Below are positions 1-64,000 of a DNA stretch of 64,000 nt, piece by piece; position 1 is the stretch's first letter; the number at the start of each line of letters is the position of its first letter. The translations under genes and the position numbers were made by a program. The notes under the pieces are model-generated. The model did not search any database. It was given only the letters and a program-made list of their open reading frames with translations, and was not told where the DNA came from. This stretch comes from Hypanus sabinus (Eukaryota), in assembly GCF_030144855.1 (NCBI RefSeq), contig NC_082710.1, forward strand, positions 153,078,001 through 153,142,000, in the 5' to 3' direction.

Positions 1-23
1 GGAACTCTGATACAATAGGAATC

Positions 24-850
24 TCTGAAGAGGTAGTGCTGAGCATACTTGTGGGCCCGAAGATAGATAAGTCCCAGGGTACTGAAAGAAATGGCAGAAG
101 TTATAGTAGAGGCTTTGGTGATAATTTACCAAAATGGAACAATAGAGTTGGGGGTAATGTATTAGCATGGATAAAGGATTGGTCGACTAATAGAAAGAAG
201 AGAGTTGGGATACCTGAGTGTTACTCTGGTTGTCAATCAGTGGTGAGTGATGTGTTGTGGTTGTCTGTTGTTCTGGGCTTGCAACTGTTCACGATATACA
301 TTAATGATCTGGAAGAGGGGACAAGTGTAGTGTATCTAAGTTTGTGTCAGGTATGGAAGCATCCTGAACTTTGTCAATAAGGATTAAGCAGGAATATCTG
401 ACTCCTGGAAACTGCTGAATTGCATGTATTTTAAGGTATAAAAGACCATACTTGTGCTTACTTTAGCAGAGTCTTTTAGTGGGCTCACTGTGGTCATGTA
501 ATTAAGTAATAGAACTGAATACTGGTATTTGTGTCTTTGTTTAATCAGTGATAGTAAAATTCTGCGACACTCAGAGTAGAGGGATATTGTTTTCAAATGG
601 AGATCAAGAAGTATTTCTTTTGCCAGAGAGCAGTACATCTGTGGAATTCGTTGCCACAGGCAACTTGGCAGCTGTGGAGGCCACATCTTTAGGTATATTT
701 AAAGCAGAGATTGATAGGTTCTCTATGGTCATGACATGAAGGGAGACGGTGAAGGCAGGACATTGGAACTGTGAGGGTAATGGACCAGCATGATGAAATG
801 GCGGAGCAGACTCGATGGGCCAAATGGCCCCTTTCTGCTTCTATATCTTA
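24..850 (+). mobile_element. Degraded CR1-type LINE ORF2 (RT and 3' end) fragments
   Basis: ORF 36..380 has CR1 RT-like motifs (WIKDWSTNRKKRVGI, LFTIYINDLEEG). 560-850 is a typical CR1 3' end (FKAEIDRF). Many indels. Confidence 0.8.
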
Positions 851-1604
851 TGGTTTTATCGAGTCTAGATGTATTCAGTTTAGTTACGTGCCTTGCTACT
901 AGTCAAATGCATGCCGCAGAATCAATCTTTGCTGAAACGCCCAGTGCACACTGATTCACCTCGATCAAACTGCTCATAAACAGCAATACCTGAAGCACAT
1001 GAACCCTAAAGTTCCCCAAAATGAGTCACAACCATGAGCCTCACCGATCAATCCCTGCAAAGTGGAACACAAGCCTCCTCCACTTTCCTCCAACCGCAGC
1101 TAGGAAAAGGGAGAGGAATAGCAGCCAAATGTGACAGATGGCGCCAAACACCAGCCTGGCCTCCACTCCCGGCCTCGTCCACTTCAACCTTGCTCAACCC
1201 CTCAGTCAGAGAAAAACAATGGAGCCAGTCATGGGCTCACAGTCCTCCTCCAAGCCTGCAGGCCATACACTCCAATCAACTCACTGTTTCAAATTAGGAG
1301 ATCCCTCATTACACCAGGTGGGAAACCCCTAATCATTTTGTTTTGGCAGCTCTCCCTCTTTCCCATATCAGGGGATCCCTCTGCATCTCAGATTGGGAGC
1401 TTCCTTACTGTCCAGATCAGGAGATTCCTCTCTGTCCCAGATTGGGAACACCATCAATCTGCTAGATCATCAAATCCTTCAGTATCTCGAATCATGACAG
1501 CCCACACCATCTCAGTCTCAGAGCCCCATAATCGTCTCAGACTGAGGTATCCCTTATGTTGCTGAGTTGGGAGCTCTTTCACCATTTCAGAATGTTCCAC
1601 TTGC

Positions 1605-1850
1605 CTTGCCTTTCAGATGCTTCTTTTCCAAGCTGAACAGCTCTTTTTAAGTACTGAATGCTGTACTTCAAGTCAGGCCCTTCAGTGAAATTGAGTTGGT
1701 TCATTCCAGCTTTGATTAATCCTTGGAGATTTGAATTTACGCTGATATCAAGGCTGACCGTTAGAAAATCTGGGATGTTGATTTTTAGAATCACATTGTC
1801 CGTATTTCCAGACGCTGTACAGCCCAAGATTCCCTGTATGTAGCTGATGT
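1605..1850 (-). CDS. MHC class I-like heavy chain, exon 3 (alpha2 domain), divergent
   Basis: Acceptor tactttacag (AG at 1852-1851). The 246-nt exon is phase 1/1 and open: (N)ISYIQGILGCTASGNTDNVILKINIPDFLTVSLDISVNSNLQGLIKAGMNQLNFTEGPDLKYSIQYLKRAVQLGKEASERQ(G). It matches class I alpha2 hallmarks: Q96, G100-C101, D122-F-L and the C-terminal L..GKE..ER. Donor AAG|gcaagt (GC-type) at 1604-1599. Confidence 0.85.
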
Positions 1851-1950
1851 CTGTAAAGTACCAACAGATTAATTAACATTCATGGCTGAAGCTTCCAACA
1901 TTAAATCCGATATCCATCTGGATAATGGCCTGCTAAATACGTAAATGCTA

Positions 1951-2469
1951 TGAGAGGTGATTGATAAATTTGTGGCCTAATGTAGAGGAGATGAGTTATA
2001 CAACTCTCATTACGTGCACGTGCAGTTCAACTCTTTGAGTGATTATGCAGAAAGTATGAAGTTAATAACTCATTGGGGTGATTGATAAGTTTGTGGCCTA
2101 AGGTAGAAGGAGTCAATTTTAGTAAACCTAGCACACCTATTTTTCAACATAGTCCCCTCCTTCTTTAACACACTTAGTCCAGAGGACGTGGAGCATATGG
2201 ATCGTAGACCTCCAGAAAGTGTCCACGCAGGGGTGATTGATAAGTTTGTGGCCTAAGGTGGAAGTAGATGAGTAATACAGCTCTCATTACATGCACATGC
2301 AGTTCAACTCTTTGAGCGATTATGCAGAAAATTTGAAGTTAATAACTCGCCAGTGGTGATTGATAAGTTTGTGGCCTAAGGTGGAAGGAAATGTTGAAAA
2401 ATAAATGTGCTAGGTTTTCTAAAATTGACTCCTTCTACCTTAGGCCATGAACTTATCAATCACCCTTCG
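1951..2469. mobile_element. Non-autonomous Tc1/mariner-like MITE with internally repeated terminal motif
   Basis: Flanked by TA at 1949-1950 and 2470-2471. The motif ggtgattgataagtttgtggcctaaggt occurs four times direct (~1957, ~2078, ~2232, ~2355) and once inverted at the right end (~2435-2465). A longer inverted repeat pairs ~2078-2150 with ~2392-2469. Confidence 0.7.
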
Positions 2470-2749
2470 TATGTGACAAAGAGGTGCACAAAGTAGTGGG
2501 TCACGGTGAGGGACTGTGTACAGTTAAGGCTGAGAGCATGGGGTGACAGCGTACCATATAGAACATTTGTCAGTGTGGCACAGATCACAGGGTCTTGTGA
2601 AATCAGTAATCAATGTGAGCAACTGTCTACATGGCAGGGTGGGAGGGGAAAGTATGAGGAGATTCTATTTGTCATTAAATGTTTTCAAACATACAGTGAA
2701 AAGCATTTGTATTGGTTACATCACAGCTGGTAGGTAAACGCCAAAGCCC

Positions 2750-3240
2750 TGAAAGACAAAAGGCTGAGGGGGTGGTGGACTCAGCCAGTCCCATCACAGG
2801 TACAGCTCTCCGCGTCGTTCAGGACATCTGCTGAAGGCAATATCCCAGGAAGACAACATCCATCATCTGGAACCACACCCTCCCTATCACCCAGGACAGA
2901 CCCTCATCTTGATGCTCCCACCAGGAAGGAGAGACAGGCCTAAGGACCCACACCTCAGGCTCCGACAAGAGCTCCATGTCCAACAGCACCAGGTTCTTTA
3001 ACCAACCAGAAAAGCCTTAAGATGACCCGAGATTATATTCTTATCTCTCTTATTCTTGCACAAATATTGTTACATTTATTCTGTTGCCTATCTTTGCACA
3101 TGTGCAGGTTGTGTATATTTATTTAACATTGACTCAATGCTAACATGTCCTGTAAAAGAGAATGCTGTTGCTGTAAAACAGTGATTTTATGGCAATTGTA
3201 CCCTGTATATGTAAGCCTATGATCAGAAATAAACTTGAGC
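2750..3240 (+). mobile_element. Rex1/Babar-like LINE 3' fragment, degraded
   Basis: Resembles the 3' end of the Rex1/Babar copies elsewhere in the window (agggtggtggactcagcc..., aataaacttgagcttga tail). No intact ORF. Confidence 0.6.
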
Positions 3241-4344
3241 TTGAACATATGCAGAGTGCACAGTACAGAGATCACATTGAAACAGTGTGCATACAAAGCA
3301 GGGGGCACATTGAAGGACTCTGTCAATACGTGGGCAGAGCAGGAGCTCAGTGAGAATCTGCGCTGTACAGTCTGCGCTGAACCATGTCCACTGCAGAGTT
3401 ACGGTGGAGAACTGTGAAAGCAACATGTTTGTAATAAGTGTCAATAAGCACAGAATGTGCAACACAGCAGTTCTGGTCGCTCTGTGATGGTGAGGCTTTG
3501 GAGAAGGTGCGGAAGATACTTACCAGATGCTGCCTGCATTGGACAGCATGTGCTATAACAAGAGATTGGACCAACTTGGGCTGTTTTCAGTCGACATCTG
3601 GTATCATTTTTTCCTTAGTTGAAATGTCTAATACAAGTGGGTATGTTCAATGCTGATGTGCAGGGTCAGTCTTTAACAGAGTGGCCCGTTCCTAAATTGT
3701 GCTGCCAGGGGTGGTGGAAGTAGCAGATACAAAGAGGGTGTTCAAGAAGCCTAGTTGAGCAGGAAATAGGAGGACATGGACATTGTGTATGCAGAAAGGA
3801 TTAGATTAGTTTGGCATTTGATTATTAATATAATTAGTTCAGCAGAACTTTGTGAGCCAAAGTGCCTATTCCTGTACTGTTGTGTTCTATGTTCTAATGC
3901 ATGGAGTCACAGCACCGAATTAGATCTGGACAGCGTCACTGTGGCAGGTGACTAGGTAAGAGCCATTGACATCGTAGTTCCAAACCATCCGAGACATTCC
4001 CAAGTCTGGAGTTGGGGAGTAGGCTGAGGAAAGGGGTTAGAGCCAGACAAGGCCTGTGTGGACAGTGGGTTTGATTTTCAGTGTTTCTCTGAAGAGGTCA
4101 GTGGGGAATGAAGACTGGATAATCAGCTTATTTTCAAGGGTCAGAACTTACCCAGATATTTAGGATGGAATTCTTGTAATTGGAGTTAAGGAAGGTAGAG
4201 TGCATAATGGAGATTTGAGAGACTTGAAAGAGTGAAGGACTTTAAACTTGATACAACATAATTGGATTAAATAGAAGATCAAGATATTGGCAATATGCAA
4301 GTCCCTGTGATACTCAAGGGGCAGTGTGGATCAAAGACACTCAC

Positions 4345-4593
4345 TAACGATTGAGGACAATTGCTGCAGATGTGTCATGATGAACTCATGAAGCCTGTCA
4401 GTTACTTCTTTCTGTTCTTTCTGGTAGTCAGTCAATAAGGCATCTGCGATCCACTGGTGCTTGACTTCTACCTCGTGGAGGGTGCTGTTGTAGTAGTCAA
4501 TCTGCAAGTCATCCAACATCACAATCCTGAAGAAGGCTGGCAGTTCAGGAGCGCTGAAGGATTGGAAGTAGAAATACATCAAGCCCTGTGAGC
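4345..4593 (-). CDS. MHC class I-like heavy chain, exon 2 (alpha1 domain)
   Basis: Long polypyrimidine tract plus tactcag acceptor (AG at 4595-4594). The 249-nt exon is phase 1/1: (G)SQGLMYFYFQSFSAPELPAFFRIVMLDDLQIDYYNSTLHEVEVKHQWIADALLTDYQKEQKEVTDRLHEFIMTHLQQLSSIV(N). It aligns by eye to class I GSHSxRYF...LPEF....VDDxQxxYYDS...W51...Y59. Perfect gtgagt donor at 4344-4339. Confidence 0.92.
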
Positions 4594-5089
4594 CTGAGTA
4601 AAAGGAGAGGGAGAGAGAAAGAGAGAGAGAGAAGTGTCAGAAAACAACAAAGGATGTTCACAATTTCTAAGGCATAACTCGGGAGTTTGATGGCACACTT
4701 GAATGGATTAATACACATCCAAGCAGACATCTGACTGGATTAGGCAGCACACCCACCCCCTTTATTAGCTCCCCAAACATGAGCAACAAACACTACTAAA
4801 CGTGCCTCATTGCTCTGGCCGTATACAAAATCCTACGCAGATACTCACCGAAGCCAATCCAACAGAACAACCCAAACCCCAGCACAAAGGAGGTCAAGGG
4901 CAGCAGGCAAACAGGAGCCCCAACTCCCACTATAGGGTTGCTTCTAATTCAGAGGCAAACATACTGGAATATGTGTCTGCCATGATAGAGAGGAAGCCAA
5001 GGTTCAAGGGGAAGCAAAAGAAATTTCCAGGGCATCAGTGTAGAAATTCTATTGGACTTGATCTTTCAAGAAAAGCCAGGAGATAATAA

Positions 5090-5645
5090 CAAGACACTAA
5101 TCAGGCCGCACTTAAAGCATTGTGTATAGTTTTGAGCCCCATATTTCAGAAAGGATGTGTTATCATTGGAGATAGTACAGAGGAGGTTCAGGAGGATGAT
5201 TCTGGGAATGAAGGGGTTAACACATGAGGTGTGTTTGGCAGCTTTGGACCTGTACTCACAGGAGTTTAGAAAAATGTGGGGTGATCTCATTAGAACCTAC
5301 CGAGTGTTGAAAGGACTTGTTGGGGTGGATGTGGAGAGAATGTCTCCTACAGTGGGAGTATCCAGAACGAGAGGTCACAGCATCAGAATTGAGGGGCGGC
5401 CCGTTAGAACAGAGGTAAGGAGGAATTTTTTTAGCCAGAGAGTATTAAATCTATGGAATGCTCTGCCACAGACTCTTAAGTCTGTGCATATATTTAAGGC
5501 AGAAGTTGATCATTTCCTGATGGTCAGATATGACGAGAATGCAGGAGTATGGGGTTGTGTGGAATCCGGATTCAGCCATGATGTGATGTGGAAAACTCGC
5601 AATGGGCTGAATAGCCTAAATCTGCTCCTATGTCTTATGGTCTTA
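5090..5645 (+). mobile_element. CR1-type LINE 3' fragment
   Basis: ORF 5157..5687: LEIVQRRFRRMILGMKGL...RTRGHSIRIEG...RRNFFSQRV.NLWNALP, the CR1 ORF2 C-terminus. Confidence 0.85.
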
Positions 5646-5649
5646 AAGG

Positions 5650-6005
5650 TGCAAGAGGCAGTCTGTAGTGTTGCATTGCTGATGTAGGCTCAGGATTATT
5701 CAGGTTGGTTCAAGAACTGATGTCTGTAGGAAAGTAGCTGTTCCTGACCTGATGTTGTGGGATGTCAGTCTTCTGTGCCTCCTGCCCGACAGAAGCAGCA
5801 TGAAGACTGCATGATGTGAATGGTGGGAATCCTTGATGGTAGATGCTGCCTTCTTGAGGCAGTGCCTCCTGTAGATACTGCTAGTGTTGGGGAAGGATGT
5901 GCCCATGGTGGATCAGGCTGTGTCCACCATTCTCTGCAGCTCTTGTCTTCCTGTCTATTGTAGTTTCTGTACCAGGTTATGATGCAGCTAGTCAGTAATG
6001 TCAAG
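5650..6005 (-). mobile_element. Rex1/Babar-like LINE 3' fragment
   Basis: ORF 5765..6004 (LLTSCIITWY...) is homologous to the SILTGCITAWYGN motif of the other Rex1/Babar copies. Confidence 0.7.
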
Positions 6006-6629
6006 ATTTTAAAGAAAGTGATTCTTCTACAGAGTCAGTACAGTCCTCTGGGTCCATCAACCACCTCTTTACACTCATCTAAACTTATTCTTCCCTCATT
6101 TGCATCAACACCTTCCCAGATTCCACCACTCACTCACATCTTAGGGCGATTTACAGCAACCAATTAGCCCACCAATCCACCCATCTTTGGGGTGTGGGAG
6201 GAATTCAGAGCAACCAGGAGAATCCTATGATATCTTTCTCTGGGATTACAACACCGGGCAGTGCAGAATAGGGATATGCCCTTCAGCCCAATATGTTGTG
6301 CCAAATTAATTAAACCAGTAACTAAATGCCTAATTATTCTAAACCCTTCTGCCAATGTCCATATCCTTCCATTCTCTGCAATTCATGCACCTTTCTAAGT
6401 GTATCTTAAATACCTCTGTGGTATGTGCTTCAACCACCAGCCCTCACAGCTGATTCCAGACACGAACCACATAAAATCAACATTGCTCTACAAATTTCCT
6501 CTGAACTTATTCCCTTCCACATTAAATACATGCCCTCTAGTGTTAGATAGCTTGACCCTGGGATGCTCTTGTAGTCTTATAAACATCTATCAGATCTTTC
6601 CCAGTCTCTGCCACTCCAAAGAACAACTT

Positions 6630-7250
6630 CTCTTCCACATACGCATCATCAAGGATCTCACGTGGTCTGTAAATACCGCCTGTGTGGTGAAAAAGGCACA
6701 ACAGTATCTGTTTCACCTCAGACAGTTGAAGTTTATTATGACCCCCTTCAAAATTCTAAGAATTTTCTGTAGGGGCATGATTGAGAGCATCCTGACGGGC
6801 TGCATCACTGCCTGGTACGGGAACTGTACCTCCTTTAATCACAGGACTCTGCAGAGAGTGGTGTGGACAGCCCAGCACACCTGTAGATGCGATCTTCCCA
6901 CTATTCAGGATATTTAGAAGGACAGGTGTGTAAAACAGGCCAAAAGGATCATTGGAGACCTGAGTTACCTGAAGCACAAACTGTTCCAGCTGCTATCATC
7001 TGGGAAATGATATCGCAGCATGAGAGCCAGGACCAACAGGCTCCGGGACAGCTTCTTCACCAGACCATCAAACTGCTTAGTTCATGCAGACACACTGTAT
7101 TTCTATGTTATATTGACTATCCTGTTGTACATAATATTTATTATAAATTTCTATAATTGTACATTGCACATTTGAACAGAGACATAAAGATTTTTACTCC
7201 TCTTGTATATGAAGGATGTAAGTAATAAAGTCAATTTAATTCAATTCAAT
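6630..7250 (+). mobile_element. Rex1/Babar-like LINE 3' fragment inserted into an older antisense CR1
   Basis: IIKDLTWSVNTACVVKKAQQYLFHLRQL...ESILTGCITAWYGNC. Ends in an (aattc)n tail at ~7232-7250. CR1 antisense sequence lies on both sides. Confidence 0.8.
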
Positions 7251-7299
7251 TCTTAAGTCCTCTAATCCAGGAAGCATTCTGGAAAATCTCTTCTGCACT

Positions 7300-9645
7300 T
7301 GGATACCGACTAGAGATGGGGCAGTGTTGGATCTCCTGTTAGGGAATGCGATAGGTCAGCTGACAGATGTATGTGATGGGGAGCACTTCGGGTCCAGTGA
7401 TCACAATAGCATTAGCTTCAATATAATTATGGAGAAGGACAGTATAGGACCTAGAGTTGAGATTTTTGATTGGAGAAAGGCTAACTTTGAGGAGATGCGA
7501 AGGGATTTAGAGAGAGTGGATTGGGTCAAGTTGTTTTATGGGAAGGATGTAATAGAGGTCATTTAAGGGTGAAATTATGAGGGTACAGAATCTTTATGTT
7601 CCTGTTAGGTTGAAAGGAAAGATTAAAGGTTTGAAAGCACCATGGTTTTCAAGGGATATTAGAAATTTGGTTCGGAAAAAGAGGGATGTCTACAATAGAT
7701 ATAGGCAGCATGGAGTAAAGGAATTGCTCGAGGAATATAAAGAATGTAAAAGGAATCTTAAGAAAGAGATTAGAAAAGCTAAAAGAAGATATGAGGTTGG
7801 TTTGGCAAATAAGGTGAAAGTAAATCCGAAAGGTTTCTACAGTTATATTAAAAGCAAGATAGTGAGGGATAAAATTGGCCCCTTAGAGAATCAGAGTGGT
7901 CAGCTATGTGTGGAGCCGAGGGAGATGGGGGAGATTTTGAACGATTTCTTCTCTTCGGTATTCACTAAGGAGAAGGATATTGAATTGTGTAAGTTGTGGG
8001 AAACAAGTAAGGAAGTTATGGAACCTATGACAATTAAAGATGTGGAAGTACTGGCGCTTTTAAGAAATTTAAAAGTGGATAAATCTCCGGGTCCTGACAG
8101 GATATTCCCCAGGACCTTGAGGGAAGTTTGTGTAGAGATAGCAGGAGCTCTGACGGAGATCTTTAAGGTGTCATTAGAAACGGGGATTGTGGCGTATTGC
8201 TCATGTGGTTCCATTGTTTAAAAAGGGTTCTAGAAGTAAGCCTAGCAATTATAGACCTGTCAGTTTGACATCTGTGGTGGGTAAATTAATGGAAAGTATT
8301 CTTAGAGATAGTATTAATAATTATCTGGATAGACAGGATCTGATTAGGGGTAGCCAGCATGGATTTGTGCGTGGAAGGTCATGTTTGACAAACCTTATTG
8401 AATTTTTTGAAGAAGTTACAAGGAATGTTGACAAGGGTAAGGCAGTGGATATAGTCTATATGGACTTCAGCAAAGCCTTTGACAAAGTTCCACATGGAAG
8501 GTTAGTTAAGAAGGTTCAGTCATTAGGTATTAATGCTGGAGTAATAAAATGGATTCAACAGTGGCTAGATGGGAGAGGCCAGAGTGTAGTGGTGGATAAT
8601 TGTTTATCGGGATGGAGGCCGGTGACTAGCGGGGTGCCTCAGGGATCTGTTTTGTGCCCAGTGTTGTTTGTAATATACATAAATGATCTGGATGATGGGG
8701 TGGTAAATTGGATTAGTAAGTATGCCGATGATACTAAGGTAGGAGGTGTTGTGGATAATGAGGTGGGTTTTCAAAGCTTGCAGGGAGATTTATGCCAGAT
8801 AGAAGAATGGACTGAATGTTGGCAGATGGAGTTTAATGCTGAGAAGTGTGAGGTTCTACATTTTGGCAGGAATAATCCAAATAGAACATACAGGGTAAAT
8901 GGTAGGGCATTGAGGAATGCAGAGGAACAGAGAGATCTAGGAATAACAGTGTATAGTTCCCTGAAGGTGGAGTCTCATGTAGATAGTGTGGTGAAGAAGG
9001 CTTTTGGAACGCTGGCCTTTATAAATCAAAGCATTGAGTACAGAAGTTGGGATGTAATGTTAAAATTGTACAAGGCATTGGTAAGGCCAAATTTAGAATA
9101 TTGTGTGCAGATCTGGTCACCGAATTATAGGAAAGATAGCAATAAATTAAGCAGAGTGCAGAGACGATTTACTAGGATGTTACCTGGGTTTCAGCACTTA
9201 AGTTACAGAGAAAGGTTGAACAAGTTAGGTCTCCATTCATTGGAGCGTAGAAGGTTGAGGGGGGATTTGATCGAGGTATTTAAAATTTTGAGAGGGATAG
9301 ATAGAGTTGACGTGAATAGGCTGTTTCCATTGAGAGTAGTAGAGAATCAAACGAGAGGACATGATTTGAGAGTTAGGGGGCAGAAGTTTAAGGGAAACAC
9401 GAGGGGGTATTTCTTTACTCAGAGAGTGATAGCTGTGTGGAATGAGCTTCCTGTAGAAGTAGTAGAGGCCAGTTCAGTTATGTCATTTAAGGTAAAATTG
9501 GATAGGTATATGGACAGGAAAGGAGTGGAGGGTTATGGGCTGAGTGCGGGTAGGTGGGACTAGGTGAGATTAAGAGTTCGGCACGGACTAGGAGGGCTGA
9601 GATGGCCTGTTTCCGTGCTGTGATTGTTATATGGTTATATGGTTA
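7300..9645 (+). mobile_element. 5'-truncated CR1-type LINE with near-intact reverse transcriptase ORF2
   Basis: ORFs 7324..7566, 7577..8221 and 8187..9563 (458 aa; NYRPVSLTS, DFSKAFDKVPH, SGVPQGSVL, KYADDTK) are separated by frameshifts. The 3' tail is tatggtta repeats at ~9628-9645. Confidence 0.95.
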
Positions 9646-11900
9646 ATGCATCTGTTATCTCTTCAGAAACCTCTCTCAAGACTCTGGGATGTAGTCCATC
9701 TGGCTCAGGTGACTTATCCACCTTAAGATCTTTGAAGTTGTCTCGTAATTTTCTTTGCATTAGCAAAAACACCCACTCCTGCTGTCTGACACTCATGGAC
9801 CTCTGGCACACTGCTAGTGTCTTCCACAGGGAAGACAGATGCAAAGTACCCATTAAGTTCCTTTGCCATTTCTTTGTTCCACATTACTACCTCACCAGCA
9901 TGATATTCCAGTGGTCTACTATCAAATCTCACTTCTCTTTGACTCTTTATATAACTGAAACAACTTTTGGCGCCCTGCATTATATTATTGGCTATTCAGC
10001 CCTCTTATTTAATCTTTTCCCTTCTTTTAGCCTTTTTAGTTATTTTTCTTGGATTTTAAAAGCTTCTCAATCATCCAACTTCCCACTCACATTTTTTACA
10101 ATATATGCCCTTTCTTTGACTTTTATGCAGTCCTTAACATTCTTTATCAGCCACAGTTGCCTACCCCTGCTAATTGAGAACTTCTTCCTCTGTGGCACAT
10201 ATCTATCCTGTGCCTTGTGAACTATTCCAAGAAACTTCAGCTCTGCTGTCATCCCCACTAGTATTCTCCTTCAATCCACCTGGGCAAGCTCCTCTCTCAT
10301 GCCTCTGTAATTCCTTTTATACCATTGCAATACTGATACATGAGTTATGTTTCTCCCTCTCAAATTGCAGTATGAATTCAATCATATTTTGATCACTGTC
10401 TCCTAAAGAATCTTTATGTTAAGCTCCCTAATAAGATCTGGGTTTTTGCAGCGTACCTGTAGATGTGAACTTCCCACTATTCAGGACATTTTAAAAGACA
10501 GGTGTGTAAAAAGGATCATCAGGAACCTGAGTCACCCCACCCACAAAATGTTCCAGCTGCTACCATTTGGGAAATGATACCACAACATAAAAGCCAGGAC
10601 CAAGGGACAGCTTCATCCATTAGGCCATCAGACTGTTTAATTCATGCTGACACAACTGAATTTCTATGTTATATTGACTATCTTATTGTACACACTATTT
10701 ATTATAAATTACTATAAATTACAACATTGGATGTTTAGATAGAGATGTAATGTAAAGATTATGAAGGATGTAAGTAACAAAGTCAATTCAATACACAACA
10801 CCCAATCTATGATAGCCTTTCCCTGAGTAGGCTCAAACACAAGCATTCTCTGACACTATGTCACCTCTTTCTAGAGATGTAATTCCAACTCTTACCAACA
10901 GAGCCACACCATTGCCTATGCCTTTTTGCCTGTCCTTTCGATACAAAGTATATCCCTTGATGGTAAGCTCCCAACTTCAGCCTTTTTTCAGCCACAGCTC
11001 CGTGATCCCCACAATGTCATTGAGACCAATCTCTAATTGCACCACGGGTTCATCCACCTTATTCCAAATACAACACCTTCAGTGCTGCGTTCTTCACCCT
11101 TTTGAATTTTGCCTCTGTGGTACAATTTAACTCTTTGCTCTGTCTGTATTTGTACCAATCATTGTCTTGTACTTCCTTACATTCATGTTACACCAATTAT
11201 CTTCTTGTAAACCTGCTGGCTCATCCTCAGCTCCATCACCCTGGTTTCCATCCCCCTGCCATATTCATTTAAACCACTAGCAACAGCTCTAGTAAATTTG
11301 CCAGCAAGAATATTGGTCCCCCTTGGATTCAAGTGCAATCTGACCTTTTTCTACAGGTCTCACCTGCCCCAGAAGAGGGCCCAATTATCCAGAAATCTGA
11401 ATCCCTGTCCCCTGCTCCAATTCTTCAGTCACACATTTACCTGCCACCTCATTCTATTCCTATCCTCACTATCATGTGGAACAGGCAGTAATCCTGAGAT
11501 TACTGCTCTTAAGGACCTGCTCCTCAGCTTCCTTCCTAACTCCCTATATTCTTTTTTCAGGACTTCGTCCCTTTTCCTTCCTATATCATTGATACCAATA
11601 TGTACCGTGACTTCTCTCTGCTCACCCTCCCTTTTCAGGATATTGTGGACGTGTTCAGACACATCTCGGACCCCGGCACCTGGGAGCCAAACTACCATCT
11701 GTGTTTCCCTTTTGCATCTACAGAATCACCCATCTGTCCCCCTGCCTACAGAATCTCCTATTACTGCAGACATCCTCTTCAGTTCCCGACCCTTCTGAGC
11801 CACAGGGCCAGACTCAGTGCCAAAGGCACAACCACTGTTGCTTCCCCATGTACTGTTGCAGCTGGGCATCTCTGATAATGGTTTATTTGCTCTGATGTCT
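9646..11900 (-). mobile_element. Older antisense CR1 (ORF2 fragments plus ORF1 esterase-like fragment), interrupted by a Rex1/Babar tail at ~10445-10795
   Basis: KVDKSPEPDGLHPRVLREV (9635..9853). ORF 11429..11698 reads VVWLPGAGVRDV...VHIGINDIGRKRDEVL, an SGNH-esterase-like CR1 ORF1. Confidence 0.8.
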
Positions 11901-13150
11901 CAGTCTGCAGTTGTTTTTGTTCATTGACTTTGTGTATTGTCATTCTGTGTTTTCCCTGAATATGCCTGCTTGTAATGCTGTTGCAAGCAAGATTTTCATT
12001 TTATCTATATCTAACCATTCTTATGCATATGGCAATATATATGACTGAACATGACCTAAAATCTCCCTGAACGTCCTAAATTCCCTGCTACCTAGGGTAA
12101 CAGAAACAGCAATATTGTTCTTTGTGATTTATTGCTCCTATTTCATCTGCTTCCTTTTTCATCATATTTCTGTAAGCAGCCAGTGCAGGCACAGAACACT
12201 GTCCCATAGTCTGCCATGTGTAAACATACTGACCAACCGCCCCAACACCAGAGCTTTGATGAACTCGCCACTCATGTCCAGTGCCAATTTCCTCCACTTC
12301 CCGCAGCATCCGCCATGAGCGGTGTTAAGCTGGCCACTCACTTGAGAGGGGCCTTTTACAAAACCTCCCAGAGGTGCTTGTGCATAAAATGCATCGATGT
12401 TCTCCCAGTCTATGACCACAGCAATCAACAAAACTTAGAGCCAACTCTTGATGCACTTTGAAAATAGGATGAAAAAGAAAAGAAAAAGATGCCAGTCAAC
12501 AGGCCAGGCAGTATCGAGGGGAAAGAGGAACTGTTAATGTCTCAAGTTAAAGACGGAAAGCTCCGTCGTTCCGATAGCATGCAAGGAGAGAGAAATAGAA
12601 CTAATGTTTCAGGGCCAAGATGGAAACTTGCAACAGTTCCCGTAGCATCTGTTGGGAGACAAACAATAAATGTTTCAGATTCGGGAGCCTGAATCAGAAC
12701 TTGGAATGAGAGAAATCAAGTTAGTTTTTGTTAGCAGAGAAGTCCTTCACACATAAGGCACAGAAAGAGGACACTCGGACCGCTATGTGGGTGCAGACCC
12801 TTAAGGAACAGAGGTATTTCTCTGGTATTGTGAAACAGACTGATATAACGTGGAAGTTAAGGGATAGTTAAACTCATACTAATTACTTTAATGTGATGCC
12901 TCTGTTAAGATTGTGGGACTTTCCTCTTTGGAAACTGGCGACAATTCCTACCCACCGGTGAAACATATTCAAGGATCATTTTGCCCCGAGTTTATCGACT
13001 CCAGAAATGTCGCAAGAGTGAAATAGAACACAGGAGTGCGATGAGTTCGTCTTCCCGTCTGATGCAGCCACAGCCAGGAACTCTGAAAGATTTAAAGGCG
13101 AGTTTCCCGACACAACCCCCAACCATCGCCGTCACATACCCTCGCCTCAC

Positions 13151-13226
13151 CTGTCTGGCTTCCCGCGACAGAGCAGAGAGAGAACGCGGTGACAAGGAGC
13201 GATACCAGTCCGGTGCAACACTCCAT
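13151..13226 (-). CDS. MHC class I-like gene exon 1 (signal peptide)
   Basis: ATG at 13226-13224 in good Kozak context (gcaATGG). Encodes MECCTGLVSLLVTAFSLCSVAGSQT + G (76 nt, phase 1) with donor CAG|gtgagg at 13150. It joins in frame to the alpha1 exon (G+GC = Gly) and lies in a CpG-rich unique island. Confidence 0.8.
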
Positions 13227-13760
13227 TGCGACGACTCCTCGCATCGACTGAACCCTGATCGTTAGTCAGTGAAGTGCTGAGGGTGGAGTTAGATTCACAG
13301 ACGCGGCTTGGTGTAAACAAGGTTATTTACAGGGCAGCCAGTAACTGAAAATCCTCCTACATAAATGGACTGTGGGCGGAGCGGAGATTCGGCTGAACGC
13401 GGGAGGGAGCGGAGCCAAACCACTTCCAGTTGTGTTGCATCAAATCCGGCGAGAGGTGATTTCAGGAAATACCCATTGTCCCGAGGGAAGCTGCTCAGCA
13501 CAAACCTTCTCAAATTACTGGGTAAAACAAAACTTCTAGAGGATCTCGGCGGGCCAGGCAGCAGATGTGAAGGGAAAAGCAGCGACAACACAAAATGCCC
13601 ACTGTCCATGTCCCTCCACAGCTGCGGGCAGACCCGCTGATTTATAGTCATACTTCATGAAACAGGACCGGTTAGGGAATGATCACAGAATAGGGTTCTT
13701 CCGCCACTGGACAGGGAGTGGCCAGGTTCGCTGAGAGAGCCCCTCAATTATTGTAGCAGA
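13227..13760 (-). promoter_or_regulatory. Putative CpG-rich proximal promoter / 5' UTR of the class I-like gene
   Basis: CpG density is visibly higher than in the rest of the window. GC box gggcgg at 13374-13379, forkhead-like gtaaaca and tatttac at ~13312-13330, ETS-like cacttcc at ~13421. It lies immediately 5' of the leader exon. Confidence 0.55.
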
Positions 13761-13779
13761 GCTCCCCCCCCCCCCCACC

Positions 13780-15605
13780 ACCACCACCCACGGTCTCAGA
13801 AGATTGTCAATAGTCTCTCACAACATCATCGACCTTATTAACTCTGGAGATCTCCCATCCACTGCTACCAACCTCATAGTTCCCACACCCCAACTGCCCA
13901 AGATTCACAACCCTACCTGTCCAGGTAGACCGATTGTTTCTGCTGGTTACTGCTCCACTGAACGTATATCTGCATACCTCTACTCAGTTTTATCCCCCAC
14001 CCGCCCCCGTTCAGTCCTTCCCACCTACATCCTTGACACTTCACACCCTCCTAATCTTTTCAATGATTTCAAGTTCACTCTACCTGATCATCATATTTTT
14101 ACTATGGATGTCCAACTCTATACACCTCCACATCCCACTAGGACGGTCTCAAGGCTCTCTGTTTCTTTCTGGACAGCATACCCCACCAGTTCCCCTCCAT
14201 CACCACTCTCCACCTAGCGAAACTGTTCCTCACTCTCAATAACTTCTCCTTTGGCTCCTCCCTTCAAGCAAATGGTTTATTATGGGAACTTGTATGGCTT
14301 TCAGGTATGCCTGCATTTTTGTTGGTTATGTGGAATAGTCTATGTTCTAACCCTACACTGGTTGGTGCTGTTTCCTACTCCCATGTGGAGCTTGTCAGCT
14401 TCATCAACTTTGCCGCCAGTTTCCATCCTCAGATTTATTTAGTCCATTTCTGACACCTCCCTCCACTTTCTCGATCTCACTAACTCTATCTCTGGAGACA
14501 GCTTAGCTATTGATGTCTTTTATAGACCCACTGACCCTCACATCTATCTGTACTATACCTCTTCCCACCCTGTTACTTGAAAAAATGCCACCCCCTTCTC
14601 TCAATTCCTTCTTCTCCACCGCATCTGCTCTCAGGATGAAGCTTTTCATTCTAGAGCTAAAGAAATGTTCTCTTTCTTCAAAGAAAGGGGCTTCCCTTCC
14701 TCCACCATCAATACTGCCCTCAGCTGCTTCTCTTCTATTTCACACTCCTCTGCCCTCACCCCATCCTCCCACCACCCCAACCAAAGTTCCTCTTCTCCTC
14801 AGCTACCACCTCACCTGCCTTTGCGTTCAGCACATAATTCTCCATAACTTCTGCCATCTCCAACAGAATCCCACCACCAAACACATTTTCCCTTCCCACA
14901 ACCTCCCACCACACTTGCTGCAGGAATCGCTTCCTACGTGACTCCCTGGTCCATATGTTCTTCCTCATTGATTTCCCTCCTGGCATTTATCCTTGCAAGC
15001 AGAACAAGTGTTACAGCTGCCCCTACACCTCCTCCCTCACTACCATTCAGAGCCCCAAACAGTCCTTCCAAGTGAGGCAACATTTCACTTATGAGTCTGT
15101 AGGGGTTATCTACTGTATCCAGTTCTCCAGGTGTGTGGCCTCCTGTATATTGGTGAGACCTGACATAGATTGGGAGACTGCTTCGCAAGCACTGACACTC
15201 TCTTCACCAGAAGAAGCAGAATCCTCCAGTGGCCACCCATTTTAATTCTACTTCTCATTCCCATTCTGACATGTCAAGCCATGGTCTCCTCTATTGCCGT
15301 GATGTATTCCATCTGGGTAGCCTCCAACCTCCAACATTGATTTTTCCAACTTCCGGTAATGCCCCTCCTCCCCTCTACTTCAGCATTCCCCATCCCCATT
15401 TCCCTTTCCCATCTTATCACCTTACCTGCATACCACCTTCCTCTGGTGCTCCTTCCCTTCACTTCCTTCCACGGCCTCTGTCATCCCCTTTTTTAGCCCT
15501 TTATCTCTTTCACCATTTGAACCCCTAGCTCTTTACTTCACACCTCCCTCTCTCCCGGTTTCACCTATCACCTATGATCTTGTACTTCCTCCTCTCCAAC
15601 GCCCC
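13780..15605 (+). mobile_element. Penelope-like retroelement (RT + GIY-YIG remnants), degraded; its 3' end resumes at ~17880-18010
   Basis: LPKIHNP..PGRPIVSA (13804..14217) and GIY-YIG-like FTYESVGVIYCIQ (14955..15245). The terminal cctgatgaagggtctcg motif appears after the nested CR1. Confidence 0.8.
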
Positions 15606-17875
15606 ATAGAACCATAAAACACTACTGCACAAAAAGCAGGCCATTTGGCCCTTCTAGTCTGTGCTGAAACTTTATTCCGCTAGTCCCATTGACCTGCATC
15701 CAGTCCATAACCCTCCAGACCTCTCCCATCCATGTACCTATCCAATTTATTCTTAAAATTTAAGAGTAAGCCTGCAGTTATCATGTCAGATGGCAGCTCG
15801 TTCCACAATTCTACCACTCTCTGAGTGAAGAAATTCCCCCTAATGTTCCCCCTAAACCTTTCCCCTTTCATCCTGAAGCCATGTCCTCTCATATTTATCT
15901 CTCCTAACCTAAGTGGAAAGAGCCTGTTCACATTTACTCTGTTTTACCCCTCATAACTTTGTAAACCTCTATCAAATCTCCCCTCATTCTTCTACACTCC
16001 AAGGAATAAAGTCCTAACCTGTTCAATCTTTCCCTGTAACTCAACTCCTGAAGACCCCAGCAACATCCTCATAAATCTCTGCACTCTTTCAATTTTACTG
16101 ATAGCCTTCCTATAGTTTAGTGACCAGAAATGTACACAACACTCCAAATTTGGCCTCACCGATGTCTTACACAACTTCCCCATAAAATCTCAACTCCTAT
16201 ACTCAATACTTTAATTTATGAATGCCAGGATGCCAAAAGCTTTCTTTACAACCCTGTCTACCTGTGACACCACTTTCAGGGCATTATGTATCTGAACTCC
16301 CAGATCTCTTTGTTCCTTCATACTCCTCAGTGCCCTACCATTTACTGTGTATGTCCTACCTTGATTTGTCCTTCCAAAATGCAACACTTCACACTTGTCT
16401 GCATTAAATTCCATCTGCCATTTACTGGCCCATTTTTCCAGTTGGTCCAGATCCCTCTGCAAGATTTGAAAGCCTTTCTCGCAGTCCACAACACCTCAAA
16501 TCCTAGTGTCATCAGTAAACTTGCTGATCCAATTTACCACATTATTATCTAGATCATTGATATAGACAACAAACAACAATGGTCCTAGCACAGATCCTTG
16601 AGGCACACCACTAGTCATAGGCCTCCAGTCTGATAAGCAATCATCCACTACCAATCTGTCTTCTCCCAAACAGCCAATTTCAAATCCAGTTTACAACCTC
16701 TCCATGGATACCCAGTGCCTGAGTCTTCTGAATTAACCTCCCATGTGGGACCTTATCAAAGACCTTATCAAGCCCATGTAGACAACATCCACAGCTTTTC
16801 CTTTGACTGCTTTCTTGGTAACCTCCTTGAAAAACCCTACAAGATTTGATAAACACGATCTACCACGCATGAAGCCATGCTGACTATCCTTAATCAGCCC
16901 TTGGCTGTCCAAATACTTCTAATTCCGATCTCTCAGAACACCTTCCAATAATTTACTTACTACTGACATCAGGCTCACCGGCCTGTAATTACCCGGTTTA
17001 CATTTGGAGCTTTTTTTAAACAATGGAACAACATGAGCTACCCTCCAATCCTCTGGCACTATACCCGTGGTGAAGAACATTTTAAATATTTCTGCCAAGG
17101 CCCCTGCAATTTCTACACTAGTCTTCCTCAAGGTCCAAGGAAATATTATGTCAGGCCCGGGGGATTTATCAACCTGTAAGGCAGCAAGCACCTCCTCCTC
17201 TTTAATCTCTATATGTTCCAAGACACTGCTGCTTGTTTCCCTTCCTTCCATATATGCTATGCCAGTTTCCTAAGTAAATACTGATGCAAAAAAATTGTTT
17301 AAGATCTCTCCCATTTTGTCAGGCTCCACCCAAAGATGACCACTTTGATCTTCTAAGGGACCAATTTTGTCCCTTACTATCTTTTTACTCTTAATATACT
17401 TGTAGAAACCCTTCAGATTTACCTTCACATTATCTGGCAAAGCAACCTCATGTCTTCTTATTGCCTTCCTGATTTCCTTCTTCAGTATTTTCTATACTCT
17501 TCAAGAACCTCATTTGTTCCTTGTTGCCTATACCTGCTATATGCCTCTCTTTTTTTCTTAACCAGATCGCCAAATTCCCTTGAAAACCAAGATTCCCTCT
17601 GCTTGTTAACTTTGCCTTTAGTCCTGGCATGAACATGCATACTCTAACTCTCAAAATTTCACCCTTGAATGCCTTCCACATTCTGAACAAATTCTTGCCA
17701 GAAAACAACTTATCCCAATCCACTCTTCCAAGATCCTTTCTTATTTCCTTAAAATTGGCCCTTCTCCAATTTAGAGCCTTAACTCAAGGACCAGACCTAC
17801 CCTTATCCATAATTAACTTGAAACTAATGACATTATGATCACTGGACCAAAACTGTTTGCCTACACATACTTCTG
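15606..17875 (-). mobile_element. CR1-type LINE (fragmented ORF2) nested in the Penelope element
   Basis: ORFs 16919..17251 (VDKSPGPD..VPEDWRVAHVVPLFKK..NYRPVSL), 16211..16489 (WQMEFNADKCEVLHFG) and 15680..15931 (C-terminus). Confidence 0.9.
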
Positions 17876-18118
17876 TCAGCCCACATTCTTACTTTGACTT
17901 CTTATATATTTTTCTCCAGTCCTGATGAAGGGTCTCGATCTGAAACTTAGACTGTTTACTCTTTTCCATAGATGTTACCTGACCTGCTGAGTTCCTCCAG
18001 CAATTTGAGTGCATGGCAACAATCGTATTAATTTTAGCAAATATAATAGAGCTCTAAACATTCACTGTGACTCTATGAATAAAAAGACATTGTATGGTTT
18101 ATTCTTGTAAATATTTTT

Positions 18119-21100
18119 CTTTCTTTTTAAATCTTTTCATTAATTTTAAACAAACATAAATGAAACATGAATACAAGAGAGTTTGAGACTACATAATTAA
18201 TAGGTTAAATACACATTCAATTAGATGATAATCCATATATATTAACCTCCCAAACTCATAGTAATTACGAACAAAAGGAGTAAGTTAAAAAAAATCCCCA
18301 AAAAAAGAAAAGAAAAAAATTAACCAACATGGCCCATTGCATTATGTCAAATACATACAATAGTGTCAATAACTCCATACCTCCATCCAAATAATTAAGG
18401 ATAATAAAAGTGTTTAGGAAATGTCAGTTTAATTCCTATGAAAATATTGAATAAATGGTCTCCAAGTTTCTTCAAATTTAATTGAAGGATCAAAGACAAC
18501 ACTTCTAATTTTTTTTCTAAACTCAAACAAGAAATAGTTTGAGAAAACCACTGAAATATAGTTGGAGGATTAATTTCTTTCCAATTCAATAGGATAGATC
18601 TTCCAACCATTAATGTAACAAATGCAATCATTTGTCGAGATGAAGGGGATAAACAACTATTATCCACCATTGGTAAACTAAAAACTTGCAGTAATAGGAT
18701 GTGGTTGCAATTTTATATTCAGAACTGTTGAAATAATACCGAACATATCTTTCCAATAATTTTGCAAACAAGGGCAAGATCATAACATGTGGGTCAATGA
18801 AGCAACTTCAAAATGACATCTGTCACAGGTTGGATTAACGTAAGAATAAAATCGAGCAAGTTTATCCTTAGACATATGAGCTCTATGTACAACCTTAAAT
18901 TGTATTAGGGCATGTTTAGCACAAATAGAAGAGAAATTGACTAATTGTAAAATTTTCTCCCACTGCTCAGTGGGTATAAGACAATGAAGTTCTTTTTCCT
19001 ATTCCTTCTTAATTTTTTCTGATACTTCTTGCTGTATTTTCATGATCATATTATAAGTGATGGCTACTAAACCCTTCTGGCAAGGATTCAGAGCTAAAAA
19101 AAATTCTGTAACTTCTGTTGGACAAAATTTCAGAAAAGACTGTAACTTATTATTCAAGAAATTTCTAACTTGCAAATATCTAAAAAAAGGCTTATAAGTA
19201 AATTCTATTTATTAGAGAGCTGTTCAAAGGACATAAAACTATTATCTAAAAATAGATCATGAAAACACGTTATACCTTTTGTTTTCCATAATACAAAGAC
19301 TTGATCCATAAAAGAGGGCCAAAAAAAAGTTAGATATAATAGGGCTTGATGAGATAAACTTATTCAAGCCAAAAAAAATTTTGAAATTGAAACTATATTC
19401 GCAATGCATGTTTAACTATAGGATTAGTTATTTGTTTATTCAATTTAGATAAAGAAAAAGGAAGTGAAAATCTTAAAATTGAAAATAATGAAAATAACAG
19501 ATTTACATTCCAAATTTACCCATTGTGGGAAGCTGCTATAATTGATTCTTGTGTCCAAAATATTAAATATTGTATATTAACTGCTCAATAGTAAAATCTC
19601 AGGTTTGGCAAAGCCAAACCACCCTCCTTTTTAGGCTTCTGTAAATATTTTTCGCTTAGTCTAGCATTTTTATTCTGCCACACATACAAGGATATTTTGG
19701 AGTCAATAATATCAAAAAAAGATTTATGAATAAAAATTGGTAATGCTTGGAATAAATATACCATATGGTCATACCATCATCTTAAAAGCATTAATTTGAC
19801 CAACCAATGACAAAGATAATGGGGACCACCTGTAACAAGTTGCTTAATTTGGTCAATTAAAGGTGAAAAATTAACTTTAAGTAAATCCCTATGTTTCTTG
19901 GTAAATTTAATACCCAAATAAGTAAAATGATATGTGACAACTTTAAATGGCAAATGTTTATAAATTGAAACCTGCATATTTAATGGAAATAATTCATCCT
20001 TATTAAAATTCAGTTTGTAACCAGAAAAGCTACTAAACTGAGTAAGCAAGGATGAAATAGCAGGAATAGATCTCTCAGGGTCAGATATGTATATTAACAA
20101 ATCATCAGCATATAATGATAACGTTATAAGCCCCTTCCCCATGGGTAATACCCAAAATATTAGGTGATTCACGAATGGCTATAGCTAAAGGTTCCAAAAC
20201 AATGTCAAATAGTAAAGGACTTAAAGGACAGCCTTGCCTTGTACCATGGAATAACTGAAAAAAGGAGATCTTTGATTATTGGTAAAAACTGAGGCCAAAG
20301 GTTTATAATATATTAATTTAATCCATGATATAAATTTCAAACTAAAATTAAAATGTTGCAACGTATTAAATAAATATGGCCATTCAACTCTATCAAATGC
20401 TTTTTCAGCATCTAAGGAAATGACACATTCTGGTATTTTGGAGGAAGGCGTATAAATAATATTAATCAATTTTCTAATGTTAAAAGATGAGTAATGGTTT
20501 TTAATAAATCCAGTCTGATCTTTAGAGATAATTCGAGGTAATGTATTTTCTAATCTAGTGGCCAAAATTTTACTAAATATCTTAGAGTCCATATTCAGCA
20601 AGGATATAGGCCGATAGGATGCACAGTCAGTGGGGTCTTTATCTTTTTTAAGAATTAAAGAAATAGAGGCATCATAAAAAGATTGTTGCAATTTACCTGC
20701 AGTTAACACATCTTTAATGATTTTACAAAGCCAAGGAGAGAGTATAGAGGAAAGGGATTTTAAAAATTCTGCAGTATAACCATCTGGACCAGGGGCTTTA
20801 CCGGAATTCATTGAAAAAATAGCCTCTTTTATTTCAGTTTCCATAATAGGTTCATCTAGAAATACACTATCTTCTGTTGTTAATTTTGGGATATTCAATT
20901 TTCTTAAAAATTCATCCATTATAGAAGAATCCTCAACAAATTCTGATTGATATAAGGAATTTTAAAATCTTGAAAGGCTTTATTTATCTATTTATGATCG
21001 ATTGTCAAAGTGTCATCTCGTTTACGAATCTTAGTAATTTGTCATTTAACTGAAGCAGTTTTCAATTGATTAGCCAATAATTTGCCAGATTTATCTCCAT

Positions 21101-23954
21101 GTACATAGAATTGGGTAATTGTGTTCTAGATTTAATAAACTGATTTTCAATTGAAGAGGATAATAACAAACTGTGCTCCATTTGAAGTTCAACTCTTTCT
21201 TTATAAAGTTCTTTGCTGGGGATCATGGAATAAATCTTATCAATTGCTTTGATTTTATCAATCAATGTTAATATTTTAGAATTAGTTTGTTTCCTAACTC
21301 CAGCAGAGTATGAAATAATCTGTCCATGAATAAATGTTTTAAAAGTGTCCCATAAAATTCCACTAGACATCTTTGCTGTAGAATTTGTTGAGAAAAAAAA
21401 TCAATTTGTTGTTTAATAAAATTAAGAAAGTCTGAGTCCTGCAATAATAGAGTTGAACCTCCAAGATTTAGCATTAGAAGATGAATCCATTGTCTTAATA
21501 GATAGCTTCAAAGGTGCATGGTCAGAAATGGTAATGGAGTCATATTTACAATCAATGACATCTGTAAGTAAACGATAATAATCAATTCTTGAACAATTAT
21601 GATAAACATGAGAAAAGTATGAAAATTCTTTGTCATTGGGCTGTAAAAAAAAGCCTAATTTTGGAAATTCCAGAATCAACCATATAGGAATTAATAAGAG
21701 AGGCCGATTTATTTGGAAGAGCTTGGGTGGGCTTAGATCTATCCATCGAACGGTTTAAGCAACAGTTAAAATCCCCACCCATTATCAGCATGTACTGATT
21801 CAAATTAGGAAAGGATGTAAATAGACACTTACAAATTCAGGACAATCAGTGTTTGGAGCATAAACATTAACTAAGACAACTTCTTGATTAAAAAGTAAAC
21901 CAGTAATAAGCAAAAATCTACCTTGTGGGTCCAAAATTGTTTAACAGTGTATAAAGGAGGTTGAAGAATCTATAAAAATGGAAATGCCACTTACTTTGGC
22001 TTGGGAATTCGAGTGATTTTTCCAAAACCTAAAAAAACGTTGACTTCCTCACATGAGTCTCTTGACGAAAACAATATTAGCATTCATTCTGTGGAATACT
22101 TTGAACATTTTTTTCCATTTGATCGGATGTTTTAAACCATCAGTATTCCAAGAAACAAAATTAATAATCATTCATGTTGCCAATACTTATTACAATTAAC
22201 ACATAAGGTTAAAAAAAGATGAACTCATGAATCCGGAAGAGGGATGTAAGTACAGGGAGGAACCGGAAGTTATGACACTGCAACCATTTTTGTAGTTTCG
22301 ATCAGCCCATGAAGTAAAACTAAGCGTGACGCAAGCAAAAGGAAAGACCCCTCCCCTCCCTCCACCCTCAAAACCCCAGAAAAAAGCCAGAAGGAGGGAA
22401 GTAGGCAATCTAATACTAAATTTACCCCCATGTCTCAAGACGGCAACTCAAACAAGAAAGTAAAAAAAATACAAACCACCCATATTTTAAGAAAGAGTTG
22501 GTAGAACTAAGATTGAACTGTAAAATTAGTATTATCTATATAAAACAAAAGGATTTAAAAAAAGAAAAAAAACTAAAACATTAAAACCCATAAATGGATG
22601 ATATTGTATTAGTGTTTTAAAAGAAAGTCCTTAAACTTATCCAGACACATCGAAACAGATGTGATGTATCCAAGCACTAAGGTCTTTGGGAAAAAGAAAC
22701 TACATCTTAGAAAAGTTTTTTATTTAAAAAATCTTAATATCTAAGCATTAAAATATTTTAAAAAGTGTTTTTGAACTTAAAAGAAAAACCTAATGAGTTA
22801 CTTTCAGAACTAACAAAATAATAATATAAAAAGAACAAACTCAGGATAAACAAAAAAAAGGACCTTTACCGTGTGTAAGAAATACACTTTTAGCCATCTC
22901 GTAAAAAATCATCAAATTACAAAAGATCCAAATCTACAGACTAATTATTACATTAGTCAACTCGTAGTTAAAATAAAGTATTATTCTTCAAGGAATCTTT
23001 CAGCATCCGCTGGAGATTTGAACAGCCGGTAAGTCCCATCTTTGAGAGTAACTCTCATTTGTGCTGGAAATAATAGCGCTTGCTTGTAGCCTTTCTAATG
23101 AATTTCCGACATAATCGATTTAAAAGCCATACTTGCCCTTAAAACTTCGGGACTATAATCTTCCAGAATACGAAATTGGAAATTTTGAAAGCTGATCATA
23201 TCCTTTTTCCGAGCAGCGCAAATCAAACATTCTTTTGTATGAGGATAATGAATCCGGAGAATCTCTGGTCGTGGTTTCGTACCTGAAGCTGGTTGAAAAC
23301 GTGAAATGCGATGTGCACGGTCGATTAATGGAGGGGTATCCAGTACTTCTGAGCCGAAGACGTCCATTAAAAATTTAGAGAAAAATACAGTGAGATCACC
23401 GTTCTCAAAATTTGCCGGAAGCCCAATTATCCGGAGATTTTGTCTTCGAGAGCGGTTTTCAAGATCAGTGATTTTAGATTTATAACGATCCAGCAGTTGA
23501 GAAGTCGAATCTTGCTGTTGTTGCAGAGTTTCAATTATGCGATCTCTCTGGTGAGCGGCTTCTTCAAGAACTAAAATTTTTGCTTCTTGTTGTTTTGAAT
23601 CCAGTGTAAGTGATTGAATTTTTGCATTGACTGTCTTTAAAATTTCATCGAGTGTAGAAAGCTTTGGGGTTAATTTATTCTCCAGTTTTTCAAGTCTTTT
23701 GTCCATAAGTTTCGCAATTGCTTCCAAAGTTAACGGTTCTTTCGACTGTTTCGATTCCTTAGGTTCTTGTGGTTTAGACATTTTAACGAGTTGAAAATGA
23801 TTCAAACAGTTGAAAAAGATTTCATAAGTATAGACCCCTTTAAAATAGGTATAAACAGGTCAATTAGGGGGTGGTTTTAGGTAGAAAACAAGTAAAAGGA
23901 TTGGAATGAATCCCAAAGCAGTTTCACTCCATAAGCGCCATCTTGAGACTCCTC
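18119..23954 (-). mobile_element. Full-length L1-like LINE (5' UTR, ORF1, disrupted APE-RT ORF2, AT-rich 3' UTR) with 18-bp TSD
   Basis: TSD attcttgtaaatattttt at 18101-18118 and 23955-23972. ORF1 23095..23805 has a coiled coil plus LENRSRRQNLRIIGLP and DRAHR, and is prematurely stopped. ORF2 pieces: SDHAPL, SGKAPGPDGY, YRPISLLN, SLDAEKAFDRVEW, LYADDLL. Confidence 0.95.
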
Positions 23955-24104
23955 ATTCTTGTAAATATTTTTATTATGCATAAAAGTTTATTTTGATATT
24001 TTTTAAAAAAATGAAACAGGCCTTTCTGTGCAAGCAAGATGCCCATGTTCAATCCATTTGCCAGTGTTTAGCCCATAACTTTCCAAACCATGTACCTGTA
24101 GTAC

Positions 24105-25035
24105 CAAACTATAGTGGAGTGTGTCAGGAATGGTCAGGAGGAAGAGTATAGGAAACTGATACAGGACTTTGTGATATGGTGCAACTCAAACTACCTGCGT
24201 CTCAATATCACCAAGACCAAGGAGATGGTGGTGGACTTTAGGAGACCTAGGCCTCATATGGAGCCAGTGATCATTAATGGAGAATGTGTGGAGCAGGTTA
24301 AGACCTACAAGTATCTGGGAGTGCAGTTAGACGAGAAGCTAGACTGGAGTGCCAACACAAATGCCCTGTGCAGGAAAGCACAGAGTCGACTGTACTTCCT
24401 TAGAAGGCTGGCGTCATTCAATGTTTGTAGTGAGATGCTGAAGATGTTCTATCGGTCAGTTGTGGAGAGCGCCCTCTTCTTTGTGGTGGCGTGCTGGGGA
24501 GGCAGCATTAAGAAGAGGGACGCCTCACATCTTAATAAGCTGGTAAGGAAGGTGGGCTCTGTTGTGGGCACAGAACTGGAGAGTATGACATCAGTGGCAG
24601 AGCTGAGGGCGCTGAGTAGGCTACGGTCAATCATGGAAAACCCTGAACATCCTCTGCACAGCACCATCCAGAGACAGAGAAGCAGCTTCAGCGGCAGGTT
24701 GCTGTCAATGCAATGCTACTCAGACAGGATGAAGAGATCATTACTCCCCAACGCCATTCAGCTATACAATTCAACCACCAGGGACAAGACATGTTTAGTG
24801 CTGGGGTTAGGACTGAGCTTAAGTTACCACTCAATGCACTTTAGTAAACTATTTAAGAACTTTTTAAAAGTTAATTATTAATGCTTTTTGGGAGGGTGAT
24901 TTTAGATGCATTTCATATTTATACTGAGTTAAATTCTGTATGTAATTAGTTTTGCTATAATAAGTGTATGGGACACTGGAAAAATGTTGAATTTCCCCTT
25001 GGGGATGAATAAAGTATCTAACTATCTATCTATCT
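24105..25035 (+). mobile_element. Rex1/Babar-like LINE, 5'-truncated
   Basis: ORF 24114..24881 (LRLNITKTKEMVVDFR, YKYLGVQLD, KAQSRLYFLRRL). The 3' tail is aataaagtatct-(tatc)n at ~25008-25035. Confidence 0.9.
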
Positions 25036-25649
25036 GTTTTTTAAAAGCTGTTTCTTTACCTATCGCAAACAATTTCTTTGGCACTTCAGTTTATATACAA
25101 AGAAAGGGATGGAGGTGCCTCCATCTGGCCAGGACCCCTTTCCGTAACTCCCTCCCTCTGCTCTGTTGTTCCTGGAAACACAAGGACTGCACTTCTGTGC
25201 AACATACACCCACACACTGCAGATATCCCTTCATCGGCTCCTTTGCTCTCCAGTTCCACATCGCACTGCTCCTCACTCTGTTCCCATCCATCTCTCTCTC
25301 CCACACCAGAATTTCTGTCTACTTCATTCAGATACATCTGCTCTCTCTTGCTCCCCATGTCCACGATCTTCTGCTCACCTGTGTGCTCTTTCCCATTTCC
25401 CAATCCTCTCTCTCTCCCCCTGCACTCCGTCCTCTCCTCCTAGGGTCGGATTCATGCAGCACTACAGCACAGGCATAGGTCATTTGGCCCATCTCAAACA
25501 TGCAGAATTGTTAGTCTTCATAGCGCCATCAACTCACACATGGACAGCACTCCAGGCTGCTCCCATGCATGTACTGAACCTCTCATAAAAGTTGCAAACA
25601 AACCTACATTCACCACTTCCCCTGGCAGTTTATTCCACACTCTCACCAT

Positions 25650-26900
25650 TTCTTTCCTTTTCAAATCTTTTTATTGCATTATAATCAGTCAAATGAACAT
25701 ATCAATAATAACAATATCAAGAGAACAGGATTACAATAAAAGCTATAACACATACAAACATCAGTTCCAAATATCATATCCAGACATGTCCACCTGATCT
25801 TCTGATAATTGAAGCAGGAAAAAGTTCAAAAGGTCTGTTCAAAAGAAAAAGAAACGAAAATCCCCTGAACTAAGCAATAAACAAAACAAATTAAAACTGG
25901 GCTGCCATAATATGTTAAATATAATTATTCCGTCCTTGACTCCGTTCCTCTTTCCATAAACGGTTAAGTAGTAGGAAAAAGGATTCAAAAAAAGAAAAAA
26001 ATCAACTTAAGTCATATGTATGGAAATATTGAATAAAAGGCTCCCAAGTTTCCTCAAATTTAATCATGCCACTCCAAATTTTTTCTAGGTTTAAACAAAC
26101 TATAGTTTGAAAGAACCATTGAAGTGTAGTAGGGGGATCAAAATCTCTCTATTTAAATAAAATGTATCTTCTGGCCATCAGCGTAACAAATGCTATCAAA
26201 CAGCAGGCTGAAGATGATAAATAACTAGAATCAATCATTGGTAATCCAAAAATTGCTGTAATAGGATGGAGTTGTTTATCAATATGTAAAACTGCTGAAC
26301 GAATATCAAAGATGTCTTTCCAATATTTTTTCAAAAGAGGGCAGGACCAAAACATATGGGTTAAAGAAGCAACCTCAGAGCTACATCTGTCACATGTAGG
26401 GTTTATATGGGAATAAAAATGGGCTAGTTTGTCTTTTGACATATATGCTTAATGAACCACTTTAAGTTGTATTAAAGTATGTCTAGCACACATTGAAGTA
26501 TTAACTAATTTAAGAATCTTTTCCCTTCTTGATGATTTAATATTTTTATCCTCTTACTCATTATCCGTTCCATGTTTTGAACGCTATCTTCCACCTTCTC
26601 AATTCGAGTCTCTGGCACTGCTATTTTTTCATTGACATTGGCGAATTCTGACTTAATATCATGTAGCTGCTGCTTTATATCTCTCTGGACCTCCATTATT
26701 TCTTTCAGAATTTTCATTATATTCGCCGCGTCGCCTGAACGAGGCCCAGCACCCGCCTCGCTAGCATGTGGTTGGGTAGGAGAGCTGCTTGCTGCACATC
26801 TACCGGCCACAGATTCCGCAGTGTCACTTTTTATTTCCATTCTTTTTCCCCATTCTTGCCCCTCTTTTCAGTTCAAATATTTTTTGAAAAATACAATATT
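25650..26900 (-). mobile_element. Internally deleted L1-like element (ORF1 N-terminus joined to ORF2 C-terminus and 3' UTR)
   Basis: ORF 26505..26840 is a coiled-coil ORF1 N-terminus. It abuts the ORF2 C-terminal sequence (LVNTSMCARH..., MSKDKLAHFYSHINPTCDRC; 26149..26442). Confidence 0.75.
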
Positions 26901-27169
26901 TGATGGGTTAATAAGGGTTATTACACCCTCTCAGAAATCTACACCGTCTCAGAAATCCCATTATGATAGTAACCTCCCTGTTTGCTGGAGAAATTGTGGA
27001 AATCAAAATGCAAATGATTATCATATTTTTGGGACTGCTCTGTTATCAAAGACTATTGTAGGAAGATACACAATGCCCTACAAGACATCTTTAAATGTGA
27101 AATACCCTTAGAGAGTAAGACCATATATTTTGGATATATACCTTGATGAACAACTCTGATCGGCAGGAG

Positions 27170-27809
27170 GGTGCAGAGTTGCCCATGTCCCTTCCCCGCC
27201 CCCCCCCCCCCCCGGGAGAATCGCAAACCGTTACTATTTCTATGCTGCTAATGAGAATGAGAGAAAGACACAGATAAAAGGGAAAACATACTGGGACTGG
27301 AACATCTGCTCCAGATAAGGAAGAGATAACACTGGGGGAGAGACGCTTGTTGATCCACCATGTTACTGCTGCTGAGAGACTTATGGCTGCGGAGAGGGCT
27401 GTTTACGTGGTACCATTCTGTTCATTAAAATTCCTCAGTGGACAGCCGGAGTGGGCTGGTTTGATGGACTAAGCCATTCAAAACTGATTAACACTTGAGA
27501 CCCTGTGAGGAGGGATAAAAGTGAGGTCTGGGGAGATACCCCTCAGACGCACTGGGAGACACACCAGTGAGCACTGTTTGAGTGTTGGGACCCACGAGAA
27601 AGTGTGGGGCATCGGAGACCAAATGGATCGGTCAATTTTACTCACAGTGTTATAGCGAGGCCGGTGGGGGCTTGTGTGTGTGTCCACCCTTGCCTGGCTG
27701 ATGAGTCCACCATGGAACGGTCTAGCTACACAACAGAGGGGTCATACCTGAATGGCCACAACAACGACTCAACAGATCAAGAACCTAAAGGAAGGTTTGA
27801 CTGGCTGTC

Positions 27810-27880
<71 letters not shown>

Positions 27881-29575
27881 CCTCTCCCTCCACCTCTCTC
27901 CAAAACCACCAACAACTACCTCAGCCTACATGAACTGAACTGAACTTTATACTTATAAATGACAATTCATTATCCCCTAGACAACGATAGAGCTTATTTA
28001 TATTTGATTATTATTATACCCACACTTTTAGGTTTAGTATTGCTAACGTGTATTATCTGTATATTTGCATTGTTGATATTGTTTTGTATATTTTACTAAT
28101 AAACACTGTTTAAAATAGTACCACCAGACTCCAACGGATTCTTCTATCTTTGCTGGTAAGACACCCAGTTACAGGGTACGTAACAAATTGGGGCCTCGTC
28201 TCGAGATTTGATACCAAATTGGGGGGCCAGTGAATTGGGCTATAAGTCCAGAATTTGATCTGGTTGTGTGGGTAACCAGATGGGAAACCAACAGAGATGG
28301 AAATAGACAAATTATAATGAACCCGACTCCAGGGGCATTGGAGGATGCCCGGAAGGTGGAATTAGTGAGTTTTGCAAAACTATTAAAGCTCTCGGCAGTG
28401 AAATCGTTGATGAGAAAGTGGGAGATACAGAGGGAAATAGCCATATATTATGTATCTGCGGGTGTGTTCCAAAGGGATGCATTGGAATTGCTTCCTGAGA
28501 TGAAACCAGCCGACAGTGAGGTTCAGTTAGAGAGAGAAATTAAGGTTGGCTGAGAAGGAGGAGAGGCAGCATGCCCTTCGGATGAGGCAGTTGGAAGCAG
28601 AGGAGGAGGAAAAGGAAGCTTAAAGGTGGATGGAGGAGGAAGAGAGACAACGGCAGCTTGAGAGGGAGAAATGCAACATGTGGGTAGCGGGGCAGACCGA
28701 GAGGAGAAGTTTAATGTTAGTAGGGAGTTTAGGTTAGTACCTCCATTCGAGGAGACAGATGTTGATAGTTACTTGCATTTTGAAAAGGTGGCAGTGAATC
28801 AGAAGTGGCCCAGAGATCAGTGGGTGGTGTTGCTACAAAGTGTGTTAAGAGGGAAGGCTCAGCAGGCATATGCGGCGTTGTCCGAAGACGATTCTCAGGA
28901 TTATGGGGAAGTAAAGCAGGCTATCCTTCGGGCCTATGAGTTGGTCCCTGAAGCATATAGACAAAAGTTCAGAGATTTAAAGAAACTGAGGAATCAGACG
29001 TATGAAGAGTTTGCCTATGAGAAGGGTGTGCTCTTGGATCGTTGGTGTGCTGCAGAGAGGGTGGAGGAGGATTTCCATCGTTTCAGAGAGTTAATTCTGA
29101 TTGAGGAATTTAAAGGTTGTGTTTCGGATAATATCCGGACATATTTGAACGAGAAGATGAATAAGTCTATATCGGAATTTGCCAAGTTAGCAGGTGAATA
29201 TTCCCTAACCCACAAGACAAAGTTTTCCTCAAATAAGAGTTACCAGAAAGACCCTAGGGATGGCGGGGAAAGCCCGCCGGCTAAGGTAGAGAATAAGCCT
29301 GGAGCTGGTGGTAAAGGTAAGGAGGAGGACAAGCAGGCTGGCAGGAGGGTTCCTGGCCTGACCTGTTTTAATTTTGGACAGGTTGGTCATATTGCAACTA
29401 AGTGCTTTGGTCCGAAGAAGGAGACAGGAAAAGGGAAAGTAGCAGTCCCTACAGGTTGTATTGAGTCGATCAGCAAATTGACAAGAAAGGCAAAGGTAGA
29501 TCATATACAAGAGGGGCGTGAGAAATTTATTTCAGAAGGGACAGTGTCTGTGAAAGAGGGAGAAACCCCTGTAAT
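27170..29575 (+). mobile_element. Truncated Gypsy-type LTR retrotransposon: 5' LTR (ends 28185), tRNA-Pro-like PBS, gag with degenerate zinc knuckle
   Basis: The LTR ends ...gtacgtaaca, followed by aattggggcctcgtctcgagat, similar to the tRNA-Pro PBS TGGGGGCTCGTCCGGGAT. Gag ORFs 28230..28553 and 28671..29657 (AYELVPEAYRQKFR, CFNFGQVGHIATKC). The LTR 5' boundary is uncertain and pol is absent. Confidence 0.85.
27813..27877. repeat. (CT)n microsatellite within the Gypsy LTR
   Basis: About 32 uninterrupted TC units. Confidence 0.98.
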
Positions 29576-29869
29576 GGCTAACACGAGAGGGCACATTTTT
29601 AAGATGCTTGGAAGTAGGTACAGAGATGATGTTAGGGGCAAAGTTTTTATACAGTGAGTGGTGAGTGCATGGATGCAATCTGCCAGTGACAGTGGTGGAG
29701 TCGGATATGATAGGGTCTTTTGAGAGACTCCTGGATAGCTACATGGAGCTTAGAAAAACAGAGGGCTATGAGTAACTCTAGGTCATTTCTAAAGGAAGTA
29801 CATGTTCGGCAAAGCATTGTGGGCTGAAGGGTCTGTGCTGTGTGCTGTGCTACAGGTTTTCTATGTTTC

Positions 29870-30420
29870 ATTATGCCTCAATCTTGGTGTAATGCACAAA
29901 TTTGCTGATCCAGTTTACCATGTTATCATCCAAATTATTAATACAGATGTCAAAAAGCAACAGACCCAACACTATGGCATGACACTGGTCACAGGCCTCC
30001 AGTCAGAAAGGAAACCATATCATTCTCTCATTTCTCCAATTCCAATGTTGAATCCAATTTGCTACTTCATCCTGAATGCCAGGTGATTAAACCTCTTTGA
30101 CCAGCCTCTCTTGCAGGACTTTGTCAAATGCGTTACTGAAGTCTATGTCAGCAATGTCCACTGCCTTTTCCTCAAGAACATTCCTAGTAATATCCCTGAA
30201 TCCTTTGTAAGCTTGGTTAGACACAACTTACCATGAACAAATCCATGGTGACTCTCTCTAATCAGGCCATGTCTATACATATACTTATATATCATGTCCC
30301 TTATAATACCTTCCAAAAGATTACCAACTGATGACTTCAGATCACTGACCTTTAATTTTGCTACTTATTATTAGTCTTGCTTAAATAATCAAACAACATT
30401 CGCTATCCTTCAGTCCTTCT
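29870..30420 (-). mobile_element. Degraded CR1 RT fragment
   Basis: Antisense sequence is homologous to the CR1 copy at 16.5-17.1 kb (gtttaccatgttatc, ggactttgtcaaatgc). Confidence 0.65.
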
Positions 30421-30499
30421 GCACTTCACCTGTGCTTAAGTACATTTTAAATACCTTAACCAGTGTTCTTATAATTTCTGCACCTGACTCCCAAAAAGT

Positions 30500-32345
30500 C
30501 TGGCAGGGTCCAGATAAAGGATCTTGGCCTGAACTGTTTACTCTTTTCCATAGATGCTGCCTGGCCTGTTGACTTACTCCAGCATTTTGTGTGTGTTGTT
30601 TTGAATACAAACTCTGCTTTAATACACACAAAATGCTGGGGGAAGTGAGCAGTCTAGGCAGCATCAGTGGAAAGGAATAAACAGTCAAAGGTTTGGGCTG
30701 AGACCTTTTATTGGGTTTGGGGAAAAAACATGAGAAGTTAAAGTAAGAAAGTGTGGGGAGGGGAGGAAAATGTGCAAGGTGGTAGGTGATGGGTGAAACT
30801 GGGAGAGGGGAATGGGAGCAAAGTAAGGAACTTGGAAGTTGATTGGTGAAAGAGATCAAAGGCAGATGGAGGGTGAATCTGTTAGAAAAAGACCATGAAA
30901 GAAAGGGATGGAGGAGGAGCACCAGAGGCAGATGATGGGCAGGTAAGGATAAAGGTGAGAGAGGATAACAGGAATGGTGAATGATGAAGGGCGGGGGCAA
31001 TTACTGGGTTTGAGAAATCGCTGTTCATTCCATCAGATTGGAAGCTACCCAAATGGAATATAAGGTGTTGATGCTCCAACCTCAACACAGTAGTAGAGAA
31101 GGCCATGGCTAACATGTTGGAATGGGTATGGTAAGTAGAATTGAAGTAGGTGACCTCCGGGAGATCCCGTTTTTCTGGCAGATGGTATGTAGGTGACGTG
31201 GTCTCCCAATCTACATCGGGTCTCGCCAATATACAGGAAGCCACACTGGGAGAATCAACAGTAGATGATCCGAACAGGCTCATAGAAAAGTGTCACCTCA
31301 CCTGTAAAGACTGTTTGGGGCCTTAAATGGTAGTGAGGGAGAAGATGTAGCAGCAGGTGAGGCACTTGTTCCACTTGCAAGGACAAACGGGAATAACAGT
31401 GGGGAGGGACAAGTGGACAAGGGAGTGGCATAGTGTACAATTCCTCTGGAAAGCAGATAGTGCGGGGGGGGAGGAAAAGATGTGCTTGGTGGGTGGAATC
31501 CCATTGGAGATGGCAGAAGTTACAGAGAATTATATGCTGAATGTGAAGGCTGGTGGGGTGGTTGATGAGGAAAAGCAGAACCCTATCCATGGTAGGTTGG
31601 CAGATGGATGACCAGACATGAGCAAAATGGTAGAGATGTGGGTGAGGACAGTGTAGGTAATGGAGGAAGGGAAGAAGGAGGATATCTCATAAGTTCTGGA
31701 GTGAAAACTCTCATCCTGAGAGGAGATGAAATAGAGACAGTGGAACTGAGAGGAGATGGCACTTATACAGTGATAGGGTGGGAAGAGGTATTGTCCAGGC
31801 AGCTGTGAAAATTAGTGGGTTAATAAAAGACATTGGCGGATAAACTGTCTCCAGAGATAGAGATGGAGAAAAGGGTGGTTGGTGTCGGAAATGGACCAAG
31901 TAAATTTGAAGGCAGGCTGAAAGCTGCAGACAAAGTTGATGAAGCTGACGAGCTCAGCGTGGGTGCAGAAGACAGCACTAATGCAGTTGTCAATTTAGTG
32001 TAGGAAGATTTGTGGAGAAGAGCTGGTATAGGCTTGGAAAATGGGCTGTTCCATGAAGGTGACAAAAAGGCAGGCATAGCTGGGACCCATACAAGTACCC
32101 ATAGCTACAGCTTTGGTTTGAAGGAAGTGGGAGGAGCAAAAGGAGAAATTAATGAGAGTGAAGACCATTTCCACCATACAGAGGAAGCTGGTTGGGTCTG
32201 TTGTCAAGAAAGAAATGGAAAGCTGCAAGTCCCACCAGATTGGGGGTGGAAGCACAAAGAAAGAGAGGGAAAGAACTGGTTTCACTTTCAATAATTTCTT
32301 CTTTGGCTCCTCACTATGCTCTCTCCCTTTCTTGCACTTTGCACT
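30500..32345 (-). mobile_element. Penelope-like retroelement, degraded
   Basis: ORFs 31995..32291 (QTKAVAMGTCMGPSYACLF, PLE RT) and 31255..31590, homologous to the plus-strand copy at 13.8-15.6 kb. Confidence 0.8.
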
Positions 32346-33129
32346 GTCCTGATTTGTGGGAGTACTGTGTGCAGTTCTACACTACAGCAAGTGTTTGATA
32401 GTACTGTAGAGGTGAGATAAGATTCACCAGGGGAGTTTCAGTTACGAGGAGAAACATAAGAGGCACTTTCTGTTTCCGTTGGACAGGGGAGATTGACAGA
32501 AGACAGGATCCAGGTTTGTAAAGCTATTGTGGGATAGAGTGTATAGATTGCAGGATGCTACTTCTCATATCAACTATCTCCTGCATTCCTGTTGTGGCTC
32601 AGTCTTGCTGTAAGTAATGCAGGTGGGTCTGAACACAATTGCAGATTGCAGGCAGAGAGAGCAACAGTGTTAGTCAACTGACTACAAGTTTTACTTCAAC
32701 AGTCAAAAGCACTCAGCACAACTGTCTTGCCACATTCACTTGTTCAGATTCCAAATAAAATACACAGGTAATTTCAGTGTACTCAGAGAATATAACAAAA
32801 AAGGTGTCAGATAAGCTGTCTCACAAGATACAAGCCTTTAGGAGGAAATCAGGCAAGTCTGGCCACAAAATAAAGGGGTTATTTCCATAGGCTAGATCCC
32901 AGGTAAGTCCTTTCACAGGATGGACACAGGTAAATAAATCCACAGTGAATGACAAACTCTAGCAGTTGATTCTAACAAGCAGAGCAAGTATCAAGACTGA
33001 GCTACTGATAGATGCAGCCACCAGCCTTAACACCTCAGCCAGTTTCAGGTGTGTCTCATAAATCCAACAGAGACTCCTCCCAACGATTAGGAGTGAAGAT
33101 CTCCCCCCCCCCCCCAGACAGATGACATC

Positions 33130-34130
33130 ATTGCTCTTGGAGGTGTCGGCGTGCTTCGGGTGTTACAGTGGGTCCAGGTTCCAGCTGAGACTGGAGTTGT
33201 TGTAGACATAATCACCCTCTCAAAGCATTTCATCACCGTAGATGTAAGCGCTACTGGATGATAAGGCTGCTCATCCTGCACATCTTGGGCACTGGTATGA
33301 TTGTTGCCCTTTTGAAGCAGGTAGGAATTCCCAACTGCAGTTATGAGAGATTGAAAACATCTTTGAACATACTTGCCAATTAGTTGGTGCAGATTTTCAG
33401 AGCCCTCTCAGGTACTCATCAGAGCCTGTCAACTTGCAAGGGTTCTCCCTCTTGACAGACAGTCTGATGTCAGTCTCCAAAACAGAGATCACAGGGTCAC
33501 TGGGTGCTGCAGGGTTCCTCATAGCTGTAGTTTTATTGTCCCTTTCAAAGTGTGCTTAAAAGGCATTGTGCTCACCTGGGAGTGAAGGGTGTGCTGTTTC
33601 ATATCTGCTTATTGCATCGCTCAATTTGTCTGTGGCTGTTTCACACTGGCCTGAGGTGGTTTGTAAACCAGTACATCTCACCTCACATTAGCTGAAACTC
33701 ACGCAGCAGATAAAATGGTCGCTAGATGTTCTAGCCCAGGTGAGCAGGACTGGGACAGCACCACCACATTTGTACAGCACAAAGAGTTGATCATAAATTA
33801 TTCACCACCTCCTTTGCCTTTGACTCAGTCCTGCCTTGGTGGAGAATTGTGAAATCATCGACCTTTATCATTACGTCCTCAATGGCAGAGGATGTCCAAG
33901 TCTCTGTAAAACAAACAACACCACAGCTCTTAATGTGCCACTGGTACAGCAATCTTGCACTGAGATCTTCAATTTTATTTACCAGAGACTTTACACTTGA
34001 CAGCAGTAAATGGGAATACTTGATGATTTCCATCGAGCTGTTCGCAGGAGACGCTTTTTTCATGGCACCCCAGCCAATGATTTCCTCAGAGACTTTTAGG
34101 CCCAGCAGTCATCATCTCCTGCTTTAATGA
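33130..34130 (-). mobile_element. Rex1/L2-like LINE fragments (endonuclease and RT)
   Basis: CGVVCFTETW (APE; 33791..34063) and YHPVALTSTVMKCFER (33087..33281). Confidence 0.75.
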
Positions 34131-34399
34131 CATTCATTTCATTAAGAATGTAACTGTTTGCTAATGATTTTGCAGTGCTTGGAGTGGTAGAGACTGAGTC
34201 AAGTCAAGTCACTTTTTATTCTCATTTTGACCATAAGTGCTGGTACAGTACGCAGTAAAAATGAGGCACCATTTTTCAGGACATGGTGCTACATGAACAT
34301 TACAAAAACTACACTGAACTACGTAAACCAACACAAAAACTACACTAGAATAGGTGATCTCATTGAGATTTCAAAGATCAAAAGCTCATAGTAAATATT

Positions 34400-35456
34400 A
34401 TTTTTAAAGTACATATATATAACCATCTACAAATAACCCTGAGATTCATTGTCCTGCAGGAGTATTCGTCAAATCTATAGAATAGTAACTGCAACAGGAT
34501 TGGTGAAAGATCAACAGACTGCAGAAAACTACAAACTGTTCAAAAGCAAATACAAATAAATAATGAGAACATGAGATAACAAGATAAAGGGTCCTTAAAG
34601 TGAGATCATTAGTTGTGGGAACATCTCAATGGATGGGCATGGGATTACAGGTATCCCTTTTGTTCAAGAGTCTGGTGGTTGAGGTGTAGTAGCTGATCTT
34701 GAACCTTGTGGTGCATGTCCTGAGGCTCTTGTACCTTCTCCCTGACAGCAGCAAAAAAGAGCATGGGTGATGGTGATCTTTGTTGGCTAATGCTTTCCTT
34801 CGACAGCATTTCATGTAGATGTGCTCAATGGTTGGGAGGCCTTTACCCTTGATGTACTGGGCTGAATCCACTATGATTTGGATGATTTTCTGTTCAACAG
34901 CATTGGTATTTTTATACAAGGCTATGATGCAGCCAGTCAATAACTGTCAACTACACATCTATTGAAGTTTGTTAAAGGTTTAGATGACATGTCAAATCTT
35001 CACAGACTCCTTAGGAAGTAGAGGGGTTGCTGTGCTTATTTCACAATTGCACTTACGTGCTGAGTCCAGGACAGATCCTCTAAAATAGCTACACCCAGGA
35101 ATTTAAAGTTGCTAATCCTCTCATGTGGACTGGCTCATGGACTTCTGGCTTCCCTCTTCTGATACCTTCAATCAGTTCCTTGGTCTGGCTGACAATGAGA
35201 GAGAGGTTGTTGTTATGATACCACTCAGCCAAATTTTTAGTCTCCCTCCTGTATGCTAATACTTCACCACCTTTGATGCAGCCCTCAACAGTGGTATCTT
35301 CAGCAAATTTGAATATATCATTGGATCTGTACTTAGCCTCACAGTCATAGGTGTACAGTGAGTACTGCAGGGGACTCAGCACAGAGCCCTGTGATGCACC
35401 TCTGCTGATGAAGATTATGGAAGAGATTGTGTTGCTTATCTGAACTGACTGGGGTC
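34400..35456 (-). mobile_element. Rex1/Babar-like LINE, left part (continues at ~35961-35984 and ~40503-41020)
   Basis: GASQGSVLSPLQYSLYTYDC...KFAEDTTV (35089..35595). The upstream RT part, IIDYSSAF..IPSKLINKLQDLGL, resumes at 40442..40675. Confidence 0.8.
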
Positions 35457-35960
35457 TGTCAGGATGCTGAAGCAGAGTCCCAATTGCAGACCCAGTACTG
35501 TACAGACTGCGATATTTATTGAGTAACAAATCCAGAGGGGCAACAAATTCAGCATCAAAGTTCAGGTGGGTATCAAAAAATCCAGAGAAATCCAAAAATC
35601 AGAATCGGGAAACAGACAGTCAATACTCAGAAGGACAGAGTTTAGATATGAATGCTGGAAAGGCTCAGGAAAGCTGACTGGCACAATCTGGCAAAACACA
35701 GGACTAAAATACACTGAGCAATAAACAGAGAGGCAGATGATAGGTGGAACACAATGAGACACAAGTGGCAGTAATAATGAGAAACCGGTGAGGGGCAGAG
35801 TAATCAGTGATACAGGGGCCAGAGTAGATCAAGAGCAGGAACAGGGACAGGAGCATATGGGACATGAAAACAAACAAGAGCACTAGGCGTTAGTAAAACA
35901 CAGAATGACGGCTAGGGGAAAAATACAAAAAAAAATTGAGTTCAACTGGAGGTACTGACA
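35457..35960. mobile_element. Probable solo LTR inserted in the Rex1/Babar element
   Basis: Begins tgtcag and ends ctgaca (inverted termini TG...CA). Flanks gggtc / gggatc resemble a TSD. The host LINE sequence resumes on both sides. Confidence 0.55.
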
Positions 35961-35984
35961 GGGATCTATGAGAAAAGAAACACT

Positions 35985-38900
35985 TGAAATTTATGGATAC
36001 AGCTTCTAATGCTAGACAATGGCGATTTGACTCTACCTTGTTGCAAGACTCTGACTTTATAAAATTTATGGAGGAGCAGATCGACTTCTTCTTTTCAACT
36101 AATTCTACAGATGATATTTCCTGCAGAACACTTTGGGACACTTTTAAAGCGTATATACGTGGACAGATTATTTCTTATTCTGTTGGTTTGAGGAAACGTA
36201 CTAAGATGGAAACTCTTTTATTGGTTGATAAAATTAAAGAGATTGATAAGAAATATTCGATTGCTCCTAGTAAGGAGTTTTACGAACAAAGGGTTGAACT
36301 TCAAATGGAACATAGTTTATTACTTACATCGTCGATTGAAAATCAATTAATGAAAACTAAATCTGATTTTTATATACATAGTGATAAATCTGGTAAACTG
36401 TTAGCTAGTCAATTGAAGAATGTTTTGGTTAAACGTCAAATCACTAAGATTGGTCAGCAGAATGGGAATCTGACAGTTAATCATGATGAGATAAATAAGG
36501 CATTTCAAGACTTCTATACCTCCCTGGATCAATCTGAATTTCCTCAAGATCATAATACCAAGTCTGATTTTCTTGGGAAATTAAATTTTCCAAGATTATC
36601 ATCTGATGATCTTTTGATATTGGATACTCCTATTATGGATGTAGAAATTAAAGGGGCTATTTCCTCAATGAATTCTGGGAAAGCACCGGGTCCAGATGGT
36701 TATACAGTTGAATTTTTTAAATTTTTTTCCGCTACTCTTTCCCCTTGGTTAGGTAAGGTTTTTGAGGAAGCCATTAGATTGGGGAATTTGCCACAATCTT
36801 TTTATAGAGATTCCATTTCTCTAATATTGAAGAAAGATAAAGACCCTACTAACTGTGCTTCTTATAGACCTATATCTTTATTGAATGTAGACTCCAAGAT
36901 TTTTTCCAAGTTACTGGCATCTAGATTGGAGAAGGTATTACCCAAAATTATTTCAGATGATCAAACCGGTTTTATTAAAAATCGTTATTCTTTTTTAACA
37001 TTAGGAGATTGTTGAATATTGTTTATACTCCCTCACATGACACTTCAGAATGCGTGATTTCATTAGATGCAGAGAAAGCATTTGATAGAGTTGAATGGCC
37101 TTACTTATTTAATGTGTTGGAGAAGTTTAATTTTAGTCTGATATTTATATCATGGATTAAATTGATTTATCATACTCCAGTAGCCTCAGTGTTTACCAAT
37201 AATCAAAGATCTCCCTTTTTTCGCCTATTTCGGGGCACTAGACAAGGATGTCCTCTTAGTCCATTACTATTTAACTTTGCCTTAGAACCTTTGGCAATTG
37301 CCATCAGACAATCACAGGATATTTTGGGTATTAATCGTGGGACAGATATTCATAAGTTATCTTTGTATGCAGATGGTTTATTACTATTCATTTCTAACCT
37401 GGAGAAATCCATTCCAGCAGTTTTATCATTATTGGCTCAGTTTAGTGAGTTTTCTGGGTATAAGTTAAAATCTTAATAAAAGTTAATTGTTTCCTTTGAA
37501 TAAACGGGTCCCAATTTATGGAAATTTACCTTTTAAATTAGTTAATCACTCTTTTACTTATTTAGGGATCAAAATCACAAAAAACCATAAAGATTTATTT
37601 AGATTTAATTTTTTACCCTTAATTGATCAGATTAAAGGTTTGTTTACTAAGTGGTCACCTTTATCTTTATCCCTAATAGGTAGGATTAATGCTATTAAGA
37701 TGGTTATTTTACCTAAGTTTTTATATATTTTTCAAGCGATACCAATTTTTATCCCGAAATCTTTTTTTACTAATGTTGACTCTAAAATTTCTTCATATAT
37801 ATGGCAGAATAAAAATCCCAGGTTAGGTAAAACATATTTACAGAAGACAAAAAAGGAAGGCGAGTTAGCATTACCTAATTTCAGATTTTACTATTGGGCA
37901 GTTAATATTAGATATTTGTTATGTTGGCTGAAAGATGAGGGTGGATCTTTTGGCCCTTGTTGGCTGAGTTTAGAAACTAAATCAGTATCAGCTTATGCTC
38001 TGGGTTCTATTTTAGGGACTTCTCTCCCTTTAGCTCTTTCTAAATTGTCAAAACGAATTGACAACCCGATAGTTAAACATACTTTGCGTATATGGTTTCA
38101 ATTTCGGAGATTTTTTTGGGTTGACTCAATTCGTTTTAAATAGTCCTATTGTATCTAATTGTTTTTTTCACCCTTCCATTATAGATCAAGTGTATTCGGC
38201 TTGGAAAACTAAGGGATTACTAAGATTTTCTGATTTATTTTTAGATAATTGTTTCATGTCTTTTGAGCAATTATCCAACAAATATAACTTGCCTAGATTT
38301 CATTTTTTTAGATATTTACAGATTAGACATTTTTTTAAGTTCTGTACTCTCTACGTTTCCAAATTTTGTGCCTTCAGATATTTTGGAGAGTTTATTTGAA
38401 TTAGACCCTTTTCAAAAAGGGCTTATTTCAAAACTTTATAATATAATTATGAAGATACATTCAGAGCCTCTTTATAAGACTAAAAAGGATTGGGAAAGAG
38501 AGCTTAGTCTTAGTATTTCTAGTGAGAATTGGGATAGAATTCTTCAATTAGTTAATACATCATCGTTATGTGCCAAACATTCACTAATACAATTTAAGGT
38601 CGTACATAGGGCCCATATGTCCAAGGATAAATTAGCTCATTTTCACTCTCATATTAGTCCTATTTGTGATAGATGTCATTCTGAAATTGCGACTTTAACT
38701 CATATGTTTTGGTCTTGTTCATTTTTGGAGAAATATTGGAAAGATATTTTTGATATTATTTCTGCGGTTTTGAATATCGATTTACAACCTCATCCTATTA
38801 CCGCAATTTTTGGTTTACCAATCTTAGACTCACTGCATTTATCTTCTTCTGCCCGTCGAACAATTGCATTTCTAACTCTGATGGCTAGAAGATCTATACT

Positions 38901-39494
38901 GTTGAATTGGAAAGAAATTAATCCTCCCACTGTATTTAATTGGTTCTCCCAAACTATGTTATGTTTAAATTTAGAAAAAATTAGAAGTGGTACTTTTGAG
39001 ACTTCTATTAAATTTGAAAAGTTATGGAGACCATTTATTCAACATTTTCATATGATGTAATATGACCCTGTGCCAAGTTCATTTGATTTCCCAGCTTTTA
39101 GCTTATAGATTTTGAGAGGACCGGAAGTGACGGCATTGATGAATACTTATTTTTGTGAGATATTATAAACAGCCCCCTTTTTTTTCTCTTTTTTGCTTCT
39201 TTTTTCTTCTATATTAGTTATTAGTTATTAGATTAGATTAGCTAGTTTGGCATTATATTTTTTTTGTTTCTTTTGTTCTTTCTTTTTTCTGTTTTCTTTA
39301 TATCATATATTATGAAATATTTAGACTTACTATGTTCATACATATATTTTATGGCTTATGTTTTGGTAAACTCATTTATATTGTAACTATTATGTATGTT
39401 TTTTTCATATTTAATGGAATTTATATGTTGGTAATTTCTTTATCAATATATCATTTGTATTCAGTACATATTACTAATATTAATAAAAAGATTT

Positions 39495-39540
<46 letters not shown>
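35985..39540 (+). mobile_element. 5'-truncated L1-like LINE (ORF2 fragments) with (GAAA)n tail
   Basis: ORFs 35984..37015, 37009..37476, 37487..38143 and 38263..39060 (RT and C-terminal CDRC motif). The composite to 40502 is flanked by gagaaaaga(a/t)acact at 35970-35984 and 40503-40517. Confidence 0.95.
39496..39540 (+). repeat. (GAAA)n microsatellite tail of L1
   Basis: About 11 GAAA units directly after aataaaaagattta. Confidence 0.95.
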
Positions 39541-39541
<1 letters not shown>

Positions 39542-40502
39542 ATTCTTCAATTAGTTAATACATCATCGTTATGTGCCAAACATTCATTAATACAATTTAA
39601 GGTCATACATTGGGCCCATATGTCCAAGGATAAATTAGCTCATTTTTACTCTCATATTAGTCCTGTTTGTGATAGATGTCATTCTGAAATGGCGTCTTTA
39701 ACTCATATGTTTTGGTCTTGTTCATTTTTGGAGAAATATTGGAAAGATATTTTTGATATTATTTCTGCGGTTTTGAATATCGATTTACAACCTCATCCTA
39801 TTACCGCAATTTTTGGTTTACCAATGTTAGACTCACTGCATTTATCTTCTTCTGCCCGTCGAATGATTGTGTTTCTAACTCTGATGGCTAGAAGATCTAT
39901 ATTGTTGAATCGGAAAGAAATTAATCCTCCCACTGTATTTAATTGGTTCTCCCAAATTATGTTATGTTTAAATTTAGAAAAAATTAGAAGTGGTACTTTT
40001 GAGACTTCTATTAAATTTGAAAAGTTATGGAGACCATTTATTCAACATTTTCATATGATGTAATATGACACTGTGCCAAGTTCATTTGATTTCCCAGCTT
40101 TTAGCTTATGTATTTTGAGAGGACCGGAAGTGACAGCATTGATGAATACTTATTTTTGTGAGATATTATAAACAGCCCCCTTTTTATTCTCTCTTTTTTT
40201 GCTTCTTTTTTCTTTTATATTAGTTATTAGTTATTAGATTAGATTAGCTAGTTTTGCATTATATATATTTTTTTTCTTTCTTTTTTCTGTTTTCTTTATA
40301 TCATATATTATGAAATATTTAGACTTACCATGTTCATACATATATTTCATGGCTTATGTCTTGGTAAACTCATTTATATTGTAACTAATGTGTATGTTTT
40401 TTTTCATATGTAATGGAATTTGTATGTTGGTAATTTCTTTATCAATATATCATTTGTATTCTGTCCATATTACTAATATTAAGAAAAAGATTTAGAAAGA
40501 AA
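39541..40502 (+). repeat. Tandem second copy of the L1 3' ~1 kb (duplicates 38538-39540)
   Basis: Restarts at aattcttcaattagttaatac (as at 38538). ORF 39620..40063 is nearly identical to the C-terminus of 38263..39060. Confidence 0.95.
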
Positions 40503-41028
40503 GAGAAAAGATACACTGAATCCAGTTGACAGGAGTTATTGAGGCCAAGATCTTGGAGCTTATTGATTAGCTTTGAGGGGATTCTAGCAATGAAAGCCGA
40601 GCTGTAATCGATAATGAAGATCCTGATGTATGCATCTTTGCTGTCCAAATGTTCTAGGATTGAGTGAAGAGCCAATGAGATGCATCTGCTGTGGACCTGT
40701 TGCTCTGATAGGCAAATTAGAGTGGATCCAAGTCACCTCTCCCTCAGGAACTGATATGTTTCATCAGCAGCCTCTCAAACCATTCATCACTGTGAATGTA
40801 AGGGCAGCATTGGGGCAGGTCACTATGCTGTTCTTGGGCACCTGTTAAATTGAAGACTACCTGAAGCAGTGGGTACCATATACTTCTGACGTGAGAGGTT
40901 AAAGATCTCAGTGAACACACCAGCACAGGTCTTTGGTACAAGGCCAGGTACCCTGTCTGATCAGATCTGGATGCTTTCTGTGGATTCACCCTCTGAAAGC
41001 AGCTTGCACATCAGCTTGAGATACTGAG

Positions 41029-41880
41029 TGTTACCATGGTTCAGATATGGCCCAAGTGCAGAGTGAGAGACACTGAAGTGGGTCGATATTTCACAAAACT
41101 TTAATGCGAGCAGTGTTCAAGGAAAAATAAAACAATAAAGCTAGGTCAAACTGGACTGTTGGCTAAAACTCTCAACAGAAAACAAAAGCTACACTGCGGC
41201 TGAAAAGAACATCTAATTATTAAACAAATACTGCAAGTCGTCAGAGTCAGTTGACTCTGCAGTCCAATTTCTTGGGCAAGGCCGATGCAAAACAAAAGTG
41301 AAGCATTACTGTGCCCTATCCAAGTCTAGACAAGCTCTATGATGACAGGTATGCTGTTAAGTACTGTTACGATTAAATAATAATTAGCTGACGCATGCAA
41401 ATTCACAAGTTCAATTGCCGTATCTACTGTGCTGCTGTATCTGTGGTTGTGACAGAGCCCCCCTCTCGAGGCGCAGCCCCTGGGATGCCACAGACCAGTG
41501 TGCGCTGGAGTCTCAGATCAACGACTTGTCCAAGATATCCTTTTTCAGGATCCAAGTACATTCTTCTGGGCCATACCCTTCCCAGTCCAAAAGGTACTGG
41601 ACCTGACCACATATCCGGCGAGATGCCAGGAGGTGCCGCACAGTATAGACATGGGAACCGTCAATGAGGCAGGGAGGAGGGAGTGGGGTGACTGAGACAA
41701 GGGGAGAGGTAGTAACCAGCTTGAGATGGGAAACATGGAATACTGGGTGGATCATCAGTGATGCTGGAAGACGCAATCAATAGGGCACATTGTTTACAGC
41801 CTTTTCCACTACAAACTGTCCCATGTAGCGTGCTGCCAATTTCCGGTTTTCAACTTTCAGGGGAAGATCCTTGATGCCAA
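41029..41880 (-). mobile_element. Chromovirus-type Gypsy 3' remnant: integrase C-terminus + chromodomain, PPT, 3' LTR (41029-41454)
   Basis: ORF 41513..41776: IHPVFHVSHLK...YTVRHLL..RR....QYLLDWEGYGPEECTW. Polypurine tract gagagggggctc next to the LTR. LTR termini tgttac...gtgaca. Confidence 0.85.
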
Positions 41881-43015
41881 CCAGACCTCCCCTCCTGGCT
41901 TGAATGGCTCTACCTGTTCACAGTGCCTATCAGCCTGCCGGGTTTTCTGTTTTGGGTGCGCAGCAGAGAAGCCCTGGCTCGTCCCCAGGTGCGCTTGTAG
42001 CACTGGAGCAGCTGTTCAGCAGCAGGAACTCCTACGTCGATCTCCTGATCAGGGAAGAACGGGCGTCTGTTCCTGTGCTGTACTATGTTCTATGCTTCTC
42101 TTCATTCACATTTACTCAGGTACTAGTATGACAAATTCCAGCTTGAGGCTGATATCTCACAAAGGCTAGACAATTATTATTTCCAACAAGGGAGAATTGA
42201 GCTACCTGTCTTTGACATTGAAAACTTTATTATTGTTGAATCCTTCACCATAAGTACCTTGGCTGTAGTCATGTAACACATTCCTGCATAGAATGATATC
42301 TAAAGACCACTAGTATTTCCAATGCCTGGAATGATAGCAAGTGTGCTATATGAGTGAAAATTTTGAACTCGACAATACCAACACAATGACTGGACTATTA
42401 CAAAACCTTAGCACTATCCTGTCCAGTTGATCAGTGTCATGTCGGCCATTTATCACTCCTGTAGCACCAATAGAATGGAGCTGCGGTAGATGTTGTCAAC
42501 AGATTCTGCCACAACACTCTGAAGGCCACCAATAATGTAACAGGAGTGGTTGTCAAGCTGGGTTTGAACCAGAATTGTTATGAAGTTCTGTATCTTTAGC
42601 CAGGAGAAACTTAGATTAGTGAACCCAAATGCAGAGAAGACCGGAGCTGAGGATGGAATTGAAGAAAGAACCTATATTTGTGGTTTGGTTAGCAGAGAAC
42701 ACGGGCTAGGACTCGAGAATCACTTCCCAAAGGGTAGGTAAATTCCAGACTGAGCAGAGATGAACAGAACAAAGCAACTTATAGACAAACAAAGCAAGAC
42801 ACAGATGCACAGGTAACTAAAGCAGGACATGGAAATAATCAGCTAATAATCAGGACAGCAGGAACTTTTTGCTTTCTGTCATCTTGTCTACTATTTTTGG
42901 TTTCTCTCTGTCTCTCCCTCCCTCCCATAATGTTCGCAGTGTATCTTGGTTGTTATGGCTGTTTCTGCTGTTTTGTTTGGGCTCTCACAGCTGGATGGCA
43001 AGCATTCCCTTACAG

Positions 43016-44066
43016 CAGGCCTGGGCAAACTATGGCCCGTGGGCCATATGCGGCCCGTTAAGCTTTTTAATCCGGCCCGCAGAACTTGATGAAATTATAT
43101 TAATAAACCTTGTTAACGTTTTTTCCCCGCAATTCTGGCGTTTTCCCAATAGATGACGCACTCTATATACGTTGACCGTTGTTGAGGTGCAGCATATTAC
43201 TCCACATTTGTGCTTTACTCTTTGTTCGGCTCGACCTATTTGTGTGAACAGGCGTTCAGCGTCATGAACATCAACAAAGCCAGCCACTGATCCAAGTTAA
43301 CTGACCAACACCTCAGATCCATCCTGAGAATCGCCACAACAAAACTAAATCCAGACTTTGATGCGCAGGCTAAAAAGGGAGACCAACAACACTGTTCCCA
43401 CTGAAATTAAAAATAAGTTTTTTCGTTGTGTTATGTAAAAAATGCATTTGAAAATATTTTTTTCAATAAGCCTTACATGTTACATGTCATTTCTTTTAAG
43501 TGATGGACATGAGTAGTGCGCAGGTGCACGTACGTTCTCAAAATAAAAAATGCGCTCCAGATCAAATAACGCGCTCCGCATATTGGCGCGCTGTCACTGT
43601 TCTGTCATTGTGCTGGTCGTTGTTGATTTTTGGCACAGGGGACAATTGAATAAGAAGGAGCAGGACAAGTAGACCTGCATCTCCTACCGCTTTTGAAATA
43701 AAGACAGTCAGGAGGAGAGTGATGATGATAATATCTTGAAGGATAACAGAATTTTCAGTGCTTTAAAATAATAACTGTTACTATTTAAAAAAGCTGTATT
43801 TTATTCATTTAATTTTCAGTGTTTTAAAAGCCATTTCAATAAATAGCTAAATACCATGGGACTTCAAAGACAGATATTTTGTTGTAATGCATTTGTTCAT
43901 TTTCAATTGAAATTAAAGCACATGTTTTCTACATATCCCATGATATTTTATTTTCTCTTATGAGGTGTATTACCAAAACACTCCGTCCATCTGCTTCTGG
44001 TCCGGCCCCCCTGTCAAATTTTAGAACCCTTTGTGGCCCACAAGTCAAAAAGTTTGCCCACCCCTA
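43016..44066 (+). mobile_element. Non-autonomous hAT (Charlie/Buster-like) deletion derivative
   Basis: TIRs caggcctgggcaaact and agtttgcccaccccta. Perfect 8-bp TSD ccttacag at 43008-43015 and 44067-44074. It retains a transposase C-terminal remnant FGSTYLCEQAFSVMNINK..LTDQHLRSILRIA at ~43224-43403. Confidence 0.92.
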
Positions 44067-45479
44067 CCTTACAGTGTAGGACTTACTGCATGTAAGAATT
44101 GATTGTCCCTTGCAAGATCCATATCAGATATACAGAGAAGCTGTGATATTGATCCAAACACTTCAAAACAGTTGGAGAGTTTTGGTATCACATGAAAAAC
44201 TGAATTGTAAAAACAAGAGTAATAATCTTACAGTGTTAGTAACAATCAAAGAGCCTTTGTGGACATGCATTTGATCCACAAATAACAAACACATGGATGT
44301 TAATTACCTTTCTCAGCCCGGCAAAGTGTTAAATCCAGCAGCATTGGGGTCAGACCTAGGTTCACCCCAGTGTTGGTCTCTGTCATCAGACACTCCCCAA
44401 TGTTAGGCTGTTGGCTGTGTCCAAGATTCCACAGTGTCAGGGTCTGTTCCACATTCTCCCCACATGCCATGAATTCTCCATTGTGTCAGACTGTGACTCC
44501 AGAAACACCCCTCTCAGGCTTTCTCATCATTCTTCCCCCAATGTTAGGCTCCAAATCTGGACCTTTCCCAATGACAGATTCTCTGTCTGGATGCTTCCAG
44601 TATTGAACATTATCCTGAGATTCTTCACAGTCTGCATGGTATCCCCAGGATATTTCTATATTAGTGATTTTTTTCTTATTGCTGTGACGTTATTTTTTCT
44701 GTTTACTGCAGAATTAACTTAGACTGTTCAGGAACCAAAAGGTCTGCATAGATAGCCGAAAGGGAACCTATTAGTTGCTCTTCAGTTGGAAATGTACTGT
44801 GTGGTGTTGTGGCTACAGTACTGTTAGGATCTTCACAGACAGGCAGAGGACCTTGTGCATCCAAGTGATCTATCACAGTCTATAACCAGCTTGTGAAGTT
44901 TCTTCATTAATAACCCAGCATTTATTGTCATTGCACAAAGAGTTCATTGGTTTGATGGTAAATATGAACAAAAACTAATATTTACAAGTGAATATATGTC
45001 ATAACAGCCTTCATTTTATTAATGAGCATAATTGATTTAATGTACTGTTCTACAAAGTTATTTTAAAAACAAAGGCAATTTATTATTTTTATTTTTATTT
45101 TATTATTTATTATTGCCATATGTACCAAGATACAGTGAAAAACTTCATTCGGACTTCAAGACCACATGAATAGTGATTTGGCAGGATCACTGAAAGTTTC
45201 ATGCTTGTAACATGGGCATTGAAAATTTTAGACCTTAGTTCAGATGTTGGGAGTTTCTGATGTTACAATACGGTCTAAAAGCTTCACCTGAAACCATTCA
45301 GGGCAATTTGTTACCTTCAAGCGCAGAGTGTACAAGTACAGGATGTGAGAGTGACCATTGCAAGCAGATACCACTCCCGTGTAAAAGGGCCAAGCCCACT
45401 TACTTCTGAAATTGGAATGGATGAAAAATGTGACGTATGTAACTGTTTAAGGCACCATGGGTGTGCAGCTTTAAGCATG

Positions 45480-45712
45480 GTGCTATTCCAGCTCTGGGCT
45501 TCAGGTATCAGAGCTCTCGTCTGTGCGGAGTTTTTACGGTCTCCTCATGACCATGTGGGTTTCCTCCCACAGTGCAGACATACCAATTAGTGGGTTAATT
45601 GGTCATTGTAAATTGTCCTGTAATTAGGCTAGTGTTAAATAGATGGGTTGTTTGGTGGCACAGATCGTTGGGCCAGAAGGGCCTTTTCTGCACTGTATCT
45701 CTAAATAAATAG
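45480..45712 (+). mobile_element. V-SINE/HE1-like SINE fragment
   Basis: Contains the conserved V-domain-like core gtgggtttcctcccacagt...ttaattggtcattgtaaattgtcc and a taaataaata tail. Confidence 0.65.
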
Positions 45713-45827
45713 ATCTGGAAAGGGAAACATTTTATGGGATAGAAAGGGATAACTCTCATTTCATCACAATAAAATAGTGTAAAGCAAACTTGATGCTTCC
45801 TGGGTGTTACAAGAAAGCCCTTTTTCA

Positions 45828-45907
45828 GAAAGTGAAATTGATGAATGATAAATCTTAGTCCATTGTTATTAGTGGCTGGAAGTCTGTTCCGTTTCTAAAA
45901 GTGAAAC
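45828..45907 (+). promoter_or_regulatory. Pair of IRF/ISRE-like motifs
   Basis: gaaagtgaaa at 45828-45837 and aaaagtgaaac at 45897-45907, in unique non-repeat DNA. Motif match only. Confidence 0.3.
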
Positions 45908-48900
45908 AGGAACAGTGGTTTGGGAAAAATTAGTACATTATAGTAAATAAACACTCAATACATACACAAAGTGGGCACACAATCTCAGTTTTCTTTTTAG
46001 TGGATAATAATTTTTTTCAGAGCTCATGAGAAGGAGAATTGTAATTAATAGCATTCAGAAATTGAATCATTGTACTGATTGAAAATATATGGTAGAGAAA
46101 GAAAATGTAGCATCAGTTATTTATTTACTGTATATTTATTTAATGATACAGCATCGAACAGGCCCTTTTGGACTTCAGGTCACACCGTTCCAGCAACCCC
46201 CAACCAACCAGATTAACTCCACGCATTCCATGGAGATCATTACAGATCGGCGCCAGAATTGAACTCTGAACTCCAGAAAACCCTGAGCTGTAATAGCATT
46301 ACTCTAACTGCTCTGCTATCATGGCACCTGTATACATTTTAATACCTTTCTAATCAGAATCAGCAAAGTGTAGGACAGAAAAGTAATTTGATTGTTTTTT
46401 CATGGCAATGTTTGTGGTCTTGTGATGAAGGAATAGACATGAGGTAGCCCAGCCTCCCTCAAGGAAATCCAGATCAAGTAGCAAAAGTATTCAAGCAATC
46501 CACAATCGGTTGACAAGATCAGTTGATAGCCCAAGTACGGCCCATGTTGAAAGTTACCATTGGCCTTTTATTGGGATACTACTACCTGTATATGTGCTAA
46601 AGTGAAGCAACAAAAACTGAAAAAGTCTAGGTCATATTTGCACTGAAAACTGTGTTCTTAATATGTTACATTGCTCACAAATCACCAGATGAAAAGGTTA
46701 AATAGCTCAGAGGGTCTGCCCCCTGCCTCCTCCCCATAGTGTACCTCTACTGTCCCATTCCCTTCTCTCCAACTCCTCAATAAGTTGTCAATGTGCACTG
46801 GTGATCTATTGGGACCTTGGTAAATGTATATCTGGATGGATGGTGGCCCTGAGCTTAATTTGTAACACAGGCCCAGACATTAATTTGAACACATTGCTGC
46901 TCAGTTCAAGAATTCACAAGGGAAGTAACACCGAGAGGACATAGCTTTAACTGAGAAATTTTGAATAATGAAAATGAAAGCCAATGGATATAGGCCAATG
47001 GCAAGCAAATGGAACTAGCTTAGCTGGGCACCTTAGTCGACATGGAGAAGTTGATCTGACAGGACAATTTCTATGCTGGTCTACTCTGACTTTTAAACAA
47101 AGTATTGGTTAATTGATTGATCAAGTCATACAGCATGGAAAAAGCACTGTTCAGTCCACCATTTCCACACCAATTAGTGATCACCCATCTGTATTAATCT
47201 CACCTTCCACACTTAGCCTGTAGCTTCCATATGGGTAATTCAAGTGTATATCTAGACACTCCTTGAGTGCTATCAATGGCTCTCTTTCCACCGCTCTCTC
47301 AGGCAATTCATTCCAGCACTCTCTTGGTAAAACCCAGTACAGTTTTCCTCACATCCTAAGCTAGCAACAAAGTAAATTTCCTTAGTGATGGGTAAGCAGT
47401 TCTGATCAGCTATTTCAGTCCTGGGAGCTCAGCAAACAAATGATCCCAGTATTATCAGTGCAAAGACATTGTGTTCTTGATGGTCTGAAGCTACACAGTG
47501 GCTGAGAAGGTGGTCACTCTACACCTTGTCAACAGTGGACTTGTAATTCTCTTGGTACTGATATCCAGAAGCACAGGAAACCCAAATCCAAAGTTAAGAA
47601 CAAAGTTTGACTTATCTGCAGACCAGGCCAAAGGCAAATGCCTTAATCTCTCTGCAATTTGGTAAAAAGACTTGCTCCTAACCCAGTGTTTACAATGGTA
47701 ATGTCTATAAGTTCTGATCTGTGTACTCATGAATCAATATGGGGATTTAACCAGACTTAATCTGTGTCCTCTTAGAAAGCGGCAGCATGGAAGCAGGTCC
47801 CTCACCACACCATTCATGAGCATTGGACACCTACTTTACGCTAATCTATTTTACTGATCTCCATGTACCTGTCCATGAGTCTCTTAAAAGACCCTATCGT
47901 ATCCACCTCCACCATTGTCGCCAGCAGCCCATTCCACGTACTCACCACTCTCTGCGTAAAAAAACTTACCCCTGACATCTCTGTACCTACTTCCAGCACC
48001 TGAAAACTGTGCCCTCTTGTGCTAGCCATTTCAGTCCTGGGGAAAAGGGATCATTACAGTAAATTTCTCCTTCCTCTGCAAAACTCCTCAACTTATAATC
48101 ACAGACTCTATCCATGAAGGGATGGGGTAGGGGGGGTTTCAGCAATCCTTCAGATAAAGTTCGCCCAAATCTCCAAAACTTTCCAGTGAATGAACTGGGA
48201 AATAGACTATTCCCAGGCTGAGGAGGTAACGCACTCTTCCACTCACTGACAACAGGACACTGTGTGGAGAATGGATTACTCTCAGTGTGGAATTCTTGCT
48301 GCCAATTCCAGGACAGATTCTCCCAAGACAAGTACAACAGGCCACTTGGGAACAATAGGAGGAAGAGAGTGGGAGAATGAAATAATCAAGAGGTGTGGAG
48401 CGGGTGTAGGAGGAACTGGCTGGATCAGGAGGAGAGACAACAAGAAGCAGGAGGAAGCAGATTGTCTTAACTGAGGACAGGTAAGAAAAACTTTACATTA
48501 ATTTAATTAAGATGGTAACTATGATTCTAATAACGTGTGTTCAACTTTTTTTATTTCTATAATTAAACAATCAATAATCCAGCACACCTAGGTTTTTGGT
48601 GGTATCAGACCAATGGATATTCTAGAGTATTGGATATTACTCCTATCAGCTCTTCAACATGTTTTCACATGGTACACATGGGATAATACATTTTCCAGTG
48701 ATCCCAGGGAGTTTATAGGCAATAGGACGTGGAGACTGGTGAGAGTACATGACAGGTCTGCAGGATGCTGCCTGGATTAGAGGCTATGAACTTTAAAGAA
48801 AGGTTGGATAATTTTTTTACCATAGAACATCAAAGACTGAGGTGAGAACTGATTGAGAGGTTTAAAATTATGAGAGGAATAGACAGGTTGGACAGTCAGA

Positions 48901-50461
48901 ATCTATTCCTGAGGGTAGGAATGTCAAACACCAAAGAGCATACTTTCAAAGTTAGAGGGGAGAATCTTTTTACAGAGAGTGGTAGGTGCTTGGTGATCAG
49001 AGATAGTAGATCAATTAAGCAGTTTGATGGGGTTTAAGGGCTTTTAGATAGACACAATATGAAGGGTATGGATGATACACCAGAGGAGGGCGTTTAGTAT
49101 GAATTAGCATTAAGATCAGCACAACTTCATGGGATGAATGACTTATCCACTGTTCTATGCATACAGTCAGTTGGACCTTGTTCCAAGCAGAAACCAAACC
49201 TGGTTATGATATAAGAACATAAGAAATAGGAGCAGGTGTAGGCCATCCGGCCCATCAAGCCAGCCCCACCATTCAATAAGGTCATGGTTGATTTGTCCGT
49301 AAATTCAGCTCCATCTAACTGCCTTTTCCTCATAACCCTTAATTCCTTCCTATGTAAAAACCTATCTAACTGTTTCTTTGATATTTTTAGTGAAGAAGCC
49401 ACAACTGCTTTCCTGGGCAGAGCATTCCACAGATACACCACTCTCTGGGAAAAACTGTTTCTCCTCATTTCCATCCTAAATCTTCTTTGGATATTGGGGA
49501 TGGGCATCAGTGGAATCTGTGGAGAGAATTTGTTTTTCAATCCAAGTGAAGTTGAACTTCAACATGACAGGCTGTAAGGCAAGCCAATTAACAACTAAGG
49601 TGTAGGATTAATGATGAGGTACAGGGAGTGGCAGTGCAGCCAATACTATGGCTCAGTGGGCAAGGACTACAGTCAAAGTTCTTTCTGATATTACACATGG
49701 AGGGGCTGCTTAAATTCTTATCTTTAATGTCTCTTTTTTACCTTTTGAAGGTGGCTGGGGTTCTGCTGGAGTCTGTGATCTACAGCTACACTCAAATGAT
49801 GGTTCTTTATGGCAGGGGGTTCCCGTTTCTGCAGCTCACCAATTGGCCGTTTTTGATATCTCCAGGACTGGCTTGAAAGACGTGTGGCTTCGGGGTGTGA
49901 CCTCAAGTGGCCCCTGTGGACTCAATTCCTTGCTGGTGTCAACAACTGAAGCATCGCAGGAGAACAACTGATGGAACATCGTGACAGCAGGTACAGCTGT
50001 CGGAGGCCTCTGCATTGCCTGTGTCTCTCGTTGGAGAAACTTGGAATAAAAGCAACAGTGCAGATTGTAACATATTGGTCTCCCCTCTCTCTGTGGAAAG
50101 GGTGCCATCTCTCTTTCTCCCTTTTAAGTGAGAAAGTGAGTCTGTGCCATGTCATATTGTTGGGAGAGCAATGGTTTTTGTTGGACTGCAAATCATGGTC
50201 TCACTTTGGGGGCTTGTTTTTGCTTGCTTGGCAGGTGGTGGCCATTGATGTTTCCTGCTGTAACAAGTGGGGCAAGGGGGAGAGAGGAGGGTTGATGCTT
50301 TGTTGCTGCATGTGCATGGGGGGGCCTTTGGGGTTCTAACATTTTTGTGTTATTCTTACTTTGGGGTTTTCTTGTTTCGTGGATGTTGGTGAAGAGTAAG
50401 AATTTGAGGTTGTACACAGTATACATTCTCTGATATTAAATGAGCCATTTATTTTTTAAAG

Positions 50462-50494
50462 AAAGCTTCCCTGCTGACTGTGCAGCTCACCAAG
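50462..50494 (+). other. Candidate 33-nt mini-exon, copy 1 (orphan)
   Basis: ttattttttaaag|AAAGCTTCCCTGCTGACTGTGCAGCTCACCAAG|gtacga. Confidence 0.3.
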
Positions 50495-51647
50495 GTACGA
50501 CAATCCTGTTGGGAAAAATATCTACCTACAGCTTTACGCTTTCTCTCACTGAAGCTTCAAAGCTAAAACCTCAAAATCCCCACTCCAACTATCCACTCGA
50601 ACGATAGCTACTGCACTTGCTCCTGCCTTCATTTAATTTCTTCTTACCAATCAATGCTGATCACTGATTGGCCATTGCTCAAAACATCAAACTGCCATGA
50701 GCCAATGCCTTATGTACTCAATCAGCGAATCTGAGTGAGCTACGTCTTCTCACGCTTTGGTTCTCTGGTATTCCGTTGCTCAAAACACCAAACTGCCACG
50801 TGTCAATGCTTTATATACTCAACTGGCAAACTTAAGAGAGCTACATCTTCTCAGGCTCTGTACCTCTGCTAGAAACATCAAGATCGCTCAGTACATGTGG
50901 AGAAAGAAAAAATGTTTAGTTTCAGCAGAGCTGAAGTAGGAGAGAAACGTTAGGAAGAAAGATAAAGCATACAAAGCACCTCCCCCTGATGACAGATGGT
51001 ATCTGTTCACTGACTGTGCAATGCTGCTCCTTCAGTACCCCAAAACTTTTGTCTTCCCCTCCACAGTACATGGCCCCATTGACAGTGTAGTACTCCCCTC
51101 CCCCGTTTCTGAGGGTGTCACACTACCACCACCATTTGACCACACCACAGTCTCAGATTAGACATTCCTTAGTTCTTAATGATTGCATTATTCGGGTTGG
51201 TAATGATTACATTACTAGGGACAGAGATACAGATCCTTGAATCTCACACTGACAATTGGTTAAAAAGCTTGACGGATCTTCTGTGCTTTGATCTCTAGTG
51301 GTAAAGAAAATGAGAGGGGGAAAATTCGGGCAAAGAGTGAAAAAATATAGAATATAAGACCATAGATATAGGAAGAGAATTGACCTATTTTGCCCTTCTG
51401 TACTGCTCCATCATCAAATCATGGCTGATTATTTTCGGAACTCCATTCACCCTTCTGTTACCCAATACCCTTCACCCTCTTACCAATCGAGGACCTATCA
51501 ATCTCTGCCTAAAATACCCGAACAAATTTGCTTTCACAGCCCTTAGTGGAAACAAATTCCACAGATTCAGGCTGAAAAAATTCCTCCTCATTCCAGAATT
51601 AAAAAGAAGTCCCTTTATTCAAACACGTGCCCTCAGATCCTAGAGTC

Positions 51648-54333
51648 CAGGGGTCGGCAACCCGCGGCTCCAGAACCGCATGCGACTCTTTCATCTCTGT
51701 GCTGTGGCTCCCTGTGGCTTTGGAAAATAAATGATGAGTATTTAATTAAAATGTATTTTATGTTAGTTAGTTAGTTTTTGAAATGTAATTCTAAATTTGA
51801 AGATTATGGTGATCTTGTACAATCTAAATAAAACGTGTTTTTTGTCTCTATTAATATACGTCTCCACTGCCAATGCTGACTCCCGCCAGTGCGCGATTTC
51901 TTTAATTTTTCGATCCAAGGTAGGCTAACTATGGAGAATTCTAAAAAAAGAAAAGTGACTGAAGAAAACAGAACGTTTAATGATACGTGGGCAGATTCAT
52001 TTGCTTTCACTGCTGACGAGACTGGTTTACCGGTATGCTTAATATGCAATGAGAAACTAGGAAACAACAAAAAGTCAAAAGTCGCAAGACATTTCCAGAA
52101 TAAACACGCAGACTTTGCTCAAAAATATCCAGATGGAGATGAGAGAAAAAAGCCATTTCGGAACTAATACGAAAGGTTGATCTGAGCAAAAATCATTTCA
52201 AGAAGTGGATGAAGTCTGGAAAATCAACTACATATGCTAGTTTTGTTGCCGCTCAGGAAATAGTCAAGCACGGGAAGCAGTTTACAGATGGTGAATATAT
52301 AAAAGAATCTTTCATTAAGATTTCAGAACATCTATTCACGGACTTGAAAAACAAGAGTGAAATTGTGCAGAAAATCAGGGATATGCCCCTCTCTGCAAAG
52401 ACTGTCAAAGACAGAACCATAAAAATGGCCGAAGACATCACAAGACAGCAAATTAAAGACATCAATTCAGCTGTGGCCTACTCGATTGCCTGTGACGAGT
52501 CTAAAGACAAAGGTGATATTGAACAAATAGCGCTGTTCTGCCGGTATGTAAACTCTGCCGGGCCACAGGAAGAAATGATTGAGTTGGTACCTCTAAAAGG
52601 CCAAACACGGTGGGGGAGGACATCTGTGAGGCTGCATTGAATTGTTTAAGAGCCAAAGGAATAAAGACCACCCACCTGGTGTCAGTAGCTACTGATGGGG
52701 CACCAAGTATGATAGGAGCGTACAAGGGATTTGTGGCTTTACTGCAGAAGTCGCTGAACAGAAAGCTGCTGACTTTTCACTGCATCTTGCACCAAGAGGC
52801 ACTGTGCGCTCAAACATTTCCTCCGGAATGCACAGAAGTAATGGATGTTGTCATTCAGATTGTCAATAAAATAATGGCAAAAAGTGTAAATCACCGTCAA
52901 TTCCGTTTCTTACTGGACGAGCTGGAAAGCGCATATTATGATCTCATGCTGCACAACAAAGTCCGGTGGCTGTCCAGAGGGGAGGTGCTGAAACGCTTTG
53001 TCGCGTGCTGGAAGAAGTGAAAACTTTCCTGGGCAGCAAAGGGCTCACCTTTTCTGAGCTGGAACAGCCAGAGTGGCTGGAAAAGCTACACTTCATGGTA
53101 GACATGACAGCGCACCTGAACACGGTGAACACAGCTCTTCGGGGGAAAGGACGCACAGCCCTGCACATGTTGGAGGATCTTTTGGCATTCGAGCGCAAGT
53201 TGTCAGTGCTTGCCAGAGATTGACAGAAAGGCACATTGACTCACTTCCCCAATTTGAGAGAGCTCAAACAATCTCACGACATGATAAATTCGGAGTATTT
53301 ACATTCTGCAATCATCGCAATGCAAACATCGTTTGGGAAACGCTTCTGTGAGTTCAGAGAGGGAAAAAAACACATTATCCTTTCCGGTTACTCCCCTAAG
53401 CATCGATCCATCCCTACTGAATACGACTGCATTGGGAGGTGTGAGTCAACCTGATCTTGAGATGGAACTGGCCGACATAGCCGACAAAGACATATGGCTG
53501 TCCAAGTTTAGACGCTTGACAGCAGACCTTGAAGATGTTGCCCGTCAGAAGGCCGTTCTTGCTCAGAATCACAAATGGAGTGATATTGAAAACCTCCCCA
53601 ACCCGGACAAACTTGTGTTCCAAACATGGAATGCTATCCCCGACATTTATGTAAACATGAAAAAGTATGCGCTTGGAGTCCTGTCGATCTTTGGATCCAC
53701 ATATGTATGTGAGCAGGTGTTCTCCAACATGAACTTTATTAAAATCAAACATCGCGCATGCCTCACAGATGACAGCTTGCGATCCTGTGTAAAGATGAAG
53801 GTGACGTCATACAGCCCTGGTGTGCAGACGCTGTGCGCTGAGGTCCAGGAGCAGAAAACCCATTAACCAAAAATGATAAATATTTTAATTGCCTATTATT
53901 TTACGTATATTCATATTTTTTCATTGTTCAGTGAAATAGTCCTTTTATTTTTCAGGTTGACAGCTGGCTGACGTTATTTTTAGTTTGCTGCTGGCAGACA
54001 ATTTAAGTTCGGCGTTTTTCATAAATACAAGAAGGACTCAAATAGACATTGAGTATTTTACTTAAAAGTAACCTTCAACCCAACGTCTTTTTTTCGTAGT
54101 TCAAAATGTTTTTGCTATATTCAGAAATGTAATTTCGTTTTCTCTGCAGGTTCAGCGATTTCATAAATGCAACACATTATAGTTTGTTTATACATAGCAT
54201 AAAGGCAAAAAAACGTTGTATGCAGTGTTATTTCATTTTAAATGTCAAACGGGTTTTGTGGCTCCCAGTGCTTTCTTTTCTGTGGGAAACGGGTCCAAAT
54301 GGCTCTTTCAGAGTTAAAGGTTGCCGACCGCTG
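51648..54333 (+). mobile_element. Full-length hAT DNA transposon (Charlie/Buster group; GTF2IRD2/EPM2AIP1-like transposase), frameshifted
   Basis: TIRs caggggtcggcaacc (51648) and ggttgccgaccgctg (54333). Transposase pieces from ATG 51931 to 53866: BED-like CLIC...H, DES.D, TDGA, HCILHQEAL, VRWLS, FGSTYVCEQVFS. Inserted in a CR1 3' end with an imperfect 8-bp TSD (tcctagag / tcctaaac). Confidence 0.93.
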
Positions 54334-55114
54334 TCCTAAACTCTCCTGCTGATAAGAATATCTTCCCCATGTTCACTCAATCCAGACCTTTCAGTGTCCA
54401 GCAGATTTCAATGAGATACCCCGCCCTCCACCCATCCTTCTGAATTTCCTTACAAGCCAATAGAGATCAAGCACTCCTCATATATTGAGGAGAGAAGGAA
54501 GAATATGAGGAATGAGGAAGAAAAGGCAAGAGCAGGTAGTCAGAATTGGTTTTGAACCCAAGTAATGTAATCATTAATTACTAAGGAAGGTCTAATCTGA
54601 GACTGTGATTGTGACTGAGACTGTGGCGTGGTCAAAGGGAGGGTGGTAAGGGGGAGTACTACATTGTCAGTGGGGCAATGAACTGTGGAGGGGCAGGGAA
54701 TAGTTGTAGGGTACTGAAAGAGGAGCATTGCACAGTCAGTGGACGGATACCATTTGTCATCGGGGCAAGGTGCTTTGTTAGCTCTTGGGAATGCAATGAA
54801 GAAATGGCACTCCATCAGCAATCAGTTGCAATGCATTGGCAGGGAGTAGTTCAGAGGAATACAGTATGTGTTTTTCAGAATTAGAAAAGTACTTTGTAAT
54901 TTCATGATATACTACAAGTACCACATTAAATGAGAAGTGTAGGGAACAGTCGCTTCAAATAGGTAAAGAGGGGCTGCATCCTCATACACACCAAATACTT
55001 GTGATATATGGTCTCTTTCAGCCCACAGAAGTGACAAGCAGCTCGGAAACCTATCAGAGAGCTCTCTGTGTCAACATTGGGATATTGCTTTGTACTCTTG
55101 GTTCCTCACTGGGG

Positions 55115-55157
55115 ATGGAAAATATCATGGTCTTTGCGCTCTTGTTAGTGGTGGAAG
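55115..55157 (+). CDS. Candidate signal-peptide exon (copy A): MENIMVFALLLVVE(G)
   Basis: Upstream acceptor ctctttcag at 55020-55021, Kozak gggATGG, hydrophobic core, phase-1 donor AAG|gtagtg. The frame is preserved in copy B. Confidence 0.35.
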
Positions 55158-55523
55158 GTAGTGCTATAGTTCTAGAGGAAGAGGGTGAGCATACAAAGTG
55201 ACAACAATCTAAACACTTCCTGAACCTATTTACTACCCTGATCTAGAACCTGGCCTTTAAAGTACTTCCACTAATGGCTCATTTCCCCATAATCATTTTC
55301 CAGTTTATTTCACATCAATGAGGACCATAGGGCAAACCTTTCCAATTTTGTTATGATTCCCAGAGATTCCTTCTTAAGTTTTTATTCCCACTCCAACCCG
55401 GCTGATTACTTTTGGTCTCAGCATCTTGTGCTCCTGTTTCATGGATGTTGATGAAGAGTAAGAATTTCAAGTTGTACTCTGTATACATTCTCTGATATTA
55501 AATGAGCTCTTTATTTTTTAAAG

Positions 55524-55556
55524 AAAGCTTCCCCGCTGACTGTGCAGCTCACCAAG
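55524..55556 (+). CDS. Candidate 33-nt phase-1 mini-exon (copy A): (E)SFPADCAAHQ
   Basis: AG/GT bounded. The single difference from copies 1 and 3 (CCC vs CCT) is synonymous in the phase-1 frame. Confidence 0.35.
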
Positions 55557-56189
55557 GTACAACAATACTTTACCACGGCTCCACTGACCATACAGTGTTG
55601 AGCTGATACTTCACATCTAACAGCAGTTCTTTCACACTGTATGAAACTGATCTCATTCTCTTTTACCTCACTTTCCTTGCATATTCTAATTTTATCATTC
55701 TACTTCTTCTTTCCTCATATTGTGGTTCATACATTTCGTCTTTCTCGTTGCTCCTCTTTGTTTGCTATTTTGGGTGTTTTTGATCAGGGCAGCCTGCAGA
55801 TAATGAATTCATTTGAACTGAATATGGCTGGACTCTTTTCAATTTTATGTTTTAAATTCTGTGTTTTTTACTATTTTTGTTATTGCTGTGTCTGCATGGA
55901 GGGAGGTGTTGATGTTTTTCTTTGAACAGTTTCCATGGTTTTCTTTGTTTTATGGTTGTCTGTGGAGAAGACGAATCTTAGGGACATATACTTATGCTTT
56001 GTTCATAAATGCACTTTGAATCTGTTGCAGTGCTGGATTTCTGTACTGACCATTTACAACCAGAGCTGTGGCCCTTTTTGCTTTTTGCCCTGGATTTGCC
56101 TGCCTGCCACTTTTACTTTTCACCTTACTACTTTTTGCTTCTACCCTCATTTTACACCCCTCTGTCTCTCTGCACTTGTCCCCATCCCC

Positions 56190-56750
56190 CTGCCACAATA
56201 GTTTAAAACCTCCTGAACTGCACTAGCAAACGTTCCCCCTCGGACATTGGATCCAGTCCAGCCCAGGTGCAGACCGTCCTGTTTATTCTGTTCCCAACTC
56301 CCCCTGAACTGGTTCCAATGTCCCAGAAATTTGAATCCCTCCCCCTTGCATCATTTTTCAAGCCACGTATTCATCTGAAACATCCTCTTATTTCTACTCT
56401 GACTAGCACATGGTACTGGTAGTAATCCAGAGATTATTACCTTTGTGGTCCTACTTTTCAGTTTATCTCCGAACTTCCTAAATTCCCCTTGTAGTACCAC
56501 ATCCCGTTTTTTACCTATATCGTTGCTACCTATGTGTACCACAACCACTGGCTGTTCACCCTCCCAGTCCAGAATGTCCTGCAGCTGCTCAGAAGCATCT
56601 TGACCCTTGCACCAGGGAGGAAACATACCATCCTGGAGTCTCGTTTGTGGCCGCAGAAACGCCTATCTATTCCCCTTACAGTCAAATCCCCTATCACTAT
56701 AGCTCTCCCACTTCTTTTCCTTCCTTCCTGTGCCGCAGAGCCACACATGG
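56190..56750 (-). mobile_element. CR1 ORF1 (esterase-like) fragment between the duplicated units
   Basis: ORF 56351..56626: EGEQPVVVVHIGSNDIGKKRD...KVIISGLLPVP. Confidence 0.8.
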
Positions 56751-57067
56751 TGCATCAGTTGCAACACATTGGCAGGGTGTAGTTCAGAGGAACACTGTAT
56801 GTGTTTTTCAAAATTAGAAAAGTACTTTGTAAGTTCATTATCTACTACGAGTACTACATTAAATTAGAAGTGTAGGGAACAGTCGCTTCAAATAGGTACA
56901 GAGGGGCTGCATCCTCATACACACCATATACTTGTGATACATGATCTCTTTCAGCCCACCGAAGTGACAGGCAGCTCGGAAACCTATTACAGTGTGTCAA
57001 CATTGGGATATTGCTTTGCTTTGTTCAACATTGGGATATTGCTTTGTTCTCACGTTTCCTCACTGGG

Positions 57068-57110
57068 ATGGAAAATATCATGGTCTTTGGGCTCTTGTTA
57101 ATGGTGGAAG
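57068..57110 (+). CDS. Candidate signal-peptide exon (copy B): MENIMVFGLLLMVE(G)
   Basis: Acceptor at 56953-56954, Kozak gggATGG, donor AAG|gtagtg. 43 nt as in copy A. Confidence 0.35.
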
Positions 57111-57477
57111 GTAGTGCTATAGTTCTAGAGGAAGAGGGTGAGCATACAAAGTGACAACAATCTAAACACATCCTGAACCTATTTACTACCCTGATCTAGA
57201 ACCTGGCCTTGAAAGTACTTCCACTAATGGCCTATTTCCCCATAATCATTTTCCAGTTTTGTTTCACATCAATGAAGACCATGGGGCAAACCTTTCCAAT
57301 TTTGTTATGATTCCCAGAGATTCCTTCTTAAGTTTTGATTTCCCCTCCAACCCGGCCGATAACATTTGGTCTCAGCGTCCTGTGCTCCTGGTTCATGGAT
57401 GTTGGTGAAGAGTAAGAATTTCAGGTTGTACACTGTATACATTCTCTGATATTAAATGGGCTCTTTATTTTTTAAAG

Positions 57478-57510
57478 AAAGCTTCCCTGCTGACTGTGCA
57501 GCTCACCAAG
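57478..57510 (+). CDS. Candidate 33-nt phase-1 mini-exon (copy B)
   Basis: ttattttttaaag|...CAAG|gtacga, identical to copy 1. Confidence 0.35.
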
Positions 57511-57994
57511 GTACGACAATCCTTTACCATGGCTCCACTGACCATACAGTGCTGAGCTGATACTTCCCAGCAAACAGCAGTTCTTTCACCCTGTAGAAAA
57601 CTGATCTCATTCTCTTTTACCTCAATTTCCTTGCATATTCTAATTTTATCATTCTACTTCTTCTTTCCTCATAATGTGGTTCATACTATGATACATTTCT
57701 TCTTTCTGGTTGCTCCTCTTTGTTTGCTATTTTGGGTGTTTTTGAACAGGGCACCTGCAGATAATGAATTCAGTTGAACTGAATAAGGCTGGACTCTTTT
57801 CAATTTTATGTTTTAAATTCTGTGTTTTTTACTCGTTTTTTGTTGTTGCTGTTTCTGCATGGAGGGAGGTGTTGATGTTTTTCTTTGAACAGTTTCCATG
57901 GTTTTCTTTGTTTTATGGTTGTCTGTGGAGAAGACGAATCTTAGGGACATATACTTATGCTTTGTTCATAAATGCACTTTGAATCTTTGAATCT

Positions 57995-60900
57995 TGTATT
58001 AACGTTCTTCTTTATACTAACAGTTAGTCTATAGATTCGGACCTTTTATAATTTGATAATTCTTACCTGATGGCTGATAGTGTATTTTTTACACACTTAA
58101 GTAAAGGTCAGTTTTTTTTTGGTTTATTCTGAGTTCGTTCTTTTTATATTATTACTCTGTTAGTTTTGAAAGTAACTCATTAGATGCTTTTTTAAGTTTA
58201 TGTACACTTTTTATATCTTTAACGCTTAAATATTAAGGTTTTTTAAAAAAGAACTTTTTTCTAAGATGTCGTTTCTTTTGCCCATAAGACCTGAGTGCTT
58301 GGATACGTCACATCTGTTTGGATGTGTCTAAACAAGATTTAGGACTTTATCTTAAAATATTAATACAATATTATCCATTCTTGGGTTTTAATGTTTTAGT
58401 ATTTTTTTCTCTTAATTCTTTTGTTTAATATATATATAAAACACTAATTTTATAGTTTGATCTTTGTTATACTAACCCTTTTTTAAAATATGTGTGGTTT
58501 GTGTCTGTTTTGTTTTACTTTTGAGTTTTACTTTTGAGTTGCCGTCTTGAGACGTGAGGGTAGAATTAGTATTAGTTTGTCTGCTTGCCCCTTTCTGGCG
58601 TTTTTTCTGGGGTTTTGAGGGTGGGGGGAGGGGGATTCTTTTTTTGCTTTGCTTCTTGCTTAGTTCTACTTCATGGGCTGACTCGAAAGTACAAAAATGA
58701 TTGGAGTGTCGTAACTCCTTGAACTTACTTCCCTCTTCCTGATTCCGGAGTTCATCTTTTTTTTAACCTTATGTGTTAACTGTGATAAATATTGGCAATA
58801 TGGATAAGATTATTAATTTTGTTTCTCAGAATACTAATGGTTTAAATCATCCAATCAAACGGAGAAAAATATTCAAAGAATATTCCACAGAATGAATGCT
58901 AATATTATCTTTGTACAAGAGACTCATGTGAGGAAGGTGTATAGTCAACGTTTTTTTAGGTTTTGAAAAGAAAAACAGTAGCATTTGAACTCCCAAGTCA
59001 AAGTAAGAGGCTTTTCCATTTTTATAGATTCTTCAACCTCTTTTATACACTATGAAACAATTTCGGATCCAAAAGGTAGATTTTTGCTTCTCACTGGTTT
59101 ACTTTTTAATCATAAAGTTATTTTAGTTAATGTCTATGCTCCAAACACTAACTGTCCTGAATTTTTTAAGTGTTTATTTACATCCTTTCCTAATATAAAT
59201 GAGTACATGTTGATAATGGGTGGGGATTTTAACTGTTGCTTAAATCCTTCAATGGATAGATCTAAGCCCACCCAGGTTTTTCTGAATAAATCGGACTCTC
59301 TTATTAACTCCTTTATGGTCAATTCTGGAATTTCTGAAATTTGGCAATTCTTACACCCCAACGATAAAGAATTTTCATACTTTTCTCATGTTTATCATAA
59401 TTATTCAAGAATTGACTACTTCTTTATTGATCATCATTTACTTACAGATGTTATTGATTGTAAATATGATTCCATTACCATTTCTGACCATGCACCTTTG
59501 AAGCTATCTATTAAGACAATGGATTCATCTTCTAATGCTAAATCTTGGAGGTTCAACTCCACTTTACTTCAGGACTCAGACTTTCTTAACCTCATTAAAC
59601 AACAAAGTGATTTGTTTTTTTTCAACAAATTATACAGAAGAGATCTCTAGTGGAATATTATGGGACACTTTTAAAGCATTTATTCACGGACAGATTATTT
59701 CATATTTTGCTGGAGTTAGGAAACGAACCAATACTGAAATACTAACATTGGTCAATAAAATTAAAGAAATTGATAGGATTTATTCAGTGACCCTCAGTAA
59801 AGAACTTTATGAAAAGAGAGTTGAACTTCAAATGGAGCATAGTTTGTTATTATCCTCTTCGATTGAAAATCAGTTAATTAAATCTAGAACCCAGTTTTAT
59901 GTACATGGAGATAAATCTGGCAAATTATTGGCTAATCAATTGAAAACTGCTTCGGTTAAATGACAAATCATTAAGATTCGTAAACGAGATGGCACTTTGA
60001 CGATTGATTATAAAGAGATAAATAAACCTTTACAAGATTTTTATAATTATTTATATCAATCAGAATTTGTTGAGGACTCTTCCATAATGGATGATTTTTT
60101 AAGAAAATTGAATATCCCGAAATTAACAGCAGAAGATGGTGTACTTCTAGAAGCACCTATTATGGAAACCGAAATAAAAGAGGCTATTTTTTCAATGAAT
60201 TCAGGTAAATCCCCTGGTCCGGATGGTTATACTGCAGAATTTTTAAAATCCTTTTCTTCTATACGCTCTCCTTGGCTTTATAAAATTTTTAAAGATGCGT
60301 TAACTGTAGGTAAATTACCACAATATTTTTATGATGCTTCCATTTCTCTAATTCTTAAAAAAGATAAAGACCCCACTGAATGTGCATGCTATTGGCCTAT
60401 ATCCTTGCTGAATACGGATTCTAAGATTTTTACCAAAATTTTGGCCACCAGATTAGAAAATATATTACCTCAAATTATCTCTGAAGACCAGACTGGATTT
60501 ATTAAAAACCGCTACTCATCTTTTAGCAGCAGAAAATTAATTAATATAATTCATACTCCTTCATCTAAAATACCAGAATTTGTTATTTCCTTAGATGCTG
60601 AAAAAGCATTCGATAGAGTTGAATTGTTATATTTATTTAATACGTTGCAGAATTTTAATTTTAGTTTGAAATTTATATCATGGATTAAATTAATATATTA
60701 TAAACCTTTGGCTTCAGTTCTTACCAATAATCGGAGATCTCCCTTTTTTCAGTTATCCCATGGTACGAGGCAAGACTGTCCTTTAAGTCCTTTATTATTT
60801 GACATTGCTTTGGAACCTTTAGCCATTGCCATTCGTGAATCACCTAATATTTTTGGTATTACCCGTAGGGAAGGGACTTAAAAGTTATCATTATATGCTG

Positions 60901-62891
60901 ATGATTTGTTACTATGCATATCTGACCCTGAGAGATCTATTCCTGTTATTTCATTCTTGTTTGCTCAGTTCAGTTGTTTTTCTGGTTACAAACTGAATTT
61001 TAATAAGAGTGAACTATTTCCATTAAACATGCAAGTTCCAATTTATAAACACTTACCATTTAAAGTTGTTACAGATCATTTTACTTATTTGGGTATTAAA
61101 ATTAGCAAGAAATATAAGGATTTATTTAAAGTTAATTTTTTTTTACCTTTAATTGACCAAATCAAGCAACTTGTTACCAGCTGGTCCCCATTATCTTTGT
61201 CATTGGTTGGTCGAATTAATGCTTTTAAGATGATGGTATTACCCAAATTTTTATATTTATTCCAAGCATTACCAATTTTTATTCATAAATCTTTTTTTGA
61301 TATTATTGACTCCAAAATATCCTTGTATGTGTGGCAGAATAAAAATCCTAGATTAAGTAAAAAATATTTACAGAAGCCTAAGAATGAGGGTGATTTGGCT
61401 TTGCCAAACCTAAGATTTTACTATTGGGCAGTCAATATTCGATATTTAATATTTTGGACACAAGAATTGATTATAGCATCTTCCCCACAATGGGTAAATT
61501 TGGAATGTAAATCTGTACAAGACTTTTCATTGTTTTCTATTTTAGGATCTTTGCTTCCTTTTGCTTTATCTAAATTGAATAAACAAATAACTAATCCTAT
61601 AGCTAAACATACATTACAAATATGGTTTCAATTTCATAAATTCTTTTGCTTGAATAAGTTTATCTTATCAAGCCCTATTATATCTAACTTTTTTTCAGCC
61701 CTCTTTTATGGATCAAGCTTTTGTATTATGGAAAACAAAAGGTGTAACATGTTTTCGTGATCTATTTTTAGATAACAATTTTATGTCCTTTGAACAGCTA
61801 TCTAATAAATATAATTTGCCTAAAACTCATTTTTTAGATACTTGCAAGTTTGAAATTTCTTGAATAGTATGTTACAGTCTTTTCCGAAATAATGTCCAAT
61901 GGACATTACGGAAAAACTTTTAGCTCTGAATCCTTGCCAGAAGGGTTTAGTAGCTACCATTTATCATCGGGTCATGAAAATACACCCAGAAGTATCAGAG
62001 AAAATTAAGAGGGAACGGGAAAAAGAACTTCATTGTCTTATACCCACTGAGCAGTGGGAGAAAATTTTACAATTAGTCAATTCTTCTTCTATTTGTGCTA
62101 AACATGCCCTAATACAATTTAAGGTTGTACATAGGGCTCATATGTCCAAGGATAAACTTGCTCGATTTTATTCTTATGTTAATCCAACCTATGACAGATG
62201 TCATTCTGAAGTTGCTTCATTGACCCACATGTTTTGGTCTTGCTCTTGCTTGCAAAATTATTGGAAAGATATTTTCGGTACTATTTCAACAGTTCTGAAT
62301 ATCAAATTGCAACCGCATCCTATTACTGCAATTTTTGGTTTACTAATGGTGGATAATAGTTGTTTATCCCCCTCAGCCCAGGGGATGATTGCATTTGTTA
62401 CACTAATGGCTAGAAGATCTGTCCTATTGAACTGGAAAGAAATTAATCCTCCAACTATATTTCAGTGGTTTTCTCAAACTATTTCTTGTTTGAGTTTAGA
62501 AAAAAAATTAGAAGTGTTGTCTTTGATCCTTCAGTTAAATTTGAAGAAACTTGGAGACCATTTATTCAACATTTTCATGAGTTAAACTGACTTTTCCTAA
62601 ACCTTACTTTTATTATCCTTAATTATTTGGATGGAGGTGTGGAGTTATTGATGCTTCTGTGCATATTTGACATAATGCAATGGCCCATGTTGGTTATGTT
62701 TTTTTTTTCTTTTTTTGTTTTTTTTTTCTTATTTACTCCATTTTTCATAATTACTATGAGTTTGGGAGGTTATTATATATGGATTATCATCTATTTGTAT
62801 TTATACCTTAACCTATTAATTATGTACTCTGAAGCTCTCTGTATTCATGTTTTATTTTTGTTTGTTTACAATTAATAAAAAGATTTTAAAA
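57995..62891 (+). mobile_element. 5'-truncated L1-like LINE (inter-ORF region, APE-RT ORF2 fragments, 3' UTR) with 14-bp TSD
   Basis: TSD gaatctttgaatct at 57981-57994 and 62892-62905. ORFs 58985..59650 (APE), 59997..60881, 60906..61760 and 61899..62585. Same family as the minus-strand copy at 18-24 kb. Confidence 0.95.
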
Positions 62892-64000
62892 GAATCTTTG
62901 AATCTGTTGCAGTGCTGGATTTCTGAACTGACCATTTACAACCAGAGCTGTGGCTTGCTGATGTCATGTTACTTTCTGATTCACAAAGTAATATTTGACT
63001 GACTGTTTCTTTGCTTTCTGGTTTCAGAATAAAGTGACCACGAGTTTCTCATCTTGTGAGCCTTCGACAGACCCATCATGTTGAAGAGTCTTGGCCCAAA
63101 ACTTTGACTGTTTATTTCCTTACATAGGTCCTGGTGTCAAGCTGAGTTCCTCCAGCTTTTTGTGTGTACATGTCCATCTTTCAAGGCTTTTCCTCTGTGT
63201 TCAGCTCCTCTTGGTAAACACACGCCCCACTTTGTCATTACATGCATCATCCTTCCCATGCTGGGATGAATTTTGACAGTTTGGTGTCTAGCTGACTCAT
63301 TATCCCAGGAAGTGAACTGGGGGTCCAGAGTATGGATGGTGTATGACAGCAAGACATAAGCGTGGGATCCAGCCTTTCTGCCCATCGAGATTGCCATTCA
63401 GTTATGGTTGATTTATTTTTCCCCCTCAAGTCCATTCTGCCTTCTCCCTATAACATTTAATGTACTTTCTCATCAAGGACTTCATCATCTCTGCTTTAAA
63501 TATACCCAAGTTACTTGACCTCCACAGCTGTCTGTGGGAATGTCTACAGCCAGAGTTTGGGGACCTGACTGTGGATAATGTGTGTGGCTGGAGCCAAGAA
63601 TGAAGTCTGGAACACCAGAGGGTGAACTATGAACTCTTTGCTTCACTTTTGCTTTGTTGCCAAGGTACTGTGCAGAAACACAAAATTTGTAGTAGGAAAA
63701 GGAATAACGACATACTGTTTGCAGACCATTAAGAAATTGGATCATGGAGAACCTGTTCCTGAATTGCTTAGTGAGGATTTTCAGACTTCTCGACATCATC
63801 ATAGTCTCTCCATTGCCAGCACATCCCATAATGTGGTAATCACCAAGTGTGGCCTAACCAATCTTGTAAAGTTGCAACATAATGTACCAACTTTTATATT
63901 CTGTGCCAAGACCCAGGAAGGTAACCCTGTCATGTGCCTTCTTCATCACTCTATGGATCTATGCAGCAATTTCAGGGAACATTTGTAGGGGAACCTAGTT

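Follow-up and report, generated by a model that had tools for sequence, protein, structure and literature searches.

Which lineage of MHC class I molecules does the divergent gene on the minus strand of this 64,000-nucleotide stretch of Hypanus sabinus DNA (the window) belong to, and what has become of its groove? An earlier note, made from the sequence by eye, had described a gene "hidden" in repeats and possibly from an undescribed chondrichthyan lineage. We found that the window carries the signal peptide, alpha1 and alpha2 coding exons of an intact, annotated non-classical class I gene, which is probably a stingray paralog of the elasmobranch UFA lineage. Both the gene and the UFA lineage are already known; what sets this derived copy apart is a shortened alpha2 whose disulfides are lost.

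Gene structure and annotation

The start codon and signal peptide lie in exon 1 (13151..13244, minus strand), which encodes residues 1–31 and the first base of codon 32 of the RefSeq protein P0028 (XP_059826640.1/XP_059826641.1, "MHC class I-related gene protein-like isoform X1", Hypanus sabinus, 313 aa). Annotation starts translation at the ATG at 13244 (MRGVVAMECC...), in frame and 18 nt 5' of the ATG at 13226 given in the earlier note; the exon measures 94 nt from the former and 76 nt from the latter. It ends at 13151 in phase 1, with the donor CAG/GTGAGG (slash, exon boundary; GT at 13150-13149). Intron 1 (4594..13150, minus strand, 8,557 bp) is packed with LINE fragments antisense to the gene, as seen from the list of open reading frames and Pfam: 8187-9563(+) encodes a LINE reverse transcriptase (RVT_1, E 5e-33) and 6399-6917(+) a LINE-type ALKBH8_N-like tail. 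The introns are rich in transposable elements, as had been claimed.

Exon 2 (4345..4593, minus strand; 249 nt, 83 codons) encodes the alpha1 domain, identified by Pfam, PDB and tblastn matches (E 7e-53 with P0028). It is in phase 1 at both ends, with a polypyrimidine tract and CAG/G as acceptor and TTA/GTGAGT as donor. Intron 2 (1851..4344, minus strand) spans 2,494 bp, in which a three-frame scan and tblastn gave no second alpha2-like exon. The shortened alpha2 domain is encoded by exon 3 (1605..1850, minus strand; 246 nt, 82 codons), which begins after the acceptor TTTACAG/AC and ends at CAAG/GCAAGT, a consensus GC-AG donor rather than a GT donor. The GC dinucleotide (1603..1604, minus strand) was placed by splice inspection and the RefSeq protein: because the latter runs ...SERQ/VAPE, exon 3 must end at 1605, with G1605 opening the Val codon. 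Taken in order from exon 1 to exon 3, the splice sites are GT, AG/GT and AG/GC, and all three exon junctions are in phase 1.

Spliced from 13244, the 196-aa product is 100% identical to P0028 residues 1–196, with every one of its 196 codons open. The exons proposed earlier (13226-13151, 4593-4345 and 1850-1605, minus strand) were placed exactly, down to their phase-1 junctions and splice sites, and the 190-aa sequence derived from them equals P0028 residues 7–196. Leader, alpha1 and alpha2 on separate phase-1 exons of a single chain also bear out the assignment to class I. The gene is not hidden, though: RefSeq already models identical junctions in isoform X1, as well as an isoform X2 (P0024) of the same Hypanus gene that skips alpha2. 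Its expression is predicted from these RefSeq models. The alpha3 and membrane exons lie outside the window; neither a scan of 1-4400 in the three minus-strand frames nor tblastn of the window with nine family and classical proteins yielded further alpha2 or alpha3 exons.

A CpG-rich patch covers exon 1 and the proximal promoter (13000..13400; CpG o/e 0.88-0.97, compared with 0.14-0.58 in 4-kb bins across the window). The 770 bp preceding the ATG contain no match to regular expressions for ISRE, CCAAT/Y-box or CRE/X2 elements, which is a weak negative.

Probable membership of the UFA lineage

When P0028 was searched against the PDB with phmmer, the best match was 8gm8_A (E 1.2e-46, residues 32-284), followed by MR1 (3e-24), then UGA (9ch4, 3.2e-20) and classical class I (<=1e-14). 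The alpha1 domain by itself matched 8gm8_A (E 2e-11) and Pfam MHC_I (E 7e-4). The alpha2 exon by itself gave no meaningful match to either Pfam or the PDB, so its homology is demonstrated only through the paralogs (tblastn against their alpha2, E 1e-17 to 5e-30) and the full-length context. The alpha3 domain of the RefSeq protein, whose exon is off the window, is a C1-set immunoglobulin domain (PF07654, E 4.5e-13, residues 211-280). Matches of alpha1 to designed trefoil-knot proteins (E 3e-4) were discarded as helical, low-complexity (E/K/L-rich) matches.

The description of the gene as highly divergent and non-classical holds. At full length, P0028 scores 23.9 bits with MHC_I (PF00129; E 3.4e-5, profile positions 2-103 only), below the cut-off of 28.3 bits, and the CD1-type model MHC_I_3 does not match it. 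Crystallized UFA also falls under the MHC_I cut-off (26.8 bits), and low Pfam scores are a trait of the entire UFA lineage.

A search seeded with a shark UFA ortholog returned only the UFA family at E<=1e-10. In a phylogenetic tree, a batoid clade is sister to a single-copy shark clade containing P0046, the sequence of 8GM8, and the family tree mirrors the split of sharks and rays. Its outgroup consists of classical class I only, and the comparison with the other elasmobranch lineages (UBA, UCA, UDA, UEA and UGA) is by PDB E-values. Within a six-gene dasyatid clade, the gene pairs with P0022 of Hemitrygon akajei at 100/97 support. It sits in a stingray-specific expansion and is orthologous to the Hemitrygon gene. 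UFA-family orthologs or paralogs are present in at least six batoid genera, with at least four paralogs in Hypanus, while the sharks seen here have a single copy. Teleost multi-unit class I predictions (P0002, P0004 and others) came up in the alpha1 search, but a special link of UFA to a teleost lineage was dropped, as these proteins resemble classical shark class I more closely than UFA.

The possibility raised earlier of an undescribed lineage therefore gives way to UFA, for whose nurse shark member a crystal structure (8GM8) has been released. Such tight clustering with a described lineage tells against novelty and leaves the gene itself standing. Reviews liken UFA to CD1 and report that it binds lipids (PMC10751288, PMC12562908); for UFA and UGA, the lipid ligand is a personal communication in PMC12562908 and unpublished data in PMC10751288. 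Our literature search found no paper naming 8GM8 and no primary UFA/UGA paper. Automatic RefSeq names within the lineage include MR1-like, ZAG-like, class II DQ beta-like and CD1d-like (the last for the sister paralog P0003). These names are uninformative for the genes and conceal a single lineage.

A derived alpha2 domain

We aligned the gene with a classical shark class I in MAFFT to check the residue calls made earlier by eye. Those reported as retained hold: Y7, D29/D30, W51, Y59, Q96, G100, C101 and D122. So do the losses, with W60 replaced by Q, R/Y84 by I and Y171 by A. The alpha2 domain lacks Trp altogether; its helix positions 143-159 cannot be reliably aligned. Among the classical peptide anchors (Y7, Y59, R/Y84, T143, K146, W147, Y159 and Y171), Y7 and Y59 are kept, and the conclusion that canonical peptide-end anchoring is unlikely stands. 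Since the anchors for the peptide termini are absent, a non-peptide ligand or none is likely. An N-I-S glycosylation sequon is found in exon 3, at the junction of the alpha1 and alpha2 exons.

The intradomain disulfide C101-C164 is absent. The equivalent of C101 is kept (ILGC), and the C164 position is Ser (KYSIQYL, compared with TCIEWL in classical class I and NCIQSL in the paralog); HMMER alignments pair this Ser with a Cys of MR1 (EEECIAWL) and of UFA (PRCVENL). Loss of the C164-type cysteine leaves the C101-type cysteine unpaired. In addition, a sub-clade of five stingray copies has lost four alpha2 residues; the fourth strand of alpha2 and one cysteine of the lineage's extra pair have gone with them. 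At least four alpha2 cysteines are found in 24 of the 28 aligned family members, and only one in the window gene and its ortholog. The alpha2 domain of the window gene has 82 residues, compared with ~87-92 residues and four cysteines in the lineage, a pattern taken from our alignment and not a published definition. All indels in the sub-clade are in frame, and alpha2 is open in both orthologs. The gene shows that in some UFA copies the alpha2 half of the groove is being remodelled or eroded.

The AF2 model has a modest mean pLDDT of 64 and the expected MHC order of strands and helices, except for the missing fourth strand of alpha2. Within alpha2, pLDDT is 38-59, and below 50 at residues 150-173. 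A control model of the paralog P0023, computed from the same 28-sequence alignment, reached 73-81 in alpha2 and formed the fourth strand at 154-157. Foldseek ranked 8GM8 ("shark nonclassical MHC class I, UFA") first for the window model (E 1.1e-22), with UGA (9CH4) at 5e-16, and the best 50 PDB matches were all class I or class I-like chains (E<=2e-15).

Identity to the Hemitrygon ortholog is 78% in alpha1 (18 differences, most of them conservative), 87% in alpha2 and 90% in alpha3. The corresponding values for P0025/P0026, a pair from the same two species, are 94%, 93% and 95%, and the window gene evolves faster than neighboring copies. It departs from the family at five of 57 near-invariant columns, inside the family range of 0-7; together with the open alpha2 frames, the in-frame indels and the mostly conservative alpha1 differences, this speaks for an intact gene. 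Isoforms that skip alpha2 are annotated in both stingrays, as P0024 in Hypanus and P0001 in Hemitrygon.

Interpretation

How, then, should the altered alpha2 be read? We consider it likely that the gene is an intact UFA paralog, whose full alpha1-alpha2-alpha3 protein would pair with beta2-microglobulin at the cell surface, as other UFA molecules do. Its C-terminus is a hydrophobic stretch without a cytoplasmic tail, and thus without an endosomal sorting motif. Peptides would not be presented; the groove would be either a remodelled, hydrophobic pocket of the lipid type, or a pocket lost altogether, in which case the molecule might serve as a surface marker for innate-like lymphocyte receptors. 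Exon skipping would be promoted by the weak GC donor that follows alpha2, which may account for the in-frame alpha1-alpha3 isoform in both stingray species. It is possible, and we propose it only tentatively, that the gene represents a conserved dasyatid UFA sub-lineage, dating back at least to the split of Hypanus and Hemitrygon, that has dropped an alpha2 strand and both alpha2 disulfides and regularly produces alpha2-less isoforms through a weak GC donor.

A rather unlikely alternative is a UFA paralog that is still transcribed but in decay, which lost constraint on its groove after the stingray-specific duplications, whose alpha2 does not fold, and which is on its way to a pseudogene or works only as the alpha1-alpha3 isoform. 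The loss of the fourth strand and of three of the lineage's four alpha2 cysteines fits such decay, as do the collapse of AF2 confidence in alpha2 relative to the paralog control and the alpha2-less isoforms of both species; an unpaired cysteine in a low-confidence alpha2 is compatible with a decaying domain. Divergence of alpha1 between the orthologs is ~3.7 times that of the neighboring paralog pair (22% compared with 6%), and that of alpha2 and alpha3 about twice. Two near-invariant alpha1 residues are changed (H34Q and G56V), and among the dasyatid proteins tested this copy alone falls under the MHC_I cut-off (23.9 bits, compared with 29.4 and 28.7). Yet all codons in the window are open and the splice sites are good, alpha2 of the ortholog is open as well and its 3-codon deletion is in frame, the substitutions are mainly conservative, and the promoter has a CpG-rich patch. 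Moreover, alpha2 is more conserved between the orthologs than alpha1, unlike a freely drifting exon.

Two further explanations concern the identity of the gene. The lack of a Pfam or PDB match for alpha2 alone and an overall identity to nurse shark UFA of only ~35% might point to a previously undescribed chondrichthyan class I lineage outside UAA through UGA. We consider this very improbable, because the full-length match to 8GM8 surpasses that to any other solved class I by over 20 orders of magnitude, intermediate paralogs connect the gene stepwise to UFA in a tree that follows the shark/ray split, and low Pfam scores extend to crystallized UFA. That the exons are chance open frames without a gene is harder still to credit: the window is largely transposon debris, but the product exactly equals a RefSeq protein with relatives across batoid genera, and its junctions are in phase 1 throughout with canonical splice sites.

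UFA is regarded as the counterpart of CD1 in cartilaginous fish, and as such it would date lipid-type antigen presentation to the origin of jawed vertebrates. Our analysis shows that the lineage is expanded, rather than single-copy, in stingrays and manta rays. The copies form a natural series, in which alpha2 has four, three or one cysteines and strand 4 is present or absent, that could be used to probe which parts of the platform are needed for folding, beta2-microglobulin pairing and ligand capture. Should the proposed sub-lineage encode a folded, surface-borne protein, this would be a naturally occurring class I molecule whose half-groove, with seven strands and no disulfides, is still under selection. 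If true, it would add a structural variant to the MHC fold, perhaps one that innate-like lymphocytes read as a marker without a ligand.

Comparison with known systems

Nurse shark UFA (8GM8, P0046) is the best match to the window gene in both sequence and fold. The two share a short alpha1 C-terminus, the MLDDLQI.YYDS motif, the loss of the R/Y84 and Y171 anchors and an alpha3 of the C1-set type, and they fall in one monophyletic family in a tree whose outgroup is classical only. They differ in alpha2, where identity is 21%: in UFA this domain has 91 residues, four cysteines and the fourth strand that the single-cysteine domain of the stingray lacks. They also differ in copy number, UFA being single-copy in the sharks seen here.

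The Hemitrygon akajei ortholog P0022 ("MHC class I-related gene protein-like isoform X1") is the sister sequence, 87% identical overall, with the same short, single-cysteine alpha2, the same C-terminus and an alpha2-skipped isoform X2 (XP_072885798.1, P0001). Unlike the window gene, it has an extra deletion of three codons at the former C164 position, and in alpha1 it keeps the NIT sequon, H34 and G56, all changed in the window gene. The Hemitrygon paralog P0023 has an alpha3 that is 96% identical and an almost identical leader and C-terminus, but its alpha2 (87 aa, four cysteines) is only 55% identical.

With CD1 the gene shares a class I-like chain layout and the loss of peptide anchors, and the UFA lineage reportedly resembles CD1 in its binding region and carries lipids (PMC10751288, PMC12562908). 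There is, however, no specific sequence kinship: CD1 chains match at ~1e-14 to 2e-21, mainly through alpha3, which falls well short of UFA and does not exceed MR1 or classical class I, and the gene has neither an MHC_I_3 match nor a cytoplasmic tail. Shark UGA (9CH4) and classical shark class I (UAA type, P0017) have the same fold and domain order and hold Y7, D29/D30, W51, Y59, Q96, G100 and C101 in common with the gene. Their matches are much weaker than that of UFA (9ch4, E 3.2e-20; P0017, blastp 4e-13), and the classical molecules, unlike the window gene, retain every anchor for the peptide termini and the C101-C164 bond.

Exon structure of the gene

The window holds a real gene, already modeled in RefSeq, and the earlier note had read it correctly: inspection of the splice sites and identity to the RefSeq product of the Atlantic stingray, Hypanus sabinus (XP_059826640.1/XP_059826641.1, 313 aa, isoform X1; here P0028), showed that its placement of three minus-strand exons was exact. 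Exon 1 starts at an ATG at 13244, or at an in-frame ATG at 13226 (18 nt downstream), and runs to 13151, where GTGAGG follows. A long polypyrimidine stretch and then CAG lead into exon 2 (4593–4345), and GTGAGT follows it. Exon 3 (1850–1605) is preceded by TTTACAG and ends in CAAG/GCAAGT, the textbook form of a GC-AG donor. Every junction is in phase 1. The product spliced from 13244 matches positions 1–196 of P0028 at every residue, so the proposed splice model is the NCBI RefSeq model. Because P0028 continues beyond the window-encoded part as ...SERQ/VAPEAQV, exon 3 must end at 1605, which confirms that the GC donor is used. No class I exons other than these three were found in the window; the alpha3 and membrane exons lie past coordinate 1, off the window.

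Intron 1 spans 8.6 kb and contains LINE fragments antisense to the gene, at 7577–9563, 5157–5687 and 6399–6917 (all plus strand). They include a reverse-transcriptase ORF (RVT_1, E 5e-33) and a C-terminal LINE-type piece that Pfam labels ALKBH8_N. More LINE copies occur on both strands at 16200–24900, 35900–40100 and 58900–62600, with long but interrupted ORF2-like frames; the blocks outside the gene are low in GC (0.31–0.35), and those at 35984–39060 and 58985–62585 are near-collinear copies of one LINE family. A 328-aa ORF at 28671–29657 (plus strand) combines a SCAN domain (E 3.8e-10) with a zinc-knuckle motif of CCHC-like type and resembles the gag-type gene of a retroelement. Five neighboring plus-strand ORFs at 51889–53866, the first with a BED-finger-like motif, read like one interrupted transposase-type gene; Pfam gave no match for the two pieces of this run that were searched.

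Probable assignment to the UFA lineage

On its own, the alpha1 exon gave a weak Pfam MHC_I match (E 7e-4) and, in the PDB, matched 8gm8_A (E 2e-11). Full-length P0028 aligned with 8gm8_A over the whole ectodomain (E 1.2e-46), followed by MR1 (3e-24), 9ch4_A (3e-20) and classical and CD1 chains (1e-14 to 1e-21). The Foldseek listing titles 8GM8 "Crystal structure of shark nonclassical MHC CLASS I, UFA" (released 2024-11-27) and gives 9CH4 the same title but for UGA (released 2026-03-18). The 8GM8 sequence (P0046) is a protein of the nurse shark, Ginglymostoma cirratum.

We gathered the family by an exhaustive HMMER scan with alpha1 and two word-indexed searches, and computed a maximum-likelihood tree of 30 proteins, using a bamboo shark class I sequence of classical type as the root. 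The outgroup was classical only, and the other named elasmobranch lineages were compared via PDB E-values alone. In the tree, a batoid clade is sister to a shark clade that holds nurse-shark UFA. Together with the PDB matches, this leads us to class the gene as probably belonging to the UFA lineage, as a derived member from batoids. The suggestion that it might represent an undescribed chondrichthyan lineage was not borne out, since UFA already has a name and a released crystal structure.

RefSeq automatic names are misleading across this one lineage: its members appear as zinc-alpha-2-glycoprotein-like, SLA class II DQ beta-like, CD1d-like, H-2 Q7-like, hereditary hemochromatosis protein homolog and MR1-like.

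Expansion of the family in batoids

Nine shark genera carry one family copy each. Among batoids, Amblyraja and Narcine have one and Pristis two; there are at least five in Mobula birostris, at least five in Hemitrygon akajei and at least four in Hypanus sabinus. A review terms UFA "single- or low-copy" (PMC12562908). In the batoid clade, one duplication sets an "A" gene (P0003, P0020 and P0036, with the automatic name CD1d-like) apart from a "B" group, and this group has grown separately in mobulids and in dasyatids. The sister of the window gene is its Hemitrygon ortholog, P0022 (support 100/97), and both sit in a starred six-gene dasyatid clade. In the accessible literature we found no description of the myliobatiform expansion, of a short-alpha2 sub-clade or of progressive cysteine loss.

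One M. birostris protein of 654 aa (P0005) looks like a class I prediction made up of several units, because the alpha1 query matches it in two separate stretches.

Groove residues and the shortened alpha2 domain

MAFFT alignment with a classical shark class I sequence agreed with the residue calls of the earlier note: Y7, D29/D30, W51, Y59, Q96, G100, C101 and D122 are kept, while W60 is replaced by Q, R/Y84 by I and Y171 by A. The alpha2 domain contains no Trp. These losses at 60, 84 and 171 and the Trp-free alpha2 are common to the rest of the lineage; what is specific to this copy is the alpha2 domain itself. In most UFA-family members alpha2 is 87–92 aa long and has four cysteines, the canonical C101/C164 pair and a second pair, located in and after strand 3 in the model of P0023, a Hemitrygon paralog with a full alpha2. 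Five dasyatid genes (P0022, P0025, P0026, P0027 and P0028) share a four-residue deletion that takes out the third cysteine. In the window gene and its ortholog the second and fourth are missing as well, so that only the C101 equivalent remains; at the C164 position the window gene has Ser (AGC), whereas in P0022 an in-frame 3-codon deletion spans it.

AlphaFold2, run on a 28-sequence family alignment, gave the window gene pLDDT values of about 70–77 in alpha1 and 80–93 in alpha3, but only 38–59 in alpha2, with residues 150–173 below 50 and the fourth alpha2 strand absent from the model. The control, P0023, reached 73–81 in alpha2 with the same sequences and formed a fourth strand at 154–157. 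Since it modeled well, the drop in confidence belongs to the shortened domain itself and does not come from a shallow alignment.

Isoforms that skip alpha2 are annotated for the window gene (P0024), its ortholog (P0001) and another Hypanus paralog (P0019). With all exons in phase 1, skipping preserves the reading frame. Introns of the GC-AG type are overrepresented in genes with alternative splicing, and the GC donor behind the alpha2 exon may thus promote skipping.

A working or a decaying gene

We consider this probably a working but derived gene. All 196 window codons are open, all sub-clade indels are in frame, and identity to the ortholog is higher in alpha2 (87%) than in alpha1 (78%), where most of the 18 differences are conservative. 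Of 57 family columns that are nearly invariant, the gene deviates at 5, which is inside the span of 0–7 seen across the family. Exon 1 and the proximal promoter sit in a CpG-rich patch (o/e about 0.9), while the rest of the window is poor in CpG. Each of these points favors function. Other points favor decay or relaxed constraint. The ortholog pair has changed two to four times as fast as P0025/P0026 from the same two species (identities of 78%, 87% and 90% versus 94%, 93% and 95%). In alpha1, identity to P0023 is 77% for the Hypanus gene versus 89% for the Hemitrygon ortholog, which assigns most of the additional alpha1 change to the Hypanus branch. Two substitutions, H34Q and G56V, fall at near-invariant positions, one N-glycan sequon has been lost in alpha1 (NIT) and one in alpha3 (NAT to KAT), and the Pfam MHC_I score is 23.9 bits versus 29.4 for the ortholog and 28.7 for P0023. 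We regard decay as unlikely and a working, derived gene as the better reading.

Proposed product and comparison with CD1

The data show how the chain is built, to which lineage it most likely belongs, and that peptide anchors and alpha2 disulfides have been lost. Beyond this, we infer that the product would be a UFA-type, beta2m-associated surface glycoprotein that does not present peptides. Its groove may be a remodeled hydrophobic pocket or may offer no usable pocket, in which case the product would act as a ligand-independent surface marker. The UFA binding region has been described as very similar to CD1 (PMC10751288, citing unpublished data), and UFA as a binder of CD1d-like lipids (personal communication in PMC12562908).

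Nearly all of the family proteins compared at the C-terminus (P0028 and 25 others, from sharks and rays) end in a hydrophobic stretch of ~16–20 residues that follows small residues and has no cytoplasmic tail behind it (e.g., ...GEPHCAGPMLGMMTVFAIIFGVM). Such an end resembles a GPI-anchor signal or a tail-less anchor. Membership of the window gene in CD1 was ruled out, as it has neither a CD1-specific sequence signal nor a cytoplasmic tail. CD1 carries a sorting tail, whereas almost all UFA-family proteins lack a cytoplasmic tail.
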